In this document: piece by piece, positions 1-55,362 of the stretch
Layout: each line of letters opens with the position of its first letter
How positions within the stretch are numbered: the first letter of the stretch is position 1
Assembly (NCBI GenBank): GCA_964580715.1
Contig: CAZOKU010000004.1
Span: 1-55,362 of the forward strand
Source: an uncultured Rhizobium sp.
GTDB lineage: Bacteria; Pseudomonadota; Alphaproteobacteria; Rickettsiales; UBA1997
Length of the DNA stretch: 55,362 nt
Direction of reading: 5' to 3'
Notes under the pieces: model-generated
What the model was told of the DNA's origin: nothing
Seen by the model: the letters and a program-made list of their open reading frames with translations, nothing else
Databases searched by the model: none
Position numbers and translations under genes: made by a program

Positions 1-26
1 GTCAAAACCAAGTATTGCAAAGAGAT

Positions 27-100
27 AGCTTAGATTTTTTTATTTAAAAAACTTGAGCTTATGCAAATAAGTGAGTTTTTTAAATAAAAAAATCTAAGCT
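27..100. repeat. 27-bp perfect inverted repeat with a 20-nt spacer (AT-rich hairpin)
   Basis: 27-53 AGCTTAGATTTTTTTATTTAAAAAACT is the exact reverse complement of 74-100, read directly. Confidence 0.85.
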
Positions 101-110
101 AAATCAAAGC

Positions 111-173
111 AAGACGCCGGTTTTCACGCATTTTGCCTAGCAAAAATTTTCCTTTTTATCCCGAATTGGCGTT
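111..173. repeat. Dispersed repeat copy (AAGACGCNGGTTTTCACGCATTTT ... TTTTTATCCCGAATTGGCGTT family)
   Basis: The same blocks recur at 50823-50904 (core 50864-50888, arm 50884-50904). Confidence 0.8.
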
Positions 174-238
174 ATAACCATCATATTTGATTTGCGACAT
201 TGCCTTTAGCGTTTCTGTGGTAATTATCCCGTTACATC

Positions 239-323
239 GTCATCCTTGAGACGAAGGCTCGAGGATCTCTCGAGTTTTGCGTCAGAAGTAAAGAAATCCT
301 CGAGCCTTTGGCTCAAGGATGAC
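239..323. repeat. 85-bp palindromic element with ~28-bp terminal inverted repeats (GTCATCCTTGAG...CTCAAGGATGAC)
   Basis: 239-266 matches the reverse complement of 296-323 at 25/28 positions. A related half-copy lies at 13148-13182, and related cores lie inside a CDS at 7044-7198. Confidence 0.8.
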
Positions 324-367
324 AGGTTTTTATTAATATAATTGTATTTTTGTAGAAAAGTTTTTAG

Positions 368-395
368 TTGATTCCTTAAAAAAATAAACTACATT
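368..395 (+). promoter_or_regulatory. Candidate sigma70-type promoter for tRNA-Asn (TTGATT-N16-TACATT)
   Basis: -35 TTGATT at 368-373 and -10 TACATT at 390-395, about 24 nt upstream of the tRNA. The candidate ssrA promoter uses the same -35 hexamer. Confidence 0.4.
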
Positions 396-418
396 ACGCC
401 CCTCAATTTTTCTCACAT

Positions 419-493
419 TCCTTGGTAGCTCAGAGGTAGAGCAGTTGGCTGTTAACCAATTGGTCGGGGGTTCGAATCCCTCCCAAGGAGCCA
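419..493 (+). tRNA. tRNA-Asn (anticodon GTT), CCA encoded
   Basis: Cloverleaf folded by hand. Acceptor TCCTTGG/CCAAGGA, D stem GCTC/GAGC, anticodon loop CTGTTAA, T arm GGGGG-TTCGAAT-CCCTC, discriminator G, then CCA. Total 75 nt. Confidence 0.93.
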
Positions 494-536
494 TAACAAA
501 AAAGCCTAGCCAAAAGCTGGGCTTTTTTGTTATGGA
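491..536 (+). terminator. Rho-independent (bidirectional) terminator after tRNA-Asn
   Basis: Stem AGCCTAGC (503-510) pairs with GCTGGGCT (516-523) and is followed by TTTTTTGTT. It is flanked by the symmetric sequences CCATAACAAAAAA and TTTTTTGTTATGG. Confidence 0.75.
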
Positions 537-805
537 TGATTGGAAGGGATTTGCCTAAGTAATTCGACCACGCAGAAGTCAAAAATCGTCTTAGCGATTG
601 AAACTCCTGTAATACTGCGCGCAAGCACCAAAAAATCAATGAGTATTTCCTCCCTTACTCTTTCTTAACGAATGAAATGAGTTTAGAAAAAGTTAAAAGC
701 CGAAACTAACCTGTAACCTTTCGCTAAAAAAACAGTTGATTTAGAATCTGTAACAAAAGATGCTGTTTTTTAAAATCAAAATTACACAAAACCAGAAATA
801 AAAAA

Positions 806-1339
806 ATGCAAACTGTTGATCTTCTAGGATTATTTAAAGCGGCGATTTCTGGTGATCAAACTAGTTATGCAAAATTTTTAGAGGTAAGTGCTAAGATTTT
901 GAGATCTTTTGTGGCAAAAAGAATTGCTAGAAATGATGTTGAGGATGTGGTGCAAGAAATTTTGATTTCCATTCATAAATCACGGCATAGCTTTGATGCA
1001 AAAAGGCCGATCATGCCTTGGATTTTCTCTATTGCGCGCTTTCGAATTGCGGATCATCTTCGCAAAACTTATGCAAGTATAAATTTTGCTGATGTTGATT
1101 TTGATGAATTATGTGAAGTTTTGCCTGATGTAACGACTAGCAATGAAAATCACGAATATGTAAATGACCTGTTAAAAAATGTTGAACCTCTTAAAAAAAA
1201 CATTTTACTGATGCTTTATGTTGAAGGTTATAGTGTTAAAGAAGTTGCAGGAAGCCTTAACATGAGCGAGTCGGCGGTTAAAGTTGCTGCACATCGTGTA
1301 ATTAAAAAAATAAGGAAAGAATGGAAACCAATGAGCTAA
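806..1339 (+). CDS. sigF: ECF-type RNA polymerase sigma factor (SigF-like)
   Basis: Region 2 (EDVVQEILISIHK...PWIFSIARFRIADHLRK) and region 4 HTH (YVEGYSVKEVAGSLNMSESAVKVAAHRVIKKIRK). Overlaps the downstream DUF1109 gene by 19 nt. Confidence 0.85.
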   Translation: MQTVDLLGLFKAAISGDQTSYAKFLEVSAKILRSFVAKRIARNDVEDVVQEILISIHKSRHSFDAKRPIMPWIFSIARFRIADHLRKTYASINFADVDFDELCEVLPDVTTSNENHEYVNDLLKNVEPLKKNILLMLYVEGYSVKEVAGSLNMSESAVKVAAHRVIKKIRKEWKPMS

Positions 1340-1959
1340 TTGCAAAATTAGTGAATGAACAGAGCAAAAAACCTCTAAAAACGCCGCAATATTATGCTGT
1401 GATTCTTGTGGCTATGATGTTTTTTTATGCTGTTATAATCCAATATTTTCTAGGGTTTCGTAGTGACTTAGCAATTAAACTTCGGCAATTGGCATTTGAT
1501 ACAGAATTATTGTTGCTGATTTTACTGCAAATTAGCGCAATTTATGCTGCGGTTTTAATGCTTTATCCTGATAAATATCAAAAGAAATCATTAGTTAAAA
1601 TTCCTTTTATTTTACTTACCTCAATTGCGATTTTTTTGATTTTGCAATCTTTTTTACAAATCAATTCAGAAATAATTTCATCACCAGATTCACATAAAAT
1701 AGAATGCTTGATTTGTATTGCTGCAGTTGCTTTTTTACCATCTTTACTGATATTTGTTTTGCTAAAAAAAGGCAATTCAACAAGTTATTCTCAAGCAGGA
1801 TTTTTTGCAGTTTTGATTGCAACAATAATTGGTTGTATCACATTAAGGTTGGCTGAAAATAATGATTTAATTTCTCACCTTGTTATTTGGCACTATTTAC
1901 CAACCCTTTTGTTTGCGTGCCTAGGAGCATTTTTAGGAAAATTTTTACTGCGGTGGTAA
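1321..1959 (+). CDS. nrsF: NrsF-family (DUF1109) membrane anti-sigma factor
   Basis: About 6 predicted TM helices. N-terminus METNELIAKLV resembles DUF1109 starts. Translationally overlaps the ECF sigma gene, as in the Caulobacter sigF-nrsF pair. Confidence 0.75.
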   Translation: METNELIAKLVNEQSKKPLKTPQYYAVILVAMMFFYAVIIQYFLGFRSDLAIKLRQLAFDTELLLLILLQISAIYAAVLMLYPDKYQKKSLVKIPFILLTSIAIFLILQSFLQINSEIISSPDSHKIECLICIAAVAFLPSLLIFVLLKKGNSTSYSQAGFFAVLIATIIGCITLRLAENNDLISHLVIWHYLPTLLFACLGAFLGKFLLRW

Positions 1960-1976
1960 ATTTTTTTAATTTCTTT

Positions 1977-2002
1977 GTAACCAAAAATTAAATTTTAACG
2001 AA
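1977..2002 (+). promoter_or_regulatory. Candidate SigF-type ECF promoter GTAACC-N16-CGAA upstream of the precursor gene
   Basis: GTAACC at 1977-1982, an exact 16-nt spacer, and CGAA at 1999-2002, 60 nt upstream of the 2063 ATG. Confidence 0.55.
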
Positions 2003-2062
2003 TTAGTTTATGTAGCGATTAAATTTAAATCGTTATCAATTATAAAATTAAATTTTAAAACT

Positions 2063-2329
2063 ATGTCAAATTCTAAAAAACTTGCTAAGGCTGCTCTAGC
2101 TGGGCTTTTTGCTGCTAGCATTTTAACTGCTAACTCTTCTTTTGCTGCTGATCATGCAAAATCATCATGTCATGGCAAAGATAAAGCATCAGCTGAAAAA
2201 GCTAATTGCAAAACTGCTGATGGCAAAGAAAAACACGCTTGTAAAGGCAAAAATTCTTGCAAAGGACAAGGTGGCGACGGAAAAAACGCTTGTAAAGGAA
2301 AAGGTTCTTGCCGCACTAGCAACGAATAA
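2063..2329 (+). CDS. bufA: Bufferin-type RiPP precursor: Sec-signal peptide plus Lys/Gly-rich core with 6 Cys
   Basis: Signal peptide ...ANSSFA/AD. Six Cys lie in repeated contexts (SCHGK, NCKT, ACKGK, SCKGQGG, ACKGKG, SCR). The gene sits immediately 5' of a DUF692 gene. Confidence 0.75.
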   Translation: MSNSKKLAKAALAGLFAASILTANSSFAADHAKSSCHGKDKASAEKANCKTADGKEKHACKGKNSCKGQGGDGKNACKGKGSCRTSNE

Positions 2330-2340
2330 TTTTATTTGCT

Positions 2341-2380
2341 AACAAGAGGTGAAAATTTTTGCCTCTTGTTAATTTTTTTT
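2341..2380 (+). terminator. Intra-operon hairpin plus T8 (candidate attenuator/partial terminator) between precursor and modifying-enzyme genes
   Basis: AACAAGAGG (2341-2349) pairs with CCTCTTGTT (2362-2370) across a 12-nt loop, followed by T8 at 2373-2380, which abuts the 2381 ATG. Confidence 0.55.
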
Positions 2381-3616
2381 ATGAAAGATAAAACAATTTT
2401 CCCACAGGCTGGCTTTGGATTGGGGCTTAGGTCGAAGCATTACGAATATATTTTTGCAACTAAACCAAAAGTTGACTGGTTTGAAATTATTTCAGAAAAC
2501 TTTATGGAAAGTGGTGGCAGGCCAAAATCTAATCTTGCCAAAATTAAAGAGCTTTATCCAATCGTGATGCACGGCGTTTCTATGTCGATTGGCACTGTTG
2601 ATCCGCTGAATTCTGAATATCTAAAAAAACTTAAAAAATTAATAAAATGGGTTAAACCGCTGTGGATTTCTGACCATCTTTGCTGGACTGGCGTTGCCCA
2701 TAAAACCACTCACGATCTTTTACCTTTGCCCTACAACCACAATGCTTTAAAGCATGTCGTAAAAAGAATAAAAGAAGTGCAAGATTATTTGGAAATGCCT
2801 TTAGCACTGGAAAATCCTTCAACTTATTTAGAATTTAAAAATTCTGACATTTCTGAAGCAGAATTTATTGCAAGAATGGTTGAGGAATCAGGATGCAATT
2901 TGCTGCTTGATGTAAATAATGTTTATGTCACTTGCTATAATCACCGCCTTGATCCAAAGAAATATCTCGATTCTTTGCCACTAGAAAAAGTGATTCAAAT
3001 TCATCTTTCTGGCCACAGCAACAAAGGCAATCACATTATAGACACACATGATGATCACGTGATTGATGAGGTGTGGAATTTATATAAATATGTGGTTAAT
3101 AAAGCTGGCAGAACGCCAAACACCATGATTGAATGGGATGACAATATTCCTGAATTTAGCGAGCTTTTTGCTGAATTAAACAAAGCAAAAGATACAGCGC
3201 GTGATGCTAAAAATTATATTTTACCACAAATTTCCATTCAAAAACCACAAGAAAAAATTAGCAAAAAAACATCGCTAGAATCTTTGCAGATCTTGATGCA
3301 AGATGCCATCATGTTGGGGCAAAATTTTGATAGTAAAGTTGAAAATTGGATTTTAGATAAAACAGATTTTTCTGCCAAACAACAGCTAAATGTTTATGTT
3401 AACGCTTATCGCTGGCGCTTAAATGATGTGGTGTCTGAAGATTATGAAGTTTTAAAAAATTATTTAGGCGAAAAAAAATTTAACAATTTGATTTGGAATT
3501 TTGTCAATGAAGAAAAGCCCGACCATTTTAACATTGCCAAATATCAATTAAAATTACAGAATTTTTTAGAAAAAAATATCCTGACGACATTTTTGCTCAT
3601 GAATTATGCAAACTAG
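2381..3616 (+). CDS. bufB: MNIO (DUF692, BufB/MbnB-like) enzyme fused in frame to the N-terminal part of a DUF2063 (BufC-like) domain
   Basis: DUF692 pattern: [11 protein letters not shown]...WFEIISENF...HGVSMSIG...WISDHLCW...ALENPSTY...LLDVNNVYV...HLSGHS...IEWD. The same ORF then continues with LQILMQDAI...[12 protein letters not shown]..., which looks like DUF2063. The start is uncertain: ATG at 2381, while the ORF track uses TTG at 2336. Confidence 0.8.
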
Positions 3617-4023
3617 AAACTGTAATAGCAGCAATGCATGAACATGAAGAAACCGAAGTTTTAACTAAAGAACATCTAAAAAACATCACAGCAGAAAAAT
3701 TGTTAGAAATAAAATTATATCCGCGCAAAGCCTTGAAATTGCTTGAGTTTGAATATTTGACGAATAAATATTATCAGCAAGTTATGGATGAAAAAAAGCC
3801 ACAGCAAAAAAAACAAAAAAGTTATTTGGCTGTGTTTCGCCATGAAAATTCAACGTGGCGCATGGATTTAGAAAAAGAAGAATTTCAATTACTGAAAAAA
3901 TTATTTACCAAAATGAAAATTGGCGAAGCTTTAGCAAATGATCAAAAAACGTCACCTGCTTTAGTTAAACAATGGTTTTCAAAATGGATTAACAACGGGC
4001 TGCTTGCGGCTCATAATTATTAA
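3574..4023 (+). CDS. DUF2063 (BufC-like) C-terminal portion, reached from the preceding ORF by a -1 frame change in an A7 run
   Basis: This frame is open from 3532 and reads ...[29 protein letters not shown]..., continuing the DUF2063-like sequence. The ORF track lists only 3634..4023. Confidence 0.6.
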
Positions 4024-4035
4024 AAAAATATATGC

Positions 4036-4199
4036 ATATACCAAAACATAAATCTATTGATAGTTTTTACTTCGCCTTTTTGGTAAAAATTTACTCGAGA
4101 AATAACGCTGTATCGCCTGATACAGCTTATATTTCTTGTCGTAATTTTTCCTCAAAAATTCTTTGTAAAAACTATCAATAGATTTATGTTTTGGTATAT
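4036..4199. mobile_element. 164-bp MITE-like element with 34-bp perfect terminal inverted repeats
   Basis: 4036-4069 ATATACCAAAACATAAATCTATTGATAGTTTTTA is the exact reverse complement of 4166-4199. There is an internal hairpin at 4107-4126, and a solo half-copy at 18121-18176. Confidence 0.8.
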
Positions 4200-4638
4200 A
4201 CTTAAATTTCTCATCATTTGCCCAAAAAAAATCGCTTCTCATTTTGAATGGGCCGGCCCTCTTATAGCGCGCATCATAGTTGGCTATGTTTTTATGTTAA
4301 CTGGCCTTGCAAAACTACAAAATCTTGACGCTATCATTGAAAATTTTGAATATTGGCAAATTCCATTTCCACATTTTACCACACCTTTCGTTGCAGGATG
4401 GGAGTGTTTTGGAGGGCTATTCTTAATGTTAGGATTTCTAACCAGAATCTGCGGCGGCGCCCTTTCTGTTGTGATGATTGTTGCAATAATCTCTGCTAAA
4501 TTTATGGAAATTGACTCACTAGAAACTTTACTTGGATTTGAAGAAGCAATTTACATCGCCGTCTTTGCCTGGCTTGCCATCTGCGGCGCAGGGAAAGTTT
4601 CTGTTGATTATTTGATAGAAAGGAAGTTTACAAACTAA
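4186..4638 (+). CDS. DoxX-family membrane protein
   Basis: PLIARIIVGYVFMLTGLAKL motif and 4 TM helices. It occupies the last position of the bufferin-type operon. The annotated ATG lies inside the MITE-like TIR, so the start is uncertain. Confidence 0.75.
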   Translation: MFWYILKFLIICPKKIASHFEWAGPLIARIIVGYVFMLTGLAKLQNLDAIIENFEYWQIPFPHFTTPFVAGWECFGGLFLMLGFLTRICGGALSVVMIVAIISAKFMEIDSLETLLGFEEAIYIAVFAWLAICGAGKVSVDYLIERKFTN

Positions 4639-4651
4639 CCAGAAATTTTTT

Positions 4652-5857
4652 TTATTTAACAAACTCCAATATACCATGCGCCGCTGCAACGGCTGTGCTG
4701 AAGCATGCTTGCAAAAGATAGCCGCCAGTTGGGGCTTCCCAGTTTAGCATTTCGCCGGCGGCGAAAACTTTGGGTTTAGATTTCAGCATAAAATTTTCGT
4801 TGAGAGATTCTTGGCAGATTCCTCCGGCGCTTGAAATTGCACGGTTGATGCTGGTAGTTGCATCTAAAATAACTGGTAAGTTTTTAAGATATTTAGCCAA
4901 AGCATCTGGTGCAGCTTCTTTTAATTTATCTGGCGAAATTAATTCATGAAGCAAAACGCTTGCAACTTTAGAAAATCCTGCTTTACGCAGCTGATTGCTA
5001 AGAGATTTTTTGCCGCGAATTTGTAATTTTTTCGCTAATTCTTCAACCGTCATTTCTGGACGCAAATCTATGTATAAAGTTGCCCTGCCCTCATTTTTGA
5101 TGGTGTCGCGCAAATGTGAAGATAATGCATAAACAGCGTTTCCTTCAACTCCTTGTTTTGTTATAATCATTTCTCCTTTATGAGAAAAATTTTTATGTCG
5201 AATCGCAACAGATTTTAAAGGAGTTCCGTGAAAATTATTGACCAAATAATCTGACCATTTACTTACAAAACCACAATTTGACGGACGTAATTCAGCAATT
5301 TTTACGCCCTGTTTTAAAAGCACTTGAACCCAAGACCCATCTGAACCCAAATGAGGCCAAGAAGCTCCGCCAAGCGCCAATAAAGTTGCATCTGCTTTTA
5401 CTTTTATTATCTGTTTTTCTGAATTAAGAAATATTAATTCTTCACCATCAAATCCTTGCCAAAAATGGCGCATAAAAAAACGCACCCCAAGACCATCAAG
5501 CCTTCTAAGCCAAGCGCGAAGCAGAGGAGACGCCTTCATGCTTTTTGGAAAAACTCGACCACTGCTGCCAACAAAAGTTTCTTCTCCTAAACCTTCACAC
5601 CATTTTATTAATTTTTGTGGATCAAAAAATTTAATATGCGGAAAAAGCCATTCTGATGCTTCGAAATAACGCGTCAGAAATTTTTCCAAACTCTCACTAT
5701 GCGTCAAATTCAACCCCCCTCTTCCCGCCATCATAAATTTACGCCCAACACTTGGCATTGCATCATATATAAAAACTTTATGCCCCGCAGAAGCAATAAC
5801 CTCCGCCGCCATCAACCCACTCGGCCCACCTCCGATAATTACAATATTTTTAACCAT
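4652..5857 (-). CDS. NAD(P)/FAD-dependent oxidoreductase, HI0933/BaiN-like flavoprotein
   Basis: N-terminal IVIIGGGPSGLMAA dinucleotide fold, followed by KFMMAGRGGLNLTH, which is typical of this family. Confidence 0.75.
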   Translation of the reverse strand: MVKNIVIIGGGPSGLMAAEVIASAGHKVFIYDAMPSVGRKFMMAGRGGLNLTHSESLEKFLTRYFEASEWLFPHIKFFDPQKLIKWCEGLGEETFVGSSGRVFPKSMKASPLLRAWLRRLDGLGVRFFMRHFWQGFDGEELIFLNSEKQIIKVKADATLLALGGASWPHLGSDGSWVQVLLKQGVKIAELRPSNCGFVSKWSDYLVNNFHGTPLKSVAIRHKNFSHKGEMIITKQGVEGNAVYALSSHLRDTIKNEGRATLYIDLRPEMTVEELAKKLQIRGKKSLSNQLRKAGFSKVASVLLHELISPDKLKEAAPDALAKYLKNLPVILDATTSINRAISSAGGICQESLNENFMLKSKPKVFAAGEMLNWEAPTGGYLLQACFSTAVAAAHGILEFVK

Positions 5858-5945
5858 AGTTTTTAATTATCTTTTAGAAAAATTTAATTTAAGAATAAAA
5901 GACCTAAAAAGCATTATGATTTTTCCAATTAACTTCCGCTTTAAT

Positions 5946-8900
5946 CTAATATATTTCCGCTCTTGCGCCAAAATTAGAATTCGTCTCATCAGCAATTGAA
6001 AGCATCGCAAAGCCGCTGTTTTTTAGTTTGGTGATTAGTTTTTGCTCAATTTGGCGGGCTTGGCTTTTGCCAGATTTGATGCTGGTGTAGAAAAATTCGC
6101 ATTTTCCTTTGTTTCTGTGAGATATGACGCGGTGTAAAAAATTATCCGTTTCACCGGCATAATAAAAATTATTTGCGGTTTTTAAAACATAAACGATGCT
6201 GTGGCCAATGTCGTTTAAAGGCGGAGTTTCATTTTCTTTTAGGTTTTTTATTTGCGAAATTTCAGTTTCCGCTATTGCAGCTAAAATTGATTTTATGTGA
6301 TCAGTTGAATTTTTGCCGTTTAATTTCAAAAAAGATTCCACCAAATTATTTTCTTTAGCGCCCCCCACACCCACAGCATCTAAGCTTTCATAGCATTGCT
6401 CAATTTCTTTTGCTCGCGCAATTATTTTTTCATCAACGCCAATTTTTTCCGCAGTATAAAAAGCCGAAGAGTTTAAATCAAAGCCTTCAACAACATGATA
6501 AGTTGGAATATCGCCGTCACACTTCATTTTAATCAACCTAACATTTTGCAAATTCACTGCTTTATTCGCAAAAATTTCATGCCAGTGTGTAGCAAAAATT
6601 GAGCGAATATTTTTTTCTGCCAAATGCTCTAAAACACTTGCAGCAATTGCATGCCCAGCTTTTGACTCTGTGCCCTTCCCCAGTTCATCAATCAACAAAA
6701 AACTTTTTTTTGTAGCATCACGAAGTGCCACTTTTATGTCAGTCATTTCAACTGCAAAAGCAGAAAGACCAGCTTCTGGATCGTCACTGGCGCCAGTTCT
6801 GACATACCAGCCATCAATTGCTTGGCTGATAGAAAGTTTTTTTGCTGGAAACATAAAACCACAAGAACCAATCAGTGTTGCTGCAGCAAGCGACCTGATC
6901 AGCGTTGATTTTCCCGACATGTTATGTCCAGTAAGCAAACAAGTGCCGTTAAAATTAATGGAATTTGTAACTGCTTCAGACGACTTCATCCAGTAGGGAA
7001 AAAAGTCGGTGATTGCAATTGATGAATTGCCGTTTGGTTGTTCGTCATACTTCGACAAGCTCAGTATGACTGGCTTAGCTTCAACACAACCCATACCTTG
7101 TTTTTCCTTGGCATCATATCCCTTGGTGTCATACTGAGCCTGTCGAAGCATGACCTGCTCGGACTCTTCACAACATGCTTCGACAAGCTCAGCATGACCG
7201 CTAGTGTTTTCATGACCGATGCCTTCATCACCACCATTAAAAAAATTCAGCGTCCAACTTTTCACCTGGCATTCTTTGATATGCAAATAAAAAGTTTTGA
7301 GCAAATTAGAAAAAGTCGCAAGATGAATAATCGGCAAACAATAAGGCGAAAGCTCTTTTGCAGCTTGTTTCAAAATTTGTCTAATCGCTTCATGAGTTTT
7401 TATCGCAATATTTTTATATTCCGCCAAAACTTCCTCAACTTCCTTTACAGTCCAGCGATCTTTAACTTCTTTGCCATAACGATCAATTGGACGAATCAAC
7501 TTAAACTCTTCCACCGCTTTAGCCCCAACGCTTCCCAGCATCCAAATTGCATTATTATGAATATCGTAAGAAAGCGCGATTCGCTTAGATTTTTCCACCG
7601 TTTGAATTATTGGAATCAACTTTGTCGTTAAAATTTCTTCATATTTTTTTGCCAATTTTTCAGATTTTTCATATAAATCAGCGATTTCTTTGCTTGAAGT
7701 TTTGGCAATTCGCCCACGAAATTCTTCTTCAATGCGCTCAAATAAAGTTGCGGGAATCAGCTCGCTGCTTGGAACGTAAGGCGAATCTTCTTCCTTTGGC
7801 AAAATATCCGCTAAAATAGCGATTATTTTTTTCGCCGTATTTTGTAAAATTTTTTCTTCTGATTTGATCGAAGAAATATAAGAGACAATTTCTAAACTAT
7901 TTGCGATAAAATTTTGCGAAAAATTTTTCTGACAATTTAAAAAAATTTCTGCCAAACAAAATAAATCTTTCAAAATTTCTGGATGCGCCTCACTTTTATT
8001 CAAAGTTTTAATATATCTAACCGGATTTGACACAATCAAAATCGGCAAATTTTTATTCTCAGCCAACAGCTCTAAAATCGCCTGTCTCAGGCTATCCGCA
8101 TATTTCTTCGGCGGCGGATTAAGCAAAATATTGCGCACAATATATTTACAAGTTGCAGGGCTTCCTTTCGGCAACATCAAAGCCACTAAATCAGGAATTC
8201 CTTTTTTTGGCAAAATGCCAATTTGCTCTGCAGTTTGCTGATAAAGCGGATAAGGACAATCAAGGGTTTGCAAATTTTCAACTGTTGTAAAAGGAACATT
8301 TGCATCCAAACCCAAATCAATTTTTATCAACTCTTCCACGCGCGTGGCAAAAGCTTTTGAAGAATATCCACTAATTTTTACTAAATTCTGAAATTTCAAA
8401 TTTGCGGCATCACACAAAGTTTTAGAAATTTTGTCATGAACAAAAATTCGATTCATGCGCCCGCTATATTTATTAAGCCTGATGGTTGCTGCCTCTTCAG
8501 TTAATCCTTCCAAAATCAAAACCGTTCGCAAATCAGGATTAATTTCAAGCAACTTAACTCCCTTGATGCTTGTTGCAATTCCAAATTCTGGAGGCGCTTC
8601 TGGAAAGCAAATGTTGGCCTTGTGGCTCATCGCCAAACCATAAGTGTAAGTGGGCGATGACGGAGTTATAATTTCAGAAATAAATCTAACTTTGCGACCT
8701 TTTTTGTGAATGTCATCGGCTTGTTCACACACCACAACCGAAAATCCCGCTTCGGTTAAATCATTTAAAACCGCTTGAATGTTAGCAATTGGCATCCCCG
8801 CTCTTGGCCCTTTTCTGCCCATGCGATTGATGCCACAATGTTCCACTAAAAAAATCGAATCAACACCCCAAGTTTCATAAAATTCACCAATTTGAATCAA

Positions 8901-9143
8901 AACAATTTTTTGCGGATGAATTTTTTTAACGCGAAAAAGAAAATCAATGTTAGAATCCGAATCACCATAATTATGCTTAAAACCCTTCCAAAAAGGCTTT
9001 GCAGCATCTCCAATTCCAAGCGGCATGCTCGCGTCAAGATCTTGCATCATCCTTGTTGCAACTGGATGAGCAATAGTTTCAAATCGTGAATTCCAAAATG
9101 GTGATTGGATGAATAAATCATACGGAAGAGATTTTTTCACCAT
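5946..9143 (-). CDS. MutS-family protein with C-terminal GIY-YIG nuclease domain (plant MSH1-like architecture)
   Basis: N-terminal mismatch-domain motif IGEFYETWGVDS. Walker A TGHNMSGKST and Walker B FLLIDELGKGT, then THWHE. The C-terminus IVYVL-x6-FYYAGETDNFLHRVISHR...QIEQKLI has the GIY-YIG pattern. Confidence 0.8.
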   Translation of the reverse strand: MVKKSLPYDLFIQSPFWNSRFETIAHPVATRMMQDLDASMPLGIGDAAKPFWKGFKHNYGDSDSNIDFLFRVKKIHPQKIVLIQIGEFYETWGVDSIFLVEHCGINRMGRKGPRAGMPIANIQAVLNDLTEAGFSVVVCEQADDIHKKGRKVRFISEIITPSSPTYTYGLAMSHKANICFPEAPPEFGIATSIKGVKLLEINPDLRTVLILEGLTEEAATIRLNKYSGRMNRIFVHDKISKTLCDAANLKFQNLVKISGYSSKAFATRVEELIKIDLGLDANVPFTTVENLQTLDCPYPLYQQTAEQIGILPKKGIPDLVALMLPKGSPATCKYIVRNILLNPPPKKYADSLRQAILELLAENKNLPILIVSNPVRYIKTLNKSEAHPEILKDLFCLAEIFLNCQKNFSQNFIANSLEIVSYISSIKSEEKILQNTAKKIIAILADILPKEEDSPYVPSSELIPATLFERIEEEFRGRIAKTSSKEIADLYEKSEKLAKKYEEILTTKLIPIIQTVEKSKRIALSYDIHNNAIWMLGSVGAKAVEEFKLIRPIDRYGKEVKDRWTVKEVEEVLAEYKNIAIKTHEAIRQILKQAAKELSPYCLPIIHLATFSNLLKTFYLHIKECQVKSWTLNFFNGGDEGIGHENTSGHAELVEACCEESEQVMLRQAQYDTKGYDAKEKQGMGCVEAKPVILSLSKYDEQPNGNSSIAITDFFPYWMKSSEAVTNSINFNGTCLLTGHNMSGKSTLIRSLAAATLIGSCGFMFPAKKLSISQAIDGWYVRTGASDDPEAGLSAFAVEMTDIKVALRDATKKSFLLIDELGKGTESKAGHAIAASVLEHLAEKNIRSIFATHWHEIFANKAVNLQNVRLIKMKCDGDIPTYHVVEGFDLNSSAFYTAEKIGVDEKIIARAKEIEQCYESLDAVGVGGAKENNLVESFLKLNGKNSTDHIKSILAAIAETEISQIKNLKENETPPLNDIGHSIVYVLKTANNFYYAGETDNFLHRVISHRNKGKCEFFYTSIKSGKSQARQIEQKLITKLKNSGFAMLSIADETNSNFGARAEIY
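7044..7198. repeat. Three alternating-orientation copies of a ~27-nt palindromic core (GTCATRCT-GAGCYTGTCGAAG-YATGAC) inside the MutS-like CDS
   Basis: Copies at 7044-7070, 7128-7154 (inverted) and 7174-7198. The host frame stays open and translates them as VILSLSKYD, MLRQAQYD and GHAELVEAC. Confidence 0.85.
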
Positions 9144-9341
9144 TAATATAAATAAAGAGCGGATTTGCTTCTAGCTGTCGATTTATTTCAGTGGGAAATG
9201 AGTGAATTGCGAGAGGGAAAATTAAAATATTTTTACTGTGATTGTCAATTGAAAGTCTAAAATTTATTTAGTAATCATCGCATGCTTCACAAAAAAGTGA
9301 AACATGCGACCGTAAATTAAAACAAATTTGTTTAAAACGAT

Positions 9342-11933
9342 TTATTTTCTGCCTCGTTGGTTAGGCACAACTTTAGAAACGTCAGGCGCTTTAGGATCAG
9401 CAGCGGGGGAAACTTTAGCTCCTTCATTGTCTAACTCAGCGCCCGCACTAGCACCTCCTACAGCACCAGTAACAACAGCACTTTCATAAAAAAAAGAAGA
9501 AGCTGGAGGAGCGGAAGGAACAGCTGCACTTGCAGTTGCACCTCCGCCAGCACCACCTCCAGATTGTTTGGCGACAAACTGAGCTCTTCTTCCAATTCCC
9601 GTCCTGTCGCCAGCAGGAGCAACAATACCAGCACCTCTGCCTAATTCCTCATAACCAACAAGAGGAGGAGCGGAAGGAACAGCAGAGGAAGGAGCGGGAG
9701 TAACAGCGGCAGCACCAGCACTCGCACCTCCACCTCCTTTCTCATGACTATCAAAAGGATCCCATCCAGCAGCACTTCTATCAAAAAAAGAATAATCTGT
9801 AAGGGCTGAAGGAACAACTGCACTTGCACCTCTGCCTAATTCCTCATAACCAACAAAAGGAGGAGCGGAAGGAACAGCAGAGGAAGGAGCGGGAGGAACA
9901 GCGGCAGCGGCAGCACCAGCACTCACACCTCCACCTCCGCCTCCTTTCCCATGACTACCAAAAGGATCCCATCTAGCAGCACTTCCTTCAAAAAAAGGAG
10001 GAGCGGAAGGAACAGCAGAGGAAGGAGCGGGAGGAACAGCGGCAGCACTCGCACCTCCACCTCCGCCAGCACCAACACCTCCACCACGAGCTTTAGCAGC
10101 CCTAAGCGATTCTAACCATTCTTCTAAACTATGACCACTTTCACTAACAATACCTTTTTGCCATTTTTGGGAAAGCAATCTAACAGATTGTTCTATCATA
10201 GCGAAAGGACTTATAAGATAAGATCTGCCTTTTTTTGCAGGATCTTCTCCTTCTATTATTTTTTTAATCTCATCTTCCCTCTCATCATCCATTCTATATT
10301 CATTCAATACTTTAGCAATTTGTGCTATATCTTTACCCCAAATTTTCTCTATTTTATTATCAGACTTCATTTCAAAAAAAATCTGCAATATTTCCATTAT
10401 TTGACTTGTAGTTAGCACATTACTTCCAAAGAGTGGTATTCTTTTTTTAAGTTTTATCCCTTCACCCGTTCCCAACAACTCATTTGTGCAAAGCCGCTCA
10501 CCTTCTGAATGACCCATAAATAAACACCAAGTAGCCCCAGCAGAGTTCCCATCTCTATAAAGAGCCCTGGCAAAATCAAAATATTTCATTTCTTTAATAT
10601 TTTGACTCATAACCCATAAATAATTTCCTCTATAACTATCCAAAATATTCCATTTTGGATGAACTCCTTCATTGCGATCACTATTTCTTATAAATTCAAC
10701 AATTTTACTTGTTACTAGTTTAGAAGATTCTTCAAAATAGCGCTCCCTGTCTTCATATTCTGGAAAACCGAATACTGTTCTTCCATGATCATCGACTATT
10801 TGTCCATCCAAATAAATAAAAACAATGTGTTTTGCTTGTTTATTTCCTTCTTCAGCAGACTGCTTAAAATATTTATATGCTTTTCTTAGATCTTTTTCAA
10901 CCCCTTCACATCCTATAAAGTAATAAAAACCAATAATAAAATTAGCTTCTCCAAGCAAACTATTAAATTCATCATTCATCTTAGATCTCTTAAATTTCTT
11001 AAATGAATTTACGACCTCTTCAAAATTTAATAATGCATTTTTATGATCTTTCATTCCATGATATGCAAAACCAAGAAATAACTTTGCAACCTTACTATCA
11101 ACAGCTTTTGCAACCCTATTAAGTAAGGTGATCGCACGACCATATTCCCGATTAGCATTAAAAATCGCACCCATAAGAATCTGTGCATCCCGAGCGCCAC
11201 CTCGCGCAGCTTCTAAAATGAAATCTAATCTGCCTTGACATATACCGAGTCTATAAAGTGCATTTTGTCCAGTGCCCGTCTCGAAGGAGCTTTTCTGAAC
11301 ATCAAAAAAATATCTTTCTGCTTCACTTCTATACCGAGCAGAGTCTTTTCCCAAAAGGCTAATCATATCATAACAAACACCTAATATAAACTTCACTTTC
11401 TCACTTTTTTCTATCTCAAATGCTTTGTTCAAAGGTTTAACAGCCCTTTCAAGCCATTGCTCAGTATCTTTATTGAAAATCCCGTCAAGGTAAAACGATT
11501 CTAATACACCACGTATCAAAAATAACTGTGCATTAGTTTTAAAATGATTCTTCGTAGAAGAACCATCCATTAAAGTAGAACTTCCAAAAAAATAATTTGA
11601 TTCATCATTCACATAACTCCGTAGTTCGTCTAATGCTACATAGTCTAATAATAGAGAAGAAAGTTCCTCATCAATTTCTTTTACGAAAAATGGATAATTA
11701 AACAAATAAAAAATCATGGAAATAGCATAATCCTCTGGGTTATTATATCTGCGTCCAAGAGGGGTCATAGCAATTTTTCCTTTAACACTTTCAAGAATTT
11801 CTGGTTGAGGAAACGATCTTAGTAAATCTCTGTACCATTTTTTTTGATAAGCTTCTTCTTCTGATATCTTATCTGTTGCAAATGTAAGTGCTGGAAATTT
11901 AAAGGGTTCAACAGTTGCGCTAGGTCTTGTCAT
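9342..11933 (-). CDS. Sel1-like/TPR repeat protein with Gly/Ala/Pro-rich tandem-repeat C-terminal tail
   Basis: Sel1-type repeats (e.g. GFYYFIGCEGVEKDLRKAYKYFKQSAEEGNKQA). The C-terminal ~260 aa consist of repeats with APSSAVPSAPP and WDPF(G/D)SH(G/E)KGGGG. Confidence 0.7.
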   Translation of the reverse strand: MTRPSATVEPFKFPALTFATDKISEEEAYQKKWYRDLLRSFPQPEILESVKGKIAMTPLGRRYNNPEDYAISMIFYLFNYPFFVKEIDEELSSLLLDYVALDELRSYVNDESNYFFGSSTLMDGSSTKNHFKTNAQLFLIRGVLESFYLDGIFNKDTEQWLERAVKPLNKAFEIEKSEKVKFILGVCYDMISLLGKDSARYRSEAERYFFDVQKSSFETGTGQNALYRLGICQGRLDFILEAARGGARDAQILMGAIFNANREYGRAITLLNRVAKAVDSKVAKLFLGFAYHGMKDHKNALLNFEEVVNSFKKFKRSKMNDEFNSLLGEANFIIGFYYFIGCEGVEKDLRKAYKYFKQSAEEGNKQAKHIVFIYLDGQIVDDHGRTVFGFPEYEDRERYFEESSKLVTSKIVEFIRNSDRNEGVHPKWNILDSYRGNYLWVMSQNIKEMKYFDFARALYRDGNSAGATWCLFMGHSEGERLCTNELLGTGEGIKLKKRIPLFGSNVLTTSQIMEILQIFFEMKSDNKIEKIWGKDIAQIAKVLNEYRMDDEREDEIKKIIEGEDPAKKGRSYLISPFAMIEQSVRLLSQKWQKGIVSESGHSLEEWLESLRAAKARGGGVGAGGGGGASAAAVPPAPSSAVPSAPPFFEGSAARWDPFGSHGKGGGGGGVSAGAAAAAVPPAPSSAVPSAPPFVGYEELGRGASAVVPSALTDYSFFDRSAAGWDPFDSHEKGGGGASAGAAAVTPAPSSAVPSAPPLVGYEELGRGAGIVAPAGDRTGIGRRAQFVAKQSGGGAGGGATASAAVPSAPPASSFFYESAVVTGAVGGASAGAELDNEGAKVSPAADPKAPDVSKVVPNQRGRK
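9631..10085 (-). repeat. GC-rich coding tandem repeats (195-bp and 138-bp spacing) within the Sel1-protein tail
   Basis: AGGAGGAGCGGAAGGAACAGCAGAGGAAGGAGCGGGAG recurs at 9663, 9858 and 9996. GCACCTCTGCCTAATTCCTCATAACCAACA recurs at 9631 and 9826. Confidence 0.85.
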
Positions 11934-12096
11934 ATTTGTTTTTATTAAATTAAAAAAAATCTTTTCATTCTTTAAAAAAGCTGATACTTAAATAATATAA
12001 TGCTTTTGCAAGAAATTTAATTCACTATGGATCAATTCAAATCATGATTTAACCAAAATAAACCTTATAAAACAAGGTTTATTTTATCCTCAAAAC

Positions 12097-12525
12097 TTAC
12101 GGAAACAAGACCAAAACTACCGTCATCAAGCCAACCCCCAAAGCAAATTCCACTGGATGAAATGAAGATTTTTCCTGTAATTCAGCAGTGTTGCTTGCAG
12201 AAGCTTCTTGTGTCTTTGGCTCAACATTGCGATTTTTTTTCTTAAAATCAAAATTGTGATAACCAATAATAACAGCATCTCCCAAAACATCCGCCGCCAA
12301 GCAAACGCCAACTGAAAAATGCAGACCAGCTTTACAAACCCCAGCAAGAACAATGTCCCAGCCAATCATATATCCAGCTTCTTTCGCCAGCTTTTTCTTA
12401 TCAAGTTTTTTAGTTTCTTTAACTGTCTTTTCTGTTTTTTCCTGAGAAACTTTTTTCATCTCAGATGATTTTGAAGCGCAAGAAGAATTAATCACCAGAA
12501 CCAATATAATAAGTAATTTCCACAT
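12097..12525 (-). CDS. Hypothetical lipoprotein/membrane protein
   Basis: MWKLLIILVLVINSSC has a lipobox-like signal, followed by a Lys-rich linker and C-terminal hydrophobic segments. The ORF track extends the ORF to a TTG at 12549. Confidence 0.5.
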   Translation of the reverse strand: MWKLLIILVLVINSSCASKSSEMKKVSQEKTEKTVKETKKLDKKKLAKEAGYMIGWDIVLAGVCKAGLHFSVGVCLAADVLGDAVIIGYHNFDFKKKNRNVEPKTQEASASNTAELQEKSSFHPVEFALGVGLMTVVLVLFP

Positions 12526-12553
12526 ATTTATAAATTTTTGTTTAATCAAATAA

Positions 12554-12649
12554 AAAAGGGGTCAGACCCCTTTTCCCGTTATGGGACAAAGTCTCGATGC
12601 TGGGCCCAGTTGCGGGACGGAGTCTCCTGACTCCGTCCCCACGTTCATG
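12554..12649. repeat. Intergenic hairpin cluster: AAAAGGGGTC/GACCCCTTTT plus a GGGACGGAGTCTCCTGACTCCGTCCC-CACGTTCATG repeat unit
   Basis: Hairpins at 12554-12574 and 12614-12639. The second unit belongs to the family also seen at 45334-45377, with partial copies at 50621-50630 and 50754-50790. Confidence 0.75.
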
Positions 12650-12726
12650 TCCAATATTAAACAAGCAACTGAACAGTCCGTTGAAATCAAAAACTTTAAC
12701 CAACACCAAAGGTAGCCCCTTTACTT

Positions 12727-13056
12727 CTAAACAAAAATTCGCGGCGGCTCTTTATTTAAAGCTGATTGATTGGAAAAATAAGAAGGATCATTAAAAACAG
12801 CAATCCGCAGGTCAACTTTAGCAAAATTTATCTGACCATCCAAAAAAGCAAAATCAAAATGATGATGGTGATGACAAAAATCACAGTCAATCTGCTGCTT
12901 GTCATGATCACCATCAAAACCCACGGACGTATCAAATGCCACAGCATCTAACTTCAACACCTCAAAACTATCGCGACAATCCTCAAAATAAGATTTCGTA
13001 AAAACCGCCAAGACAACCACCACAAAAAGCGTTATACGAAATAAATAATTTTTCAT
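12727..13056 (-). CDS. Small secreted/anchored hypothetical protein with a Cys/His cluster (CDFCHHHHHFDF)
   Basis: N-terminal hydrophobic signal MKNYLFRITLFVVVVLAVF. Contains 3 Cys and a run of 5 consecutive His. No family recognised. Confidence 0.45.
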   Translation of the reverse strand: MKNYLFRITLFVVVVLAVFTKSYFEDCRDSFEVLKLDAVAFDTSVGFDGDHDKQQIDCDFCHHHHHFDFAFLDGQINFAKVDLRIAVFNDPSYFSNQSALNKEPPRIFV

Positions 13057-13147
13057 TTAATAATCAAAAGCATTTTAAAAAAACATAATCTCTCACCATT
13101 AAAACAGGTCTTCATATTAAATTACAAAGACCTTAATTATAAAGAAT

Positions 13148-13182
13148 GTCATCCTTGAAAGCCTTGACTTTCGAGGATCTCT
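13148..13182. repeat. Solo half-copy of the GTCATCCTTGA...TCGAGGATCTCT palindromic element
   Basis: GTCATCCTTGAAAGCCTTGACTTTCGAGGATCTCT aligns with 239-273. Confidence 0.7.
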
Positions 13183-13329
13183 TTATGCTACAACTGTTTC
13201 ATAATGAAACAGTCATTCCTCTTTAGCAAATCATTCCTAAAAAATAAGGTAAATGAATTCGCCATAAGCTAGTCTTTCTTGCCTTCCCGCCACACAGATC
13301 CATTATTTATCACATACATCACAATACAA

Positions 13330-15450
13330 ATGTTTAAACAAAAAGGCTATTTCATATTTATTTTAGCTACTGTTTTTTTGGGAATTATATCAACATTAGT
13401 TTTGCTTTTTTTTATCTTAAAAAGCAACAAAGAATCAAACATCGAGCTATCCAGAAAAGAAGCAATTAATATCGAAAAAACCATTTCTGAATCATTTGGA
13501 TATTGCAACAAAATAAACAGCTATATGGGCAGGCAGATTGCACAGCACGGCAATCGTGACTTACAATTTATCTTAAAAATATTTCGTCAAGCAGATAAAA
13601 CCGAAAATAAAAACTCACAATTGCTTTCGTGGTCTTCCTTTGATTTTGTAGCACCGGATAACTTACAATTAGTTAATAGTAAAGTTGGCATCAGAAAAGA
13701 TCCACCCGACATGTCAAAAAGACAATATTCAAGTCGCTCAAGAGAAAAACCTTGGACTTTGCAAGTTTCGTTTCCAGTTTTTGGCAATCCTAGTGCTTCA
13801 TGGGTTATTCCCGCTGGCACTGGAATCACCGATGATACAGGAAAATATTTGGGCGCAATTATTGTAGGCTTTAACATTGCTGAGTTAACCTCTTTAGTTG
13901 AGCATCGATTAATCAGCCAAAGCAGTTTTGTGGTTTTGGACGAAGATTTAAATATAATAATTCAGTCAAAAGATGCTGAAACCAACAATCAGATATACCG
14001 CAAAAAGTTGGACAAATTTTATTTTGAAGAAAAGTCTGGAGTAATTTCTAAAGATTTTAATATCGGCAAAGTTAAATATTTTTATTACCAAAAATTTGAT
14101 GATTATCCTTACATCGTTTTAACTGGCTTTAATCAAGCTCTTCTTGCAAAAGAATTTAATCATTCCGTGTTACCAATAATAGGAGGATCAATATTCATCA
14201 CAGCTTTCTTTTTGATGATCTTATATTTATTTAAAGCAAGAATTATATTTTTAATCCACAAAGAAAAACTTCTGGAAAAATCGCTGTGGAATAAAAGAAA
14301 TACTATAAATTTAAAAACTAAGTTGATTCAAGCTACCAGCCACGACCTAAAAAACTATATTTTCGGAATCTCTGGTCTGTCGAAATTGATTATCCAAGAT
14401 AAAACCAAGTCAGAAATTGAAGCAAATGAAGATTTAAAAATGGTGGAAGAGCTTCATCATCAATCGGAAGAATTGATGGGGTTTGTTGAGGATTTGCTTG
14501 ATACCAATCAAAATGAAGAAGGGGAATTTAATTTAGGAAAAATGCAAATTTGCGACATCATCAATCTGATTAGAAGAATGGTGATTTTAAATAAAAATTT
14601 TGCCTTGGAAAACCGCATCAATCTTGAGCTTGATAATAAAACCAAATTCAAAACAGTAAATGTTGAATGCGACGTGCGCCGCTTGAAGCAGGTTCTTAAC
14701 AACATCATCAACAACGCTATAAAATATAGTAATCAAAATAATGTGGTGATTTTGCAGATCACTTTACAAAATCAAGGAAAAGAAGTTTGCATTAGCACCA
14801 TCGACCAAGGAATTGGCATGAGTGAAAAAGAAGTTGTGATGGCATTAAATGGTGATGGTGAAAAAATTAGCAAAAGTGGCTTGAGCAAAGCATTTGATTC
14901 TCATGGCCTTGGAATACCAATTATTAAAAAATTAATTGAACTACATAAAGGACGCTTAGAAATTAACTCAAGCAAAGGCTGTGGAACGGAAGTGAAAATT
15001 TATCTTAACGTTTGCAGCAACAAAGACGAAGATGAAAGAATCTGCAAAGCCAACAGCATTTATGATAAATTCAAAGATAAAGCAGCGCTGATTGCAGAAG
15101 ATAACAACATCAACAACAAAGTTATCACCTTTTTGCTGCGCAAAATGGGCTTTCGCGTGAAGCATGTGGAAAATGGTGAGGAAATTTTAGAACAGCTCGA
15201 AAAACAGCATTTTGACTTGATCTTGCTTGATATAAACATGCCAAAATTAGGCGGATTTGAAACTGCAAAAATCATTAGAGAAGGAAAAATTTTTAAGCGC
15301 TTTAAAAATTATAACATTCCAATTATTGCCATCAGCACCGAGAAACAAGAATTATCTAACCTCAAACTTCATGGCATCAACATGCTTCTGGGCAAACCAT
15401 TTTCAGAAAAAGAGCTGCTAGACTTTGTTATGGGCTGTATGAAACTTTAA
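13330..15450 (+). CDS. Hybrid sensor histidine kinase/response regulator (TM, Cache-like periplasmic domain, TM, HisKA, HATPase, REC)
   Basis: H-box ATSHDLKN, N-box NNIINNAIKYS, G-boxes DQGIGM and GLGIPIIKK. REC domain: ALIAEDNNINN...LILLDINMP...GKPF. The ATG at 13330 is preferred over the TTG at 13279. Confidence 0.85.
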   Translation: MFKQKGYFIFILATVFLGIISTLVLLFFILKSNKESNIELSRKEAINIEKTISESFGYCNKINSYMGRQIAQHGNRDLQFILKIFRQADKTENKNSQLLSWSSFDFVAPDNLQLVNSKVGIRKDPPDMSKRQYSSRSREKPWTLQVSFPVFGNPSASWVIPAGTGITDDTGKYLGAIIVGFNIAELTSLVEHRLISQSSFVVLDEDLNIIIQSKDAETNNQIYRKKLDKFYFEEKSGVISKDFNIGKVKYFYYQKFDDYPYIVLTGFNQALLAKEFNHSVLPIIGGSIFITAFFLMILYLFKARIIFLIHKEKLLEKSLWNKRNTINLKTKLIQATSHDLKNYIFGISGLSKLIIQDKTKSEIEANEDLKMVEELHHQSEELMGFVEDLLDTNQNEEGEFNLGKMQICDIINLIRRMVILNKNFALENRINLELDNKTKFKTVNVECDVRRLKQVLNNIINNAIKYSNQNNVVILQITLQNQGKEVCISTIDQGIGMSEKEVVMALNGDGEKISKSGLSKAFDSHGLGIPIIKKLIELHKGRLEINSSKGCGTEVKIYLNVCSNKDEDERICKANSIYDKFKDKAALIAEDNNINNKVITFLLRKMGFRVKHVENGEEILEQLEKQHFDLILLDINMPKLGGFETAKIIREGKIFKRFKNYNIPIIAISTEKQELSNLKLHGINMLLGKPFSEKELLDFVMGCMKL

Positions 15451-15455
15451 ACATC

Positions 15456-16328
15456 ATGAAAAACTCACTGCCAATAAAATCAAAAGCGCATGAAGCGCGC
15501 ATTAAAGAAATTGCCGAAATTATCGCTAAAACAGCTAAGGATAAAATTGCTTTTATAATTTTATTTGGTTCTTTTGCCCGCGGTTCTTGGGTTCGCTATC
15601 GATATTCTGAAGGCAATGCAATTTATGAACATGCTTCTGATTATGATTTTTTAATCATTACAAAACACAACCGACAATTAAGCAGCAATGCTAATTTTGA
15701 TCTTGAGAGAAAAATTAAAAGAAAAATTGATGATTCAACCTCAGTTAGAGAAATACATCGCAGCCATCTCATCATTGAATCAATCAGCAACGTAAATAGC
15801 GAACTTGAAAAATCCCAATTTTTTTTCTCTGATATAAAAAAAGAAGGGATAATTCTTTTTGACTCTGGTGAATTTAAATTGTCAAATTCAAAAGATCTTG
15901 ATTTAGATCAAAGAAATAAGATTATTAAAATAAATTATGATCATTGGTTTGAAAGCGCTGCTGGATTTTTAGTTGATTATAAAAGTGCTTTTGCAAGAAA
16001 TGATTATAAAAAAGCTGCATTTTATTTACATCAAGCAACTGAAAGTTTATATAGCTGCACTCTTCTTACTCTAGGCGGATACAAACCAAAATCACACGAT
16101 CTTGAAGAATTGAATCAACTTTGTGCTTTTTATTCTCCTGATTTTTTGACAATTTTTCCACGAGCTAATAAAAAGCAAAAAGAATGTTTTAAAATATTAC
16201 AACAGTCTTACATAGAAGCTCGTTACAGCAAAAGCTTTAATATTACTAAAGGACAATTAGAATATTTATTTGCAAGAATAGAAAAATTACAGAATCTGGT
16301 TGCGGCAATTTGTAAAAAAGATTTTTAA
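15456..16328 (+). CDS. Nucleotidyltransferase (Pol-beta fold) fused to a HEPN-like domain
   Basis: NTase motif LFGSFARGS...SDYDFLI. The C-terminal helical domain has FYLHQATESLYSC...KSHDLEEL...IEARYS, a HEPN pattern. No Rx4-6H RNase motif was seen. Confidence 0.7.
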   Translation: MKNSLPIKSKAHEARIKEIAEIIAKTAKDKIAFIILFGSFARGSWVRYRYSEGNAIYEHASDYDFLIITKHNRQLSSNANFDLERKIKRKIDDSTSVREIHRSHLIIESISNVNSELEKSQFFFSDIKKEGIILFDSGEFKLSNSKDLDLDQRNKIIKINYDHWFESAAGFLVDYKSAFARNDYKKAAFYLHQATESLYSCTLLTLGGYKPKSHDLEELNQLCAFYSPDFLTIFPRANKKQKECFKILQQSYIEARYSKSFNITKGQLEYLFARIEKLQNLVAAICKKDF

Positions 16329-16336
16329 TAAAAATT

Positions 16337-17533
16337 ATGACCCACAAAAAAGAAATAAAAAACTCACTTCCAGAATTTGTCACTTTGATGGCGCTTTATG
16401 TGGCGCTGATGGCGATGTCAATTGACATGATTTTGCCGGCACTTTCAATGATTGGAAAAGAATTTAATGTCGCAAATGAAAACGAAACTCAATATATAAT
16501 CGGATTTCTTTTTCTTGGTTTCACCTTCGGACAAATTCTTTACGGACCACTTGCCGACAGCTTTGGGCGCAAACCAACTGTTTATTTTGGGTTGATCTTT
16601 TTTATCTTCGGAGACATCTTAAGCATCAATTCACATGATTTCCGCACCATGCTTTTGGGCCGCTTCCTGCAAGGCTTTGGCGCAGCATCCCCTAGAATCA
16701 TCAGCATCGCCATCATCCGCGACCTCTACAAAGGAGCCGACATGGCAAGAATTATGTCATTCATCATGACAATATTCATCATTATTCCAGTCATCGCCCC
16801 AAGCATCGGGCAAGCAATCTTATTCATCGCCAGCTGGCGCGTGATGTTTTTTATATTTTTAACTGCCGCTTTAATTGTTGCGCTGTGGACTCACTTCCGA
16901 CTACCAGAAACCCTGAAACCACAAGATGTCAGACCATTTAAACTTAAAGCAATCTTATCTGATTTCGCAAAAGTTTTTGCCAACAAAATCACACTTGGCT
17001 ATGCCATTTGTGCTGGTCTGTCTTTTTCCGCACTGATTGGCTATCTTACTTCTTCAAGGCAAATTTTTCAGGATTATTTTGCCGTCGGTGAATTATTCCC
17101 CATTTATTTTGGCATCTCAGCTCTTTCAATTGGCGCTGCCTCAATTGTAAATTCTGCGATTGTCAAACGCTATGGCATGAAAATAATCTGCAATTACGCA
17201 CTTATCACTATGATTGCAATGTCAGCTTTGTTTTTATTAATCTCAAGCCTTCAGCCAACAATTGCAATTTGGCAATTCATGCTTTTTGCAATAATCACAT
17301 TTTTTTGCTTTGGAATGTTATATGGAAATTTAAATGCTCTAGCAATGGAACCAATGGGACACATTGCTGGCGTTGCTTCTGCAGTGATCGGCTTTTTATC
17401 TTCCGGAATTTCTGCAGTGATTGGAACTGTAATCGGACAATCCTACAACAACAGCCTTAGCCCTATATTTCTAGGCTTCCTGCTGCTTACAACCATTTCC
17501 TTCGTGATACAAAAAAAACTAAATAAACTATAA
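16337..17533 (+). CDS. MFS transporter, Bcr/CflA drug-resistance subfamily
   Basis: 12 TM helices and the motif GPLADSFGRKP after TM2. Confidence 0.8.
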   Translation: MTHKKEIKNSLPEFVTLMALYVALMAMSIDMILPALSMIGKEFNVANENETQYIIGFLFLGFTFGQILYGPLADSFGRKPTVYFGLIFFIFGDILSINSHDFRTMLLGRFLQGFGAASPRIISIAIIRDLYKGADMARIMSFIMTIFIIIPVIAPSIGQAILFIASWRVMFFIFLTAALIVALWTHFRLPETLKPQDVRPFKLKAILSDFAKVFANKITLGYAICAGLSFSALIGYLTSSRQIFQDYFAVGELFPIYFGISALSIGAASIVNSAIVKRYGMKIICNYALITMIAMSALFLLISSLQPTIAIWQFMLFAIITFFCFGMLYGNLNALAMEPMGHIAGVASAVIGFLSSGISAVIGTVIGQSYNNSLSPIFLGFLLLTTISFVIQKKLNKL

Positions 17534-17537
17534 ACAC

Positions 17538-18134
17538 ATGAAAAACCACACCTTAGTTAAATCACAACTCGATCAAAATAAAACTGGCTGGATGAAATCT
17601 TTTTTAGATGGATTTTCACAAGATGAAAATGGCGATCCAATTCCTTGGATGAGCTATCCAGCAATTGAATTTTTAGAAAAAAATTTAACACAAAATCACG
17701 AAATTTTTGAATTTGGCGCTGGCGCATCCACCTTATTTTTTGCCAAAAAAGTTAAAAGCGTGACCACTCTTGAAACCAACAAAAGATGGTTTAATTACGT
17801 AAAAGACTTACTTAAAGAAGAAAAAAAAGTTCAACTTTTTTTAATGGAAGACGGCCTCAAAAACCCACAATACGAAGCCTTCCCACAGCAACTAAACAAA
17901 AAATTTGACTTTATTATAATTGATTCACTAAAAAGATTTGAATGCGTTAAAAATTCAATCAATGCCTTAAAACCCGATGGCAAGCTGATTCTTGATGATT
18001 CTGAAAGAAAAAACTACAAAAAAATCTTCGATTTTTTACAACAAGAAAATTTCCTAAAACAAGATTTCATCGGCATCGCACCCGGACAGTTGAGACTAAA
18101 AAACACTACGATTTTTTGGCATATACCAAAGTAA
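17538..18134 (+). CDS. Putative class I SAM-dependent methyltransferase
   Basis: Motif I IFEFGAGASTLFFA, acidic residue in TLETN, then FIIIDS and LKPDGKLILDD. Confidence 0.55.
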   Translation: MKNHTLVKSQLDQNKTGWMKSFLDGFSQDENGDPIPWMSYPAIEFLEKNLTQNHEIFEFGAGASTLFFAKKVKSVTTLETNKRWFNYVKDLLKEEKKVQLFLMEDGLKNPQYEAFPQQLNKKFDFIIIDSLKRFECVKNSINALKPDGKLILDDSERKNYKKIFDFLQQENFLKQDFIGIAPGQLRLKNTTIFWHIPK

Positions 18135-18176
18135 GAATCTATTGATAGTTTTTACTTCGCCATTTTGGTAAAAATT
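18121..18176. repeat. Solo half-copy of the 4036-4199 MITE-like element, overlapping the stop codon of the methyltransferase gene
   Basis: 18121-18176 aligns with 4036-4091 at about 52/56 identities. Confidence 0.8.
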
Positions 18177-18178
18177 CT

Positions 18179-18217
18179 GGCATAATTAAAAAAGTGGGTG
18201 ATTTTTTTAATTATGCC
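18179..18217. terminator. Bidirectional terminator hairpin between convergent genes
   Basis: GGCATAATTAAAAAA pairs with TTTTTTAATTATGCC across an 8-9 nt loop. A/T runs lie on both sides. Confidence 0.65.
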
Positions 18218-18271
18218 TTATTCCTTATACCGAGCTTTTTCTGATATCCTGTTAATAAAACATTGCGTTAG

Positions 18272-21200
18272 TTAATGCACTATCCCATTTCTCTCAACAA
18301 CACCAACACCTTCCATCGGGTTTATAATAGTGCCAGCTATTTCTCCTTCCATCACAGAAGAACTTCCAGCTCCTGCTCCGCTTTTCCTTTCAATTACTGC
18401 TCTTTCAACTAGTCTTGTAATATTGATATTACCTAAACACTTAGAAAACTCTAAAATGCTTATACGTTCAAAACCGTTCTCTTTCATTGCTGGATCTGGA
18501 TATGGTGTTTTTAAATCGACTCCAGAACATTGAAGTAAAATATCCACTATTTCTTCACAACCATTACAAACAGCAATGAAAAGAGCTGTTTCCATTACAG
18601 AACTTTTACTATCAACATTTATACCAAGTTTAATAAGAAATGAGACCAGCTTTATATTTTTGGTTCTAACTGCAAGATGTAGCAAAGTTTCCTCTGCTGC
18701 AAATAGAGTATTAACAAGGCTGGTATCCATCATCAGCATCCTTTTTAAGGCTCTATTGTTACCTTCTTTAAGAAGCTCTGTAATATTATCTTGTCGTAAA
18801 TATTCAGGTTTAGTCATCCACTTTTTTTCCCGTTGAACGGCAATTTGGTCTATAACACTTTTTTCAAATCCATCCAATTTTGATCTATCTAGATATTGGG
18901 AAACATCTAAACCACGATCATCTATTGCAGAAATATCAAATTGTGGCAAAGAAGCGAAACAATCAAATATCTTTTTACACATATCTTTTTTGTTATGTCC
19001 TAAAAGATTTTCAAATGCCATATGCACTGCAGTGCGTCCTAAACTATCTTTAGCGTTAATGTCAGCACCCGCCATAGCAAGTCTTTTTATATATTTAAGT
19101 ATTCCACGATTACCAGACTGAATATATCCTTCGACCAAATAATGGATTGCGCTTAATCCATAGACATCTTTCTTACTCAATTCTTCTTTATTTAAAGCTT
19201 TTCTTTCTTCTAAAAAAATATCTAACAATAATTCTTCTTTATTTAAAGCTTTTCTTTCTTCTAACAAAATATCTAACAATTTGGTATCATATTTTATACA
19301 AGCCAAAATCAAAATATTTCTTCCATCTAGATCTTCTTGATCACTTAAATTGCCTAAAGATTTTGATTTAATCTTTTTTCCGAATTCTGTTTTCTTTTCT
19401 GGAATCACACAATCACTAACTCTCGAAGACGAGCGCAAGACATTGCCTATAATACAAAATCTACGAAGCTCCGATTCTTCATATCTTTTTTTACACTCTT
19501 CCTCCAACATAGTACTACTTTCTAATGAGGCTTTTAACATATTTCTTATTTTTTGATAAGTTGCTCGATTAGTAACCGCGCCTTCAACTTCTTTTGCACT
19601 AATCTCTATTGCATCGAGTGCTCTATCACCTGTTCTGGATGGGCTAGTCTTTAAAAGAATAAATTCCTTAATATTTCTATATGAGTTCCAGAATCCAGAA
19701 TTTTGTGAATCTGGAAAAGGTTCCAAAGAAAGCAAATATTTTATAACTTTATCATATCCACATTTTACTGCTTTATGAAGCACTGTTAGTCCACTAGAAC
19801 TTTTATCCCATATATTTGCTCCGCAGGATTCAACTAACAATTTTATACATAACAGAAAGTTATCCTGATTGTTCTTTATACTACCTCCAGCGATAAGACT
19901 CATTAAAGAATCTGTTGATTCTATTTTGCAATTATAAATTCTTCTGCCTATTCCATATTCGATACAAAACTTTAAAGCTTCTGGATCCTCATTTATTACA
20001 CAAATCTGCAAAAAATTTCGACCCTCATAATCCCTTGCATGTGGATCTTTCTTCAACAAAGACAAAAAACTACCGTCTATCATTCCTCTGTCATATAAAC
20101 GACTAATTATAGGTTGTGCTGCATTAATAATAATTTGGTTTTTAATCATCATAGAAATATCATGATTATTACAATCAAAAGCAGCTTTACCATGTTTGTT
20201 TCTTAATTCTAATTGACATTCTGGCTGCGCAATCAAATATGTAACTATATCTTCTGCTTCTGCCCTAGCGGCAAGCATCAAAATTGAATCACCCGAACCG
20301 TTCTGATAATTAATGCTAATAGAATTTTCAGCTAGAAATTTCTGCAAACCAATAAAATCATTCGACAGGATCAATTGTTTTATATTTTGATTATAGGAAA
20401 CATTTCCTTTTGGTGATTGTATATCTGCCCCTGCCCCCGCTCCTGCTCCTGCTACAGCTCCGACCTCTTCTATATCAAAAACACTATCAACATCATCAAC
20501 AGAAAACTTAATTTCATCTTCAGCTGCATAATATTTCCGATCTTCTGGCGATTCTAGAATTCCAAGTTTATTTCTAATTAATTTTATAATGTTAATATTG
20601 CCATGGCATTTTTCTAATTCTAGGATGTTGAATCCTTGTAAATCTCGCATCATTAGACTAATTTCAGGATGCGTAAGCAAAAGCTTAATCATTGCTTCAG
20701 ATCCATTTTGCACAGCAATATGCAAGGCAGTTTGACCTAAAAAATTTCTTGCATTAATATTGATACCAATTTTTAGTAATAATTTAGCCAAATCTAAATT
20801 TTTGATTTTAGCAGCAATATGTAATAGATTATCTCTATACAAATATTCCTCATTAATCGAATCAATTTTTACCAATGCAAATTTTATCAATTCTATATTA
20901 TCAAATTCCCTAATATTTTGTAATAAAATTTTGCTTTCTCTTGAATAATGATATTGTTCCTCAGTACCATTAGTAATGCTAAATACTGTTTTACCGTCAT
21001 GTATTCTTGATTCAACTTCCGATAAATTACAAAAGAACTTTTTTATTCTTGATTCCTTAGAAGGTTCATATTCTAAAATGAGATCTTTTGGACTATAATT
21101 ACGACTATTTCTAGCATTAGCATCAACACCTGCTGAAATAATCATTTCTATGCACAAAATGAAATTATTTTCATTACGTAATGTATTTGAATCACTATAA

Positions 21201-24200
21201 TAGAAATATATTGCATTATGAAGCAAATTATTGCCACAGTTATCTATAACATTTAATATCTCTATAATATTTGTTTGAGAAGCTTTTTTTAGATGAGTTT
21301 CTAACATACCTGGATCACACGATTCTAAAGCTCTTATAATATCATTTTTTAGAGATTCTGTACGTCTAGGAAGCCTCTGAAAAATTGGCATCAATCCAGA
21401 ATCAACCTCTAATTCTAAGGAACTTTTTTCTGAAGTCTTTCTTAATAAATTTGATATATCACCACATAAGCCCTCGATCTCTTGATATTGTTCACTGTCC
21501 TTAATATGAACATGCAATTTAATCCATTTATCAAGTTTTCCTAAAGCAAAATCACCCAAAACATAAATCGGCGAATTAATTTTTATTTTATTATCAGAAC
21601 CTAATTTCTCATAATCATATCTAATATCAAAACCATACTTGAACAATAATTTTATACATCTGACACGATTCAATTCTGAAACTTGAATTCTATAATTATC
21701 AGAAAAAGCAACATCCATTAGAGTTAGAATTTTTCTAGTTCCTGTGATTTTATTTTCAAATCTAACTATTTGATCATTAAGTTTTTCTCCACCAATTCCA
21801 ATTTTAATACATTCTTCTAATAGCTTATAATATCCATTACTCAAGCATATCATTAGAATATTAAAACCATCTTCATTTTGTGCATGAGGATTTTTCTTTA
21901 ATAACTCAAAATGTTCATCGCTAATACAACCAAGACTCTTTAGTTCGATTATGATAGGATATGCCGCTCTGCTAATAATTTTCTTTATAATCAAATTTGC
22001 GATATAATCATTTTCACAATCAAAGGCAGCCTTACCATATATATTCCTTAATTCCAAATTGCATTCTGGCCTAGAGATTAAATATCTAACAAGAATCTCA
22101 GCTTGTTTATTTGAATTATTAGCAGCTAGAATCAAAATTGAATTTCCTTTATCGTCTAAATGATTTATATCAAGGTTACTTGTTTCCAAAAATTGTATTA
22201 AACCTATAATATTAACTTCTGAGATAAATTGTTTTATTTTCTTATCAACGCACTTTGAAAGAAAATTTATCGTACTAATATTAGTAAACCATCTTGCATA
22301 ATTAAAAATATTTAAAGCTTCCTCATCTCCTTTATTATATGAACTAACTTTAGGATTTGACATTACAATTATCTCAATTATCTCATTTAATCCATTTTGA
22401 ACTGCAATATCTAGGGCAGACTCTTCTAAAACATTTCTATAACTAACATCAATACCTTTTTCTATAAGCAGACGAACTAAATCTATATCTTTTTTTCTAA
22501 CCGCAAAATGCAATAATGTTTCCCCGCCTTCAAATATGTCCTCAAATAAAAACTGACATATCTTACTATCTTTACTGCAATCCAACAACAATTCTTGAAA
22601 ATTAATATAATGAGCTTCTGTTTTTACCAATATTTTCAAGCATTCTATACTATTTGCTTTCACTGCATGATGAATAGCACTAAGTCCAAAATCATCCTGC
22701 TTATTTAAAATATCTATCTTATCTTTCTTTGATAGGATAGGAATCATTTTTTGCAAATAAAATTCTAATAGATCACTTCTACCATGCTTACAAAACCACA
22801 TCAAAAAATTTATTCCTTCTGCATTTTCAATGATATAATGATAACGAGAATGCATTAAATTCTTATCCATAAATAATTGTAAGTCTTCTATGGAACCTTC
22901 TATCGGAATAGCAGAAACATAATCTGGCTCGTAAAACCATAGATTATTCTTAATTTTACTTCCAAAAATTATATGAGGATGTGATATAACTTCATTTCTA
23001 CCAATTCCATATTCAATGCAAGTTTGTAAACCTTCTATATCACCATACCGATTACAAATATCTAAAAGATTCAAATTTTCTTTGTTCTTTGCATGAGGAT
23101 TTTTCTTTAAAACATTGAAAAAATACTCATCATCAAATCCTTTTGCTTTTAACCTTTCTATTATTGGTTGTGTTTGTCTGATCAAAATTTGGTTTTTGAT
23201 CATCATCGCAATATAATCATTCCGACAATCAAAAGCAGCTATCCCTTTTTTGTTTCTTAACTCTAAATTACATTCAGGATTTGAGATTAAAAATCTAACA
23301 ATCTCAATAGAACCATGTCCAGCTTCAGCAGCATACATCAAAATCGAATTACCAGATCTATCTTTAATATTTACATCAATATATTCTTTATTATATTCTT
23401 TAAAAATACTTACAAAACACTCTAAGTCACGTTGTTGAATTGCTTTTATTAACCATCTAAAAATTAAATTTTTTATCTGTATTTCTAACTCTGATTTTGT
23501 TTTATCAAGAGACGCTTCTTTACCTCTTATTATTTCTATCTCTTTCCTTAAATACTCTATATCTAAAAACCTTTCTGATCCGCTTTTAATTTTACTCTCG
23601 ATTAACTTCAAAATATTGGCATTGCCAGAAAACCTTGCCAAATCTAAAACATCAAAACCATTACGGTATACTTTATGCAAATTAATCTGATCACTTTCAA
23701 CTAGAGTTTTAACTATTTCTTCTGAACCATTTTCCACGGCAATAGATAAAGCTGTATCTTTTAAATCATTTTCAGCATTAATATCTGCACAAACTAGCAA
23801 AAGAAAATTAACTAAATCCAAATTCCGCATTTTGACGGCAATATGCAATAAATTTTGTCCATTAATGTATTTATCGTTAATTGAATCAAAATTTACCAAT
23901 ATAAATTTTTTTAAATCATCGAAGCTTTCTGATTTAATTAATTTTAATAATTCTGGTTTTAAATTAGTTTTTTCTCTTTTTCTTAAAACTTCTCTAAATT
24001 TCTTTGCAGAAACATTTCTTTCGATAATTGCACTCCAAATCAAATTTGAAATATCTTCACTTTCGCAATCAAAGGCAGCTTTTCCTTCTTTATTTAAAAT
24101 CTCTAAATTACAACTAGACTGCAAGGTTAAAAACTTAACAATATTTTTAGCATTAAATATGGCTGCATTAATCAAAATTGAATTTCCTAAATCATCCACA

Positions 24201-24763
24201 TAATTGATATCAATACTATTGACTTTCAAAAATTCTATAAACCCAATCAAATCATCATGCAACATCAATTGATTTATATCACTAGTTGCTCTTAAAATCC
24301 TTTGCCCAGGAATAACTCTTGGAATAGGACCAGAACCAACGCCCGCACCAGCTCCAGCCATCACTTCTTCCACCACCACATCATCAAATAATTTCGCATT
24401 ACTAATCAACCTACCCCTAGAAGACCTAACATTTCCAATGATTTTTACAATATCTAATTTTAGTTTTGCTGAATCAATAATAATCTGTTTAACTATGTTA
24501 ATCTGATTGCTTTTTGCTGCAGTAACAACTGATTCTAAGAACAATTCTTCAAAATCATTAAATTTTTTATCTCTTTTAAAAATTCTAAGAGCTTTCTGAA
24601 ATATTTCTGAATTTTCTTGAATAAGTTGAATTAAAATCAGCGAATTATTTTCTTTTTCCTCTTTTCTGAATAAGCTGCTAATAATTATTTTTATTTCTTC
24701 TCTTGTTAATTCAAGAAAACTTTTCGGCTCTATTCCATTAGCTGCTAATAACCTTGTTAACAA
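18272..24763 (-). CDS. Giant ankyrin-repeat protein (2163 aa) built from about four ~500-aa super-modules
   Basis: Dozens of ANK units (e.g. LLHIAV..NLDLV.FLL..GADINA). Recurring non-ANK blocks: PECNLELRNKxGxAAFDC...LLKKNPHA...CIEYGIGR. TTG start with the SD-like sequence AAGGGGG 6 nt upstream. Confidence 0.85.
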   Translation of the reverse strand: MLTRLLAANGIEPKSFLELTREEIKIIISSLFRKEEKENNSLILIQLIQENSEIFQKALRIFKRDKKFNDFEELFLESVVTAAKSNQINIVKQIIIDSAKLKLDIVKIIGNVRSSRGRLISNAKLFDDVVVEEVMAGAGAGVGSGPIPRVIPGQRILRATSDINQLMLHDDLIGFIEFLKVNSIDINYVDDLGNSILINAAIFNAKNIVKFLTLQSSCNLEILNKEGKAAFDCESEDISNLIWSAIIERNVSAKKFREVLRKREKTNLKPELLKLIKSESFDDLKKFILVNFDSINDKYINGQNLLHIAVKMRNLDLVNFLLLVCADINAENDLKDTALSIAVENGSEEIVKTLVESDQINLHKVYRNGFDVLDLARFSGNANILKLIESKIKSGSERFLDIEYLRKEIEIIRGKEASLDKTKSELEIQIKNLIFRWLIKAIQQRDLECFVSIFKEYNKEYIDVNIKDRSGNSILMYAAEAGHGSIEIVRFLISNPECNLELRNKKGIAAFDCRNDYIAMMIKNQILIRQTQPIIERLKAKGFDDEYFFNVLKKNPHAKNKENLNLLDICNRYGDIEGLQTCIEYGIGRNEVISHPHIIFGSKIKNNLWFYEPDYVSAIPIEGSIEDLQLFMDKNLMHSRYHYIIENAEGINFLMWFCKHGRSDLLEFYLQKMIPILSKKDKIDILNKQDDFGLSAIHHAVKANSIECLKILVKTEAHYINFQELLLDCSKDSKICQFLFEDIFEGGETLLHFAVRKKDIDLVRLLIEKGIDVSYRNVLEESALDIAVQNGLNEIIEIIVMSNPKVSSYNKGDEEALNIFNYARWFTNISTINFLSKCVDKKIKQFISEVNIIGLIQFLETSNLDINHLDDKGNSILILAANNSNKQAEILVRYLISRPECNLELRNIYGKAAFDCENDYIANLIIKKIISRAAYPIIIELKSLGCISDEHFELLKKNPHAQNEDGFNILMICLSNGYYKLLEECIKIGIGGEKLNDQIVRFENKITGTRKILTLMDVAFSDNYRIQVSELNRVRCIKLLFKYGFDIRYDYEKLGSDNKIKINSPIYVLGDFALGKLDKWIKLHVHIKDSEQYQEIEGLCGDISNLLRKTSEKSSLELEVDSGLMPIFQRLPRRTESLKNDIIRALESCDPGMLETHLKKASQTNIIEILNVIDNCGNNLLHNAIYFYYSDSNTLRNENNFILCIEMIISAGVDANARNSRNYSPKDLILEYEPSKESRIKKFFCNLSEVESRIHDGKTVFSITNGTEEQYHYSRESKILLQNIREFDNIELIKFALVKIDSINEEYLYRDNLLHIAAKIKNLDLAKLLLKIGININARNFLGQTALHIAVQNGSEAMIKLLLTHPEISLMMRDLQGFNILELEKCHGNINIIKLIRNKLGILESPEDRKYYAAEDEIKFSVDDVDSVFDIEEVGAVAGAGAGAGADIQSPKGNVSYNQNIKQLILSNDFIGLQKFLAENSISINYQNGSGDSILMLAARAEAEDIVTYLIAQPECQLELRNKHGKAAFDCNNHDISMMIKNQIIINAAQPIISRLYDRGMIDGSFLSLLKKDPHARDYEGRNFLQICVINEDPEALKFCIEYGIGRRIYNCKIESTDSLMSLIAGGSIKNNQDNFLLCIKLLVESCGANIWDKSSSGLTVLHKAVKCGYDKVIKYLLSLEPFPDSQNSGFWNSYRNIKEFILLKTSPSRTGDRALDAIEISAKEVEGAVTNRATYQKIRNMLKASLESSTMLEEECKKRYEESELRRFCIIGNVLRSSSRVSDCVIPEKKTEFGKKIKSKSLGNLSDQEDLDGRNILILACIKYDTKLLDILLEERKALNKEELLLDIFLEERKALNKEELSKKDVYGLSAIHYLVEGYIQSGNRGILKYIKRLAMAGADINAKDSLGRTAVHMAFENLLGHNKKDMCKKIFDCFASLPQFDISAIDDRGLDVSQYLDRSKLDGFEKSVIDQIAVQREKKWMTKPEYLRQDNITELLKEGNNRALKRMLMMDTSLVNTLFAAEETLLHLAVRTKNIKLVSFLIKLGINVDSKSSVMETALFIAVCNGCEEIVDILLQCSGVDLKTPYPDPAMKENGFERISILEFSKCLGNINITRLVERAVIERKSGAGAGSSSVMEGEIAGTIINPMEGVGVVERNGIVH
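19180..19281 (-). repeat. 51-bp tandem duplication inside the ankyrin gene (LLDI(L/F)LEERKALNKEEL x2)
   Basis: 19180-19230 and 19231-19281 are nearly identical by direct reading. Confidence 0.85.
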
Positions 24764-24774
24764 ATTTTACCCCC

Positions 24775-25890
24775 TTAAGAAACCACCACCAAATTATCAA
24801 TATGAACCAATTCTGTTTTGGCCTGATCGCCCAAAATTTTTTTTACTTCAGAGGAATTTTTTTCTAAAACTTTTTTTAGCTCCAAAGCATTGTAATTACT
24901 GATTCCACTAGCTATGTGATTGCCTTCTTCATCTTTGATAAAAATCGCCTCACCTTTTTTAAAATCGCCAGATAAAGCAACAACGCCAATTGGCAAAAGG
25001 CTAACTTTTTTATTCAACAAAGCTTCTTTTGCAAATTTATTTACAACCACCTCACCCTTCGCGTTCAAAAGCCCAGCCAGCCAATTTTTACGTGATTTTT
25101 TTGCAGATTTTTCTTGCTCAAAAATTGTAAAATTTTGTTGGTTTAACATCAATTTTCTAAGTGAATCAAGTTCAATTCCGCTGGTTATCACAGTTGAACA
25201 ATTGCTAAAAGCTGCAATTTTTGCCGCTTTAATTTTTGTGATCATGCCACCAGTTCCAACGGCAGAACCAGCACCACTAGCCATCTCCTCAATTTCTTTA
25301 GTAATTTTTGTTACTTCTGAAATTAATTTCGCATCTTTTTCAACGCGCGGATTTTTATCATAAAGCCCGTCAATATCAGAAAATAAAATTAATAAATCTG
25401 CTGAAATCATTTGTGCCACCCTTGCCGCAAGGCGATCATTATCCCCAATTTTAATTTCATCAACCGCCACTGTGTCATTTTCATTAATCACTGGAATGAT
25501 TTGATTTTGCAATAAAGTCTCAATGGTTTTTTTAGAATTAAGATAACGATCACGCACATTACAATCAGACAAAGTCAAAAGAATTTGCGCCACATCAAGA
25601 TCACAGCTTGCGAAAGCATCGCGATAATTTGCCATTAATTTTATCTGCCCAATTGCAGCAGCAGCTTGCTTTTCAGGAAGAGATAATTTTTCCTGACCCT
25701 TTTTTAAAACACTTCGACCAAGAGCAATCGCACCAGAAGTAACCACCACAATCTCAATCTTTTTTTTAATTAACCAAGAAATATTTTCAGCAAAATTCTG
25801 CAACCATTCCTTACGCAAGCGCCCATTTTCAACTAAAAGCGATGATCCTATTTTTATTACCAATCTTTTTTTATTTTCTAAAATAGACAT
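24775..25890 (-). CDS. proB: Glutamate 5-kinase with C-terminal PUA domain
   Basis: KRLVIKIGSSLL...VVVTSGAIALGR...ENDTVAVDEIKIGDNDRLAARVA...GTGGMITKIKAAKIA. Confidence 0.92.
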   Translation of the reverse strand: MSILENKKRLVIKIGSSLLVENGRLRKEWLQNFAENISWLIKKKIEIVVVTSGAIALGRSVLKKGQEKLSLPEKQAAAAIGQIKLMANYRDAFASCDLDVAQILLTLSDCNVRDRYLNSKKTIETLLQNQIIPVINENDTVAVDEIKIGDNDRLAARVAQMISADLLILFSDIDGLYDKNPRVEKDAKLISEVTKITKEIEEMASGAGSAVGTGGMITKIKAAKIAAFSNCSTVITSGIELDSLRKLMLNQQNFTIFEQEKSAKKSRKNWLAGLLNAKGEVVVNKFAKEALLNKKVSLLPIGVVALSGDFKKGEAIFIKDEEGNHIASGISNYNALELKKVLEKNSSEVKKILGDQAKTELVHIDNLVVVS

Positions 25891-25891
25891 T

Positions 25892-26875
25892 TTAACTTTC
25901 CAAACCTCGCTTATTGCGTTCTTTTATAACCTTTTTTTCATAAATTTTGTTATTCAGCAACGGCACTGGATAATTATCAAAACTATCCTGACCTTTTAAA
26001 ATATAAACCACCACCGCACGATTTTCTGGCTCGCGAGCACCATCTTTAGTGATGATGTCTGGCAAATCTTCTCCAAGCGAGCGGAATTGCACTATCGATT
26101 CTGTAATTCCGTTATTCACCAAATAATCCCTCACCAATTTCGCCCTTCTTAAAGCAAGATTTTTATTGTAAAGATTATCACCCACGCGATCAGCTTTGCC
26201 AACCACCAAAACCTTATAATCAGTTTTTAAACTAGATAAATAGTCCAGAATTTTGATGATGTCTGCCTCACCTTTATTGTTAAGTTGACCACTGTTAAAA
26301 GCAAAAAACACTTCATAATATTCAAATTGCGGCTCTTTTATAACCACTTCTGGCTTTGGCTCTTGCTTTGGATTGTCGATGTAATTTTCAATTTCTTCGA
26401 GCAAAATTTTGAATTTGCTTTTGCATTGCGCTAAGTTACTAACTTTAAAAACTTCTTTAACCTCACGAGAGGCAAAGCAGTCATAAAGATAGGTCAAATG
26501 CGCCAATTGTATTGGCATTTCATTTTTTAATTGCGGGGTGTTTAAAACCGCTTCCAACCTCTTTTGCATCATCACAAATTCTTCCATCTGCAAAGAATCA
26601 GCGCCCCAAACTAAAGGATTTTCCGGCACCACATTTTGTCCATTTGCAACAGCTAAACCCTTGTCAATAAAGTGTTCTGCAACTTTTTGTTGATTTGCTT
26701 TGATTAAATTTTTGGAAAATTCAAGATATTCTAAAGCCAAATATGAATTATAATCAGCTCTAGACTTAAGAGAGGACTGCCTTGCAGAAAGTTGATCAAT
26801 TTTTCTAGCGCCACCACAAGAAGTGATGAAAGAAAATAGTAAAACTACTAAAAAAACCTTCATCCTTCTTGTCAT
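25892..26875 (-). CDS. OmpA-family lipoprotein
   Basis: Lipobox LFSFITSC. C-terminal OmpA-like domain: VVGKADRVGDNLYNKNLALRRAKLVRDYLVNNGI. Confidence 0.75.
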   Translation of the reverse strand: MTRRMKVFLVVLLFSFITSCGGARKIDQLSARQSSLKSRADYNSYLALEYLEFSKNLIKANQQKVAEHFIDKGLAVANGQNVVPENPLVWGADSLQMEEFVMMQKRLEAVLNTPQLKNEMPIQLAHLTYLYDCFASREVKEVFKVSNLAQCKSKFKILLEEIENYIDNPKQEPKPEVVIKEPQFEYYEVFFAFNSGQLNNKGEADIIKILDYLSSLKTDYKVLVVGKADRVGDNLYNKNLALRRAKLVRDYLVNNGITESIVQFRSLGEDLPDIITKDGAREPENRAVVVYILKGQDSFDNYPVPLLNNKIYEKKVIKERNKRGLES

Positions 26876-26891
26876 AGCGTAAAAAATTTAA

Positions 26892-28475
26892 TTAACTATT
26901 CATAGATTTGAAAAAATCTTCGTTAGTTTTACTATGGTCAATTTTTTGAAGCAAGAACTCCATAGCTTCAACTGGATTCATCGGATTAACAATACGACGC
27001 AACATCCAAACCTTTGAAAGAGTAGCGCGCCCAACCAATAATTCTTCTTTTCTGGTTCCTGATTTTGTAATGTCAATTGCTGGGAAAATTCTTTTATCAG
27101 AAATTTTACGATCCAAAACAATCTCAGCGTTACCAGTTCCTTTAAACTCTTCAAAAATCACCTCGTCCATTTTTGAACCAGTGTCAATCAAAGCAGTTCC
27201 GATGATGGTCAGTGAACCACCTTCTTCAATGTTACGCGCTGCACCGAAAAATCTTTTTGGTTTTTGCAAGGCATTAGAATCAACACCACCAGTTAAAACC
27301 TTACCAGATGAAGGAATCACCGTGTTGTATGCACGCGCCAAACGAGTGATCGAATCAAGAAGAATAACCACATCTTTTTTTGCTTCAACCAAACGGCGAG
27401 CCTTTTCAATCACCATTTCTGCAAGCTGCACGTGACGAGTTGCTGGTTCATCAAAAGTTGAACTAACCACCTCACCTTTCACCGTTCTAAGCATGTCGGT
27501 AACCTCTTCTGGACGTTCATCAATCAAAAGCACAATCAAAGTAACTTCTGGATGATTTGAGGTGATTGAATGCGCAATATTTTGCATCAAGGAAGTTTTA
27601 CCAGTGCGCGGCGGAGCCACAATAATCGCACGCTGACCCTTACCAAGCGGTGCGATCATATCGATAATTCTGGTGCTCACATCGTTATTTAGCGGTTTAT
27701 CTTCTTCAAGATTTAACTTTTGTTGCGGATAAAGCGGCGTTAAATCGTCGAATAAAACACGGTTTCTAATTTTGTCTGGCGAACCAAAGTTAACCTCGTT
27801 AACTCTTAACAAAGCGAAATATCTTTCACCTTTTTTTGGAGCGCGAATTTGACCTTTAACCGTGTCCCCTGTGCGCAGACAGAATCTTTTAATTTGACTT
27901 GGAGAAACGTAAATGTCGTCTGAACCTGGGAAATAATTGGTTTCAGGGGCTCTTAAAAAACCAAATCCGTCTTCTAAAACCTCTAAAACACCCTCACCAA
28001 TAATAACATTTTCAGGGCTTTGGTCAGAAAAATTCTTTAATATGTGATAAATGATGTCTTGTCTGCCAAAATCGCCTATATTGTCCAAACCATGGTCTTT
28101 AGCAATGTCAATTAAAGCCTCTGCAGATTTTGATTTAAGAAATTTTAATTCTAAAGTTTTGCCACTGCCCTTTTGTTGATCTAAGCGGCTTTCATCGTCT
28201 TCAGAAGCTTCACTTTCAGAAGCAGAATTGTTAACAACAGGCGCTTTTTCAGCAGCAGAACCATTGCCACGGCTGATTAAATTGCCAGTGTGCAAACGGC
28301 TAGATTGTTCATAATTTTTACCATAATTTTTGGTCGCTGTACGCTTTTGCTCTGTTGCAGAGCCTTCTTTTGCTTCAGAAACATTTTGCTCTGAATTTTC
28401 TTGATTATTCTCACCCGAAGCACGGTTCTGACTAGAACCATAGCGCAAAGTTAAAGTTGAAGATGAAGATGACAT
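26892..28475 (-). CDS. rho: Transcription termination factor Rho with a ~105-aa low-complexity N-terminal extension
   Basis: Walker A PPRTGKT, a CSD-like region (FGFLR...[16 protein letters not shown]) and the full ATPase core. The N-terminal S/N/Q/E-rich segment precedes the usual LK...AL..IA...G start. Confidence 0.92.
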
Positions 28476-28665
28476 TTAAAAGTTGATTGGTTGTAGATCG
28501 GATTTAAAAAAACTACAAAATTTTGGAAAAAGAAACTAATTGAAAGTAAGTTGAAACTGCTGAAATGGTGTCTTAGAAACTTCATTAACCCGCATGACGG
28601 AAAAAAGAAGTGAGAGCAATTATCCATAGTTTTTTTTATTTGTCAACTAGAAAACCACAGGTTTC

Positions 28666-31600
28666 TTATTTACGATTGCTTCCTGCGCCCATGCCTCTGG
28701 CTGTAGTGGTAGGTTTTGCTACAGTACTGGAAGGTTGAACTCTTGGGTTTGATCCGGCACTGCTTCCAGCTCCAGCGCCACTTCCAGCACCCGCCTCTGG
28801 AGCAGATTTTGAACTATCAAAAATCTTGACAGAATCATCTTCTAACACGAATTCCACTGCTGTAAAATCTTCAAACCTATCTACTGCACCTTCATCACCC
28901 GCAAGAGCTGGCTTCGGTTTTTGAAAACCTGGAAAAACTCCTGGAAACACTTCCAAAATTCCATCCAATACCACTTCCTGCTCTATTTTGTCTTGAGAAT
29001 ATACACTATTATGACTAAAAATTTCTTCTAATTTCTTAGTATCACATAATTGATTAAAAGCTTCAGATAGTGCTATAAAAGCGGGATCTTTACTTAAACG
29101 ACAAGCAATATCACTCAAACAATACTCAAGCTTATACTTATGCATTCTACTTATTTCAAGAAAGACTTCAATATAACCTAATGGCTGAGAAAAGAAGAAA
29201 TTGAATACTTCTTTTAAATCATTTGTATTTAAATGAGGCATAAAAGTATCAACTTTATGAGATTCCTCTATGGCATTATAAATATGTTTTCTGAATCTAG
29301 CTAGATCAGCTCTAAGAGGTTTCACAACTTCAATCTTGTTTTCTATTACTCCATTATCAATAAGAAAACCTATAAAATTATCTTCTGCCTTTGGAATCGA
29401 TGTTGCAGGAAATAAGAATGGAATAATATTTGCAAAAAATAAAAATTTTTTATGTTTATCAAAAAATAAACCTACATTAGTTATACCTTTACTATAACTA
29501 TATGATGAATTTCTTGGTTTATTGAATATAGTAAGATCTAAACTAGTATCTCCGACTTTAATAAAAAGTATATTGCCCCTAGTAATATTTGGTCTACCTG
29601 GTGTTTCTTCATAACAGTGAATAAACGATTCTCCATCATGAAAATTAGTAGACTCAAACAATGTAGGAAAAACCCTTAAAACTTGCACCTGTATACCAAA
29701 TTTTCTAAACAAATAATGTGCATTTTGAATCTCATATGGATCTTGAGTGAAAGGCTTAAGAATTATAAATTTGCTAGCCTTACCAATTAAACGAGTACTT
29801 AAGAGTTCTCTCATAACTTCCTCCATAGCAATAATGCTTGCAGGCTTTGATAATGGCGAATCCATTAATCGCAACTCATTTGATAGTCTAGTTTCTGATC
29901 CATAAACATTCATTCCATATCGTTTGGCCTGTTTAACAATATCCACTAAAAGAGATTCTTCGTCTTCCATTACAACTCTTATGCCTTTCTCTACTGACAT
30001 TAAATATTGAATAAGACTTTCTGGCATATAATCTTTACTGCCAGAAAGATATTTATTGATTTGATCTTGCCATACTGAATCGATTGGAATTGGTATGAAT
30101 ATAACACTATATCCTTTATAAACCAGATCCGCCATGTTATAATGAATAAAATTTAATGCTTCATATGACAAACCTTGAACTTCAAAAGGTTTTTCAAAAT
30201 CACTTAGTTTAGACTCATCATAACCTCGAATGAAAGGGTTAAGAATTAAAGATTTGCTATTATCTATACCAACAATCTTTTTGACTTCTTCCTTCACTTC
30301 CCTCATAGCATTAACGATTTCAGGATCTGATAAATCTGATCGCGAATCTTCTAATACTCTGGTTTCTGATCCACAAACCTTCATTTTATATAGCTTTGCC
30401 TGCTTAATAATACCCACTAAAAAAGATTCTTCGACTTTTCTTACAACTCCTACACCTCTCTCTACTGAGATTAAAAGTTTCATAAGACTTTCTGGAATAT
30501 GTTTTTCAATGTCAGTAAGATAGCTATTGATTTGATCTTGCAATGAGGGATCGACTGGTTCATTATTTTTAATGGCAGTAAGATAGCTTTTGATTTGCTC
30601 TTTAAATAAGGAATCGACTGGAATATCAGCAGTAAGATAGCTATTGATTTGACCTTGCAATGAGGGATCGACTGGAATTGGTATGAATATAGACTCATAT
30701 CCTTCAGCATACAGATTATCCATGTTCAAACAAATAAGCCATAATGATGTATGTAGAGGACCGTTAAATTCAGTAGATTTTGCAAACTTAATTCTTCCAG
30801 AACTACCAATTGCTTTGAGATAATCTTGATCTTGTTGTTCTCTATCCAATAACGCTTTTTGTGCTTTCAAAAATAAGTTTAATTTGTTTTTGAAGATTTC
30901 CATTGAACAACCGAAGATGGATCTTGATTCACCAACAAATGAAAGCACCCCATTTAGTGATTTTGAAGCAAGACTTAAAGCCTTACTTAGTTCTTCTAAA
31001 TTCTTAATTATATAACCATTATTTCCTTCAAAAATCTGACTCAATGGAATTCCATTAATAGTCAAATTATTGAATATTTTTCCATAAGTTAATTCCAAGA
31101 TTTGTTTTAAAAATTTATTACGCGCAATTTCTGCAAGAGAAACCGTTACTAGTGTTAATTTTGACTCTTCTTGAATAATAATTATTCCTCCATACCCCTC
31201 TTCTTTTACCGTTCTCTTCAATAATTCAATTCTATCTGCAAACTCACGGTCTGTTGCACTTCTTTCATTATTAAAAATTAAATAAATTTGTAAAACTCCA
31301 CCATAACCAATGCCAAACTTAATTACTTTTCTCTGCAATGTAGGATTAAGCTCTCTTCCTCTTTGGTAAAAACGATCACCTTTTGCTCTTCTTGCTTCAG
31401 AACTATCTGATTCCTTTAAGCTCTGCAAGCTAACAATTTCCTCTTTTGGTTTGATAGGACGCAAATACTGTGGACCTATAGGTCGTTGTGGAGCTAGTAT
31501 TAGCTCAACATCTGGCCCTTTCGATGAAGCAACCACTGGCTCTTGCACATCAATTTGCTTAAACTCCGTGAATATTCTATCATTACTTTGTCTAACTTCA

Positions 31601-32532
31601 TATCCTGTCAATCCTACACCCTTAAGGGCACTATGAATTGGCTCTAAAATAAAACTTGTTTCATTTTGAATAATCTTAACAAATGCCTGTAAACTAGCAT
31701 AATCAAACCATTCTTTTGGAATTGCTTCAGATCTAAAATCAAATTTTGAATATCTAGCATAAAATTTCACTTCATTTTCCAATAGTTTTTCTTTTCCCTC
31801 TAGCTCTTCTATTTTCAAACCTATTTCTCTTAATTGCTTTTTTTTAGCATCACCCTCTGTTTTTGATAGTTTTCGTGATAGCATAACAGTTGATAATGCT
31901 TCCTTATTTTTTAATAATTCTTCTTTTAAAGAAGCTATAATTTTCTTTTTTCCTTCTTGTATCTCCTCTAATTTTCTTTTTATATCAATTATTTTTTGAT
32001 CAACTTTTTCACTTTGAGAGTTACCTGTTGGATTTATGTAAGAAATATGAAATTCATTACCAAATTTTTTAATAAAAAATAACTCTAAATTTGCTTTTAT
32101 TTTTGATTTATTTATAATGACACTCTGACTAAAATCTTCTTCACATATAATCAAATGTTGCAGCACATCGTAAAAACCTAATTTTGATATATTTTCTTCA
32201 ATATTTGCTTTGCTTGTAATCTCATCGTCAAATAATACACAAAATTTGGTTGGAATAGATTCTATCCTAGCATAACTTCCAGCTCCCAAAAATTCCGCAT
32301 CTCCAGTTTTTGTTCCTGTTCCAGCACCAGCCCCTGCTCCAGCTTTAGCCGATGGTTTAGCTGCTTTTCTTTTTGTAGAAAAACCTTCTGGACTTTCTAA
32401 TTGTCTGACAAAGTCTTCAACTGATAGATTAAGCTTTATTAAATCCCTTAGATTTGTGATATGCTTTCTTGTTGTACCATCATCATTCAACTTCAAGAGT
32501 CGTCCTAATTGTTTTCTTTGCACTAAATCCAT
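28666..32532 (-). CDS. Large orphan protein (1288 aa) with an internal ~230-aa duplication and (Gly-Ala)n segments near both termini
   Basis: Long uninterrupted ORF. Duplicated blocks: NMDNLYAEGYESIFIPIPVD...VERGVGVV...QAKLYKMKVCGSETR versus NMADLVYKGYSVIFIPIPID...VEKGIRVV...QAKRYGMNVYGSETR. No known domain recognised. Confidence 0.6.
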   Translation of the reverse strand: MDLVQRKQLGRLLKLNDDGTTRKHITNLRDLIKLNLSVEDFVRQLESPEGFSTKRKAAKPSAKAGAGAGAGTGTKTGDAEFLGAGSYARIESIPTKFCVLFDDEITSKANIEENISKLGFYDVLQHLIICEEDFSQSVIINKSKIKANLELFFIKKFGNEFHISYINPTGNSQSEKVDQKIIDIKRKLEEIQEGKKKIIASLKEELLKNKEALSTVMLSRKLSKTEGDAKKKQLREIGLKIEELEGKEKLLENEVKFYARYSKFDFRSEAIPKEWFDYASLQAFVKIIQNETSFILEPIHSALKGVGLTGYEVRQSNDRIFTEFKQIDVQEPVVASSKGPDVELILAPQRPIGPQYLRPIKPKEEIVSLQSLKESDSSEARRAKGDRFYQRGRELNPTLQRKVIKFGIGYGGVLQIYLIFNNERSATDREFADRIELLKRTVKEEGYGGIIIIQEESKLTLVTVSLAEIARNKFLKQILELTYGKIFNNLTINGIPLSQIFEGNNGYIIKNLEELSKALSLASKSLNGVLSFVGESRSIFGCSMEIFKNKLNLFLKAQKALLDREQQDQDYLKAIGSSGRIKFAKSTEFNGPLHTSLWLICLNMDNLYAEGYESIFIPIPVDPSLQGQINSYLTADIPVDSLFKEQIKSYLTAIKNNEPVDPSLQDQINSYLTDIEKHIPESLMKLLISVERGVGVVRKVEESFLVGIIKQAKLYKMKVCGSETRVLEDSRSDLSDPEIVNAMREVKEEVKKIVGIDNSKSLILNPFIRGYDESKLSDFEKPFEVQGLSYEALNFIHYNMADLVYKGYSVIFIPIPIDSVWQDQINKYLSGSKDYMPESLIQYLMSVEKGIRVVMEDEESLLVDIVKQAKRYGMNVYGSETRLSNELRLMDSPLSKPASIIAMEEVMRELLSTRLIGKASKFIILKPFTQDPYEIQNAHYLFRKFGIQVQVLRVFPTLFESTNFHDGESFIHCYEETPGRPNITRGNILFIKVGDTSLDLTIFNKPRNSSYSYSKGITNVGLFFDKHKKFLFFANIIPFLFPATSIPKAEDNFIGFLIDNGVIENKIEVVKPLRADLARFRKHIYNAIEESHKVDTFMPHLNTNDLKEVFNFFFSQPLGYIEVFLEISRMHKYKLEYCLSDIACRLSKDPAFIALSEAFNQLCDTKKLEEIFSHNSVYSQDKIEQEVVLDGILEVFPGVFPGFQKPKPALAGDEGAVDRFEDFTAVEFVLEDDSVKIFDSSKSAPEAGAGSGAGAGSSAGSNPRVQPSSTVAKPTTTARGMGAGSNRK

Positions 32533-32701
32533 GTCAACAACAAATTATTATCAAATATTTATCTGCTTTATACCACTTAAAGCTGTATGTTTTTAATACA
32601 GTATATAATTTTTTGTGATATACAAGATATTTTTATTGCATAATATAAAAATTATCCTAGTTGGACCGAAAAAATTTAGTGTATCGTAATAGCTTTGAGA
32701 A

Positions 32702-33202
32702 CTATAAACTCCGCCCCCTTTGTCTTCCAGCGCTTCTTTCTTGGGCTTCAATCATGCTGACCCAGAAGCCTTTTTTGCTGTTTTTGTTCATTATGTTGGC
32801 TTCGTTGATTAAATAAGTGAGTTTTTGGCCTAAAATCATGGCGGTCCAGCGGCCTATTGGCCTTACAACGTCAACAATTTTCACTTCTTCAAGTTCTTGC
32901 TCGCGCTCTTCTGACGGGATGATCTCATAAGAACCGTCTGCAGCTTGGTTTTTTCTGCTTCTTGCCTCAGCATCAAGCAATGAATTGGCTTTAGGAAGCT
33001 GGCTTTTGATCTTCATCAACTCCTCTTCTTCCTTGATGAAGCGTTTTTTGCGATAGTTCGAGGTTTTGTCTTTTAATTTCTCATAATGTCTGCTGGTTTC
33101 AGATATAATAAAGCTCAAAATAAGGCGCAGCAGCAAGATCGAGCAGAAAATAACAATAAATATTATTGCCAATATTGGAACTGCCTGTTCTAGAAACTGC
33201 AT
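32702..33202 (-). CDS. Hypothetical N-terminally membrane-anchored protein
   Basis: One N-terminal TM helix and a charged coiled region. Its start overlaps the upstream stop (TAATG). Confidence 0.45.
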   Translation of the reverse strand: MQFLEQAVPILAIIFIVIFCSILLLRLILSFIISETSRHYEKLKDKTSNYRKKRFIKEEEELMKIKSQLPKANSLLDAEARSRKNQAADGSYEIIPSEEREQELEEVKIVDVVRPIGRWTAMILGQKLTYLINEANIMNKNSKKGFWVSMIEAQERSAGRQRGRSL

Positions 33203-33699
33203 TAATTACAAATTTTCTTCAATTTATTATAAGCCTCAACAAAACCAATCAGCGAGTAATAATCGCTAACTATTTTTCCTTCTTTTGAAACCCCCGTCAC
33301 AGTAAAGTCTTCAGCAGATTGCATTTCTTTAACAATGTTAATGTCATCAGTTTTGTCATTGGCCCAAGCCAGTGCTTTGTAGGGGAAGAGATAATATTTT
33401 TGTGGCCCGAAGGACAATTCAACATCAGATTTTTTATTATAATAAAAACCCGAAGAAACGCTGATTTCACTGGCGTCATTTTCAATTTTTGTGACAATCA
33501 CAAAAGGTTCGCCGCGCTTTTCAATGTTAGTTGCGCGCACAATTGGAGTTGACGCTATATAGCACACCACACGGTCGCCGCGCTCAGTTTTAAAAACACT
33601 CCAATCTTGAAACTTGCCTTGCAAATCTTGCGCAAAGGCCTGTCCAAGGCCTTGTTTTAGAAAAAGCAAAGAGGTTAACAAAAAAAATACCAATTTCAT
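33202..33699 (-). CDS. IalB-like (invasion-associated locus B family) periplasmic protein
   Basis: Signal peptide, then F.DW.V......VCYI...P, ...AW..., and a C-terminal ...LIGF..AY..L...C pattern typical of IalB. Confidence 0.55.
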   Translation of the reverse strand: MKLVFFLLTSLLFLKQGLGQAFAQDLQGKFQDWSVFKTERGDRVVCYIASTPIVRATNIEKRGEPFVIVTKIENDASEISVSSGFYYNKKSDVELSFGPQKYYLFPYKALAWANDKTDDINIVKEMQSAEDFTVTGVSKEGKIVSDYYSLIGFVEAYNKLKKICN

Positions 33700-33837
33700 A
33701 ACTTGACTTTTTAAGCGAAAAAAATATCTTTTCCGCCTATTTTGATGCCCTGATTTCGGGTTATTATTTATTTAAATTAGACAAATAAACATCACAAGAT
33801 TCAAACAATTTTTTTAAAAATCCAATAAGTTTTTCAA

Positions 33838-34587
33838 ATGTCAACAGAAGCTCACGAAAAGCACAATCCTTTATCACAATTTGAAGTAAAAAAGCTCATT
33901 GATCTTCATTTTGGCTCAATCGACATCAGCCTTACAAACTCTGCACTTTACATGATTATCGCCACTTTTTTGGCAATTTTTTTCATGAGTTTTGCTACCA
34001 GAAAAAAATCTTTAGTTCCTTCTAAATTGCAGCTTGCCGCTGAATCAGTTTACAATTTCATCTTAGACCTCGTAAAATCAAGCATTGGAAACGAAGGAAA
34101 CAAATTTTTCCCGCTGGTTTTTTGCTTTTTTATCTTCATTTTACTATGTAACATTTTGGGAATGACACCCTACAGCTTCACTTCCACCAGCCAAATTGTG
34201 GTCACGCTTTATCTAGCCGCTGTCGCTTTTGCAACCGTTACACTTTTTGCAATTTTTAGAAATGGCATTGGCGGTTTCTTCCACATGTTTTTGCCAAGCG
34301 GCGTGCCGCTGTGGATGGCTCCAGTGATTTTTGCAATTGAGTTTTTTTCGTTTTTGATTCGCCCAGTGACACTTTCTGTGCGTCTTTTTGCAAACATGGT
34401 TGCAGGCCACGTTTTGCTTAAGGTGGTGGCTGGTTTCATCATTTCTCTTGGAGTTATTTTTGGTACATTGCCCTTCTTATTCAGCGTTGTGATGACAGGG
34501 TTTGAGCTTTTTGTGGCGGTGTTGCAGGCATATATTTTTGCGATTCTAGTTTGCGCTTATTTAGGCGAAGTGACTAGAGCCCACTAG
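33838..34587 (+). CDS. atpB: F0F1 ATP synthase subunit a
   Basis: RPVTLSVRLFANMVAGH motif and 5-6 TM helices. First gene of an atpB-E-F'-F cluster. Confidence 0.93.
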   Translation: MSTEAHEKHNPLSQFEVKKLIDLHFGSIDISLTNSALYMIIATFLAIFFMSFATRKKSLVPSKLQLAAESVYNFILDLVKSSIGNEGNKFFPLVFCFFIFILLCNILGMTPYSFTSTSQIVVTLYLAAVAFATVTLFAIFRNGIGGFFHMFLPSGVPLWMAPVIFAIEFFSFLIRPVTLSVRLFANMVAGHVLLKVVAGFIISLGVIFGTLPFLFSVVMTGFELFVAVLQAYIFAILVCAYLGEVTRAH

Positions 34588-34722
34588 AAATTGTTTTAAC
34601 GAATTTAACCTAGCTCTATTGGTTAAAACATTTCACCTTGGTGAAATGCCCGGAATTAATGGGTTAATAGACAAATGCAAAGCAATTTGCATCATTATTA
34701 AAAATTAAATTGGAGTTTTCTC

Positions 34723-34962
34723 ATGGAACATCAAGTTATGGAGTTGGTATCACTTAAATATATCGGTGTTGGTCTTTGCGCTATTGGTATGGCTGGCGCT
34801 GCAATTGCAATCGGAAATATTTTCGGTTCATTTTTCAACAGCATCGCACGCAATCCTTCTGCTGCACCAAAAATTGAAAAATACATCTATATCGCTGCAG
34901 GTCTTGCAGAAGCTATGGGTATCTTTGCGGTACTTATCGCTTTCCTAGTGATTTTCTCTTAA
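34723..34962 (+). CDS. atpE: F0F1 ATP synthase subunit c
   Basis: Two TM hairpin, ARNP loop and GLAEAMG carboxylate motif. GGAG lies 7 nt upstream of the ATG. Confidence 0.92.
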
Positions 34963-35031
34963 ATTTAACTAAGAATAACCCTTCACAGCTTTGAATAAAA
35001 TCAGGCTGTGAAGAGTTTTATTAAAAAAACT

Positions 35032-35466
35032 ATGCCTCAGTTTGACTTTTCTAACTATAGCTCACAAATCTTTTGGCTTTCGCTTTGTTTTGCGACACTT
35101 TATTTTTTCATGAGCAGAAAAATTCTGCCAAGAATACGCGACATCCTTAAAGAGCGCGAAAATTTGATCAACAGCAACTTAAACCTTGCGAAAGAATTGG
35201 ATAACAAAATTTCTGAAATTCAATTTCAAGCTGAAGAGTTAAGAAAAAATGCTAATCAAAAATATCAATCTAAACTAGACGAAACCTCTAAAGCAGCTGC
35301 TGTAAAGCGCGAACAAATGATTAATGACTTAAAATCAAAAATCGAACAAAACACCGAAAAGTCACGTAAAGAAATCAAAGATTTTATCGAAAAAAATCGC
35401 TCTAACAGTGAAAACGCGATTAAAGATCTTATTCAAATGATTAAAACAAAAATTTTTTCTAAATAA
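35032..35466 (+). CDS. atpF2: F0F1 ATP synthase subunit b'
   Basis: MPQFDFSNYSSQIFWLSLCF start, typical of alphaproteobacterial b'. One TM helix plus a long charged helix. The ORF track starts at GTG 35008. Confidence 0.85.
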   Translation: MPQFDFSNYSSQIFWLSLCFATLYFFMSRKILPRIRDILKERENLINSNLNLAKELDNKISEIQFQAEELRKNANQKYQSKLDETSKAAAVKREQMINDLKSKIEQNTEKSRKEIKDFIEKNRSNSENAIKDLIQMIKTKIFSK

Positions 35467-35468
35467 TC

Positions 35469-35945
35469 ATGATTAACGAAAAATTCTGGCTTGCCATTGC
35501 ATTTCTAGCTTTCGCAACACTTATCGCAAAATATGTCTGGCCTCTTATTATCAAAACTTTAGGTGATAAATCTAAACAAATCGCAGATGAAATTTCTTCC
35601 GCTAAAGATTTAAAATCAAAAGCAGAAAAACTGCTAAAAGATGCAGAAAACTATCTTGCTGAATCAAAAACTTATGCCACACAAATCGTTGCTGATGCTG
35701 AAAAAGAGGCGCAAATTTTTATGACCAAAGCGCAAGAATCAGCGCAAGATGAAGTGCAAAAAATGACTGCTTCAGCACTTGAAAGAATCAAGCGCGAAGA
35801 AGAAAGTACGATCAGAGAAGTGAAAAATAATATCGTCTCTAAAGCAATTGACAGTTTTGCAAAAGAAGTTGCAAATGACAAAGATGAAAAGCATCATGAT
35901 CATTTAATTGAAACGGCTTTAAAAGATTTTAATAAAAATTCTTAA
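35469..35945 (+). CDS. atpF: F0F1 ATP synthase subunit b
   Basis: One N-terminal TM helix plus a long charged helix. Follows b' in the alpha-type operon order. Confidence 0.85.
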   Translation: MINEKFWLAIAFLAFATLIAKYVWPLIIKTLGDKSKQIADEISSAKDLKSKAEKLLKDAENYLAESKTYATQIVADAEKEAQIFMTKAQESAQDEVQKMTASALERIKREEESTIREVKNNIVSKAIDSFAKEVANDKDEKHHDHLIETALKDFNKNS

Positions 35946-35953
35946 TTCAAGTA

Positions 35954-38335
35954 ATGAAACTTACTTTTAACTGGCTTAAAGAGCATCTAGAAACTTCAGC
36001 ATCTCTTGCAGAAATTTGCGAAAAGCTAACCTTTACTGGTTTGGAAGTTGAGTCAGTTGAAGATAAAGCAAAATCATTAAATTATTTTTCTGTTGCAAAA
36101 ATAATCGAAGCAAAACCTTGCGAAAATTCTAGCAAGCTAAAAGTCTGCCAAGTTCAAGTTGATAATTCTGATAAATTGTTGCAAATCATTTGTGGCGCAA
36201 GCAATGCCAGAAGCGGTTTGAAGGTGGCTTATGCGCCAATTGGATCAGTGATTCCAGCAAGTCAAATGGTGATTAAAAAAGCAAAAATTGCTGGAGTTGA
36301 AAGCAATGGCATGCTTTGTTCGGCCGCTGAATTGGGGCTTGGAATTGACGGTGAGGGAATTATTGAAATCGATGAAAAATGGCCAATTGGCAGCAAAATC
36401 ACCGAAGTTTTTGCTCAAAATGATGCGATCATTGAAATTAACGTTACTCCAAATCGTGGCGATTGTTTAGGAATTTATGGCGTGGCGCGCGACCTTGCTG
36501 CAAGTGGCATTGGAAAATTAAAAAATTTAGAATTTAGCAAAATTGATTCTGCTGTTGTTTCGCCAATTCAAATTAAAAATAATGCTGTTGAAGCCTGTGG
36601 ATATGCAGCTTTTCGCTATTTTAAAAATGTTAAAAATTGCGAATCTCCGAAATGGTTAAAAGAAAAGCTAAATGCTGTTGGCATCAATTCAATTTCAGCA
36701 ATTGTTGACATCACCAATTATGTGATGATGGTTTTAAACCGCCCGATGCATGCTTATGATGCTTCTAAAATTGATGGTTCGCTTAACATTCGCTTTGCTG
36801 AAACGGCTGAAAAATTTGTTTCTTTAAAAAATGAAGAATTTGTTTTGGATGAAAAAATTTTAGTGATTGCTGATGATAAAAAAGCGCTTGGAATTGCTGG
36901 AATTATTGGCTCTAACAATTCTGGTTGCAGTTTAGAAACCACTGAAATTTTGTTGGAATCAGCCTTATTTGATGCGGTAAAAATTGCTGATGCTGGAAGA
37001 AAATTAAACTTACAAACTGATGCGAGATATCGCTTTGAACGCGGAGTTGATGTTGAAACATGTGAAAGCGGAATTTTGCTTGCAACTAAATTGATTTTAG
37101 AAATTTGCGGCGGATCAGCAAATGATGTGATTTTAGTTGGAAATAAACCAGCTAAGCAAAAAATTGATTTTTCAATTACAAAAATTAAGAAACTCACGGG
37201 GCTTGAAGTTGCTGCTGATTTGGCAGTTGAAATTTTAACAAAACTTGGATTTGTTGTTGAAAAACAAAATAAAGACGAGCTTTCTTTAATTGTTCCAAGC
37301 CATCGCCACGACATTTCTTGCGCGGAAGATTTAGTTGAAGAAGTGGTAAGAATTTTAGGCTATGACAAAATTGCTGCAAGCAGCTTGCCAGCTGATCTTT
37401 TAAAAACAGAAGCAGAAAATATCAAACCAAATCTGCTGCATAAATTTAGATCTCACTTGGTTTTTCAAGGAATGATTGAAACCATCAACTGGTCTTTTTG
37501 TGATGTTGATTTAGCCAAAACTTTTGGTGAAGAAAATAAAAAACTAACTTTAAAAAACCCAATCAGCGTTGAGCTTGGACACATGCGCCCTAACCTTTTG
37601 ATTGGTTTGTTGCTGTCTTACAATAAAAACAAAACACGTGGTTTTTCTAATCTTTCACTGTTTGAAACTGGCAATGTGTTTTTAGAAAATAGGCAAGAAT
37701 TAATGGTTGCAGGCATCAGAATTGGCCAAAATAAACCGCAAAATCATTATCACGACGAAAGAGAGTTTGATGTTTTTGATGTTAAAAAAGATTTGCTCGA
37801 TTTATTAGAAATTTCAGGAATTAATCCAAAGTCTGTGCAGCTAGATGCTTCTAGCCCGCCGAAATATTATCACCCTCACCGCTTTGCTGCAGTGAAATTG
37901 GGGAAAAACATCATCGGCTATTTTGGCGAAATTCACCCAGCAATTGCGAAAAAATTTGAAATTAAAAATCGTATTAATGCTTTTGAAGTTTTTGCCAATA
38001 ATCTTCCAGCACAAATAAAATCAACTACGCGCAAAGCTTTTGAAGTTAGCGATTTGCAAATGGTTGAACGAGATTTCGCCTTTTTAATCAACAAAAACCA
38101 AGCAATCGGCGATTTAATCAAAACCATCAATAATTGTGACAAACAATTAATCAAAGAAGTTAATATTTTCGACATTTACACTGGCAAAAACATCGACGAA
38201 AGCAAGAAATCCGTGGCGCTGCGCGTTATAATCCAACCACTTGAAAAAACCCTTACATCCGAAGAAATTGAATTTTTAAGCAAAAAAATCATCGAAGCCG
38301 TTGAAAAAAATCATCAGGCGAGTTTGAGAAGTTAA
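35954..38335 (+). CDS. pheT: Phenylalanine--tRNA ligase beta subunit
   Basis: MKLTFNWLKEHL start, tRNA-binding domain, B3/4 and B5 regions (SHRHDI) and a C-terminal FDX-ACB-like domain (ERDFAF...FDIYTG...KKSVALR). Confidence 0.93.
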   Translation: MKLTFNWLKEHLETSASLAEICEKLTFTGLEVESVEDKAKSLNYFSVAKIIEAKPCENSSKLKVCQVQVDNSDKLLQIICGASNARSGLKVAYAPIGSVIPASQMVIKKAKIAGVESNGMLCSAAELGLGIDGEGIIEIDEKWPIGSKITEVFAQNDAIIEINVTPNRGDCLGIYGVARDLAASGIGKLKNLEFSKIDSAVVSPIQIKNNAVEACGYAAFRYFKNVKNCESPKWLKEKLNAVGINSISAIVDITNYVMMVLNRPMHAYDASKIDGSLNIRFAETAEKFVSLKNEEFVLDEKILVIADDKKALGIAGIIGSNNSGCSLETTEILLESALFDAVKIADAGRKLNLQTDARYRFERGVDVETCESGILLATKLILEICGGSANDVILVGNKPAKQKIDFSITKIKKLTGLEVAADLAVEILTKLGFVVEKQNKDELSLIVPSHRHDISCAEDLVEEVVRILGYDKIAASSLPADLLKTEAENIKPNLLHKFRSHLVFQGMIETINWSFCDVDLAKTFGEENKKLTLKNPISVELGHMRPNLLIGLLLSYNKNKTRGFSNLSLFETGNVFLENRQELMVAGIRIGQNKPQNHYHDEREFDVFDVKKDLLDLLEISGINPKSVQLDASSPPKYYHPHRFAAVKLGKNIIGYFGEIHPAIAKKFEIKNRINAFEVFANNLPAQIKSTTRKAFEVSDLQMVERDFAFLINKNQAIGDLIKTINNCDKQLIKEVNIFDIYTGKNIDESKKSVALRVIIQPLEKTLTSEEIEFLSKKIIEAVEKNHQASLRS

Positions 38336-38433
38336 TGTAATTAATAATAGTGATTGTAAGATATTTGCTTGGGGCTCCTCTGGCTAAATTAAGTAGCTTT
38401 GGAGTAATTTTTAACTAACAAATTTTAAAGATT

Positions 38434-39798
38434 ATGAGAGAACTAAATTCAGGTGGAGTAGATGTTAATGCTTTTGAGACTTCTGGTACGAATCAAGGAA
38501 TGACTGCTTTGATGATTGCTGCAGAATCTGGATATGGAGAAAATATTGACACTTTACTTGAACATGGAGCAGATCCTGATCTTTTTGCAACTTCTGGTAC
38601 GAATCAAGGAATGAATGCTTTAATGATTGCTTCCCGTTACCCCAGCGATAATCGCGTTAAGGCTTTAGCTAGAAAAGTAAAAAATATTAATGATGTTGCA
38701 ATTTCTGGTACAAATCAAGGAATGACTGCTTTGATGATTGCTGCAGAATCTGGATATGGAGAAAATATTGACACTTTACTTGAACATGGAGCAAGTCCTG
38801 ATATTTTTGCAACTCATGGTATGAATCAAGGAATGAATGCTTTAATGATTGCTTCCAGTTACCTCAACAATGATCGCGTTAAGGCTTTAGCTAGAAAAGT
38901 AGAAAATATTAATGATGTTGCAATTTCTGGTCCATATGAAGGAATGACCGCTTTGATGATTGCCGCACAATCTGAAAAAAAAGAAAATATTGACACTTTA
39001 GTTGAATATGGAGCAGATATTAATGCTGTTGCAACTTCTGGTCCATATGAAGGATTGACTGCTTTGATGATTGCTGCCAAATGGTTCAGAAATGATAGCG
39101 TTAAAGCTTTGGCTGGAAAAGTAAAAAATATTAATGCTGTTGCAACTTCTGGTCCACGTGAAGGATTTACTGCTTTGATGATTGCCGCACAATCTGGAAA
39201 AAAAGAAAATATTGACACTTTAGTTGCATATGGAGCAGATGCTAATGATGTTGTAACTTCTGGTCCATATGAAGGATTGACTGCTTTGATGGTTGCCGCA
39301 CAATCTGGAAAAAAAGAAAATATTGACACTTTAGTTGAATATGGAGCAGATATTAATGCTGTTGCAACTTCTGGTCCATATGAAGGATTGACTGCTTTGA
39401 TGATTGCTGCCGAATGGTTCAGAAATGATAGCGTTAAAGCTTTGGCTGAAAAAGTAAAAAATATTAATGCTGTTGCAACTTCTGGTCCATACGCAGGAAA
39501 AAAAGCTTTTGACCTATCTGTAAATAATTTAGAAATTGCTATAACATTAATTCAGTATGGGGCAGTTGTAACAGATGAAGATATTACAAAATTTACATCC
39601 GAGGAACACAAAAAGATAATTAGAGAAGAAAGGGAAGAACAAACTAGAAGAGATCAAAGATGGGGTGGGTTTAGAAAAGAATGGATTGAAATTGGAGTAA
39701 GATCTCAAAAAAATGCAAAAATTCCTGAAACATCACCAGAACCTGGAGAAGGAAGTCGCATTGATTCTCCTGATCAAGATCGCACTCCCCGATCATAA
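38434..39798 (+). CDS. Ankyrin-like repeat protein: nine and a half 37-residue repeats plus a charged C-terminal tail
   Basis: Units (T/I)SG(T/P)xxG(M/L)TALMIAA..G..ENIDTL(L/V)E(H/Y)GAD.. alternate with units ...(N/D)(D/R)(S/R)VKALA.KV.NIN.VA. Confidence 0.8.
   Translation: MRELNSGGVDVNAFETSGTNQGMTALMIAAESGYGENIDTLLEHGADPDLFATSGTNQGMNALMIASRYPSDNRVKALARKVKNINDVAISGTNQGMTALMIAAESGYGENIDTLLEHGASPDIFATHGMNQGMNALMIASSYLNNDRVKALARKVENINDVAISGPYEGMTALMIAAQSEKKENIDTLVEYGADINAVATSGPYEGLTALMIAAKWFRNDSVKALAGKVKNINAVATSGPREGFTALMIAAQSGKKENIDTLVAYGADANDVVTSGPYEGLTALMVAAQSGKKENIDTLVEYGADINAVATSGPYEGLTALMIAAEWFRNDSVKALAEKVKNINAVATSGPYAGKKAFDLSVNNLEIAITLIQYGAVVTDEDITKFTSEEHKKIIREEREEQTRRDQRWGGFRKEWIEIGVRSQKNAKIPETSPEPGEGSRIDSPDQDRTPRS
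38479..39477 (+). repeat. 111-bp coding tandem array, including a near-identical 333-bp duplication
   Basis: About 39025-39150 and about 39358-39490 are almost identical. The period is 37 codons throughout. Confidence 0.85.
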
Positions 39799-41180
39799 GT
39801 TTTAAGCGCCGAGACTTCTCTTAGCATGATTGATGTCTTAGAGCGAGTGTTATATTTTTCTAAACCTTCTGCAAGGTCAGCCATTTTTTTCCAATCATCG
39901 AAAGTAAAACTATAGCTTGAAATGACATGTGGAATGTCGGTTTGCAGGCGGTTTATTTTTTCTAAATTGATGTCACTGCTTTCTGTTAAATTTAACATTT
40001 TTTTCATGGCATGTAACGGCGTTCCCCTAAGCAACATCAAAGGGAAGGCATAAATTCTGTCCACTGCCATTTTTTTACAAAATTCAATGCTTTCTGTAAA
40101 AGATTCCACGGTTTGGCCGGGAAGACCAAAAATCAAGGAGGTTTCGACTTCAATATTACGCTTCTTAATTTCTTCAAGGGCTTTAATAACTTTTGGCATG
40201 TTGTTGGGGCGTTGAATAATTTTTTGTTCGGCTTTGTTTGTTGTTTGTATTCCTGCTTCAAGCACAACTCTTCCGGTTTTGTTAAGTTCAGAAACCAGAT
40301 CCAGAAATTCTGGTTTTATCATCTCAAGCCTGATTTGCAGAGCTAATTTTCCACTAAATTTTCCATCGATAAATCCTTGCATGACTTCGAGATATTTAGG
40401 GCCAGAATTGAAAGTTGGATCAAGCACTGCAACATCTTGAATCACGTTATTTTTAGAAATCCATGCGATTTCTTCTTGAATTCTGTCTTGATCAAAATTT
40501 CTTCTTTTTTGCGTTATATCAGATTCACGATGTTGACAAAAAGAACATCTAAAAGGACAACCCCGTTGTGTTTCAAAGCGCATGAACCCTTGCGGCGGAA
40601 TTATGCCAGTTAAATATGGCGAAGGTAATTTTTCTAAGTCAGCATTGGCAGACAAACCTTTGTCTTCTGTTCCTGCATAATGAACTCCTGTTATTTCTGG
40701 ACGATCTTGTTCTGACAACATAAGCTCGGCTAAAGCTTCTTCTGCATATCCGCGAATGAAAATGTCAGCTTGCGGATAATAAGCTTCTATTCCCTTTTTG
40801 ACATAGCTGATTTGCGGCCCACCCATAATGATTCTGCCTTTAAAACCATTGCTTTTTAAACCCGTTAAAATTTCTTGCGTGGCTTTTTCATTCCACACAA
40901 AAGCGCCAATAGCAAGATCAGTGTTGGCGGATGATTTTTCCATGATTTCTTCTGAAATTTTTTTAGCAGAAAAACCTTCGTGATTAACCGAATATGCCAT
41001 CGGCAAAACTGGAATTTTGTGACGAAAAAGATTGGCTAAGATTGAAGCCTGTGCTAGTGAAATTGGCGGATCTTTAGTCCTTGTCCAATCAAGACCTAAA
41101 TATATTAATTTTCTTACTTGGCCAGATAACGGAGCTCCAATAATAAAATTTTTTAAAAATGGTAACATAATTTCAACCAT
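39774..41180 (-). CDS. B12-binding-domain radical SAM protein
   Basis: CxxxCxxC cluster in QRGCPFRCSFCQH. N-terminal Rossmann-like B12-binding region. The start overlaps the ispH stop (TAATG). Confidence 0.75.
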   Translation of the reverse strand: MVEIMLPFLKNFIIGAPLSGQVRKLIYLGLDWTRTKDPPISLAQASILANLFRHKIPVLPMAYSVNHEGFSAKKISEEIMEKSSANTDLAIGAFVWNEKATQEILTGLKSNGFKGRIIMGGPQISYVKKGIEAYYPQADIFIRGYAEEALAELMLSEQDRPEITGVHYAGTEDKGLSANADLEKLPSPYLTGIIPPQGFMRFETQRGCPFRCSFCQHRESDITQKRRNFDQDRIQEEIAWISKNNVIQDVAVLDPTFNSGPKYLEVMQGFIDGKFSGKLALQIRLEMIKPEFLDLVSELNKTGRVVLEAGIQTTNKAEQKIIQRPNNMPKVIKALEEIKKRNIEVETSLIFGLPGQTVESFTESIEFCKKMAVDRIYAFPLMLLRGTPLHAMKKMLNLTESSDINLEKINRLQTDIPHVISSYSFTFDDWKKMADLAEGLEKYNTRSKTSIMLREVSALKTYDRGVRS

Positions 41181-42112
41181 TATTTACGAACCTTGCGCGG
41201 CAGAGCAAAAAACGTGTTTTCGATAATGCCATCCATATCACTGACCACAACATCATCAGCGGAAATTTCTTTGATGCGGCTTACAACTTCTTGAACTAAA
41301 ACTTCTGGTGCTGAAGCGCCTGCCGTTAAACCGATAGTTTTAACATTATTAAACCAGTTAGAATCAATATCCGCAGCGCCATTAATCAAAAAAGAAGGAA
41401 GACCAGATTCTTCGCCCAAATCGCGCAAACGATTTGAGTTTGAGCTGTTTTGTGCGCCAATCACTAGCAAAATGTCAACCTTTTTTGAAAGAAAGCGCAC
41501 TGCATCTTGGCGGTTTTGCGTGGCATAGCAAATGTCTTTGGTTGCAAGGCCACGCTGCATTTGCGGGAAACGTTCTTCTAAAATATCAACAATCTTTTTA
41601 GTGTCATCAACACTCAAAGTTGTTTGAGTTACATAAGCAATTTTTTCGGGATTTTTCACTGCAACATTTCTTGCATCTTCTTCGTTAGTAACCAAAATTA
41701 CTTCTTTTTTCACCCTGCCGCTGGTGCCCTCAACTTCTGGATGGCCGCGATGACCAATTAAAATAATTTCATAATCTTCTTCTTCATATTTTTTTGCTTC
41801 GCGATGAACTTTGCTCACCAAAGGACAAGTTGCATCAATCACGTCAAGGCCGCGATTTAGTGCATCTTCTTCAACTTTGTCAGAAACGCCATGCGCAGAA
41901 AAAATCGTGATTGCCCCAGCAGGAATCTGGCTTACTTCATCCACAAAAATTGCGCCTTTCTTTTTTAACGATTCAACCACAAATTTATTATGGACAATTT
42001 CATGACGCACATAAATCGGCGCACCAAATTTTGTAATCGCCCTTTCCACTGTTTCAATCGCACGAGTCACACCAGCGCAAAATCCGCGCGGCTTAGCTAA
42101 AATTATGTTCAT
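41180..42112 (-). CDS. ispH: 4-hydroxy-3-methylbut-2-enyl diphosphate reductase
   Basis: PRGFCAGVTRAI...VRHEIVHN...FSAHGV...ATCPLVSKVH...HPEV...SSNSNRL. Confidence 0.93.
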   Translation of the reverse strand: MNIILAKPRGFCAGVTRAIETVERAITKFGAPIYVRHEIVHNKFVVESLKKKGAIFVDEVSQIPAGAITIFSAHGVSDKVEEDALNRGLDVIDATCPLVSKVHREAKKYEEEDYEIILIGHRGHPEVEGTSGRVKKEVILVTNEEDARNVAVKNPEKIAYVTQTTLSVDDTKKIVDILEERFPQMQRGLATKDICYATQNRQDAVRFLSKKVDILLVIGAQNSSNSNRLRDLGEESGLPSFLINGAADIDSNWFNNVKTIGLTAGASAPEVLVQEVVSRIKEISADDVVVSDMDGIIENTFFALPRKVRK

Positions 42113-42114
42113 TT

Positions 42115-42810
42115 CTAACCTAAATTCAAAATTATATCATTTATTTTCTGCACCACTTGTTTAGGATTTTTATCCCTCGTAATTGGTCGCCCCACCACTA
42201 AATATGAGCTGCCGTTTAGAAGCGCAGTTTTAACATCAGCAACACGCTTTTGATCATCATTTAGAAGCTTGTCAATTCTGATTCCGGGGCTTACGATAAT
42301 AAAGTCATTTCCTAAAGAATCACGCAAATCTTTTGCCTCTAAAGCAGATGCCACAATGCCGTCTAAGCCACAATCAAGCGCCAGCCGAGCTTTTTTTTCA
42401 ACAATTTCTGCAAGTGAAATTTTTTGATCAAAACCAATTTTTGATAAATCTTCTTTTTCAAGATCAGTTAAAACCGTTACCGCAACAATTTTAGTTTTGC
42501 CCTTCACTTCAGCGGCTTTGCGCATCATTTTTTCACCTTCGGCGTGAATTGTTAAAATGTCGATTTCATATTGCGCAAGATTTTGCACAGTTTTTGCAAC
42601 AGTTTCAGAAATGTCGTGTAATTTTAGGTCAGCGAAAACTTTTTTGTTTTTACTTTTCAGCCAACGAATCATTTCAAAATAAGAGCCACTGGCAAGCAAT
42701 TCTAAACCAACTTTATAAAAAACTCCTTCATCGGCAATTTCTTCCACCATTTTTTTTGCCAAGTCAATTTCAGGAAAATCAAGGGCAATAATAAGACGAT
42801 TTTTAGACAT
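42115..42810 (-). CDS. pyrF: Orotidine 5'-phosphate decarboxylase
   Basis: LIIALDF...FYKVGLEL...FADLKLHDI...LTIHA...IVSPGIR...VVGRPIT. The ATG at 42810 is preferred over the TTG at 42819. Confidence 0.9.
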   Translation of the reverse strand: MSKNRLIIALDFPEIDLAKKMVEEIADEGVFYKVGLELLASGSYFEMIRWLKSKNKKVFADLKLHDISETVAKTVQNLAQYEIDILTIHAEGEKMMRKAAEVKGKTKIVAVTVLTDLEKEDLSKIGFDQKISLAEIVEKKARLALDCGLDGIVASALEAKDLRDSLGNDFIIVSPGIRIDKLLNDDQKRVADVKTALLNGSSYLVVGRPITRDKNPKQVVQKINDIILNLG

Positions 42811-42828
42811 AGTAATCAAAATTAAACT

Positions 42829-43422
42829 TTACTTTTCTTCGCCGCTTAACAGTCGCAACAAATTTTCTTTATGTCTAATTACTATTAAAATGAATAAAAA
42901 GCAGCAAAAAATTATCTGCGACATTGGCGCTTCATAGCCAAAAGACAAAAGGATTGAGGAAAAAATTGCGGTAAGCGAAGCAATTGAAGAGATGCGCGAC
43001 AAAGCAAAACCCATGATCCAAAAGCAAATAACCAGAAAACCAACAGCAGAATCAAGAGCAAATAACACGGCAATAGCGGTTGCAACGCCTTTTCCGCCCT
43101 TGAAATCTAAATAGACTGGATAAATATGAGCAACCACAGCAACAGCACTCACCAAAACTAAGAATAAATGAAGATGACCAGATGAAACAAAAGCAAAACG
43201 TGCAACAATAACCATCACCGCACCTTTTAAACCGTCTAAAATTAAAGTTAAAAAACCAAGTTTTTTTCCAGCGATTCTAGTGACATTTGTGGCCCCGATG
43301 TTTTTTGAGCCATATTTGCGAATGTCTTTGCCAGCAAAGGTTTTAGTAAGCAGCAATCCGAATGGAATTGCTGAAATAAAATAAGTGATGATTAGAAATA
43401 AAAACTGATAAAAAATAATCAT
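42829..43422 (-). CDS. plsY: Glycerol-3-phosphate acyltransferase PlsY
   Basis: GSKNIGATNVTR...DGLKG...FKGGKGVAT motifs and multiple TM helices. Confidence 0.9.
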   Translation of the reverse strand: MIIFYQFLFLIITYFISAIPFGLLLTKTFAGKDIRKYGSKNIGATNVTRIAGKKLGFLTLILDGLKGAVMVIVARFAFVSSGHLHLFLVLVSAVAVVAHIYPVYLDFKGGKGVATAIAVLFALDSAVGFLVICFWIMGFALSRISSIASLTAIFSSILLSFGYEAPMSQIIFCCFLFILIVIRHKENLLRLLSGEEK

Positions 43423-43462
43423 GAATTGTTATACCAAACTAGGTAATTACTTCCAAATCAAA

Positions 43463-43984
43463 TTAATTTGTTGTATTACCCGGATTTCTATTTTTTCTAA
43501 AGGCATCTAGAGAAACCACTTTTGCGGATAAGTCAATGTCGCTATCATTTTTTTCTGAAGTGGAATTTTTATTGGCTCGATTTGACTCACCAAAATTTCC
43601 TGATTCTAACTCTTCTAAATCATCATGATTGATGCTGAAGCGAAGAGCGAAGCTCATTGACGGGTCAGAAAATGAGGTGATTGATTTATAAGGAACCAGC
43701 AGCTGTTCATATTGGCCACCAAAACTTAAAGAAATTTTAAATTGATCATGTTCCACCACTAAATCTTTAAATTGGTGCTGAATTGCGATTGTCATTTCTT
43801 CAGGATATTTTTCTGACAATTTAGCAGGAATTACAACATTCGGTGCTTTAGTTAAAAAAGTGACTACAAAATAATGAGAACCCGGCAAGCCATTTTTTTC
43901 AACTTTTTTCAAAGTTTCAAAAATAACCAAACGCATGGAATTTTCTATAATGTCGTCATATCCGATTAGATCCTTTGGCTGCAT
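43463..43984 (-). CDS. sspB: ClpXP adaptor SspB (alphaproteobacterial type)
   Basis: GLPGSHYFVVTF.T...V.IP..L...YPEEMTIAIQHQF.DL.V....F...LSF......L.VPY.SI..F.DPS..FALRF. The ATG at 43984 (MQPKDL) is preferred. Confidence 0.8.
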   Translation of the reverse strand: MQPKDLIGYDDIIENSMRLVIFETLKKVEKNGLPGSHYFVVTFLTKAPNVVIPAKLSEKYPEEMTIAIQHQFKDLVVEHDQFKISLSFGGQYEQLLVPYKSITSFSDPSMSFALRFSINHDDLEELESGNFGESNRANKNSTSEKNDSDIDLSAKVVSLDAFRKNRNPGNTTN

Positions 43985-44015
43985 GAGTAATACCACTTTT
44001 AAGAAAAATATTTGG

Positions 44016-44334
44016 CAAAATGCTGGTTTTTCTGTTGACAGGAAAACCAGCAAACCCCGATAAAATCACTTATGCGAAAGCAACTCTTGTTGCAGGAGCA
44101 AGTTCGAAATTATCATTAGCAAAATTGTCATTTGCGTTTACTTGTTTTGAACGGATACTGTAAGTTGCCCCACAGCCGGCAGTTTCTCAACCGAGCGAAA
44201 TCAATCTCTTTACCATGCATGTCGAAGCTGTTCACCCCCATAAGAAATAATGGTGGAGGTGTTGGGTACTGCCCCCAAGTCCATAAACATTTATTTCAAA
44301 TTGAGTTTATCGCTATAGTGCCACTTAAGACACT
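44016..44334 (-). ncRNA. ssrA: Two-piece (circularly permuted) tmRNA gene
   Basis: Minus strand reads ...TTGGG-GGCAGTA-CCCAA-CACCTCC-A-CCA (3' end at 44251), then the 11-nt spacer TTATTTCTTAT, then GGGGGTGAACAGCTTCGAC (coding-piece 5' end at 44239). GGGGGTG pairs with CACCTCC, including the G3:U70 pair. Tag ORF 44135..44070 reads GCA AAT GAC AAT TTT ... TAA. Terminator hairpin at 44022-44051. The outer ends are approximate. Confidence 0.85.
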
Positions 44335-44340
44335 GTTTTT

Positions 44341-44368
44341 AATATAGTGCATAAATACAAAAAATCAA
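44341..44368 (-). promoter_or_regulatory. Candidate sigma70-type promoter for ssrA (TTGATT-N16-TATATT on the minus strand)
   Basis: Reverse complement of 44363-44368 is TTGATT, and of 44341-44346 is TATATT. This would give an acceptor piece of about 80-85 nt. Confidence 0.5.
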
Positions 44369-44425
44369 TGCTAAGATTTCTCTAAAAGGTGTAATTATCC
44401 TACAACGAGTTGTGTACGATAGGTA

Positions 44426-44476
44426 TAAAAAGGGGCCAGGCTACTTTTAAGCTTAAAAGTAGCCTGGCCCCTTTTT
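44426..44476. terminator. Perfect ~50-bp palindrome (bidirectional terminator) downstream of xth
   Basis: AAAAAGGGGCCAGGCTACTTTTAAGC and GCTTAAAAGTAGCCTGGCCCCTTTTT are centred on AAGCTT, with A and T tracts on either side. Confidence 0.8.
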
Positions 44477-44478
44477 AT

Positions 44479-45291
44479 CTAAACATCCAAACTAACACAA
44501 ACTGGACAATGATCCGAGGCTTTTTCAAGATTGCGCACTCCTTTATCCTCAATTGATGCTTCATGCAAAACATCAGCTGCTTGCGGGGAAAGAAAAAGAT
44601 AGTCGATTCTAGCACCTTTATTATGTTGCCAAGCACCGCCGCGATAGTCCCACCATGAAAAATGCTGAGTCGCTGGATTTTGCGCGCGATAAGAGTCAAT
44701 CAAACCAAGATTCATAAAGCTGCGCAATTTTTTTCGCTCTAAAGGATGAAATAAAATATTGCCTTCAAAAGATTGTGGATCATAAACATCAATTTCCTCA
44801 CAAGCCACGTTGAAATCACCGCCAAAAACTTGCATTTCATTATATCGCAATAATTTTGTGACATGAGAATTTAAGCGATCAAAAAAATCTAATTTATAAA
44901 GAAATTTTGCGCTTGATTCTAAATTTTCACCTTCAGCAATTTCTCCGCCACCGTTTGGAACATAAATCGAAGCAACACGAATGGCATTTTTATTAATCGA
45001 AATAACTGCTTCAATATAGCGCGCCTGCTCGTCATTTTGGTTTGCAGGCAAACCTTTAACCACATCTTCAATTTTATATTTCGATAAAATCGCCACACCA
45101 TTATAAGACTTCTGGCCATAAGCAACAGCATTATATCCCGCATCAAGAAGCACTTCAAAGGGAAATTCATTTTCCACACATTTTATCTCCTGCAACAAAA
45201 CAATATCAGGATTTGATTGCTTCAGCCACTCGAGCAACCGTGGAAGTCGTGCTTTAATTGAATTTACGTTGAAACTGGCGATTTTTACCAT
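44479..45291 (-). CDS. xth: Exodeoxyribonuclease III
   Basis: IASFNVNSI...PDIVLLQE...GVAILS...GDFNV...SWWDYR...G.RID...ASDHCPV. Confidence 0.92.
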   Translation of the reverse strand: MVKIASFNVNSIKARLPRLLEWLKQSNPDIVLLQEIKCVENEFPFEVLLDAGYNAVAYGQKSYNGVAILSKYKIEDVVKGLPANQNDEQARYIEAVISINKNAIRVASIYVPNGGGEIAEGENLESSAKFLYKLDFFDRLNSHVTKLLRYNEMQVFGGDFNVACEEIDVYDPQSFEGNILFHPLERKKLRSFMNLGLIDSYRAQNPATQHFSWWDYRGGAWQHNKGARIDYLFLSPQAADVLHEASIEDKGVRNLEKASDHCPVCVSLDV

Positions 45292-45333
45292 TAGATAAAT
45301 ATTAAAAAATAATTTTTTCTTTTGTTAACAAGG

Positions 45334-45377
45334 CATGAACCTAAGGACGGAGTTACAAACTCCGTCCAGCTCAAGGA
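45334..45377. repeat. CATGAACCTAA-GGACGGAGT(N7)ACTCCGTCC-AGCTCAAGGA repeat unit
   Basis: Hairpin at 45345-45367. Same family as 12614-12649 in inverted orientation. Confidence 0.8.
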
Positions 45378-45423
45378 TTGAGTTAAAATTGAAGCTGGCG
45401 ATTTTTATAACCATCGTGAATTT

Positions 45424-45855
45424 TTACAAATCTTTCATAAAATGGAAGCCGCGAATGTAATAGCCTTCGCGGTAGTATAGTGAATGTGATTTTTTGTTTT
45501 CGACGTAAGAATCTAAAACAATTTTTTGACATTTTAAGTTTTGAGCTTTTTTTTCAAGATAGTTTAAAATTTCGGTACCAATTCCTAAGCTGCGCTGATT
45601 TTTGTCAACAACTAGGTTGGATGCTTGCAAATAGCGGCCGCAATAAAGCATCAAAAAAACCCAATAGCCAGAAACACCGACCATTTTTCCATCTAAATAA
45701 GCGGCAACCATTTTGAAATCATTGGTGTCGATCATCTCTTGAATGTATGCGGTGTAAGTGGCAAAACTCATTTTGTCATACATTTGGCTGATCAATGGAA
45801 AAGCGCTTTCCATTTCAACAATTGTGTTTAAATCTTTAATAATTAGGTTTTTCAT
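45424..45855 (-). CDS. GNAT-family N-acetyltransferase
   Basis: Motif A VVDKNQRSLGIGTEILNYLEKKA. 143 aa. Separated by 1 nt from the murC stop. Confidence 0.8.
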   Translation of the reverse strand: MKNLIIKDLNTIVEMESAFPLISQMYDKMSFATYTAYIQEMIDTNDFKMVAAYLDGKMVGVSGYWVFLMLYCGRYLQASNLVVDKNQRSLGIGTEILNYLEKKAQNLKCQKIVLDSYVENKKSHSLYYREGYYIRGFHFMKDL

Positions 45856-45856
45856 T

Positions 45857-47269
45857 TTAGCATTTTTTTAAATCTTCTGCCAAAGCTGCTGCCCAGTAAG
45901 TCACCTTACCAGCACCAGTGCAAAACACCATGTCACCTTGCTGAATCAGCGGTTTTACTAGCTTTGCTAATTCTTTTGGATCTGACATTTTTATAACATT
46001 TTTCTGTCCGGTTTTTTTAATTCCTGCAATTAAATTGTCTTGCGAAGCGCCTTCAATTGGCGTTTGTCCAGCTGAATAAATGTCAGAGACAATTACATAA
46101 TCAGCATCAGAAAATGCATGACAAAATTCGTTAAATAAGCTAGAAACGCGAGAATATTTGTGCGGCTCAAACACACAAATTAGCTTATGTTTTCCGATTA
46201 AATCGCGCGCTGCTTTGAGCGTGGTTTTAATTTCAGTTGGATGATGTCCGTAATCATCAATTATTGCAACGCCTTGATATTCCCCAACCTTGGTAAATCT
46301 GCGTTTCACGCCATTAAATTTTGCTAAAGCCTCAATAATTTTTTGATCAGAAATGCCTAAAAAATCAGCAATCGCAATTGCAATTAAAGCATTGCTGGCA
46401 TTGTGTTTGCCATATACGGGAATTTTGATATCAGAGATTTTTCTGCCTGATTTAAATTCAACATCAAAACTAATTCCAGCAGCAGAAGTTGTGATGTTTA
46501 GCGCTTTTAAATCAGCGTCGCGAGTGATTGAATAAGTGACTAAATTTTTTTTCTTACTTTTAAATTTATCATAAATCGCCGCAACTTCTTTGTCATCAAT
46601 GCAAAGCACACACAAACCGTCATCTGGAATTTGATTTACATATTGCTCAAAACATTGTTTTTGTTTTTCAAAACTCCCCGCATAACCTTTAAATTCAAGA
46701 TGTTCTGGCTCGATGTTGGTAACCGCGCCAATAAAGCTTGGAAGAGTCACAAAACTTGCGTCAGATTCATCAGATTCTGCGACTAAATATTTTCCTTTAC
46801 CAATTTTTGAATTGCTTGAAAAATAATGGATCACACCACCATTGATCACAGTTGGATCTAATCCTGCAATTTCAAGCATTAAAGAAACCATTCCCGTGGT
46901 GCTGGTTTTGCCGTGAGTTCCTGCGATGGTGATTCCCTTATATTCACTCATCAAAATTGCTAATAAATTAGCGCGTGTGATGATTGGAATGTTGCGTTTT
47001 TGTGCTTCAATAATTTCAGGATTTTCTGATTTGATAATTGAAGTTTCAACAATCAACGAAACATCAGAATCAAGGTTTTCTGCCTTGTGACCAACAAAAT
47101 AAACGATTCCGTGATCACGCAATTTTGCAGTAAGATAATTCTCAGATAAGTCAGAGCCCTGCACTTTCAGGTTAAATTCTCTTAAAATCAATGCCAAAGC
47201 GCTCATGCCAATGCCACCAAGCCCAATAAAATGGATTTTTTTTTGTTGTTTTATGTCGATAAAATTCAT
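45857..47269 (-). CDS. murC: UDP-N-acetylmuramate--L-alanine ligase
   Basis: HFIGLGGIGMSALA...GTHGKTSTT...DESD... Mur ligase pattern. C-terminal DDYGHHPTE. Confidence 0.93.
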   Translation of the reverse strand: MNFIDIKQQKKIHFIGLGGIGMSALALILREFNLKVQGSDLSENYLTAKLRDHGIVYFVGHKAENLDSDVSLIVETSIIKSENPEIIEAQKRNIPIITRANLLAILMSEYKGITIAGTHGKTSTTGMVSLMLEIAGLDPTVINGGVIHYFSSNSKIGKGKYLVAESDESDASFVTLPSFIGAVTNIEPEHLEFKGYAGSFEKQKQCFEQYVNQIPDDGLCVLCIDDKEVAAIYDKFKSKKKNLVTYSITRDADLKALNITTSAAGISFDVEFKSGRKISDIKIPVYGKHNASNALIAIAIADFLGISDQKIIEALAKFNGVKRRFTKVGEYQGVAIIDDYGHHPTEIKTTLKAARDLIGKHKLICVFEPHKYSRVSSLFNEFCHAFSDADYVIVSDIYSAGQTPIEGASQDNLIAGIKKTGQKNVIKMSDPKELAKLVKPLIQQGDMVFCTGAGKVTYWAAALAEDLKKC

Positions 47270-47365
47270 TTTTGATTTATAATTTCCTAAACTGATACTA
47301 GTATTTTCAAGATAACAACGATATAAATTTTTTTAGTTTATTTGTAAAATAAAAATTCAAAAAAA

Positions 47366-47998
47366 ATGCAGAAAACAAAAATTGATGAAATTTTTCAAAT
47401 CTGGCAGGAAGAAAATCCGCATCCAAAAACTGAGTTAAATTACAGCAACAATTACACTCTTTTAATCGCCGTGGTGCTTTCTGCGCAAAGCACTGATGTT
47501 GGCGTTAATAAAGCGACCAAAGCGCTTTTTGCAACTGTTGATACGCCGGAAAAAATGTTAAAATTAGGTGAGACAAAATTAAAAAAATATATCAACACTA
47601 TCGGGCTTTTTAATGCTAAAGCGGCAAACATAATCAAGCTTTCACAAATTTTGGTAGATAAATTTAATTCAGAAGTTCCAGAAAATTTTGAACAATTAAA
47701 ATCGCTTCCCGGAGTTGGCCAAAAAACCGCAAATGTGGTTTTAAATTGTGCCTTTGGCCATCACACAATCGCAGTTGACACTCACGTTTTTCGTGTGGCA
47801 AATCGCATCGGTTTTGTTAAAGAAGCGACTCCTGAAAAAACTGAAATTGCACTGCTTAAAAACATTCCCAAAAAATGGCAAAATCACGCACATCATTGGA
47901 TGATTTTGCATGGAAGATATGTTTGTGTTGCAAGAAAACCAAAATGTGCTATTTGTAAAGTTGTAAAACTTTGCGAGTTTAAAGAAAAAACGATTTAA
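47366..47998 (+). CDS. nth: Endonuclease III
   Basis: HhH motif LPGVGQKTANVVL, catalytic D in VDTHV, and the FeS cluster C-x6-C-x2-C-x5-C (CVARKPKCAICKVVKLC). Confidence 0.93.
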   Translation: MQKTKIDEIFQIWQEENPHPKTELNYSNNYTLLIAVVLSAQSTDVGVNKATKALFATVDTPEKMLKLGETKLKKYINTIGLFNAKAANIIKLSQILVDKFNSEVPENFEQLKSLPGVGQKTANVVLNCAFGHHTIAVDTHVFRVANRIGFVKEATPEKTEIALLKNIPKKWQNHAHHWMILHGRYVCVARKPKCAICKVVKLCEFKEKTI

Positions 47999-48000
47999 CT

Positions 48001-49437
48001 ATGAACTTAAAAAATAAAAAACTTTTTTGTGAAAAAAATTTTATTGATGGAAAGTGGCTTGATTCTAAGAACAAAATCGCCGTAACCAATCCATCAACTG
48101 GTGAAAAAATTGGCGAAATTCCTGATTTAGAAATTTCAGAAATAAAAAAAACAATTGATGCGGCAAAAATTGCTTTTGAAAAATGGAAAAAATTTACTGG
48201 CAAAGAGCGCGCAAAATTGCTGCATAATTGGTTTGAATTGATTTTAAAAAACCAAGAAGATTTGGCAATAATTTTAACTTCAGAACAAGGAAAACCTTTG
48301 TCTGAGGCGCGTGGCGAAGTGGTTTATGGCGCAAATTTTGTTGAATGGTTTTCTGAAGAGGCAAAAAGAGTTAGAGGAGACGTGATTTTAGCGCCTAAAG
48401 CAAATGAAAAAATTATTGCAACTCGTGAAGCTGTGGGAGTTTCTGCTGCTATTACGCCGTGGAATTTTCCTTCAGCAATGGTTACGCGCAAAGTTGCACC
48501 AGCTCTGGCTGCGGGATGCTCCGTAATTTTAAAACCATCCGAACTCACACCTTATTCAGCCTTGGCTTTAGCGGTTTTGGCTGAAGAAGCGGGAATTCCT
48601 GCTGGAGTTTTTAATGTGATAACTGGTGATGCACAAAGAATTGGCGAAGAATTTTGTATAAATCAAAAAGTGAGAAAAATCAGTTTTACTGGTTCAACAA
48701 AAGTTGGAAAAATTTTGGCAAAGCAAAGCAGTTCTGACTTAAAAAAGCTGTCGCTTGAGCTTGGCGGATCCGCACCATTTATTGTTTTTGCTGATGCCGA
48801 TCTCAATAAAGCAATTGCTGGATTGATACATTCAAAATTTCGAAATGGCGGACAAGCCTGCACCTGCACTAATCGCATTTTTGTTGAAGAAAAAATTTAT
48901 GAACAATTTTTAGAGAAACTTTTAGCTGAGGTGAAAAAATTAAAAGTTGGCGATGGCTTTGAAAGTGCTTCAAATATTGGCCCGATGATTAATGAAGCAG
49001 CTGTTGCAAAAGTTGAGCGTTTAATTTTTGATGCAATTAAAAATGGTGCAAAATGTGAATTTGGTGGCAAAAAAATTGCTGGACAATTTTTTCAACCGAC
49101 AGTTTTAAGCGATGTTAAAACAGACATGGCAATAGCGCGCGAAGAAATTTTTGGCGCAGTTGCAGCAATCCAAAAATTTAGCAGTGAAGAAGAGGTGATT
49201 GCAAAAGCCAACGACACGGAATATGGCCTTGGTTCATATATTTACACTAATGACGCAAATCGCATTTGGCGAGTTTCTGAAGCTTTAGAATATGGCATGG
49301 TGGCAATTAACGAATGCACTTTTGCCACTGAAGTGGCACCTTTTGGCGGAATCAAACATTCAGGATATGGCCGCGAAGGTTCTCATTTAGGCATTGAAGA
49401 GTTTTGCCAAATTAAAACTTTACATATTGGTTATTAG
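48001..49437 (+). CDS. gabD: NAD(P)+-dependent succinate-semialdehyde dehydrogenase
   Basis: ITPWNFPSAMVTRKVAPALAAGC...KPSELTP...ELGGSAPFIVF...GQACTCTNR (catalytic Cys)...EEIFG. Confidence 0.88.
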   Translation: MNLKNKKLFCEKNFIDGKWLDSKNKIAVTNPSTGEKIGEIPDLEISEIKKTIDAAKIAFEKWKKFTGKERAKLLHNWFELILKNQEDLAIILTSEQGKPLSEARGEVVYGANFVEWFSEEAKRVRGDVILAPKANEKIIATREAVGVSAAITPWNFPSAMVTRKVAPALAAGCSVILKPSELTPYSALALAVLAEEAGIPAGVFNVITGDAQRIGEEFCINQKVRKISFTGSTKVGKILAKQSSSDLKKLSLELGGSAPFIVFADADLNKAIAGLIHSKFRNGGQACTCTNRIFVEEKIYEQFLEKLLAEVKKLKVGDGFESASNIGPMINEAAVAKVERLIFDAIKNGAKCEFGGKKIAGQFFQPTVLSDVKTDMAIAREEIFGAVAAIQKFSSEEEVIAKANDTEYGLGSYIYTNDANRIWRVSEALEYGMVAINECTFATEVAPFGGIKHSGYGREGSHLGIEEFCQIKTLHIGY

Positions 49438-49479
49438 GTTTAGAAATAACGCTGATGTCTTAAAAAATAATATTTCGCT

Positions 49480-49986
49480 ATGAAAATTTCCATGTATGAA
49501 TCTTTAATTCCCGTTGCAATTCACAAATTGCAAAACCTTGCGGCGATTCTAGAAAAAGGCCTTAATCACGCTCAAAATAAAAAAATCGAAGAACATGTTT
49601 TGCTAAATGCACGCTTGTTTCCTGACATGTTTCCTTTAGTTCGCCAAGTTCAAATTGCCTGTGACACTGCAAAAGCTGGGGCGGCTCGCCTTGCAGAAAT
49701 TGAAGTTCCTTCTCATGCCGACACTGAAACAAATTTTGCTGAATTGCAAAATCGCATCAAAAAAACAATAGATTTTTTAAAAACCATCAAACCAGAACAA
49801 ATTAACAATAAAGAAGAGTTAAAAATTGTTTACAGCCAACGCGGCAAAGACCTCAGCTTTGTTGGTCTGCCTTATCTTCTGAATTATGTTTTACCAAACA
49901 TTTATTTTCACATCACCGCTGCTTATGCGATTCTTAGGCATAATGGCGTTGAGATTGGAAAAAAAGATTATCTTGGCGAAGTTTAG
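49480..49986 (+). CDS. DUF1993-family protein
   Basis: RLFPDMFPL..QVQIACD.AK...RLA...P...D.E..FAEL..RI...LPN.YFH.T.AYAILRHNGVEIGK.DYLG pattern. Confidence 0.75.
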   Translation: MKISMYESLIPVAIHKLQNLAAILEKGLNHAQNKKIEEHVLLNARLFPDMFPLVRQVQIACDTAKAGAARLAEIEVPSHADTETNFAELQNRIKKTIDFLKTIKPEQINNKEELKIVYSQRGKDLSFVGLPYLLNYVLPNIYFHITAAYAILRHNGVEIGKKDYLGEV

Positions 49987-49991
49987 CAACC

Positions 49992-50561
49992 ATGAATAAA
50001 CTTGTTGCATTAACAATTTTATTTATAAGTCTTATGTCAGTTATTTTTAATGCCGCAGCAGCTAAAACTGAAAAAGCAATTCTTGCTGGCGGGTGTTTTT
50101 GGGGAGTTGAGGAATTATTTCGAACTCTTCCTGGAGTTATAAAAACAGATGTTGGCTATAGCGGCGGAACTGCGCCAAATCCTGATTACAAGCTGGTTTC
50201 AACTGGTTTAAGCGGCCATGCTGAAAGCATTGAAATTACTTTTAACCCAACAAAAATTTCTTACGAAAAAATTCTAAAATTTTTCTTTACCATTCACGAT
50301 CCAACAGAGGTTAATCGCCAAGAACACGACATCGGCACACAATATCGCTCAGCAATTTTTTATTTAAATGATGAACAGAAAAAAATCGCCGAAGATGTCA
50401 TCAAACAAGCAAATAAATCTGGCGTTTTCAAAAAACCAATTGCAACAACATTAGAAAAAGCAGGAAAATTCTGGCCTGCAGAAGAATATCACCAAGACTA
50501 TCTACAAAAAAACCCTCATGGCTACACCTGCCACCACGTTCGCGAAGAGTGGAAATTTTAA
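49992..50561 (+). CDS. msrA: Peptide-methionine (S)-S-oxide reductase with N-terminal signal peptide
   Basis: GGCFWGVE catalytic motif...GHAE...DPT..NRQ..D.G.QYRS...EYHQDYL. Hydrophobic leader LTILFISLMSVIFNAAAA. Confidence 0.9.
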   Translation: MNKLVALTILFISLMSVIFNAAAAKTEKAILAGGCFWGVEELFRTLPGVIKTDVGYSGGTAPNPDYKLVSTGLSGHAESIEITFNPTKISYEKILKFFFTIHDPTEVNRQEHDIGTQYRSAIFYLNDEQKKIAEDVIKQANKSGVFKKPIATTLEKAGKFWPAEEYHQDYLQKNPHGYTCHHVREEWKF

Positions 50562-50727
50562 ATCAAGACATCTTCAATAATCATCCTTCATTGCTCAGGC
50601 GGGATTTGCAATCCCGCCTGGACGTTCATGCAAAATAATGGCACTGTTGCAACAATATCCAAGCGACATTACGTAACGCCGCCTGAGCAAGGTCTTAAAT
50701 CAAAACATCTTTAATAATCATCTGCAC
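50558..50727. repeat. Two direct pseudo-copies of the recJ 3' terminus (50558-50586 and 50695-50727) bracketing a ~100-bp element with 12-bp TIRs
   Basis: TTAAATCAAGACATCTTCAATAATCATCC and TTAAATCAAAACATCTTTAATAATCATCTGCAC align with the recJ end CTAAATCAAAACATCTTCAATAATCATCTGCAC (52841-52873). Inner TIRs are TTGCTCAGGCGG (50591-50602) and CCGCCTGAGCAA (50679-50690). Confidence 0.85.
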
Positions 50728-50822
50728 CTGTTACCGCTTGAGTTCTTATGACCACGACTGATCGTTCATGTTTTTTAATTATTTGACATGAACCTAGGAA
50801 CTGGAAAATGCTAAAGCATTTT

Positions 50823-50904
50823 AAACGCCAATTCGGGATAAAAAGAAAAATTTTTGCTTAAGTAAGACGCAGGTTTTCACGCATTTTTATCCCGAATTGG
50901 CGTT
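50823..50904. repeat. 82-bp element with 21-bp perfect terminal inverted repeats (AACGCCAATTCGGGATAAAAA)
   Basis: 50823-50843 is the exact reverse complement of 50884-50904. The core AAGACGCAGGTTTTCACGCATTTTT is shared with 111-135. Confidence 0.85.
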
Positions 50905-51031
50905 TTAAGGATGACGACTTCTTTACCGATTATCCTACAACGGCAATGCCGCAATCACCTTTTTCATTGACTTTTGATAATCATTTTATTATCCAATAAC
51001 CAAAAATTATAAAACATAACGGTTTAACACT

Positions 51032-55362: not shown

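Follow-up and report, generated by a model that had tools for sequence, protein, structure and literature searches.

The segment at 806-4638 of the window (the whole 55,362-bp stretch of DNA analysed) very probably holds a bufferin/captophorin-type cluster for a ribosomal peptide metallophore, controlled by a SigF/NrsF-type metal-stress switch. The cluster type is assigned because the maturase scores above the BufB equivalog cut-off and because of the domain identities of the products (Table 1). Against the bufferin assignment stands the precursor, which fails both curated bufferin precursor models. An earlier note on this DNA had proposed a bufferin-type MNIO RiPP cluster beside sigF/nrsF-type regulators, in a genome of host-associated look. 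The BufB score bears out the first proposal, as does a promoter that is unique in the window and conserved among relatives. Ankyrin and LRR-NEL effector-like genes speak for the second, and the bearer appears to be a host-associated freshwater alphaproteobacterium.

All the open reading frames listed in that note were found, on the plus strand, and tested against profiles. They encode, in order, an ECF sigma factor, an NrsF/DUF1109 protein, a six-Cys peptide, a BufB-type MNIO, DUF2063 sequence and DoxX. The expected DUF1109, DUF692, DUF2063 and DoxX domains were all matched (PF06532, PF05114, PF09836 and PF07681), PF09836 with 45 bits where 27 suffice. The count of six genes, with a separate DUF2063 partner, has to be revised: DUF692 and DUF2063 belong to one fused gene, so the locus has five functional units. 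The order sig-nrsF-bufA-bufBC-doxX recurs in 8 related MAGs, and dN/dS across all parts of the locus is 0.05-0.25.

Table 1. Features of the cluster region, in window coordinates.
Feature	Coordinates	Strand	Evidence
ECF sigma factor (SigF-like)	806-1339	+	Pfam Sigma70_r2, r4_2, ECF; NCBIfam TIGR02937 77.4 (cut-off 42.9)
NrsF/DUF1109 membrane anti-sigma factor	1321-1959	+	PF06532, full length, E 9.8e-30, 104 bits
Sigma-F-type promoter GTAACC-N16-CGAA	1977-2002	+	Exact match to published Caulobacter motif (PMC3511200)
Precursor peptide, 88 aa	2063-2329	+	Sec-type signal peptide (by inspection); 60-aa Lys-rich core, 6 Cys (Cys-Lys type)
Hairpin	2340-2380	+	14-bp stem then U8 tract; fold -17.1 kcal/mol, z -4.9
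bufB::bufC fusion, first piece, 411 aa	2381-3616	+	PF05114 E 8e-108; NF050167 366.8 (cut-off 310)
A7 homopolymer, frame break	3570-3576	+	A8 would give a 547-aa protein
bufC second piece: last DUF2063 helix and RRE-type domain	3577-4023	+	Other frame; mechanical ORF 3634-4023
Palindromic (MITE/RPE-like) element, 184 nt	4026-4209		69-nt arms, 35 nt perfect
DoxX (BufD-like) membrane protein, last cluster gene	4186-4638	+	PF07681 67.1 bits (cut-off 23.6)

The sigma gene and nrsF overlap by 19 nt, and they adjoin in seven related loci as well (L001, L002, L004, L005, L007, L009, L011). NrsF stays far below the cut-off of 300 on the NCBIfam equivalog model, at 30.8. Its cysteines are at residues 129, 132, 172 and 200; judged by residue number, Cys129 and Cys132 (in an ECLIC motif) and Cys172 lie near the two conserved periplasmic cysteines of the Caulobacter protein, C131 and C181. 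In Caulobacter the sigma-F promoter has been defined as GTAACC-N16-CGAA (PMC3511200), and buf operons are under SigF control (PMC11626156). The window has a single exact match to the motif (0.10 expected by chance), whose 3' end is 61 nt from the bufA ATG. The motif also lies 5' of bufA in nine related loci (L001, L079, L006, L007, L009, L010, L014, L022, L025). A search upstream of the sigma gene itself found no sigma-F motif.

By inspection, the precursor signal peptide consists of an n-region MSNSKKLAK, an h-region AALAGLFAASILTA and a c-region NSSFA, with cleavage before AD; these regions and the SFA/AD site are kept across 100 aligned homologues. The six cysteines occur in the contexts SSCHGK, ANCKTA, HACKGK, NSCKGQ, NACKGK and GSCRTS, and the gene holds an internal 51-nt duplication (2206-2307). 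The earlier note had assigned the peptide to the 6-Cys rather than the DUF2282 class. The second half of that statement stands: a Pfam scan at E<=0.01 returned no family, DUF2282 (PF10048) included, and the Buf1 motif C(Y/F)G(I/V)xKxGxNDC is absent, so that membership of Buf1 is rejected. The first half does not hold in the sense of Buf2. The precursor reaches 27.4 bits on the BufA2 model (NF050166; cut-off 60) over model positions 4-62 of 79, a match that is not discriminating since 30.8 bits are obtained with a DUF2282 peptide too; the Buf2 peptides of Legionella and L038 reach 87-90. In place of the C-terminal Cys tail of Buf2 the precursor has GDGKNACKGKGSC. In the precursor's own family, Cys1 is conserved in 67% and Cys2 in 77% of members, and only Cys3-6 are invariant (100%). 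The peptide is therefore not a canonical Buf2 either. The family, which numbers about 300 clusters when grouped at 90% identity and 619 representatives at 50% identity (E<=1e-3), shares the invariant block KHACKGxNSCKGxGxDGKNACKGKGSC. The precursor belongs to a Cys-Lys subfamily with four invariant cysteines, known so far from metagenomes alone.

The precursor ORF ends 51 nt 5' of bufB, and the hairpin occupies this gap. It is conserved in structure, since L001, L002, L004 and L005 have equivalent hairpins of different sequence. The predicted structure is terminator-like, and between the precursor gene and that of the maturase it may act as an intrinsic terminator or attenuator.

The maturase start is placed at ATG 2381, replacing the mechanical TTG 2336. 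In the first piece, the MNIO TIM barrel spans residues about 12-272; after a linker comes most of DUF2063, at residues 322-396. The MNIO domain matches 3BWW (E 5e-49), TglH and MbnB in sequence and fold. Its ligand motifs (MHG, SDHL, LEN, LDVNN, HLSGH, DTHD, EWDD) are intact, in columns that are invariant in the homologue alignment, and EWDD includes the catalytic Asp. An Asp-Asp dyad is a feature of MNIOs that act on Cys-Lys substrates (PMC13097082); the EWDDN dyad here fits that group, whereas the Lys-Cys type 3BWW has ERDFN. BufB and BufC are fused in all close relatives, where the intact proteins are 541-562 aa long, and the fused architecture is predicted to fold with pLDDT 88 and pTM 0.83. 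The second piece shares 68-70% identity with the C-terminal parts of intact relatives, and AlphaFold2 modelled it with pLDDT 89.7; its best Foldseek match, a weak one (E 0.012, TMq 0.53), is TglI, the partner of the MNIO TglH. In Caulobacter, BufC is needed for modification.

From the biology of the family we infer how such a cluster would work. NrsF, a six-helix membrane protein, would keep the ECF sigma factor inactive until metal stress in the periplasm frees it, and the freed factor would start transcription from the promoter before bufA. The hairpin would stop most transcripts and leave precursor mRNA in excess, with read-through transcripts adding the maturase and doxX. In the cytoplasm, the single-chain maturase (MNIO iron enzyme and DUF2063 plus RRE-type partner in one polypeptide) would act on the precursor: the RRE-type domain would bind it, and the MNIO would oxidise cysteines in Cys-Lys-Gly contexts to 5-thiooxazoles. 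The peptide would be exported by Sec and cleaved by signal peptidase after SFA, and the 60-residue Lys-rich product would bind copper in the periplasm. In bufferins, Cys residues are converted to copper-binding thiooxazoles (PMC11626156). The note's account of this chemistry, and its equation of 'gig' operons with bufferin clusters, agree with the literature (PMC11626156, PMC12452194, PMC13097082).

The earlier note also took the genome to keep a working system, which the assembled copy does not bear out. A frameshift at the A7 run splits the fused gene into 2381-3616 and a piece ending at 4023. As assembled, the maturase closes with 13 out-of-frame codons and lacks residues 399-547, hence the RRE-type domain, and the start codon of DoxX is buried in a palindrome. 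At the homologous site the two nearest relatives, L001 and L002, carry A8 (GAA AAA AAA TAT), and no fusion gene broken like the A7 copy occurs among the homologues listed or the fused loci examined (L001-L014). The cluster as assembled is either freshly inactivated or mis-assembled at A7. The sole public run that contains the locus DNA is a DNA metagenome with a depth of about 6x, and its Logan contigs leave 3449-3598 uncovered. Since read support is missing at A7, assembly error and real mutation are equally likely. If it is an error, the true genome would have A8 and an intact 547-aa BufB::BufC, and the cluster would be fully functional save for the palindrome at doxX. We put this at close to, if somewhat short of, an even chance. 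The shallow run and the gap at exactly this place imply very few reads there, a single homopolymer base separates the locus from its two nearest relatives, and the 148 codons downstream have no further stops and a dN/dS of 0.08 against L001 and L002. However, homopolymer errors at A7/A8 are rare in Illumina-type assemblies, a search for independent sequence of the source population found none, and a second disruptive event at the locus, the palindrome, fits real decay.

The conserved downstream frame would also suit a frameshift that is tolerated. A7 is a slippery sequence, and slippage, in transcription or on the ribosome, might restore some full-length maturase; or the RRE-type domain could be made separately, as a stand-alone 129-aa protein comparable to the discrete RRE proteins of some RiPP systems, from ATG 3634, which lies at the start of that domain (residue 419 of 547). 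We consider this improbable: slippage at A7 is usually infrequent, ATG 3634 has no ribosome-binding site, DUF2063 would lack its last helix, and the homologues listed and L001-L014 offer no comparable broken gene.

The palindrome, between bufC and doxX, appears to be an inserted element that occludes the DoxX start codon. Its right arm provides the present DoxX ATG, which lies within the perfect stem of 35 bp and is no longer preceded by a ribosome-binding site; in L001 and L002 a 20-nt spacer stands there instead, which includes a ribosome-binding site, GGAG. The predicted RNA fold is very stable (-75.9 kcal/mol, z -14.8). From residue 4 onward, DoxX is 84-86% identical to the DoxX proteins of L001 and L002; on the NCBIfam HvfX family it scores 61.7, under the cut-off of 80. 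A second, partial copy of the palindrome lies at 18119-18176. By form and placement, the element resembles Rickettsia palindromic elements and bacterial MITEs: it is short, occurs at least twice in the contig, is located at a gene boundary and can form a long hairpin. It differs in that it gives a replacement start codon rather than being inserted in frame within a protein.

A palindrome that relatives lack and that buries the doxX ATG, together with the frameshift and its aberrant tail, would be expected of early decay in a host-associated lineage, with a real 1-nt deletion, loss of the RRE-type domain, an unmodified peptide and a mobile element at the doxX start. Further palindromes within genes of the window (e.g., mutS, 7112-7214) point the same way, as does the depletion of MNIO-PME1 clusters in Rickettsiales (PMC13097082). 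Decay is a real possibility, although we would not bet on it: the locus retains an intact promoter, precursor, MNIO domain, NrsF and sigma factor, no damage has built up in the frame downstream, and the A7 site itself is without read support.

The bufferin/captophorin-type cluster might further represent a distinct subfamily, so far found only in freshwater alphaproteobacteria (labelled Rickettsiales) that are uncultured and probably associated with protists. Its proposed markers would be the single-chain MNIO-DUF2063-RRE maturase, the tail-less Cys-Lys precursor with the invariant block of four cysteines, and Buf1-style SigF/NrsF control with DoxX; it could have arisen by a precursor swap within a Buf1-type cluster and serve in defence against phagosomal copper. 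Taken together these propositions are tentative, and we rather doubt that all of them hold. Were they true, the cluster in this genome would either be in the process of being lost or be rescued by slippage at the A-run.

Among known systems, oxazolin, fontiphorin and gonophorin (EGKCG, Lys-Cys captophorins; HvfABCX) likewise combine an MNIO with a DUF2063-RRE partner and DoxX, and share, as proposed here by analogy, the 5-thiooxazole chemistry. They are set apart by a precursor motif that is Lys-Cys rather than Cys-Lys and by ERDFN rather than EWDDN in the MNIO, and the HvfB, HvfC and HvfX models all fall below their cut-offs at the locus. Another is Buf2 (BUF_6/12Cys; C. vibrioides BufA2, Legionella Buf2), the captophorin 'Cys-Lys group' (PMC13097082), with its secreted Lys-rich peptide carrying repeated N-x-C-K-G motifs, the Asp after the catalytic Asp in the MNIO, and weak similarity to the model up to position 62 of 79. 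At the C-terminus of Buf2 peptides a folded tail, G(F/V)..M....C...GG, bears CysVI; in C. vibrioides Buf2 this last Cys is joined to CysI by a disulfide. The precursor here falls short of the Buf2 cut-off (27 vs 60) and has a duplicated CKG unit in place of that tail, and its family keeps only four cysteines invariant. The sigma/NrsF genes adjoin the cluster here; they occur in Buf1 but not in Buf2 clusters (PMC12452194), and the canonical Buf2 loci examined all lack such neighbours. Gene set and order match the Caulobacter vibrioides buf1 cluster (bufA1B1C1D1 by sigF-nrsF; PMC11626156, PMC3511200): ECF sigma factor, NrsF, Sec-signal precursor, MNIO, DUF2063-RRE partner and DoxX, together with the promoter motif. 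The locus departs from buf1 in having a precursor that is not DUF2282, BufB and BufC in one polypeptide, no sigma-F motif before the sigma gene, and, in this copy, the frameshift and the palindrome insertion. The system is of a known kind and a modest variant of it, with an unusual precursor and an unusual fused maturase.

The six-part gene set that the earlier note had placed on one strand at 806-4638 is borne out, every listed ORF being supported by profile searches (see the table). The core reading, a bufferin-type MNIO locus with sigF/nrsF regulators, is also right: every part fits the bufferin/captophorin blueprint. The window is a complete contig (55,362 bp, ~35% G+C) and carries a permuted tmRNA of the alpha type, which identifies the source as an alphaproteobacterium. 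Its closest relatives are freshwater MAGs, mostly labelled Rickettsiales. A tRNA-Asn lies just upstream of the sigma gene.

Features of the bufferin-type locus and of the rest of the window
Feature	Position	Strand	Basis or remark
ECF sigma factor	806-1339	+	profile search
NrsF/DUF1109	1321-1959	+	PF06532, E 1e-29; 19-nt overlap with sigma gene
88-aa precursor peptide	2063-2329	+	ORF
BufB-type MNIO	start ATG 2381	+	NF050167, 366.8 bits (cut-off 310); PF05114, E 8e-108
DUF2063 sequence	within 806-4638	+	PF09836, 45 bits
184-nt palindrome	4026-4209		arms 69 nt, 35 nt perfect
DoxX	4186-4638	+	PF07681, 67 bits
1065-aa MutS-like protein	5946-9143	-	only MutS_I and MutS_V domains
Palindrome	7112-7214		41-nt arms, in frame within MutS-like coding sequence
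863-aa ORF	9342-11933	-	no Pfam match
HEPN + Pol-beta-type nucleotidyltransferase domain protein	15456-16328	+	
2163-aa ankyrin-repeat protein	18272-24763	-	eukaryote-like effector candidate
1288-aa ORF	28666-32532	-	no Pfam match; internal direct repeats 29868-30671
454-aa ankyrin protein	38434-39798	+	111-nt tandem repeats; eukaryote-like effector candidate
LRR protein with NEL (IpaH-type E3 ubiquitin ligase) domain	51032-52699	+	eukaryote-like effector candidate

In the precursor a signal peptide, of the Sec type by inspection, precedes a Lys-rich core of 60 residues. The peptide had been assigned to the 6-Cys class rather than to DUF2282. The second half of that claim stands, since the peptide has no match in Pfam and is thus not DUF2282; membership in Buf2 does not. 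The BufA2 model gives it 27.4 bits against a cut-off of 60, whereas Buf2 peptides (from Legionella and from the related locus L038) reach 87-90. As a DUF2282 peptide itself scores 30.8, the match indicates a Cys-rich secreted peptide of a general kind and no more. The match ends at model position 62 of 79: the precursor is without the tail in which Buf2 has its last Cys and has instead a duplicated CKG (Cys-Lys-Gly) unit, seen in the DNA as a 51-nt direct repeat (2206-2307). Its family is found in metagenomes only, under the label 'hypothetical protein' (one member is called FixH), and comprises ~300 clusters at 90% identity. By profile search, its representatives at 50% identity number 619 at E<=1e-3 and 69 at E<=1e-10. 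All 100 aligned members share the last four Cys, within KHACKGxNSCKGxGxDGKNACKGKGSC(A/R)TDG; Cys1 is present in 67% and Cys2 in 77%. By its sequence the window peptide is what Gadgil et al. (PMC13097082) name a 'Cys-Lys' precursor. In keeping with such a precursor, the window MNIO has an Asp after the catalytic Asp (EWDDN), where the Lys-Cys type enzyme 3BWW has ERDFN. The Asp-Asp dyad was rejected as a discriminator of Buf1 and Buf2 enzymes, because the Buf1-linked loci in the sample also have EWDDN; judged from these motifs, it excludes only the Lys-Cys (EGKCG) type.

The sequence bound by Caulobacter sigma-F, GTAACC-N16-CGAA (Kohler et al., PMC3511200), has a single exact match in the 55-kb window (0.10 expected by chance), at 1977-2002, 61 nt before the precursor ATG. 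It also lies upstream of the precursor gene in related loci (L001, L079, L006, L007, L009, L010, L014, L022, and L025). This is good computational evidence that the operon would be driven by the adjacent sigma factor. No such motif with two or fewer mismatches precedes the sigma gene in the window, L001, L002 or L004, and autoregulation is therefore not claimed. NrsF has its Cys at residues 129, 132, 172, and 200, close, by residue number, to where Caulobacter NrsF carries its two functionally important Cys. Two further motif occurrences should be mentioned. A GTAACC(G)-N17-CGAA-like string is found inside the sigma coding sequence in L004, L009, L011, L022, L024, and L025, and in a one-mismatch version (GTAACG) at 1130-1156 of the window; this may reflect coding conservation or mark an internal promoter of nrsF. 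Exact sigma-F motifs on the minus strand, just upstream of the sigma gene and pointing away from it (L003, L004, L009, L011, L022, and L025), suggest divergently transcribed regulon members in those relatives; in the window the tRNA-Asn takes that place.

The precursor stop directly precedes a hairpin whose stem has 14 bp (2340-2371; -17.1 kcal/mol, z -4.9); eight U come next, and after these the bufB ATG. A hairpin and U-tract occupy the same place in L001, L002, L004, and L005 with other sequences; since the hairpins differ in sequence at an equal position, the structure is a conserved feature. By analogy with other RiPP operons, it would stop most transcripts after the precursor while a fraction reads through. 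TTG 2336 is a mechanical ORF start only; the true start is the ATG directly after the U-tract.

The DUF2063 sequence is not a separate gene, as had been proposed, but shares one ORF with the MNIO. In the best 120 of 7,512 homologue matches PF05114 and PF09836 always lie within a single protein, 534-594 aa long save for the window's own product, and the best among the matches listed share 75-77% identity with the frame-restored product of the window. Across 80 related loci, bufB and bufC are as a rule fused in the clade of alphaproteobacterial MAGs (L001-L014) and in Omnitrophota, and mostly split elsewhere; ORF lengths show the Buf1-type loci L022-L027 to be among the split ones.

In the window the frame breaks at a run of seven A (3570-3576), and one extra A would restore a 547-aa protein. 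The two nearest loci, L001 and L002, have exactly A8 at the homologous site (GAA AAA AAA TAT). As assembled, the product is 398 native plus 13 aberrant residues. The AlphaFold2 model of P0002, an intact homologue (pLDDT 88, pTM 0.83), has a TIM barrel (1-275), which a linker joins to a helical DUF2063 domain (299-419); helices and a three-stranded sheet make up the rest (420-547). The truncation takes away the last DUF2063 helix and the entire C-terminal domain. Folded alone, the window's downstream piece (3577-4020) gives a confident model (pLDDT 89.7). Its best structural match, a weak one (E 0.012, TMq 0.53), is TglI, which partners the MNIO TglH, and a lasso-peptide RRE appears further down the list. 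When the full-length model was used for the fold search, matches to the TIM barrel predominated, and a profile search against PDB sequences failed to recover 3DEE. Published descriptions of BufC combine DUF2063 with an RRE-type domain (PMC11626156, PMC12452194); taken with the TglI match, the modelled C-terminal domain fits a predicted RRE type.

Is the frameshift real? The DNA is found in one public run only, a freshwater metagenome at ~6x depth, and the Logan contigs of that run cover the locus except 3449-3598, exactly the stretch with the A-runs. Both facts favor an artefact of assembly. Neither the A7 nor the A8 form, each taken with flanking sequence, matched any of the metagenome contigs scanned, and no record was found for the exact sequence of the truncated protein. 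No further stop interrupts the downstream frame, whose dN/dS against L001 and L002 (0.08) is in line with the rest of the operon (0.05-0.25); as synonymous sites are saturated (dS 0.7-2.9), these ratios are unable to date the frameshift. We consider an artefact and a real, recent mutation about equally probable. There is a smaller chance that the frameshift is tolerated, by slippage or through a stand-alone RRE protein started at ATG 3634.

A second lesion affects doxX. In L001 and L002, ~20 nt with a GGAG ribosome-binding site separate bufC from doxX; the window has ~160 nt extra, the insert being the 184-nt palindrome, and the doxX ATG lies within its right arm. DoxX gains two residues after Met-Phe (MFWYILKF vs. 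MFILNF in L001). As RNA the palindrome has a folding energy of -75.9 kcal/mol (z -14.8), with the ATG in the perfect stem. A second, partial copy (left arm) is present at 18119-18176 (91% over 58 nt); it comes after an ORF (17538-18134), and another small hairpin follows it. Given the A7 frameshift and this palindrome at the DoxX start, the earlier view that the genome keeps a working system is not borne out as assembled. Caulobacter DoxX is dispensable for modification and copper protection (PMC11626156), which makes the palindrome the less important of the two lesions; both may be trivial.

Other repeats occur in the window. The in-frame palindrome at 7112-7214 is translated (HAELVEAC...MLRQAQYD...VILSLSKYDE), like a REP/RPE-type element within a protein. 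The C-terminal ~80 aa of the same MutS-like protein look GIY-YIG-like (FYYAGETDNFLHRVISHRNKG), reminiscent of plant MSH1, a likeness unconfirmed by Pfam. The 863-aa ORF has ~128-nt repeats (9615-10123) of ~53% G+C, against ~35% for the genome. Further palindromes (12-115; 239-323) and a 35-nt, 97% inverted pair (139-173 and 50824-50858), 50 kb apart and near both contig ends, suggest a family of short dispersed repeats. The HEPN/nucleotidyltransferase protein, which adjoins a hybrid histidine kinase and an MFS transporter, is possibly a toxin-antitoxin or defence module. The two ankyrin proteins and the LRR-NEL E3-ligase-like protein support a host-associated lifestyle.

The bufferin/captophorin class of copper-detoxifying peptides is very large and was defined only recently; according to Gadgil et al. 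(PMC13097082), MNIO-PME1 clusters are depleted in Rickettsiales. A conserved cluster in a host-associated, effector-rich freshwater clade extends the class to that lifestyle and fits the idea that the peptides protect against copper in phagocytic hosts. As the precursor subfamily escapes both of the curated precursor models and is linked to sigma/NrsF genes, annotation rules would miss it. The natural single-chain BufB::BufC could be used in biochemical and structural studies of substrate presentation to the iron enzyme by its partner. The known mechanism is unchallenged by these findings. The locus shares its architecture with the Caulobacter buf1 cluster, including the neighbouring sigF-nrsF genes. 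Leprevost and co-workers (PMC12452194) found sigma/NrsF genes in Buf1 clusters and none in Buf2 clusters; in our 80 loci they adjoin the cluster only in the window's clade and in Buf1 loci, never in canonical Buf2. The window cluster differs from known systems in its fused maturase, in a precursor subfamily that the curated models do not include, and in combining a Cys-Lys precursor with adjacent sigma/NrsF genes.

Follow-up and report, generated by a model that had tools for sequence, protein, structure and literature searches.

In-frame copies of a REP-type hairpin in the linker of an MSH1-like MutS gene from an uncultured bacterium, and the occurrence of the same repeat beside small GIY-YIG nuclease genes

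Results

The window (the whole stretch of 55,362 bases analysed here) carries on its minus strand an intact open reading frame (5946..9143) encoding a MutS homologue of 1065 amino acids, as identified by translation and profile matches. A sequence-only reading had proposed that palindromic repeats are inserted in a MutS-like gene at this locus, which was borne out with the correction that the gene lies on the minus strand. The protein matched MutS_I (PF01624, 4e-13) and MutS_V (PF00488, 5e-40) in Pfam, and its amino acids 720-917 matched the MutS structures of Taq and E. coli. The C-terminal GIY-YIG domain (PF01541) scored 22.3 bits, just under the cut-off of 22.6; orthologues carry PF01541 and are annotated as GIY-YIG nuclease family, and a beta-beta-alpha-beta-alpha fold was modelled over this region at amino acids 982-1042. 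With MutS domains I and V followed at the C-terminus by GIY-YIG, all in one protein, the architecture is plant-MSH1-like. All invariant MutS residues and columns of the orthologue alignment were retained in the host protein, including the Walker A motif GHNMSGKST (amino acids 739-747; 6903..6929, minus strand). Among the runs kept as contigs, the MutS locus was present in DNA runs only. The window organism is an uncultured freshwater bacterium of an AT-rich alphaproteobacterial lineage.

Comparison with orthologues revealed an extra segment of about 65 amino acids (about residues 635-701) at 7041..7241 on the minus strand, with boundaries uncertain by some 10 nt, which is in frame and stop-free. 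The stretch from FSN to PYWM spans 109 amino acids in the window protein versus 41-48 in 74 of 80 orthologues, with linkers of 54-63 amino acids in P0066, P0069 and P0077, and no repeat-free orthologue was found with a homologous segment. The GC content of the segment was 0.48, against about 0.37 across the host gene. In the predicted structure, the segment falls between the long lever helix (567-627) with strand 634-636 and the first ATPase strand (709-714), and residues 638-705 had pLDDT values below 50 (range 26-31), suggesting a disordered loop. With MutS domain limits taken from PMC11275761 and mapped onto solved MutS structures, the insert position is the junction of domain III (lever) and domain V (ATPase). 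The position first suggested, between lever and ATPase domain and just upstream of Walker A, therefore held, with the Walker A motif starting about 33 amino acids past the insert; the length first given, 50-60 amino acids, did not.

The flanks of the insert yielded no target-site duplication of the kind expected of a MITE: their best local alignment scored 14, a value equalled by 628 of 2000 shuffles, and a GATGAAG 7-mer found on both sides was rejected as not significant. No intein or intron features and no above-threshold Rfam matches were seen for the insert. Logan contigs matched the window on both sides with 0 differences but broke at 7072-7080, so that continuity of the insert across this interval rests on the window's own assembly; coverage in the Logan run, which may be the window's own sample, was about 5.5x. 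The contig break, the coverage and the possible identity of the samples would fit an assembly artefact, in which a palindrome had caused a chimeric join, or a gene killed by the insertion. Against this explanation, the joined sequences make up two halves of a single MutS orthologue, in frame and without a stop over 65 extra codons; the contigs agree with the window at 0 differences on both sides, the invariant residues are all kept, and analogous inserts occur in two orthologues from other samples. We therefore regard an artefact or a dead gene as extremely improbable.

Three copies of a 25-27-nt unit were confirmed within 7044-7198, with 3 matches in 55,362 bases at up to 3 mismatches versus 0.00 in 100 shuffles. 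The first, GTCATACTTCGACAAGCTCAGTATGAC, spans 7044-7070; the second, GTCATACTGAGCCTGTCGAAGCATGAC, is its inverse (93% complementary) and spans 7128-7154; the third, CATGCTTCGACAAGCTCAGCATGAC, occupies 7174-7198. Translation verified that the host frame remains open through all three, reading them as SGHAELVEACCEESEQVMLRQAQYDTKGYDAKEKQGMGCVEAKPVILSLSKYDEQ with the peptides VILSLSKYD, MLRQAQYD and GHAELVEAC. Unit 1, a singleton (7044..7070, minus strand), reads (A)GTCATA-CTGAGCTTGTCGAAG-TATGAC on the gene strand and gives VILSLSKYD; its canonical CGTCAT head is on the plus strand, and it folds as an 8-bp stem of -5.5 kcal/mol. Unit 2 (7127..7154, plus strand) is inverted relative to units 1 and 3 and reads TGTCATA-CTGAGCCTGTCGAAG-CATGAC on the plus strand, the gene reading its complement as VMLRQAQYD. 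Unit 3 (7174..7198, minus strand) reads (G)GTCATG-CTGAGCTTGTCGAAG-CATG on the gene strand and gives GHAELVEAC. The invariant 15-mer CTGAGCYTGTCGAAG had no occurrence outside the host gene within the 55-kb window.

Single units folded weakly under nearest-neighbour parameters. Units 3 and 2, separated by a 21-nt spacer (7153-7173), form an inverted doublet (7128..7198, minus strand) that folds as a 25-bp hairpin, with a DNA fold of -24.8 kcal/mol (z -7.5) and a predicted fold of -69.9 kcal/mol (z -5.6) in its mRNA context. A further short element, CATCGGTCAT at 7210..7219 on the minus strand, was located from the positions of GTCAT, precedes the head of unit 3 by 18 nt and is probably a decayed unit head. 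The block thus comprises an inverted doublet, a singleton and a head-only remnant, and about 105 of the approximately 195 extra nucleotides fall outside recognisable units.

The plus-strand reading frame at 7038..7631 (197 codons) translates the mirror peptides VILRQAQYD, VILSLSKHD and CFDKLSMT, as had been noted when it was called spurious. It matched no Pfam family and lies antisense to a conserved coding frame, the host frame opposite it showing 70-77% identity in orthologues, and was rejected as a gene. An intergenic palindromic doublet at 239..323 (plus strand; CATCGTCATCC...GGATGAC ends) folds at -30.9 kcal/mol (z -8.1). The resemblance noted between this element and the MutS units is real but confined to their (C)GTCAT...ATGAC(G) termini; internally the sequences are unlike, and the doublet belongs to a different family.

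The wider family has the consensus T-G-T-C-A-N-N-CTGAGCYTGTCGAAG-N'-N'-T and is a REP-type hairpin. Covariation was detected at pairs 9-27 and 10-26: among 113 units, both sides had changed in 70 at the first pair and in 64 at the second, with only 1-2 units left unpaired, and 0 of 500 shuffles attained the score. Pair 4-20 displayed a strand-specific wobble (GC 74, AT 38, AC 20, GT 1). The head TGTCA was 82-96% conserved, yet only about half of the units have a 3' complement that pairs with it, and the position after the A of the head varies. On our reading, the centre pairs as C-G, T-A, G.A, A.G and G-C around a 5-nt loop, CYTGT, a pairing that nearest-neighbour folding, with its 8-bp stem and 11-nt loop, did not confirm. 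The centre is open in five of six reading frames (LSLSK, ELVE, LRQAQ, FDKL, STSS), making in-frame survival easy.

The core was found in at least 120 loci, of which about 9 would be chance matches by our own estimate, in Alphaproteobacteria, Methylococcales, Chloroflexota, Bacteroidota, Ignavibacteria, Nitrospinota and others. In the RecN gene of another MAG (L029) it again lies in frame (VSLSKGQGDDLGHAEPVEAC). The whole doublet was present on two other contigs of source metagenome run X1 at about 88-90% identity. Only about 9 contigs of the source metagenome carry the core, none at the depth of the window genome, and the window has no copy outside the gene, so that a high copy number in this genome would go beyond these counts. 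Close doublets displayed no preferred polarity (++ 52, +- 47, -+ 46), and the idea of the doublet as a gene-less miniature with outward heads was dropped on this account. Beside the paired copies in L074 and L098 there were ordinary genes only and no transposase. A literature search with the DNA strings and peptides of the unit returned nothing relevant.

In metagenome loci, the core brackets genes of a single-domain GIY-YIG nuclease of about 100 amino acids (91-110). In 201.5 kb around 80 such loci, 136 cores were counted versus 0.035 expected; the core was present at 43 of the 80 loci and on both sides of the gene at 30. The nearest upstream core was in the plus orientation in 26 of 33 cases and the nearest downstream core in the minus orientation in 33 of 39, giving the order hairpin(+), nuclease gene, hairpin(-), with a median bracket of 372 nt. 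The nuclease gene adjoins the core in L011, L016 and L079. The bracketed nuclease gave generic GIY-YIG signals only in Pfam and NCBIfam, and among solved structures it came closest to UPF0213 proteins (1zg2, E 2e-15). No small GIY-YIG gene was found in the 55-kb window by motif search and tblastn. A special kinship between the host GIY-YIG domain and the small nucleases was rejected, the match being a generic 29-aa motif.

Given the at least 120 cross-phylum loci, the doublets elsewhere in the metagenome and the bracketing of nuclease genes, the repeat is read as dispersed, as opposed to native to MutS. The converse, a lineage-specific expansion of the native linker by local duplication and inversion with a coincidental or convergent likeness to repeats, would draw on the variable linker length among a few other orthologues, the confinement of the window's three copies to one gene and the missing target duplication. 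It is largely refuted by the same three lines of evidence, since an identical 15-nt centre recurs in unrelated phyla and beside GIY-YIG genes and whole doublets lie on other contigs of the same metagenome; the GC content above that of the rest of the gene also speaks against it. Native expansion is accordingly a most implausible account.

Palindromic repeats were also found at the same MutS linker in two related orthologues. The linker of L001/P0002 holds the same core twice, as an inverted pair translated SLSLSKR...TLRQAQRP, and that of L002/P0012 a CGTCAT-ended palindrome of a different family, CATCGTCATC...GATGACGATG. These three inserts could descend from one ancient insertion in the ancestor of P0001, P0012 and P0002 that was later remodelled, REPs attracting REPs, as opposed to separate insertions into a permissive or hot site. 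In keeping with such an origin, P0001 and P0012 are sisters (SH-aLRT 96), grouping the three insert-bearing proteins as one clade was not rejected (p-AU 0.257), and all three inserts start 1-3 codons from the conserved WTxNF. However, the best tree requires two changes, the insert of the sister belongs to another family, and the frame and spacers of the units differ between the window and L001. In addition, the unit centres are perfect family consensus despite about 25% divergence of the host proteins, which suggests that the unit copies arrived recently or are kept uniform. On balance, a single ancient insertion appears somewhat unlikely.

Co-option of the hairpins was also considered: they would tune MutS expression or form a contingency locus in which repeat-mediated deletion or frameshift creates transient mutators. 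The strong 25-bp structure in mRNA and DNA, the reported clustering of REPs in repair genes (PMC3733652) and the core in RecN are all in line with such a role. Against it, neither a read-through form without the insert nor variant forms or joints were seen among the available contigs of the source metagenome, most orthologues have no insert, and a filter for permissive loops accounts for the data without any function. Co-option was consequently judged very unlikely.

Discussion

The block at 7044-7198 is very probably made up of copies of a non-coding, dispersed REP-type hairpin, which came to lie in a weakly conserved linker of an MSH1-like MutS. Such copies would persist there because the result is stop-free, its length is a multiple of three and it falls in a predicted disordered loop. 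The insert would be translated as a surface loop of about 65 amino acids, near-neutral for MutS function. The copies in MutS may be gene-less members of the hairpin and GIY-YIG nuclease system, and may have been seeded or maintained through recognition of single-stranded DNA hairpins by such a nuclease acting in trans.

A broader proposal is offered tentatively, since we consider it rather doubtful: that there is a minimal mobile element with an Ssn-like GIY-YIG ssDNA nuclease of about 100 amino acids as its sole protein, that TGTCA-NN-CTGAGCYTGTCGAAG-NN-T is its non-autonomous form, and that RPE-type insertions such as those in MutS and RecN are its footprint across many phyla. If so, RPE-like in-frame insertions would gain an enzyme and a mechanism, namely hairpin-directed cleavage of ssDNA followed by re-joining or by copy-in at replication or repair, which could account for frequent insertions in repair and replication genes.

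In-frame palindromic insertions have been recognised since the Rickettsia RPEs. The present locus contributes a clear case from a MutS/GIY-YIG repair gene, in which a domain junction tolerates about 65 residues of predicted disorder, and, across three related lineages, a linker that houses more than one hairpin family. It also adds evidence that a repeat family missed by the published Ssn-motif string flanks the genes of a small GIY-YIG nuclease that is widespread. For annotation, the peptides LSLSK, LRQAQ, ELVEA, FDKLS and STSS, whether inside proteins or in short "hypothetical proteins", can serve as a flag for the repeat.

Among known systems, REPIN/RAYT elements are GTAG-tagged REP doublets moved by Y1 transposases (Bertels & Rainey 2011; Nunvar 2010; Ton-Hoang 2012). 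The present family resembles them in that an inverted hairpin doublet recurs together with its spacer, and in having a single-copy enzyme gene with its own repeats on either side; it differs in lacking a GTAG head and in having a GIY-YIG nuclease, not an HUH/Y1 transposase, as its partner. The Rfam search gave sub-threshold matches only. One of these, RF02901 (AaHKsRNA41, an Aggregatibacter sRNA), has at consensus positions 8-95 a near-identical core doublet, GCUGAGCUUGCCGAAGCAU ... AUGGUUCGGCAAGCUCAGC, so that at least one species transcribes such doublets. Its match to the window scored 30-37 bits, where the gathering score is 97, and covered the doublet alone, not the 187-nt RNA.

RPEs (Ogata et al. 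2000/2002; summarised in PMC10969869) are palindromes inserted in frame in unrelated protein genes and translated as additional peptides at fold-compatible positions; each copy of the classic RPE-1, at about 150 bp, contributes about 45 amino acids. The likeness includes a multi-copy palindromic repeat (three copies and a 25-bp doublet hairpin), in-frame insertion with an open host frame, a loop position that the predicted structure suggests is fold-compatible, and an AT-rich alphaproteobacterial lineage in both systems. In contrast to RPE-1, the units here are 27-nt hairpins arranged as a doublet and a singleton, and the host is an uncultured freshwater bacterium and not Rickettsia. The initial assignment to RPE-type selfish in-frame repeats is supported, with the correction that the element is a REP-type CGTC/TGTC hairpin and not the RPE-1 kind. 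The link to named RPEs is an indirect one, through the equation of RPE-4 with CGTC-4 and RPE-6 with CGTC-1 made by Di Nocera, De Gregorio & Rocco 2013 (PMC3733652).

That study also reported that intragenic CGTC REPs are common in DNA-repair genes and that their clusters encode up to 43-82 amino acids. Shared with these CGTC/TGTC REPs are an oriented (C/T)GTC head followed by A-T, inverted dimers and in-frame copies in repair genes; the head is TGTC in unit 2, CGTC in unit 1 (plus strand) and GGTC in unit 3, and TGTCA in the family. Agreement with the REP stem of 8-9 bp, which begins A-T, T-A and carries a loop of 4-5 nt, would depend on counting the tandem G.A/A.G towards a stem of about 8 positions with a 5-nt loop (A-T, N-N', N-N', C-G, T-A, G.A, A.G, G-C; loop CYTGT). 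The units here differ in this tandem G.A stem and in a 15-nt centre that is invariant across phyla; moreover, CGTC REPs have an unpaired tag and a CCA tail, whereas GTC in the window pairs with GAC and the CCA tail is absent. SLSK, RQAQ and ELVE are absent from the REP peptides in Additional file 3 of PMC3733652, and the core strings from its text and supplements.

The arrangement of hairpins around the nuclease genes is the one published for the Ssn family, whose members cut ssDNA beside the CGTC-type NTS repeats that flank them (Chenal et al. 2025, PMC11893778). That study tied the Neisseria NTS (NTS/dRS3) repeats to SsnA, for which DNA cleavage was shown and transposition was not. The published SRM string, HGTCWYN(0-2)YYVSBRHN(0-5)WNVSBRGN(0-2)RNCYNB, had 0 matches in the window and matched 1 of the 80 GIY-YIG nuclease loci; the units fit its HGTCWY head only, their stem and loop sequence is not that of SRMs, and they were rejected as SRMs by the published definition. 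The two systems are alike in the small GIY-YIG gene set between inverted, oriented hairpins with an HGTCWY-type head (on both sides at the 30 nuclease genes noted above), in their many dispersed gene-less copies and, by our reading, in the tyrosine and glutamate positions of the nuclease (Y7, Y17 and E65 in the L079 nuclease versus Y6, Y17 and E64 in SsnA). Intragenic REPs of RPE-like kind are already known; the present locus is a new example, to which an enzyme partner can plausibly be assigned.

Results

Repeat units within the MutS gene

Allowing up to three mismatches, a degenerate pattern matched exactly three sites in the 55,362 bases of the window and none in 100 shuffles. These were unit 1 at 7044-7070 (GTCATACTTCGACAAGCTCAGTATGAC), its inverse, unit 2, at 7128-7154 (GTCATACTGAGCCTGTCGAAGCATGAC), and unit 3 at 7174-7198 (CATGCTTCGACAAGCTCAGCATGAC), in agreement with the three copies that the sequence-only reading had placed in a MutS-like gene. 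The invariant 15-mer at the centre of the hairpin, CTGAGCYTGTCGAAG (the core), had no further occurrence in the window. The sole long frame across the region was the minus-strand ORF 5946-9143 (1065 aa), which, as claimed earlier, stayed open through the repeats and read units 3, 2 and 1 as GHAELVEAC, (V)MLRQAQYD and VILSLSKYD. The plus-strand ORF 7038-7631, already regarded as spurious, encoded the mirror peptides and matched no family; it is a shadow of the conserved minus-strand frame. Units 2 and 3 with their spacer (the doublet, 7128-7198) folded into a 25-bp hairpin as DNA (-24.8 kcal/mol, z -7.5) and gave -69.9 kcal/mol (z -5.6) in mRNA context. Between units 2 and 1, the 57-nt stretch 7071-7127 held three short direct repeats resembling CCAAGG(G/A)A (ACCAAGGGATATGATGCCAAGGAAAAACAAGG), which lie outside any recognised unit. 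Elsewhere in the window, an inverted repeat with 69-nt arms (83% complementary) was present at 4026-4209 and a perfect 54-nt palindrome at 44425-44478.

The host protein matched Pfam MutS_I and MutS_V, its residues 720-917 were matched by solved MutS structures, and its last ~90 residues scored 22.3 bits against GIY-YIG (cut-off, 22.6). All family-invariant columns of a 26-sequence alignment were retained. Orthologues of ~1000 aa were common in uncultured Alphaproteobacteria/Rickettsiales-like MAGs, some being named GIY-YIG nuclease family proteins by their sources. In the host protein, a bacterial MutS is joined to a GIY-YIG domain in an architecture of the plant MSH1 type (PMC11275761; bioRxiv 10.1101/2020.02.13.947598). 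Orthologues of this fusion were also common in freshwater alphaproteobacterial MAGs and were found in Elusimicrobia and Agarilytica.

The repeats lie in an insertion at a variable linker

Comparison with orthologues upheld the proposal that the segment is an insertion. Of 80 orthologues, 74 had an FSN..PYWM linker of 41-48 aa and four had one of 54-63 aa; in P0012 it reached 77 aa and in the window's protein (P0001) 109 aa. In the 26-sequence alignment, only the query had a block of ~62 columns separating WTxNF from FFPYWM. This block was the GC peak of the host gene (0.48 versus about 0.37). Because E. coli residue 609 aligned to host residue 734 and the E. coli MutS domain III/V limit lies at 567/568 (PMC11275761), the block lies at the lever/ATPase junction, consistent with its earlier placement between these domains, and Walker A (aa 739-747) begins ~33 residues past it. 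The sequence-only reading had also raised the question of a surface loop; in an AlphaFold2 model of the host protein (mean pLDDT, 68.6), residues 638-705 had a pLDDT of 26-31 and lay between confident elements (helix 567-627, strand 634-636 and strand 709-714).

Two related orthologues also carried hairpins at this linker. In P0002 (L001:2166-2236, from another metagenome), two copies of the same core in inverted orientation directly followed WTLNF and read SLSLSKR...TLRQAQRP, in frames partly different from the window's; its 19-nt spacer was unrelated to the window's, and its stem was two positions shorter (GGTCG-CTGAGC...). P0012 (L002:2598-2728) held an in-frame palindrome (27.8 kcal/mol) with CATCGTCATC...GATGACGATG ends, which also terminate the intergenic element at window 239-323. 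One MutS linker holds different hairpin families in related lineages. P0001 and P0012 were sisters (SH-aLRT 96), with P0002 in the same polytomy. The best tree required two changes, and a single clade of the three insert bearers was not rejected (p-AU 0.257); the linker is either a permissive site hit repeatedly or an old, remodelled nest of short palindromic repeats (REPs). The perfect consensus centres, in hosts ~25% different, favour recent arrival or homogenisation of the copies.

The locus was present in one freshwater metagenome run, whose Logan contigs showed zero differences from window 6700-7080 and 7072-7500. No joint skipping the block was found among these contigs, though they break at 7072-7080. 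Since the window may itself stem from the sample behind this run, the support for the assembly is weak. The whole core-spacer-core doublet occurred on two other contigs of the run (about 88-90% identity) and single cores on about five more; depth was 7-12 for core-bearing contigs versus 5.5 for the window's. The doublet is therefore repeated in this run without being abundant.

The repeat family extends across phyla

A cross-phylum scan of one genome per species with the query CAYRCTTCGACARGCTCAGYR recovered at least 120 loci with the core, from Alphaproteobacteria, Methylococcales, Chloroflexota, Bacteroidota, Ignavibacteria, Calditrichota, Nitrospinota and others, where about 9 chance matches were expected by our own estimate. 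Among the matches listed (L003-L122), the stem flanking the core covaried; pair 4-20 was GC in 74, AT in 38, AC in 20 and GT in 1, and another pair showed AC 39 versus 0. Mismatches were strand-specific, and wobble was confined almost entirely to the strand reading CTGAGCYTGTCGAAG, which implies that selection acts on one single strand of the hairpin. 

The core was also present in other genes. In a low-GC proteobacterial MAG (L029), a RecN/SMC_N gene (131-1870, minus strand) contained it at about 560-650, and the protein read two direct in-frame copies as VSLSKGQGDDLGHAEPVEAC (also given as RDSLRTVSLSKGQGDDLGHAEPVEACSPAG). Long ORFs held 18 of the 134 cross-phylum matches listed. Four of eight such cases checked were real genes; in three of these the core was close to the N-terminus, and translation may in fact begin past it.

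The consensus of Rfam RF02901 (Aggregatibacter sRNA family AaHKsRNA41) includes a doublet whose core is nearly that of window 7128-7198; this 'sRNA' may be a transcribed copy of the CTGAGCYTGTCGAAG family. On a Bacteroidota contig (L074), cores at 434-454 and 2608-2628, 2.2 kb apart, had identical 30-nt flanks on each side, suggestive of a segmental duplication with the repeat at its borders; the intervening ORF matched no family.

The core brackets a small GIY-YIG nuclease gene

A motif screen of core-bearing loci for GIY-YIG ORFs yielded a candidate in a Nitrospinaceae MAG (L079), a 106-aa ORF at 7496-7816 with a same-strand core 58 nt upstream and a second, inverted core that overlaps its final codons (region 7420-7816). 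The nearest solved structures were UPF0213 proteins. With this protein as query, 80 metagenomic loci (L123-L202; 52-69% identity) were collected, and the core (up to one mismatch) occurred 136 times in their 201.5 kb against 0.035 expected. It was present in 43 of the 80, within 150 nt upstream of the gene in 33, within 150 nt of its 3' end in 39 and on both sides in 30. The nearest upstream core was '+' in 26/33 and the nearest downstream core '-' in 33/39. Clean brackets (n=22) had a median span of 372 nt; bracketed products, that of L079 included, were 91-110 aa long, and the 3' copy often formed the final codons (...PSTGSG*). Conversely, tblastn found the gene in four of the 120 loci picked for the core alone, three directly adjoining a core. 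Thus, the CTGAGCYTGTCGAAG family is statistically tied to a small GIY-YIG nuclease gene. Motif search and tblastn found no such gene in the window. From 131 distinct units, the consensus was T-G-T-C-A-N-N-CTGAGCYTGTCGAAG-N'-N'-T. Among 113 units, both sides had changed in 70 at pair 9-27 and in 64 at pair 10-26 (1-2 unpaired), a covariation score reached by 0 of 500 shuffles. Only about half of the units paired their GTC head with the 3' side; the head is therefore an oriented tag outside the stem. Units 1-3 of the window conformed to the consensus, their heads being TGTCA, AGTCA and GGTCA.

Discussion

Five of six reading frames are open through the centre, so an inserted copy will often be readable. 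Selection for intact MutS would then retain only stop-free, multiple-of-three inserts in a tolerant loop. The GIY-YIG nuclease may seed or move the hairpins, and the MutS insert is presumably expressed and probably neutral. No target duplication was found at the insert flanks, and close doublets followed no polarity rule.

The observation of palindromic repeats in frame in a protein gene is confirmed, and its interpretation supported. Beyond it stand the statistical tie between repeat and nuclease and the sharing of one linker by different hairpin families in related lineages. Chenal et al. 2025 (PMC11893778) showed that the GIY-YIG protein SsnA (94 aa) binds and cleaves CGTC-type NTS repeats as ssDNA and that these repeats flank its gene. 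In both systems a small GIY-YIG gene is flanked by inverted hairpin repeats, but the degenerate search string of that study, run on the window, recovered none of the units. Di Nocera et al. 2013 defined CGTC/TGTC-tagged REPs, equated Rickettsia palindromic elements RPE-4 and RPE-6 with CGTC-4 and CGTC-1, and reported in-frame REPs preferentially in repair genes, often dimeric or in clusters that encode as many as 82 aa (PMC3733652); the CTGAGCYTGTCGAAG family is absent among the REP peptides tabulated there. The repeats described here add a further case to an already known class, that of RPE-like intragenic REPs with CGTC/TGTC tags.
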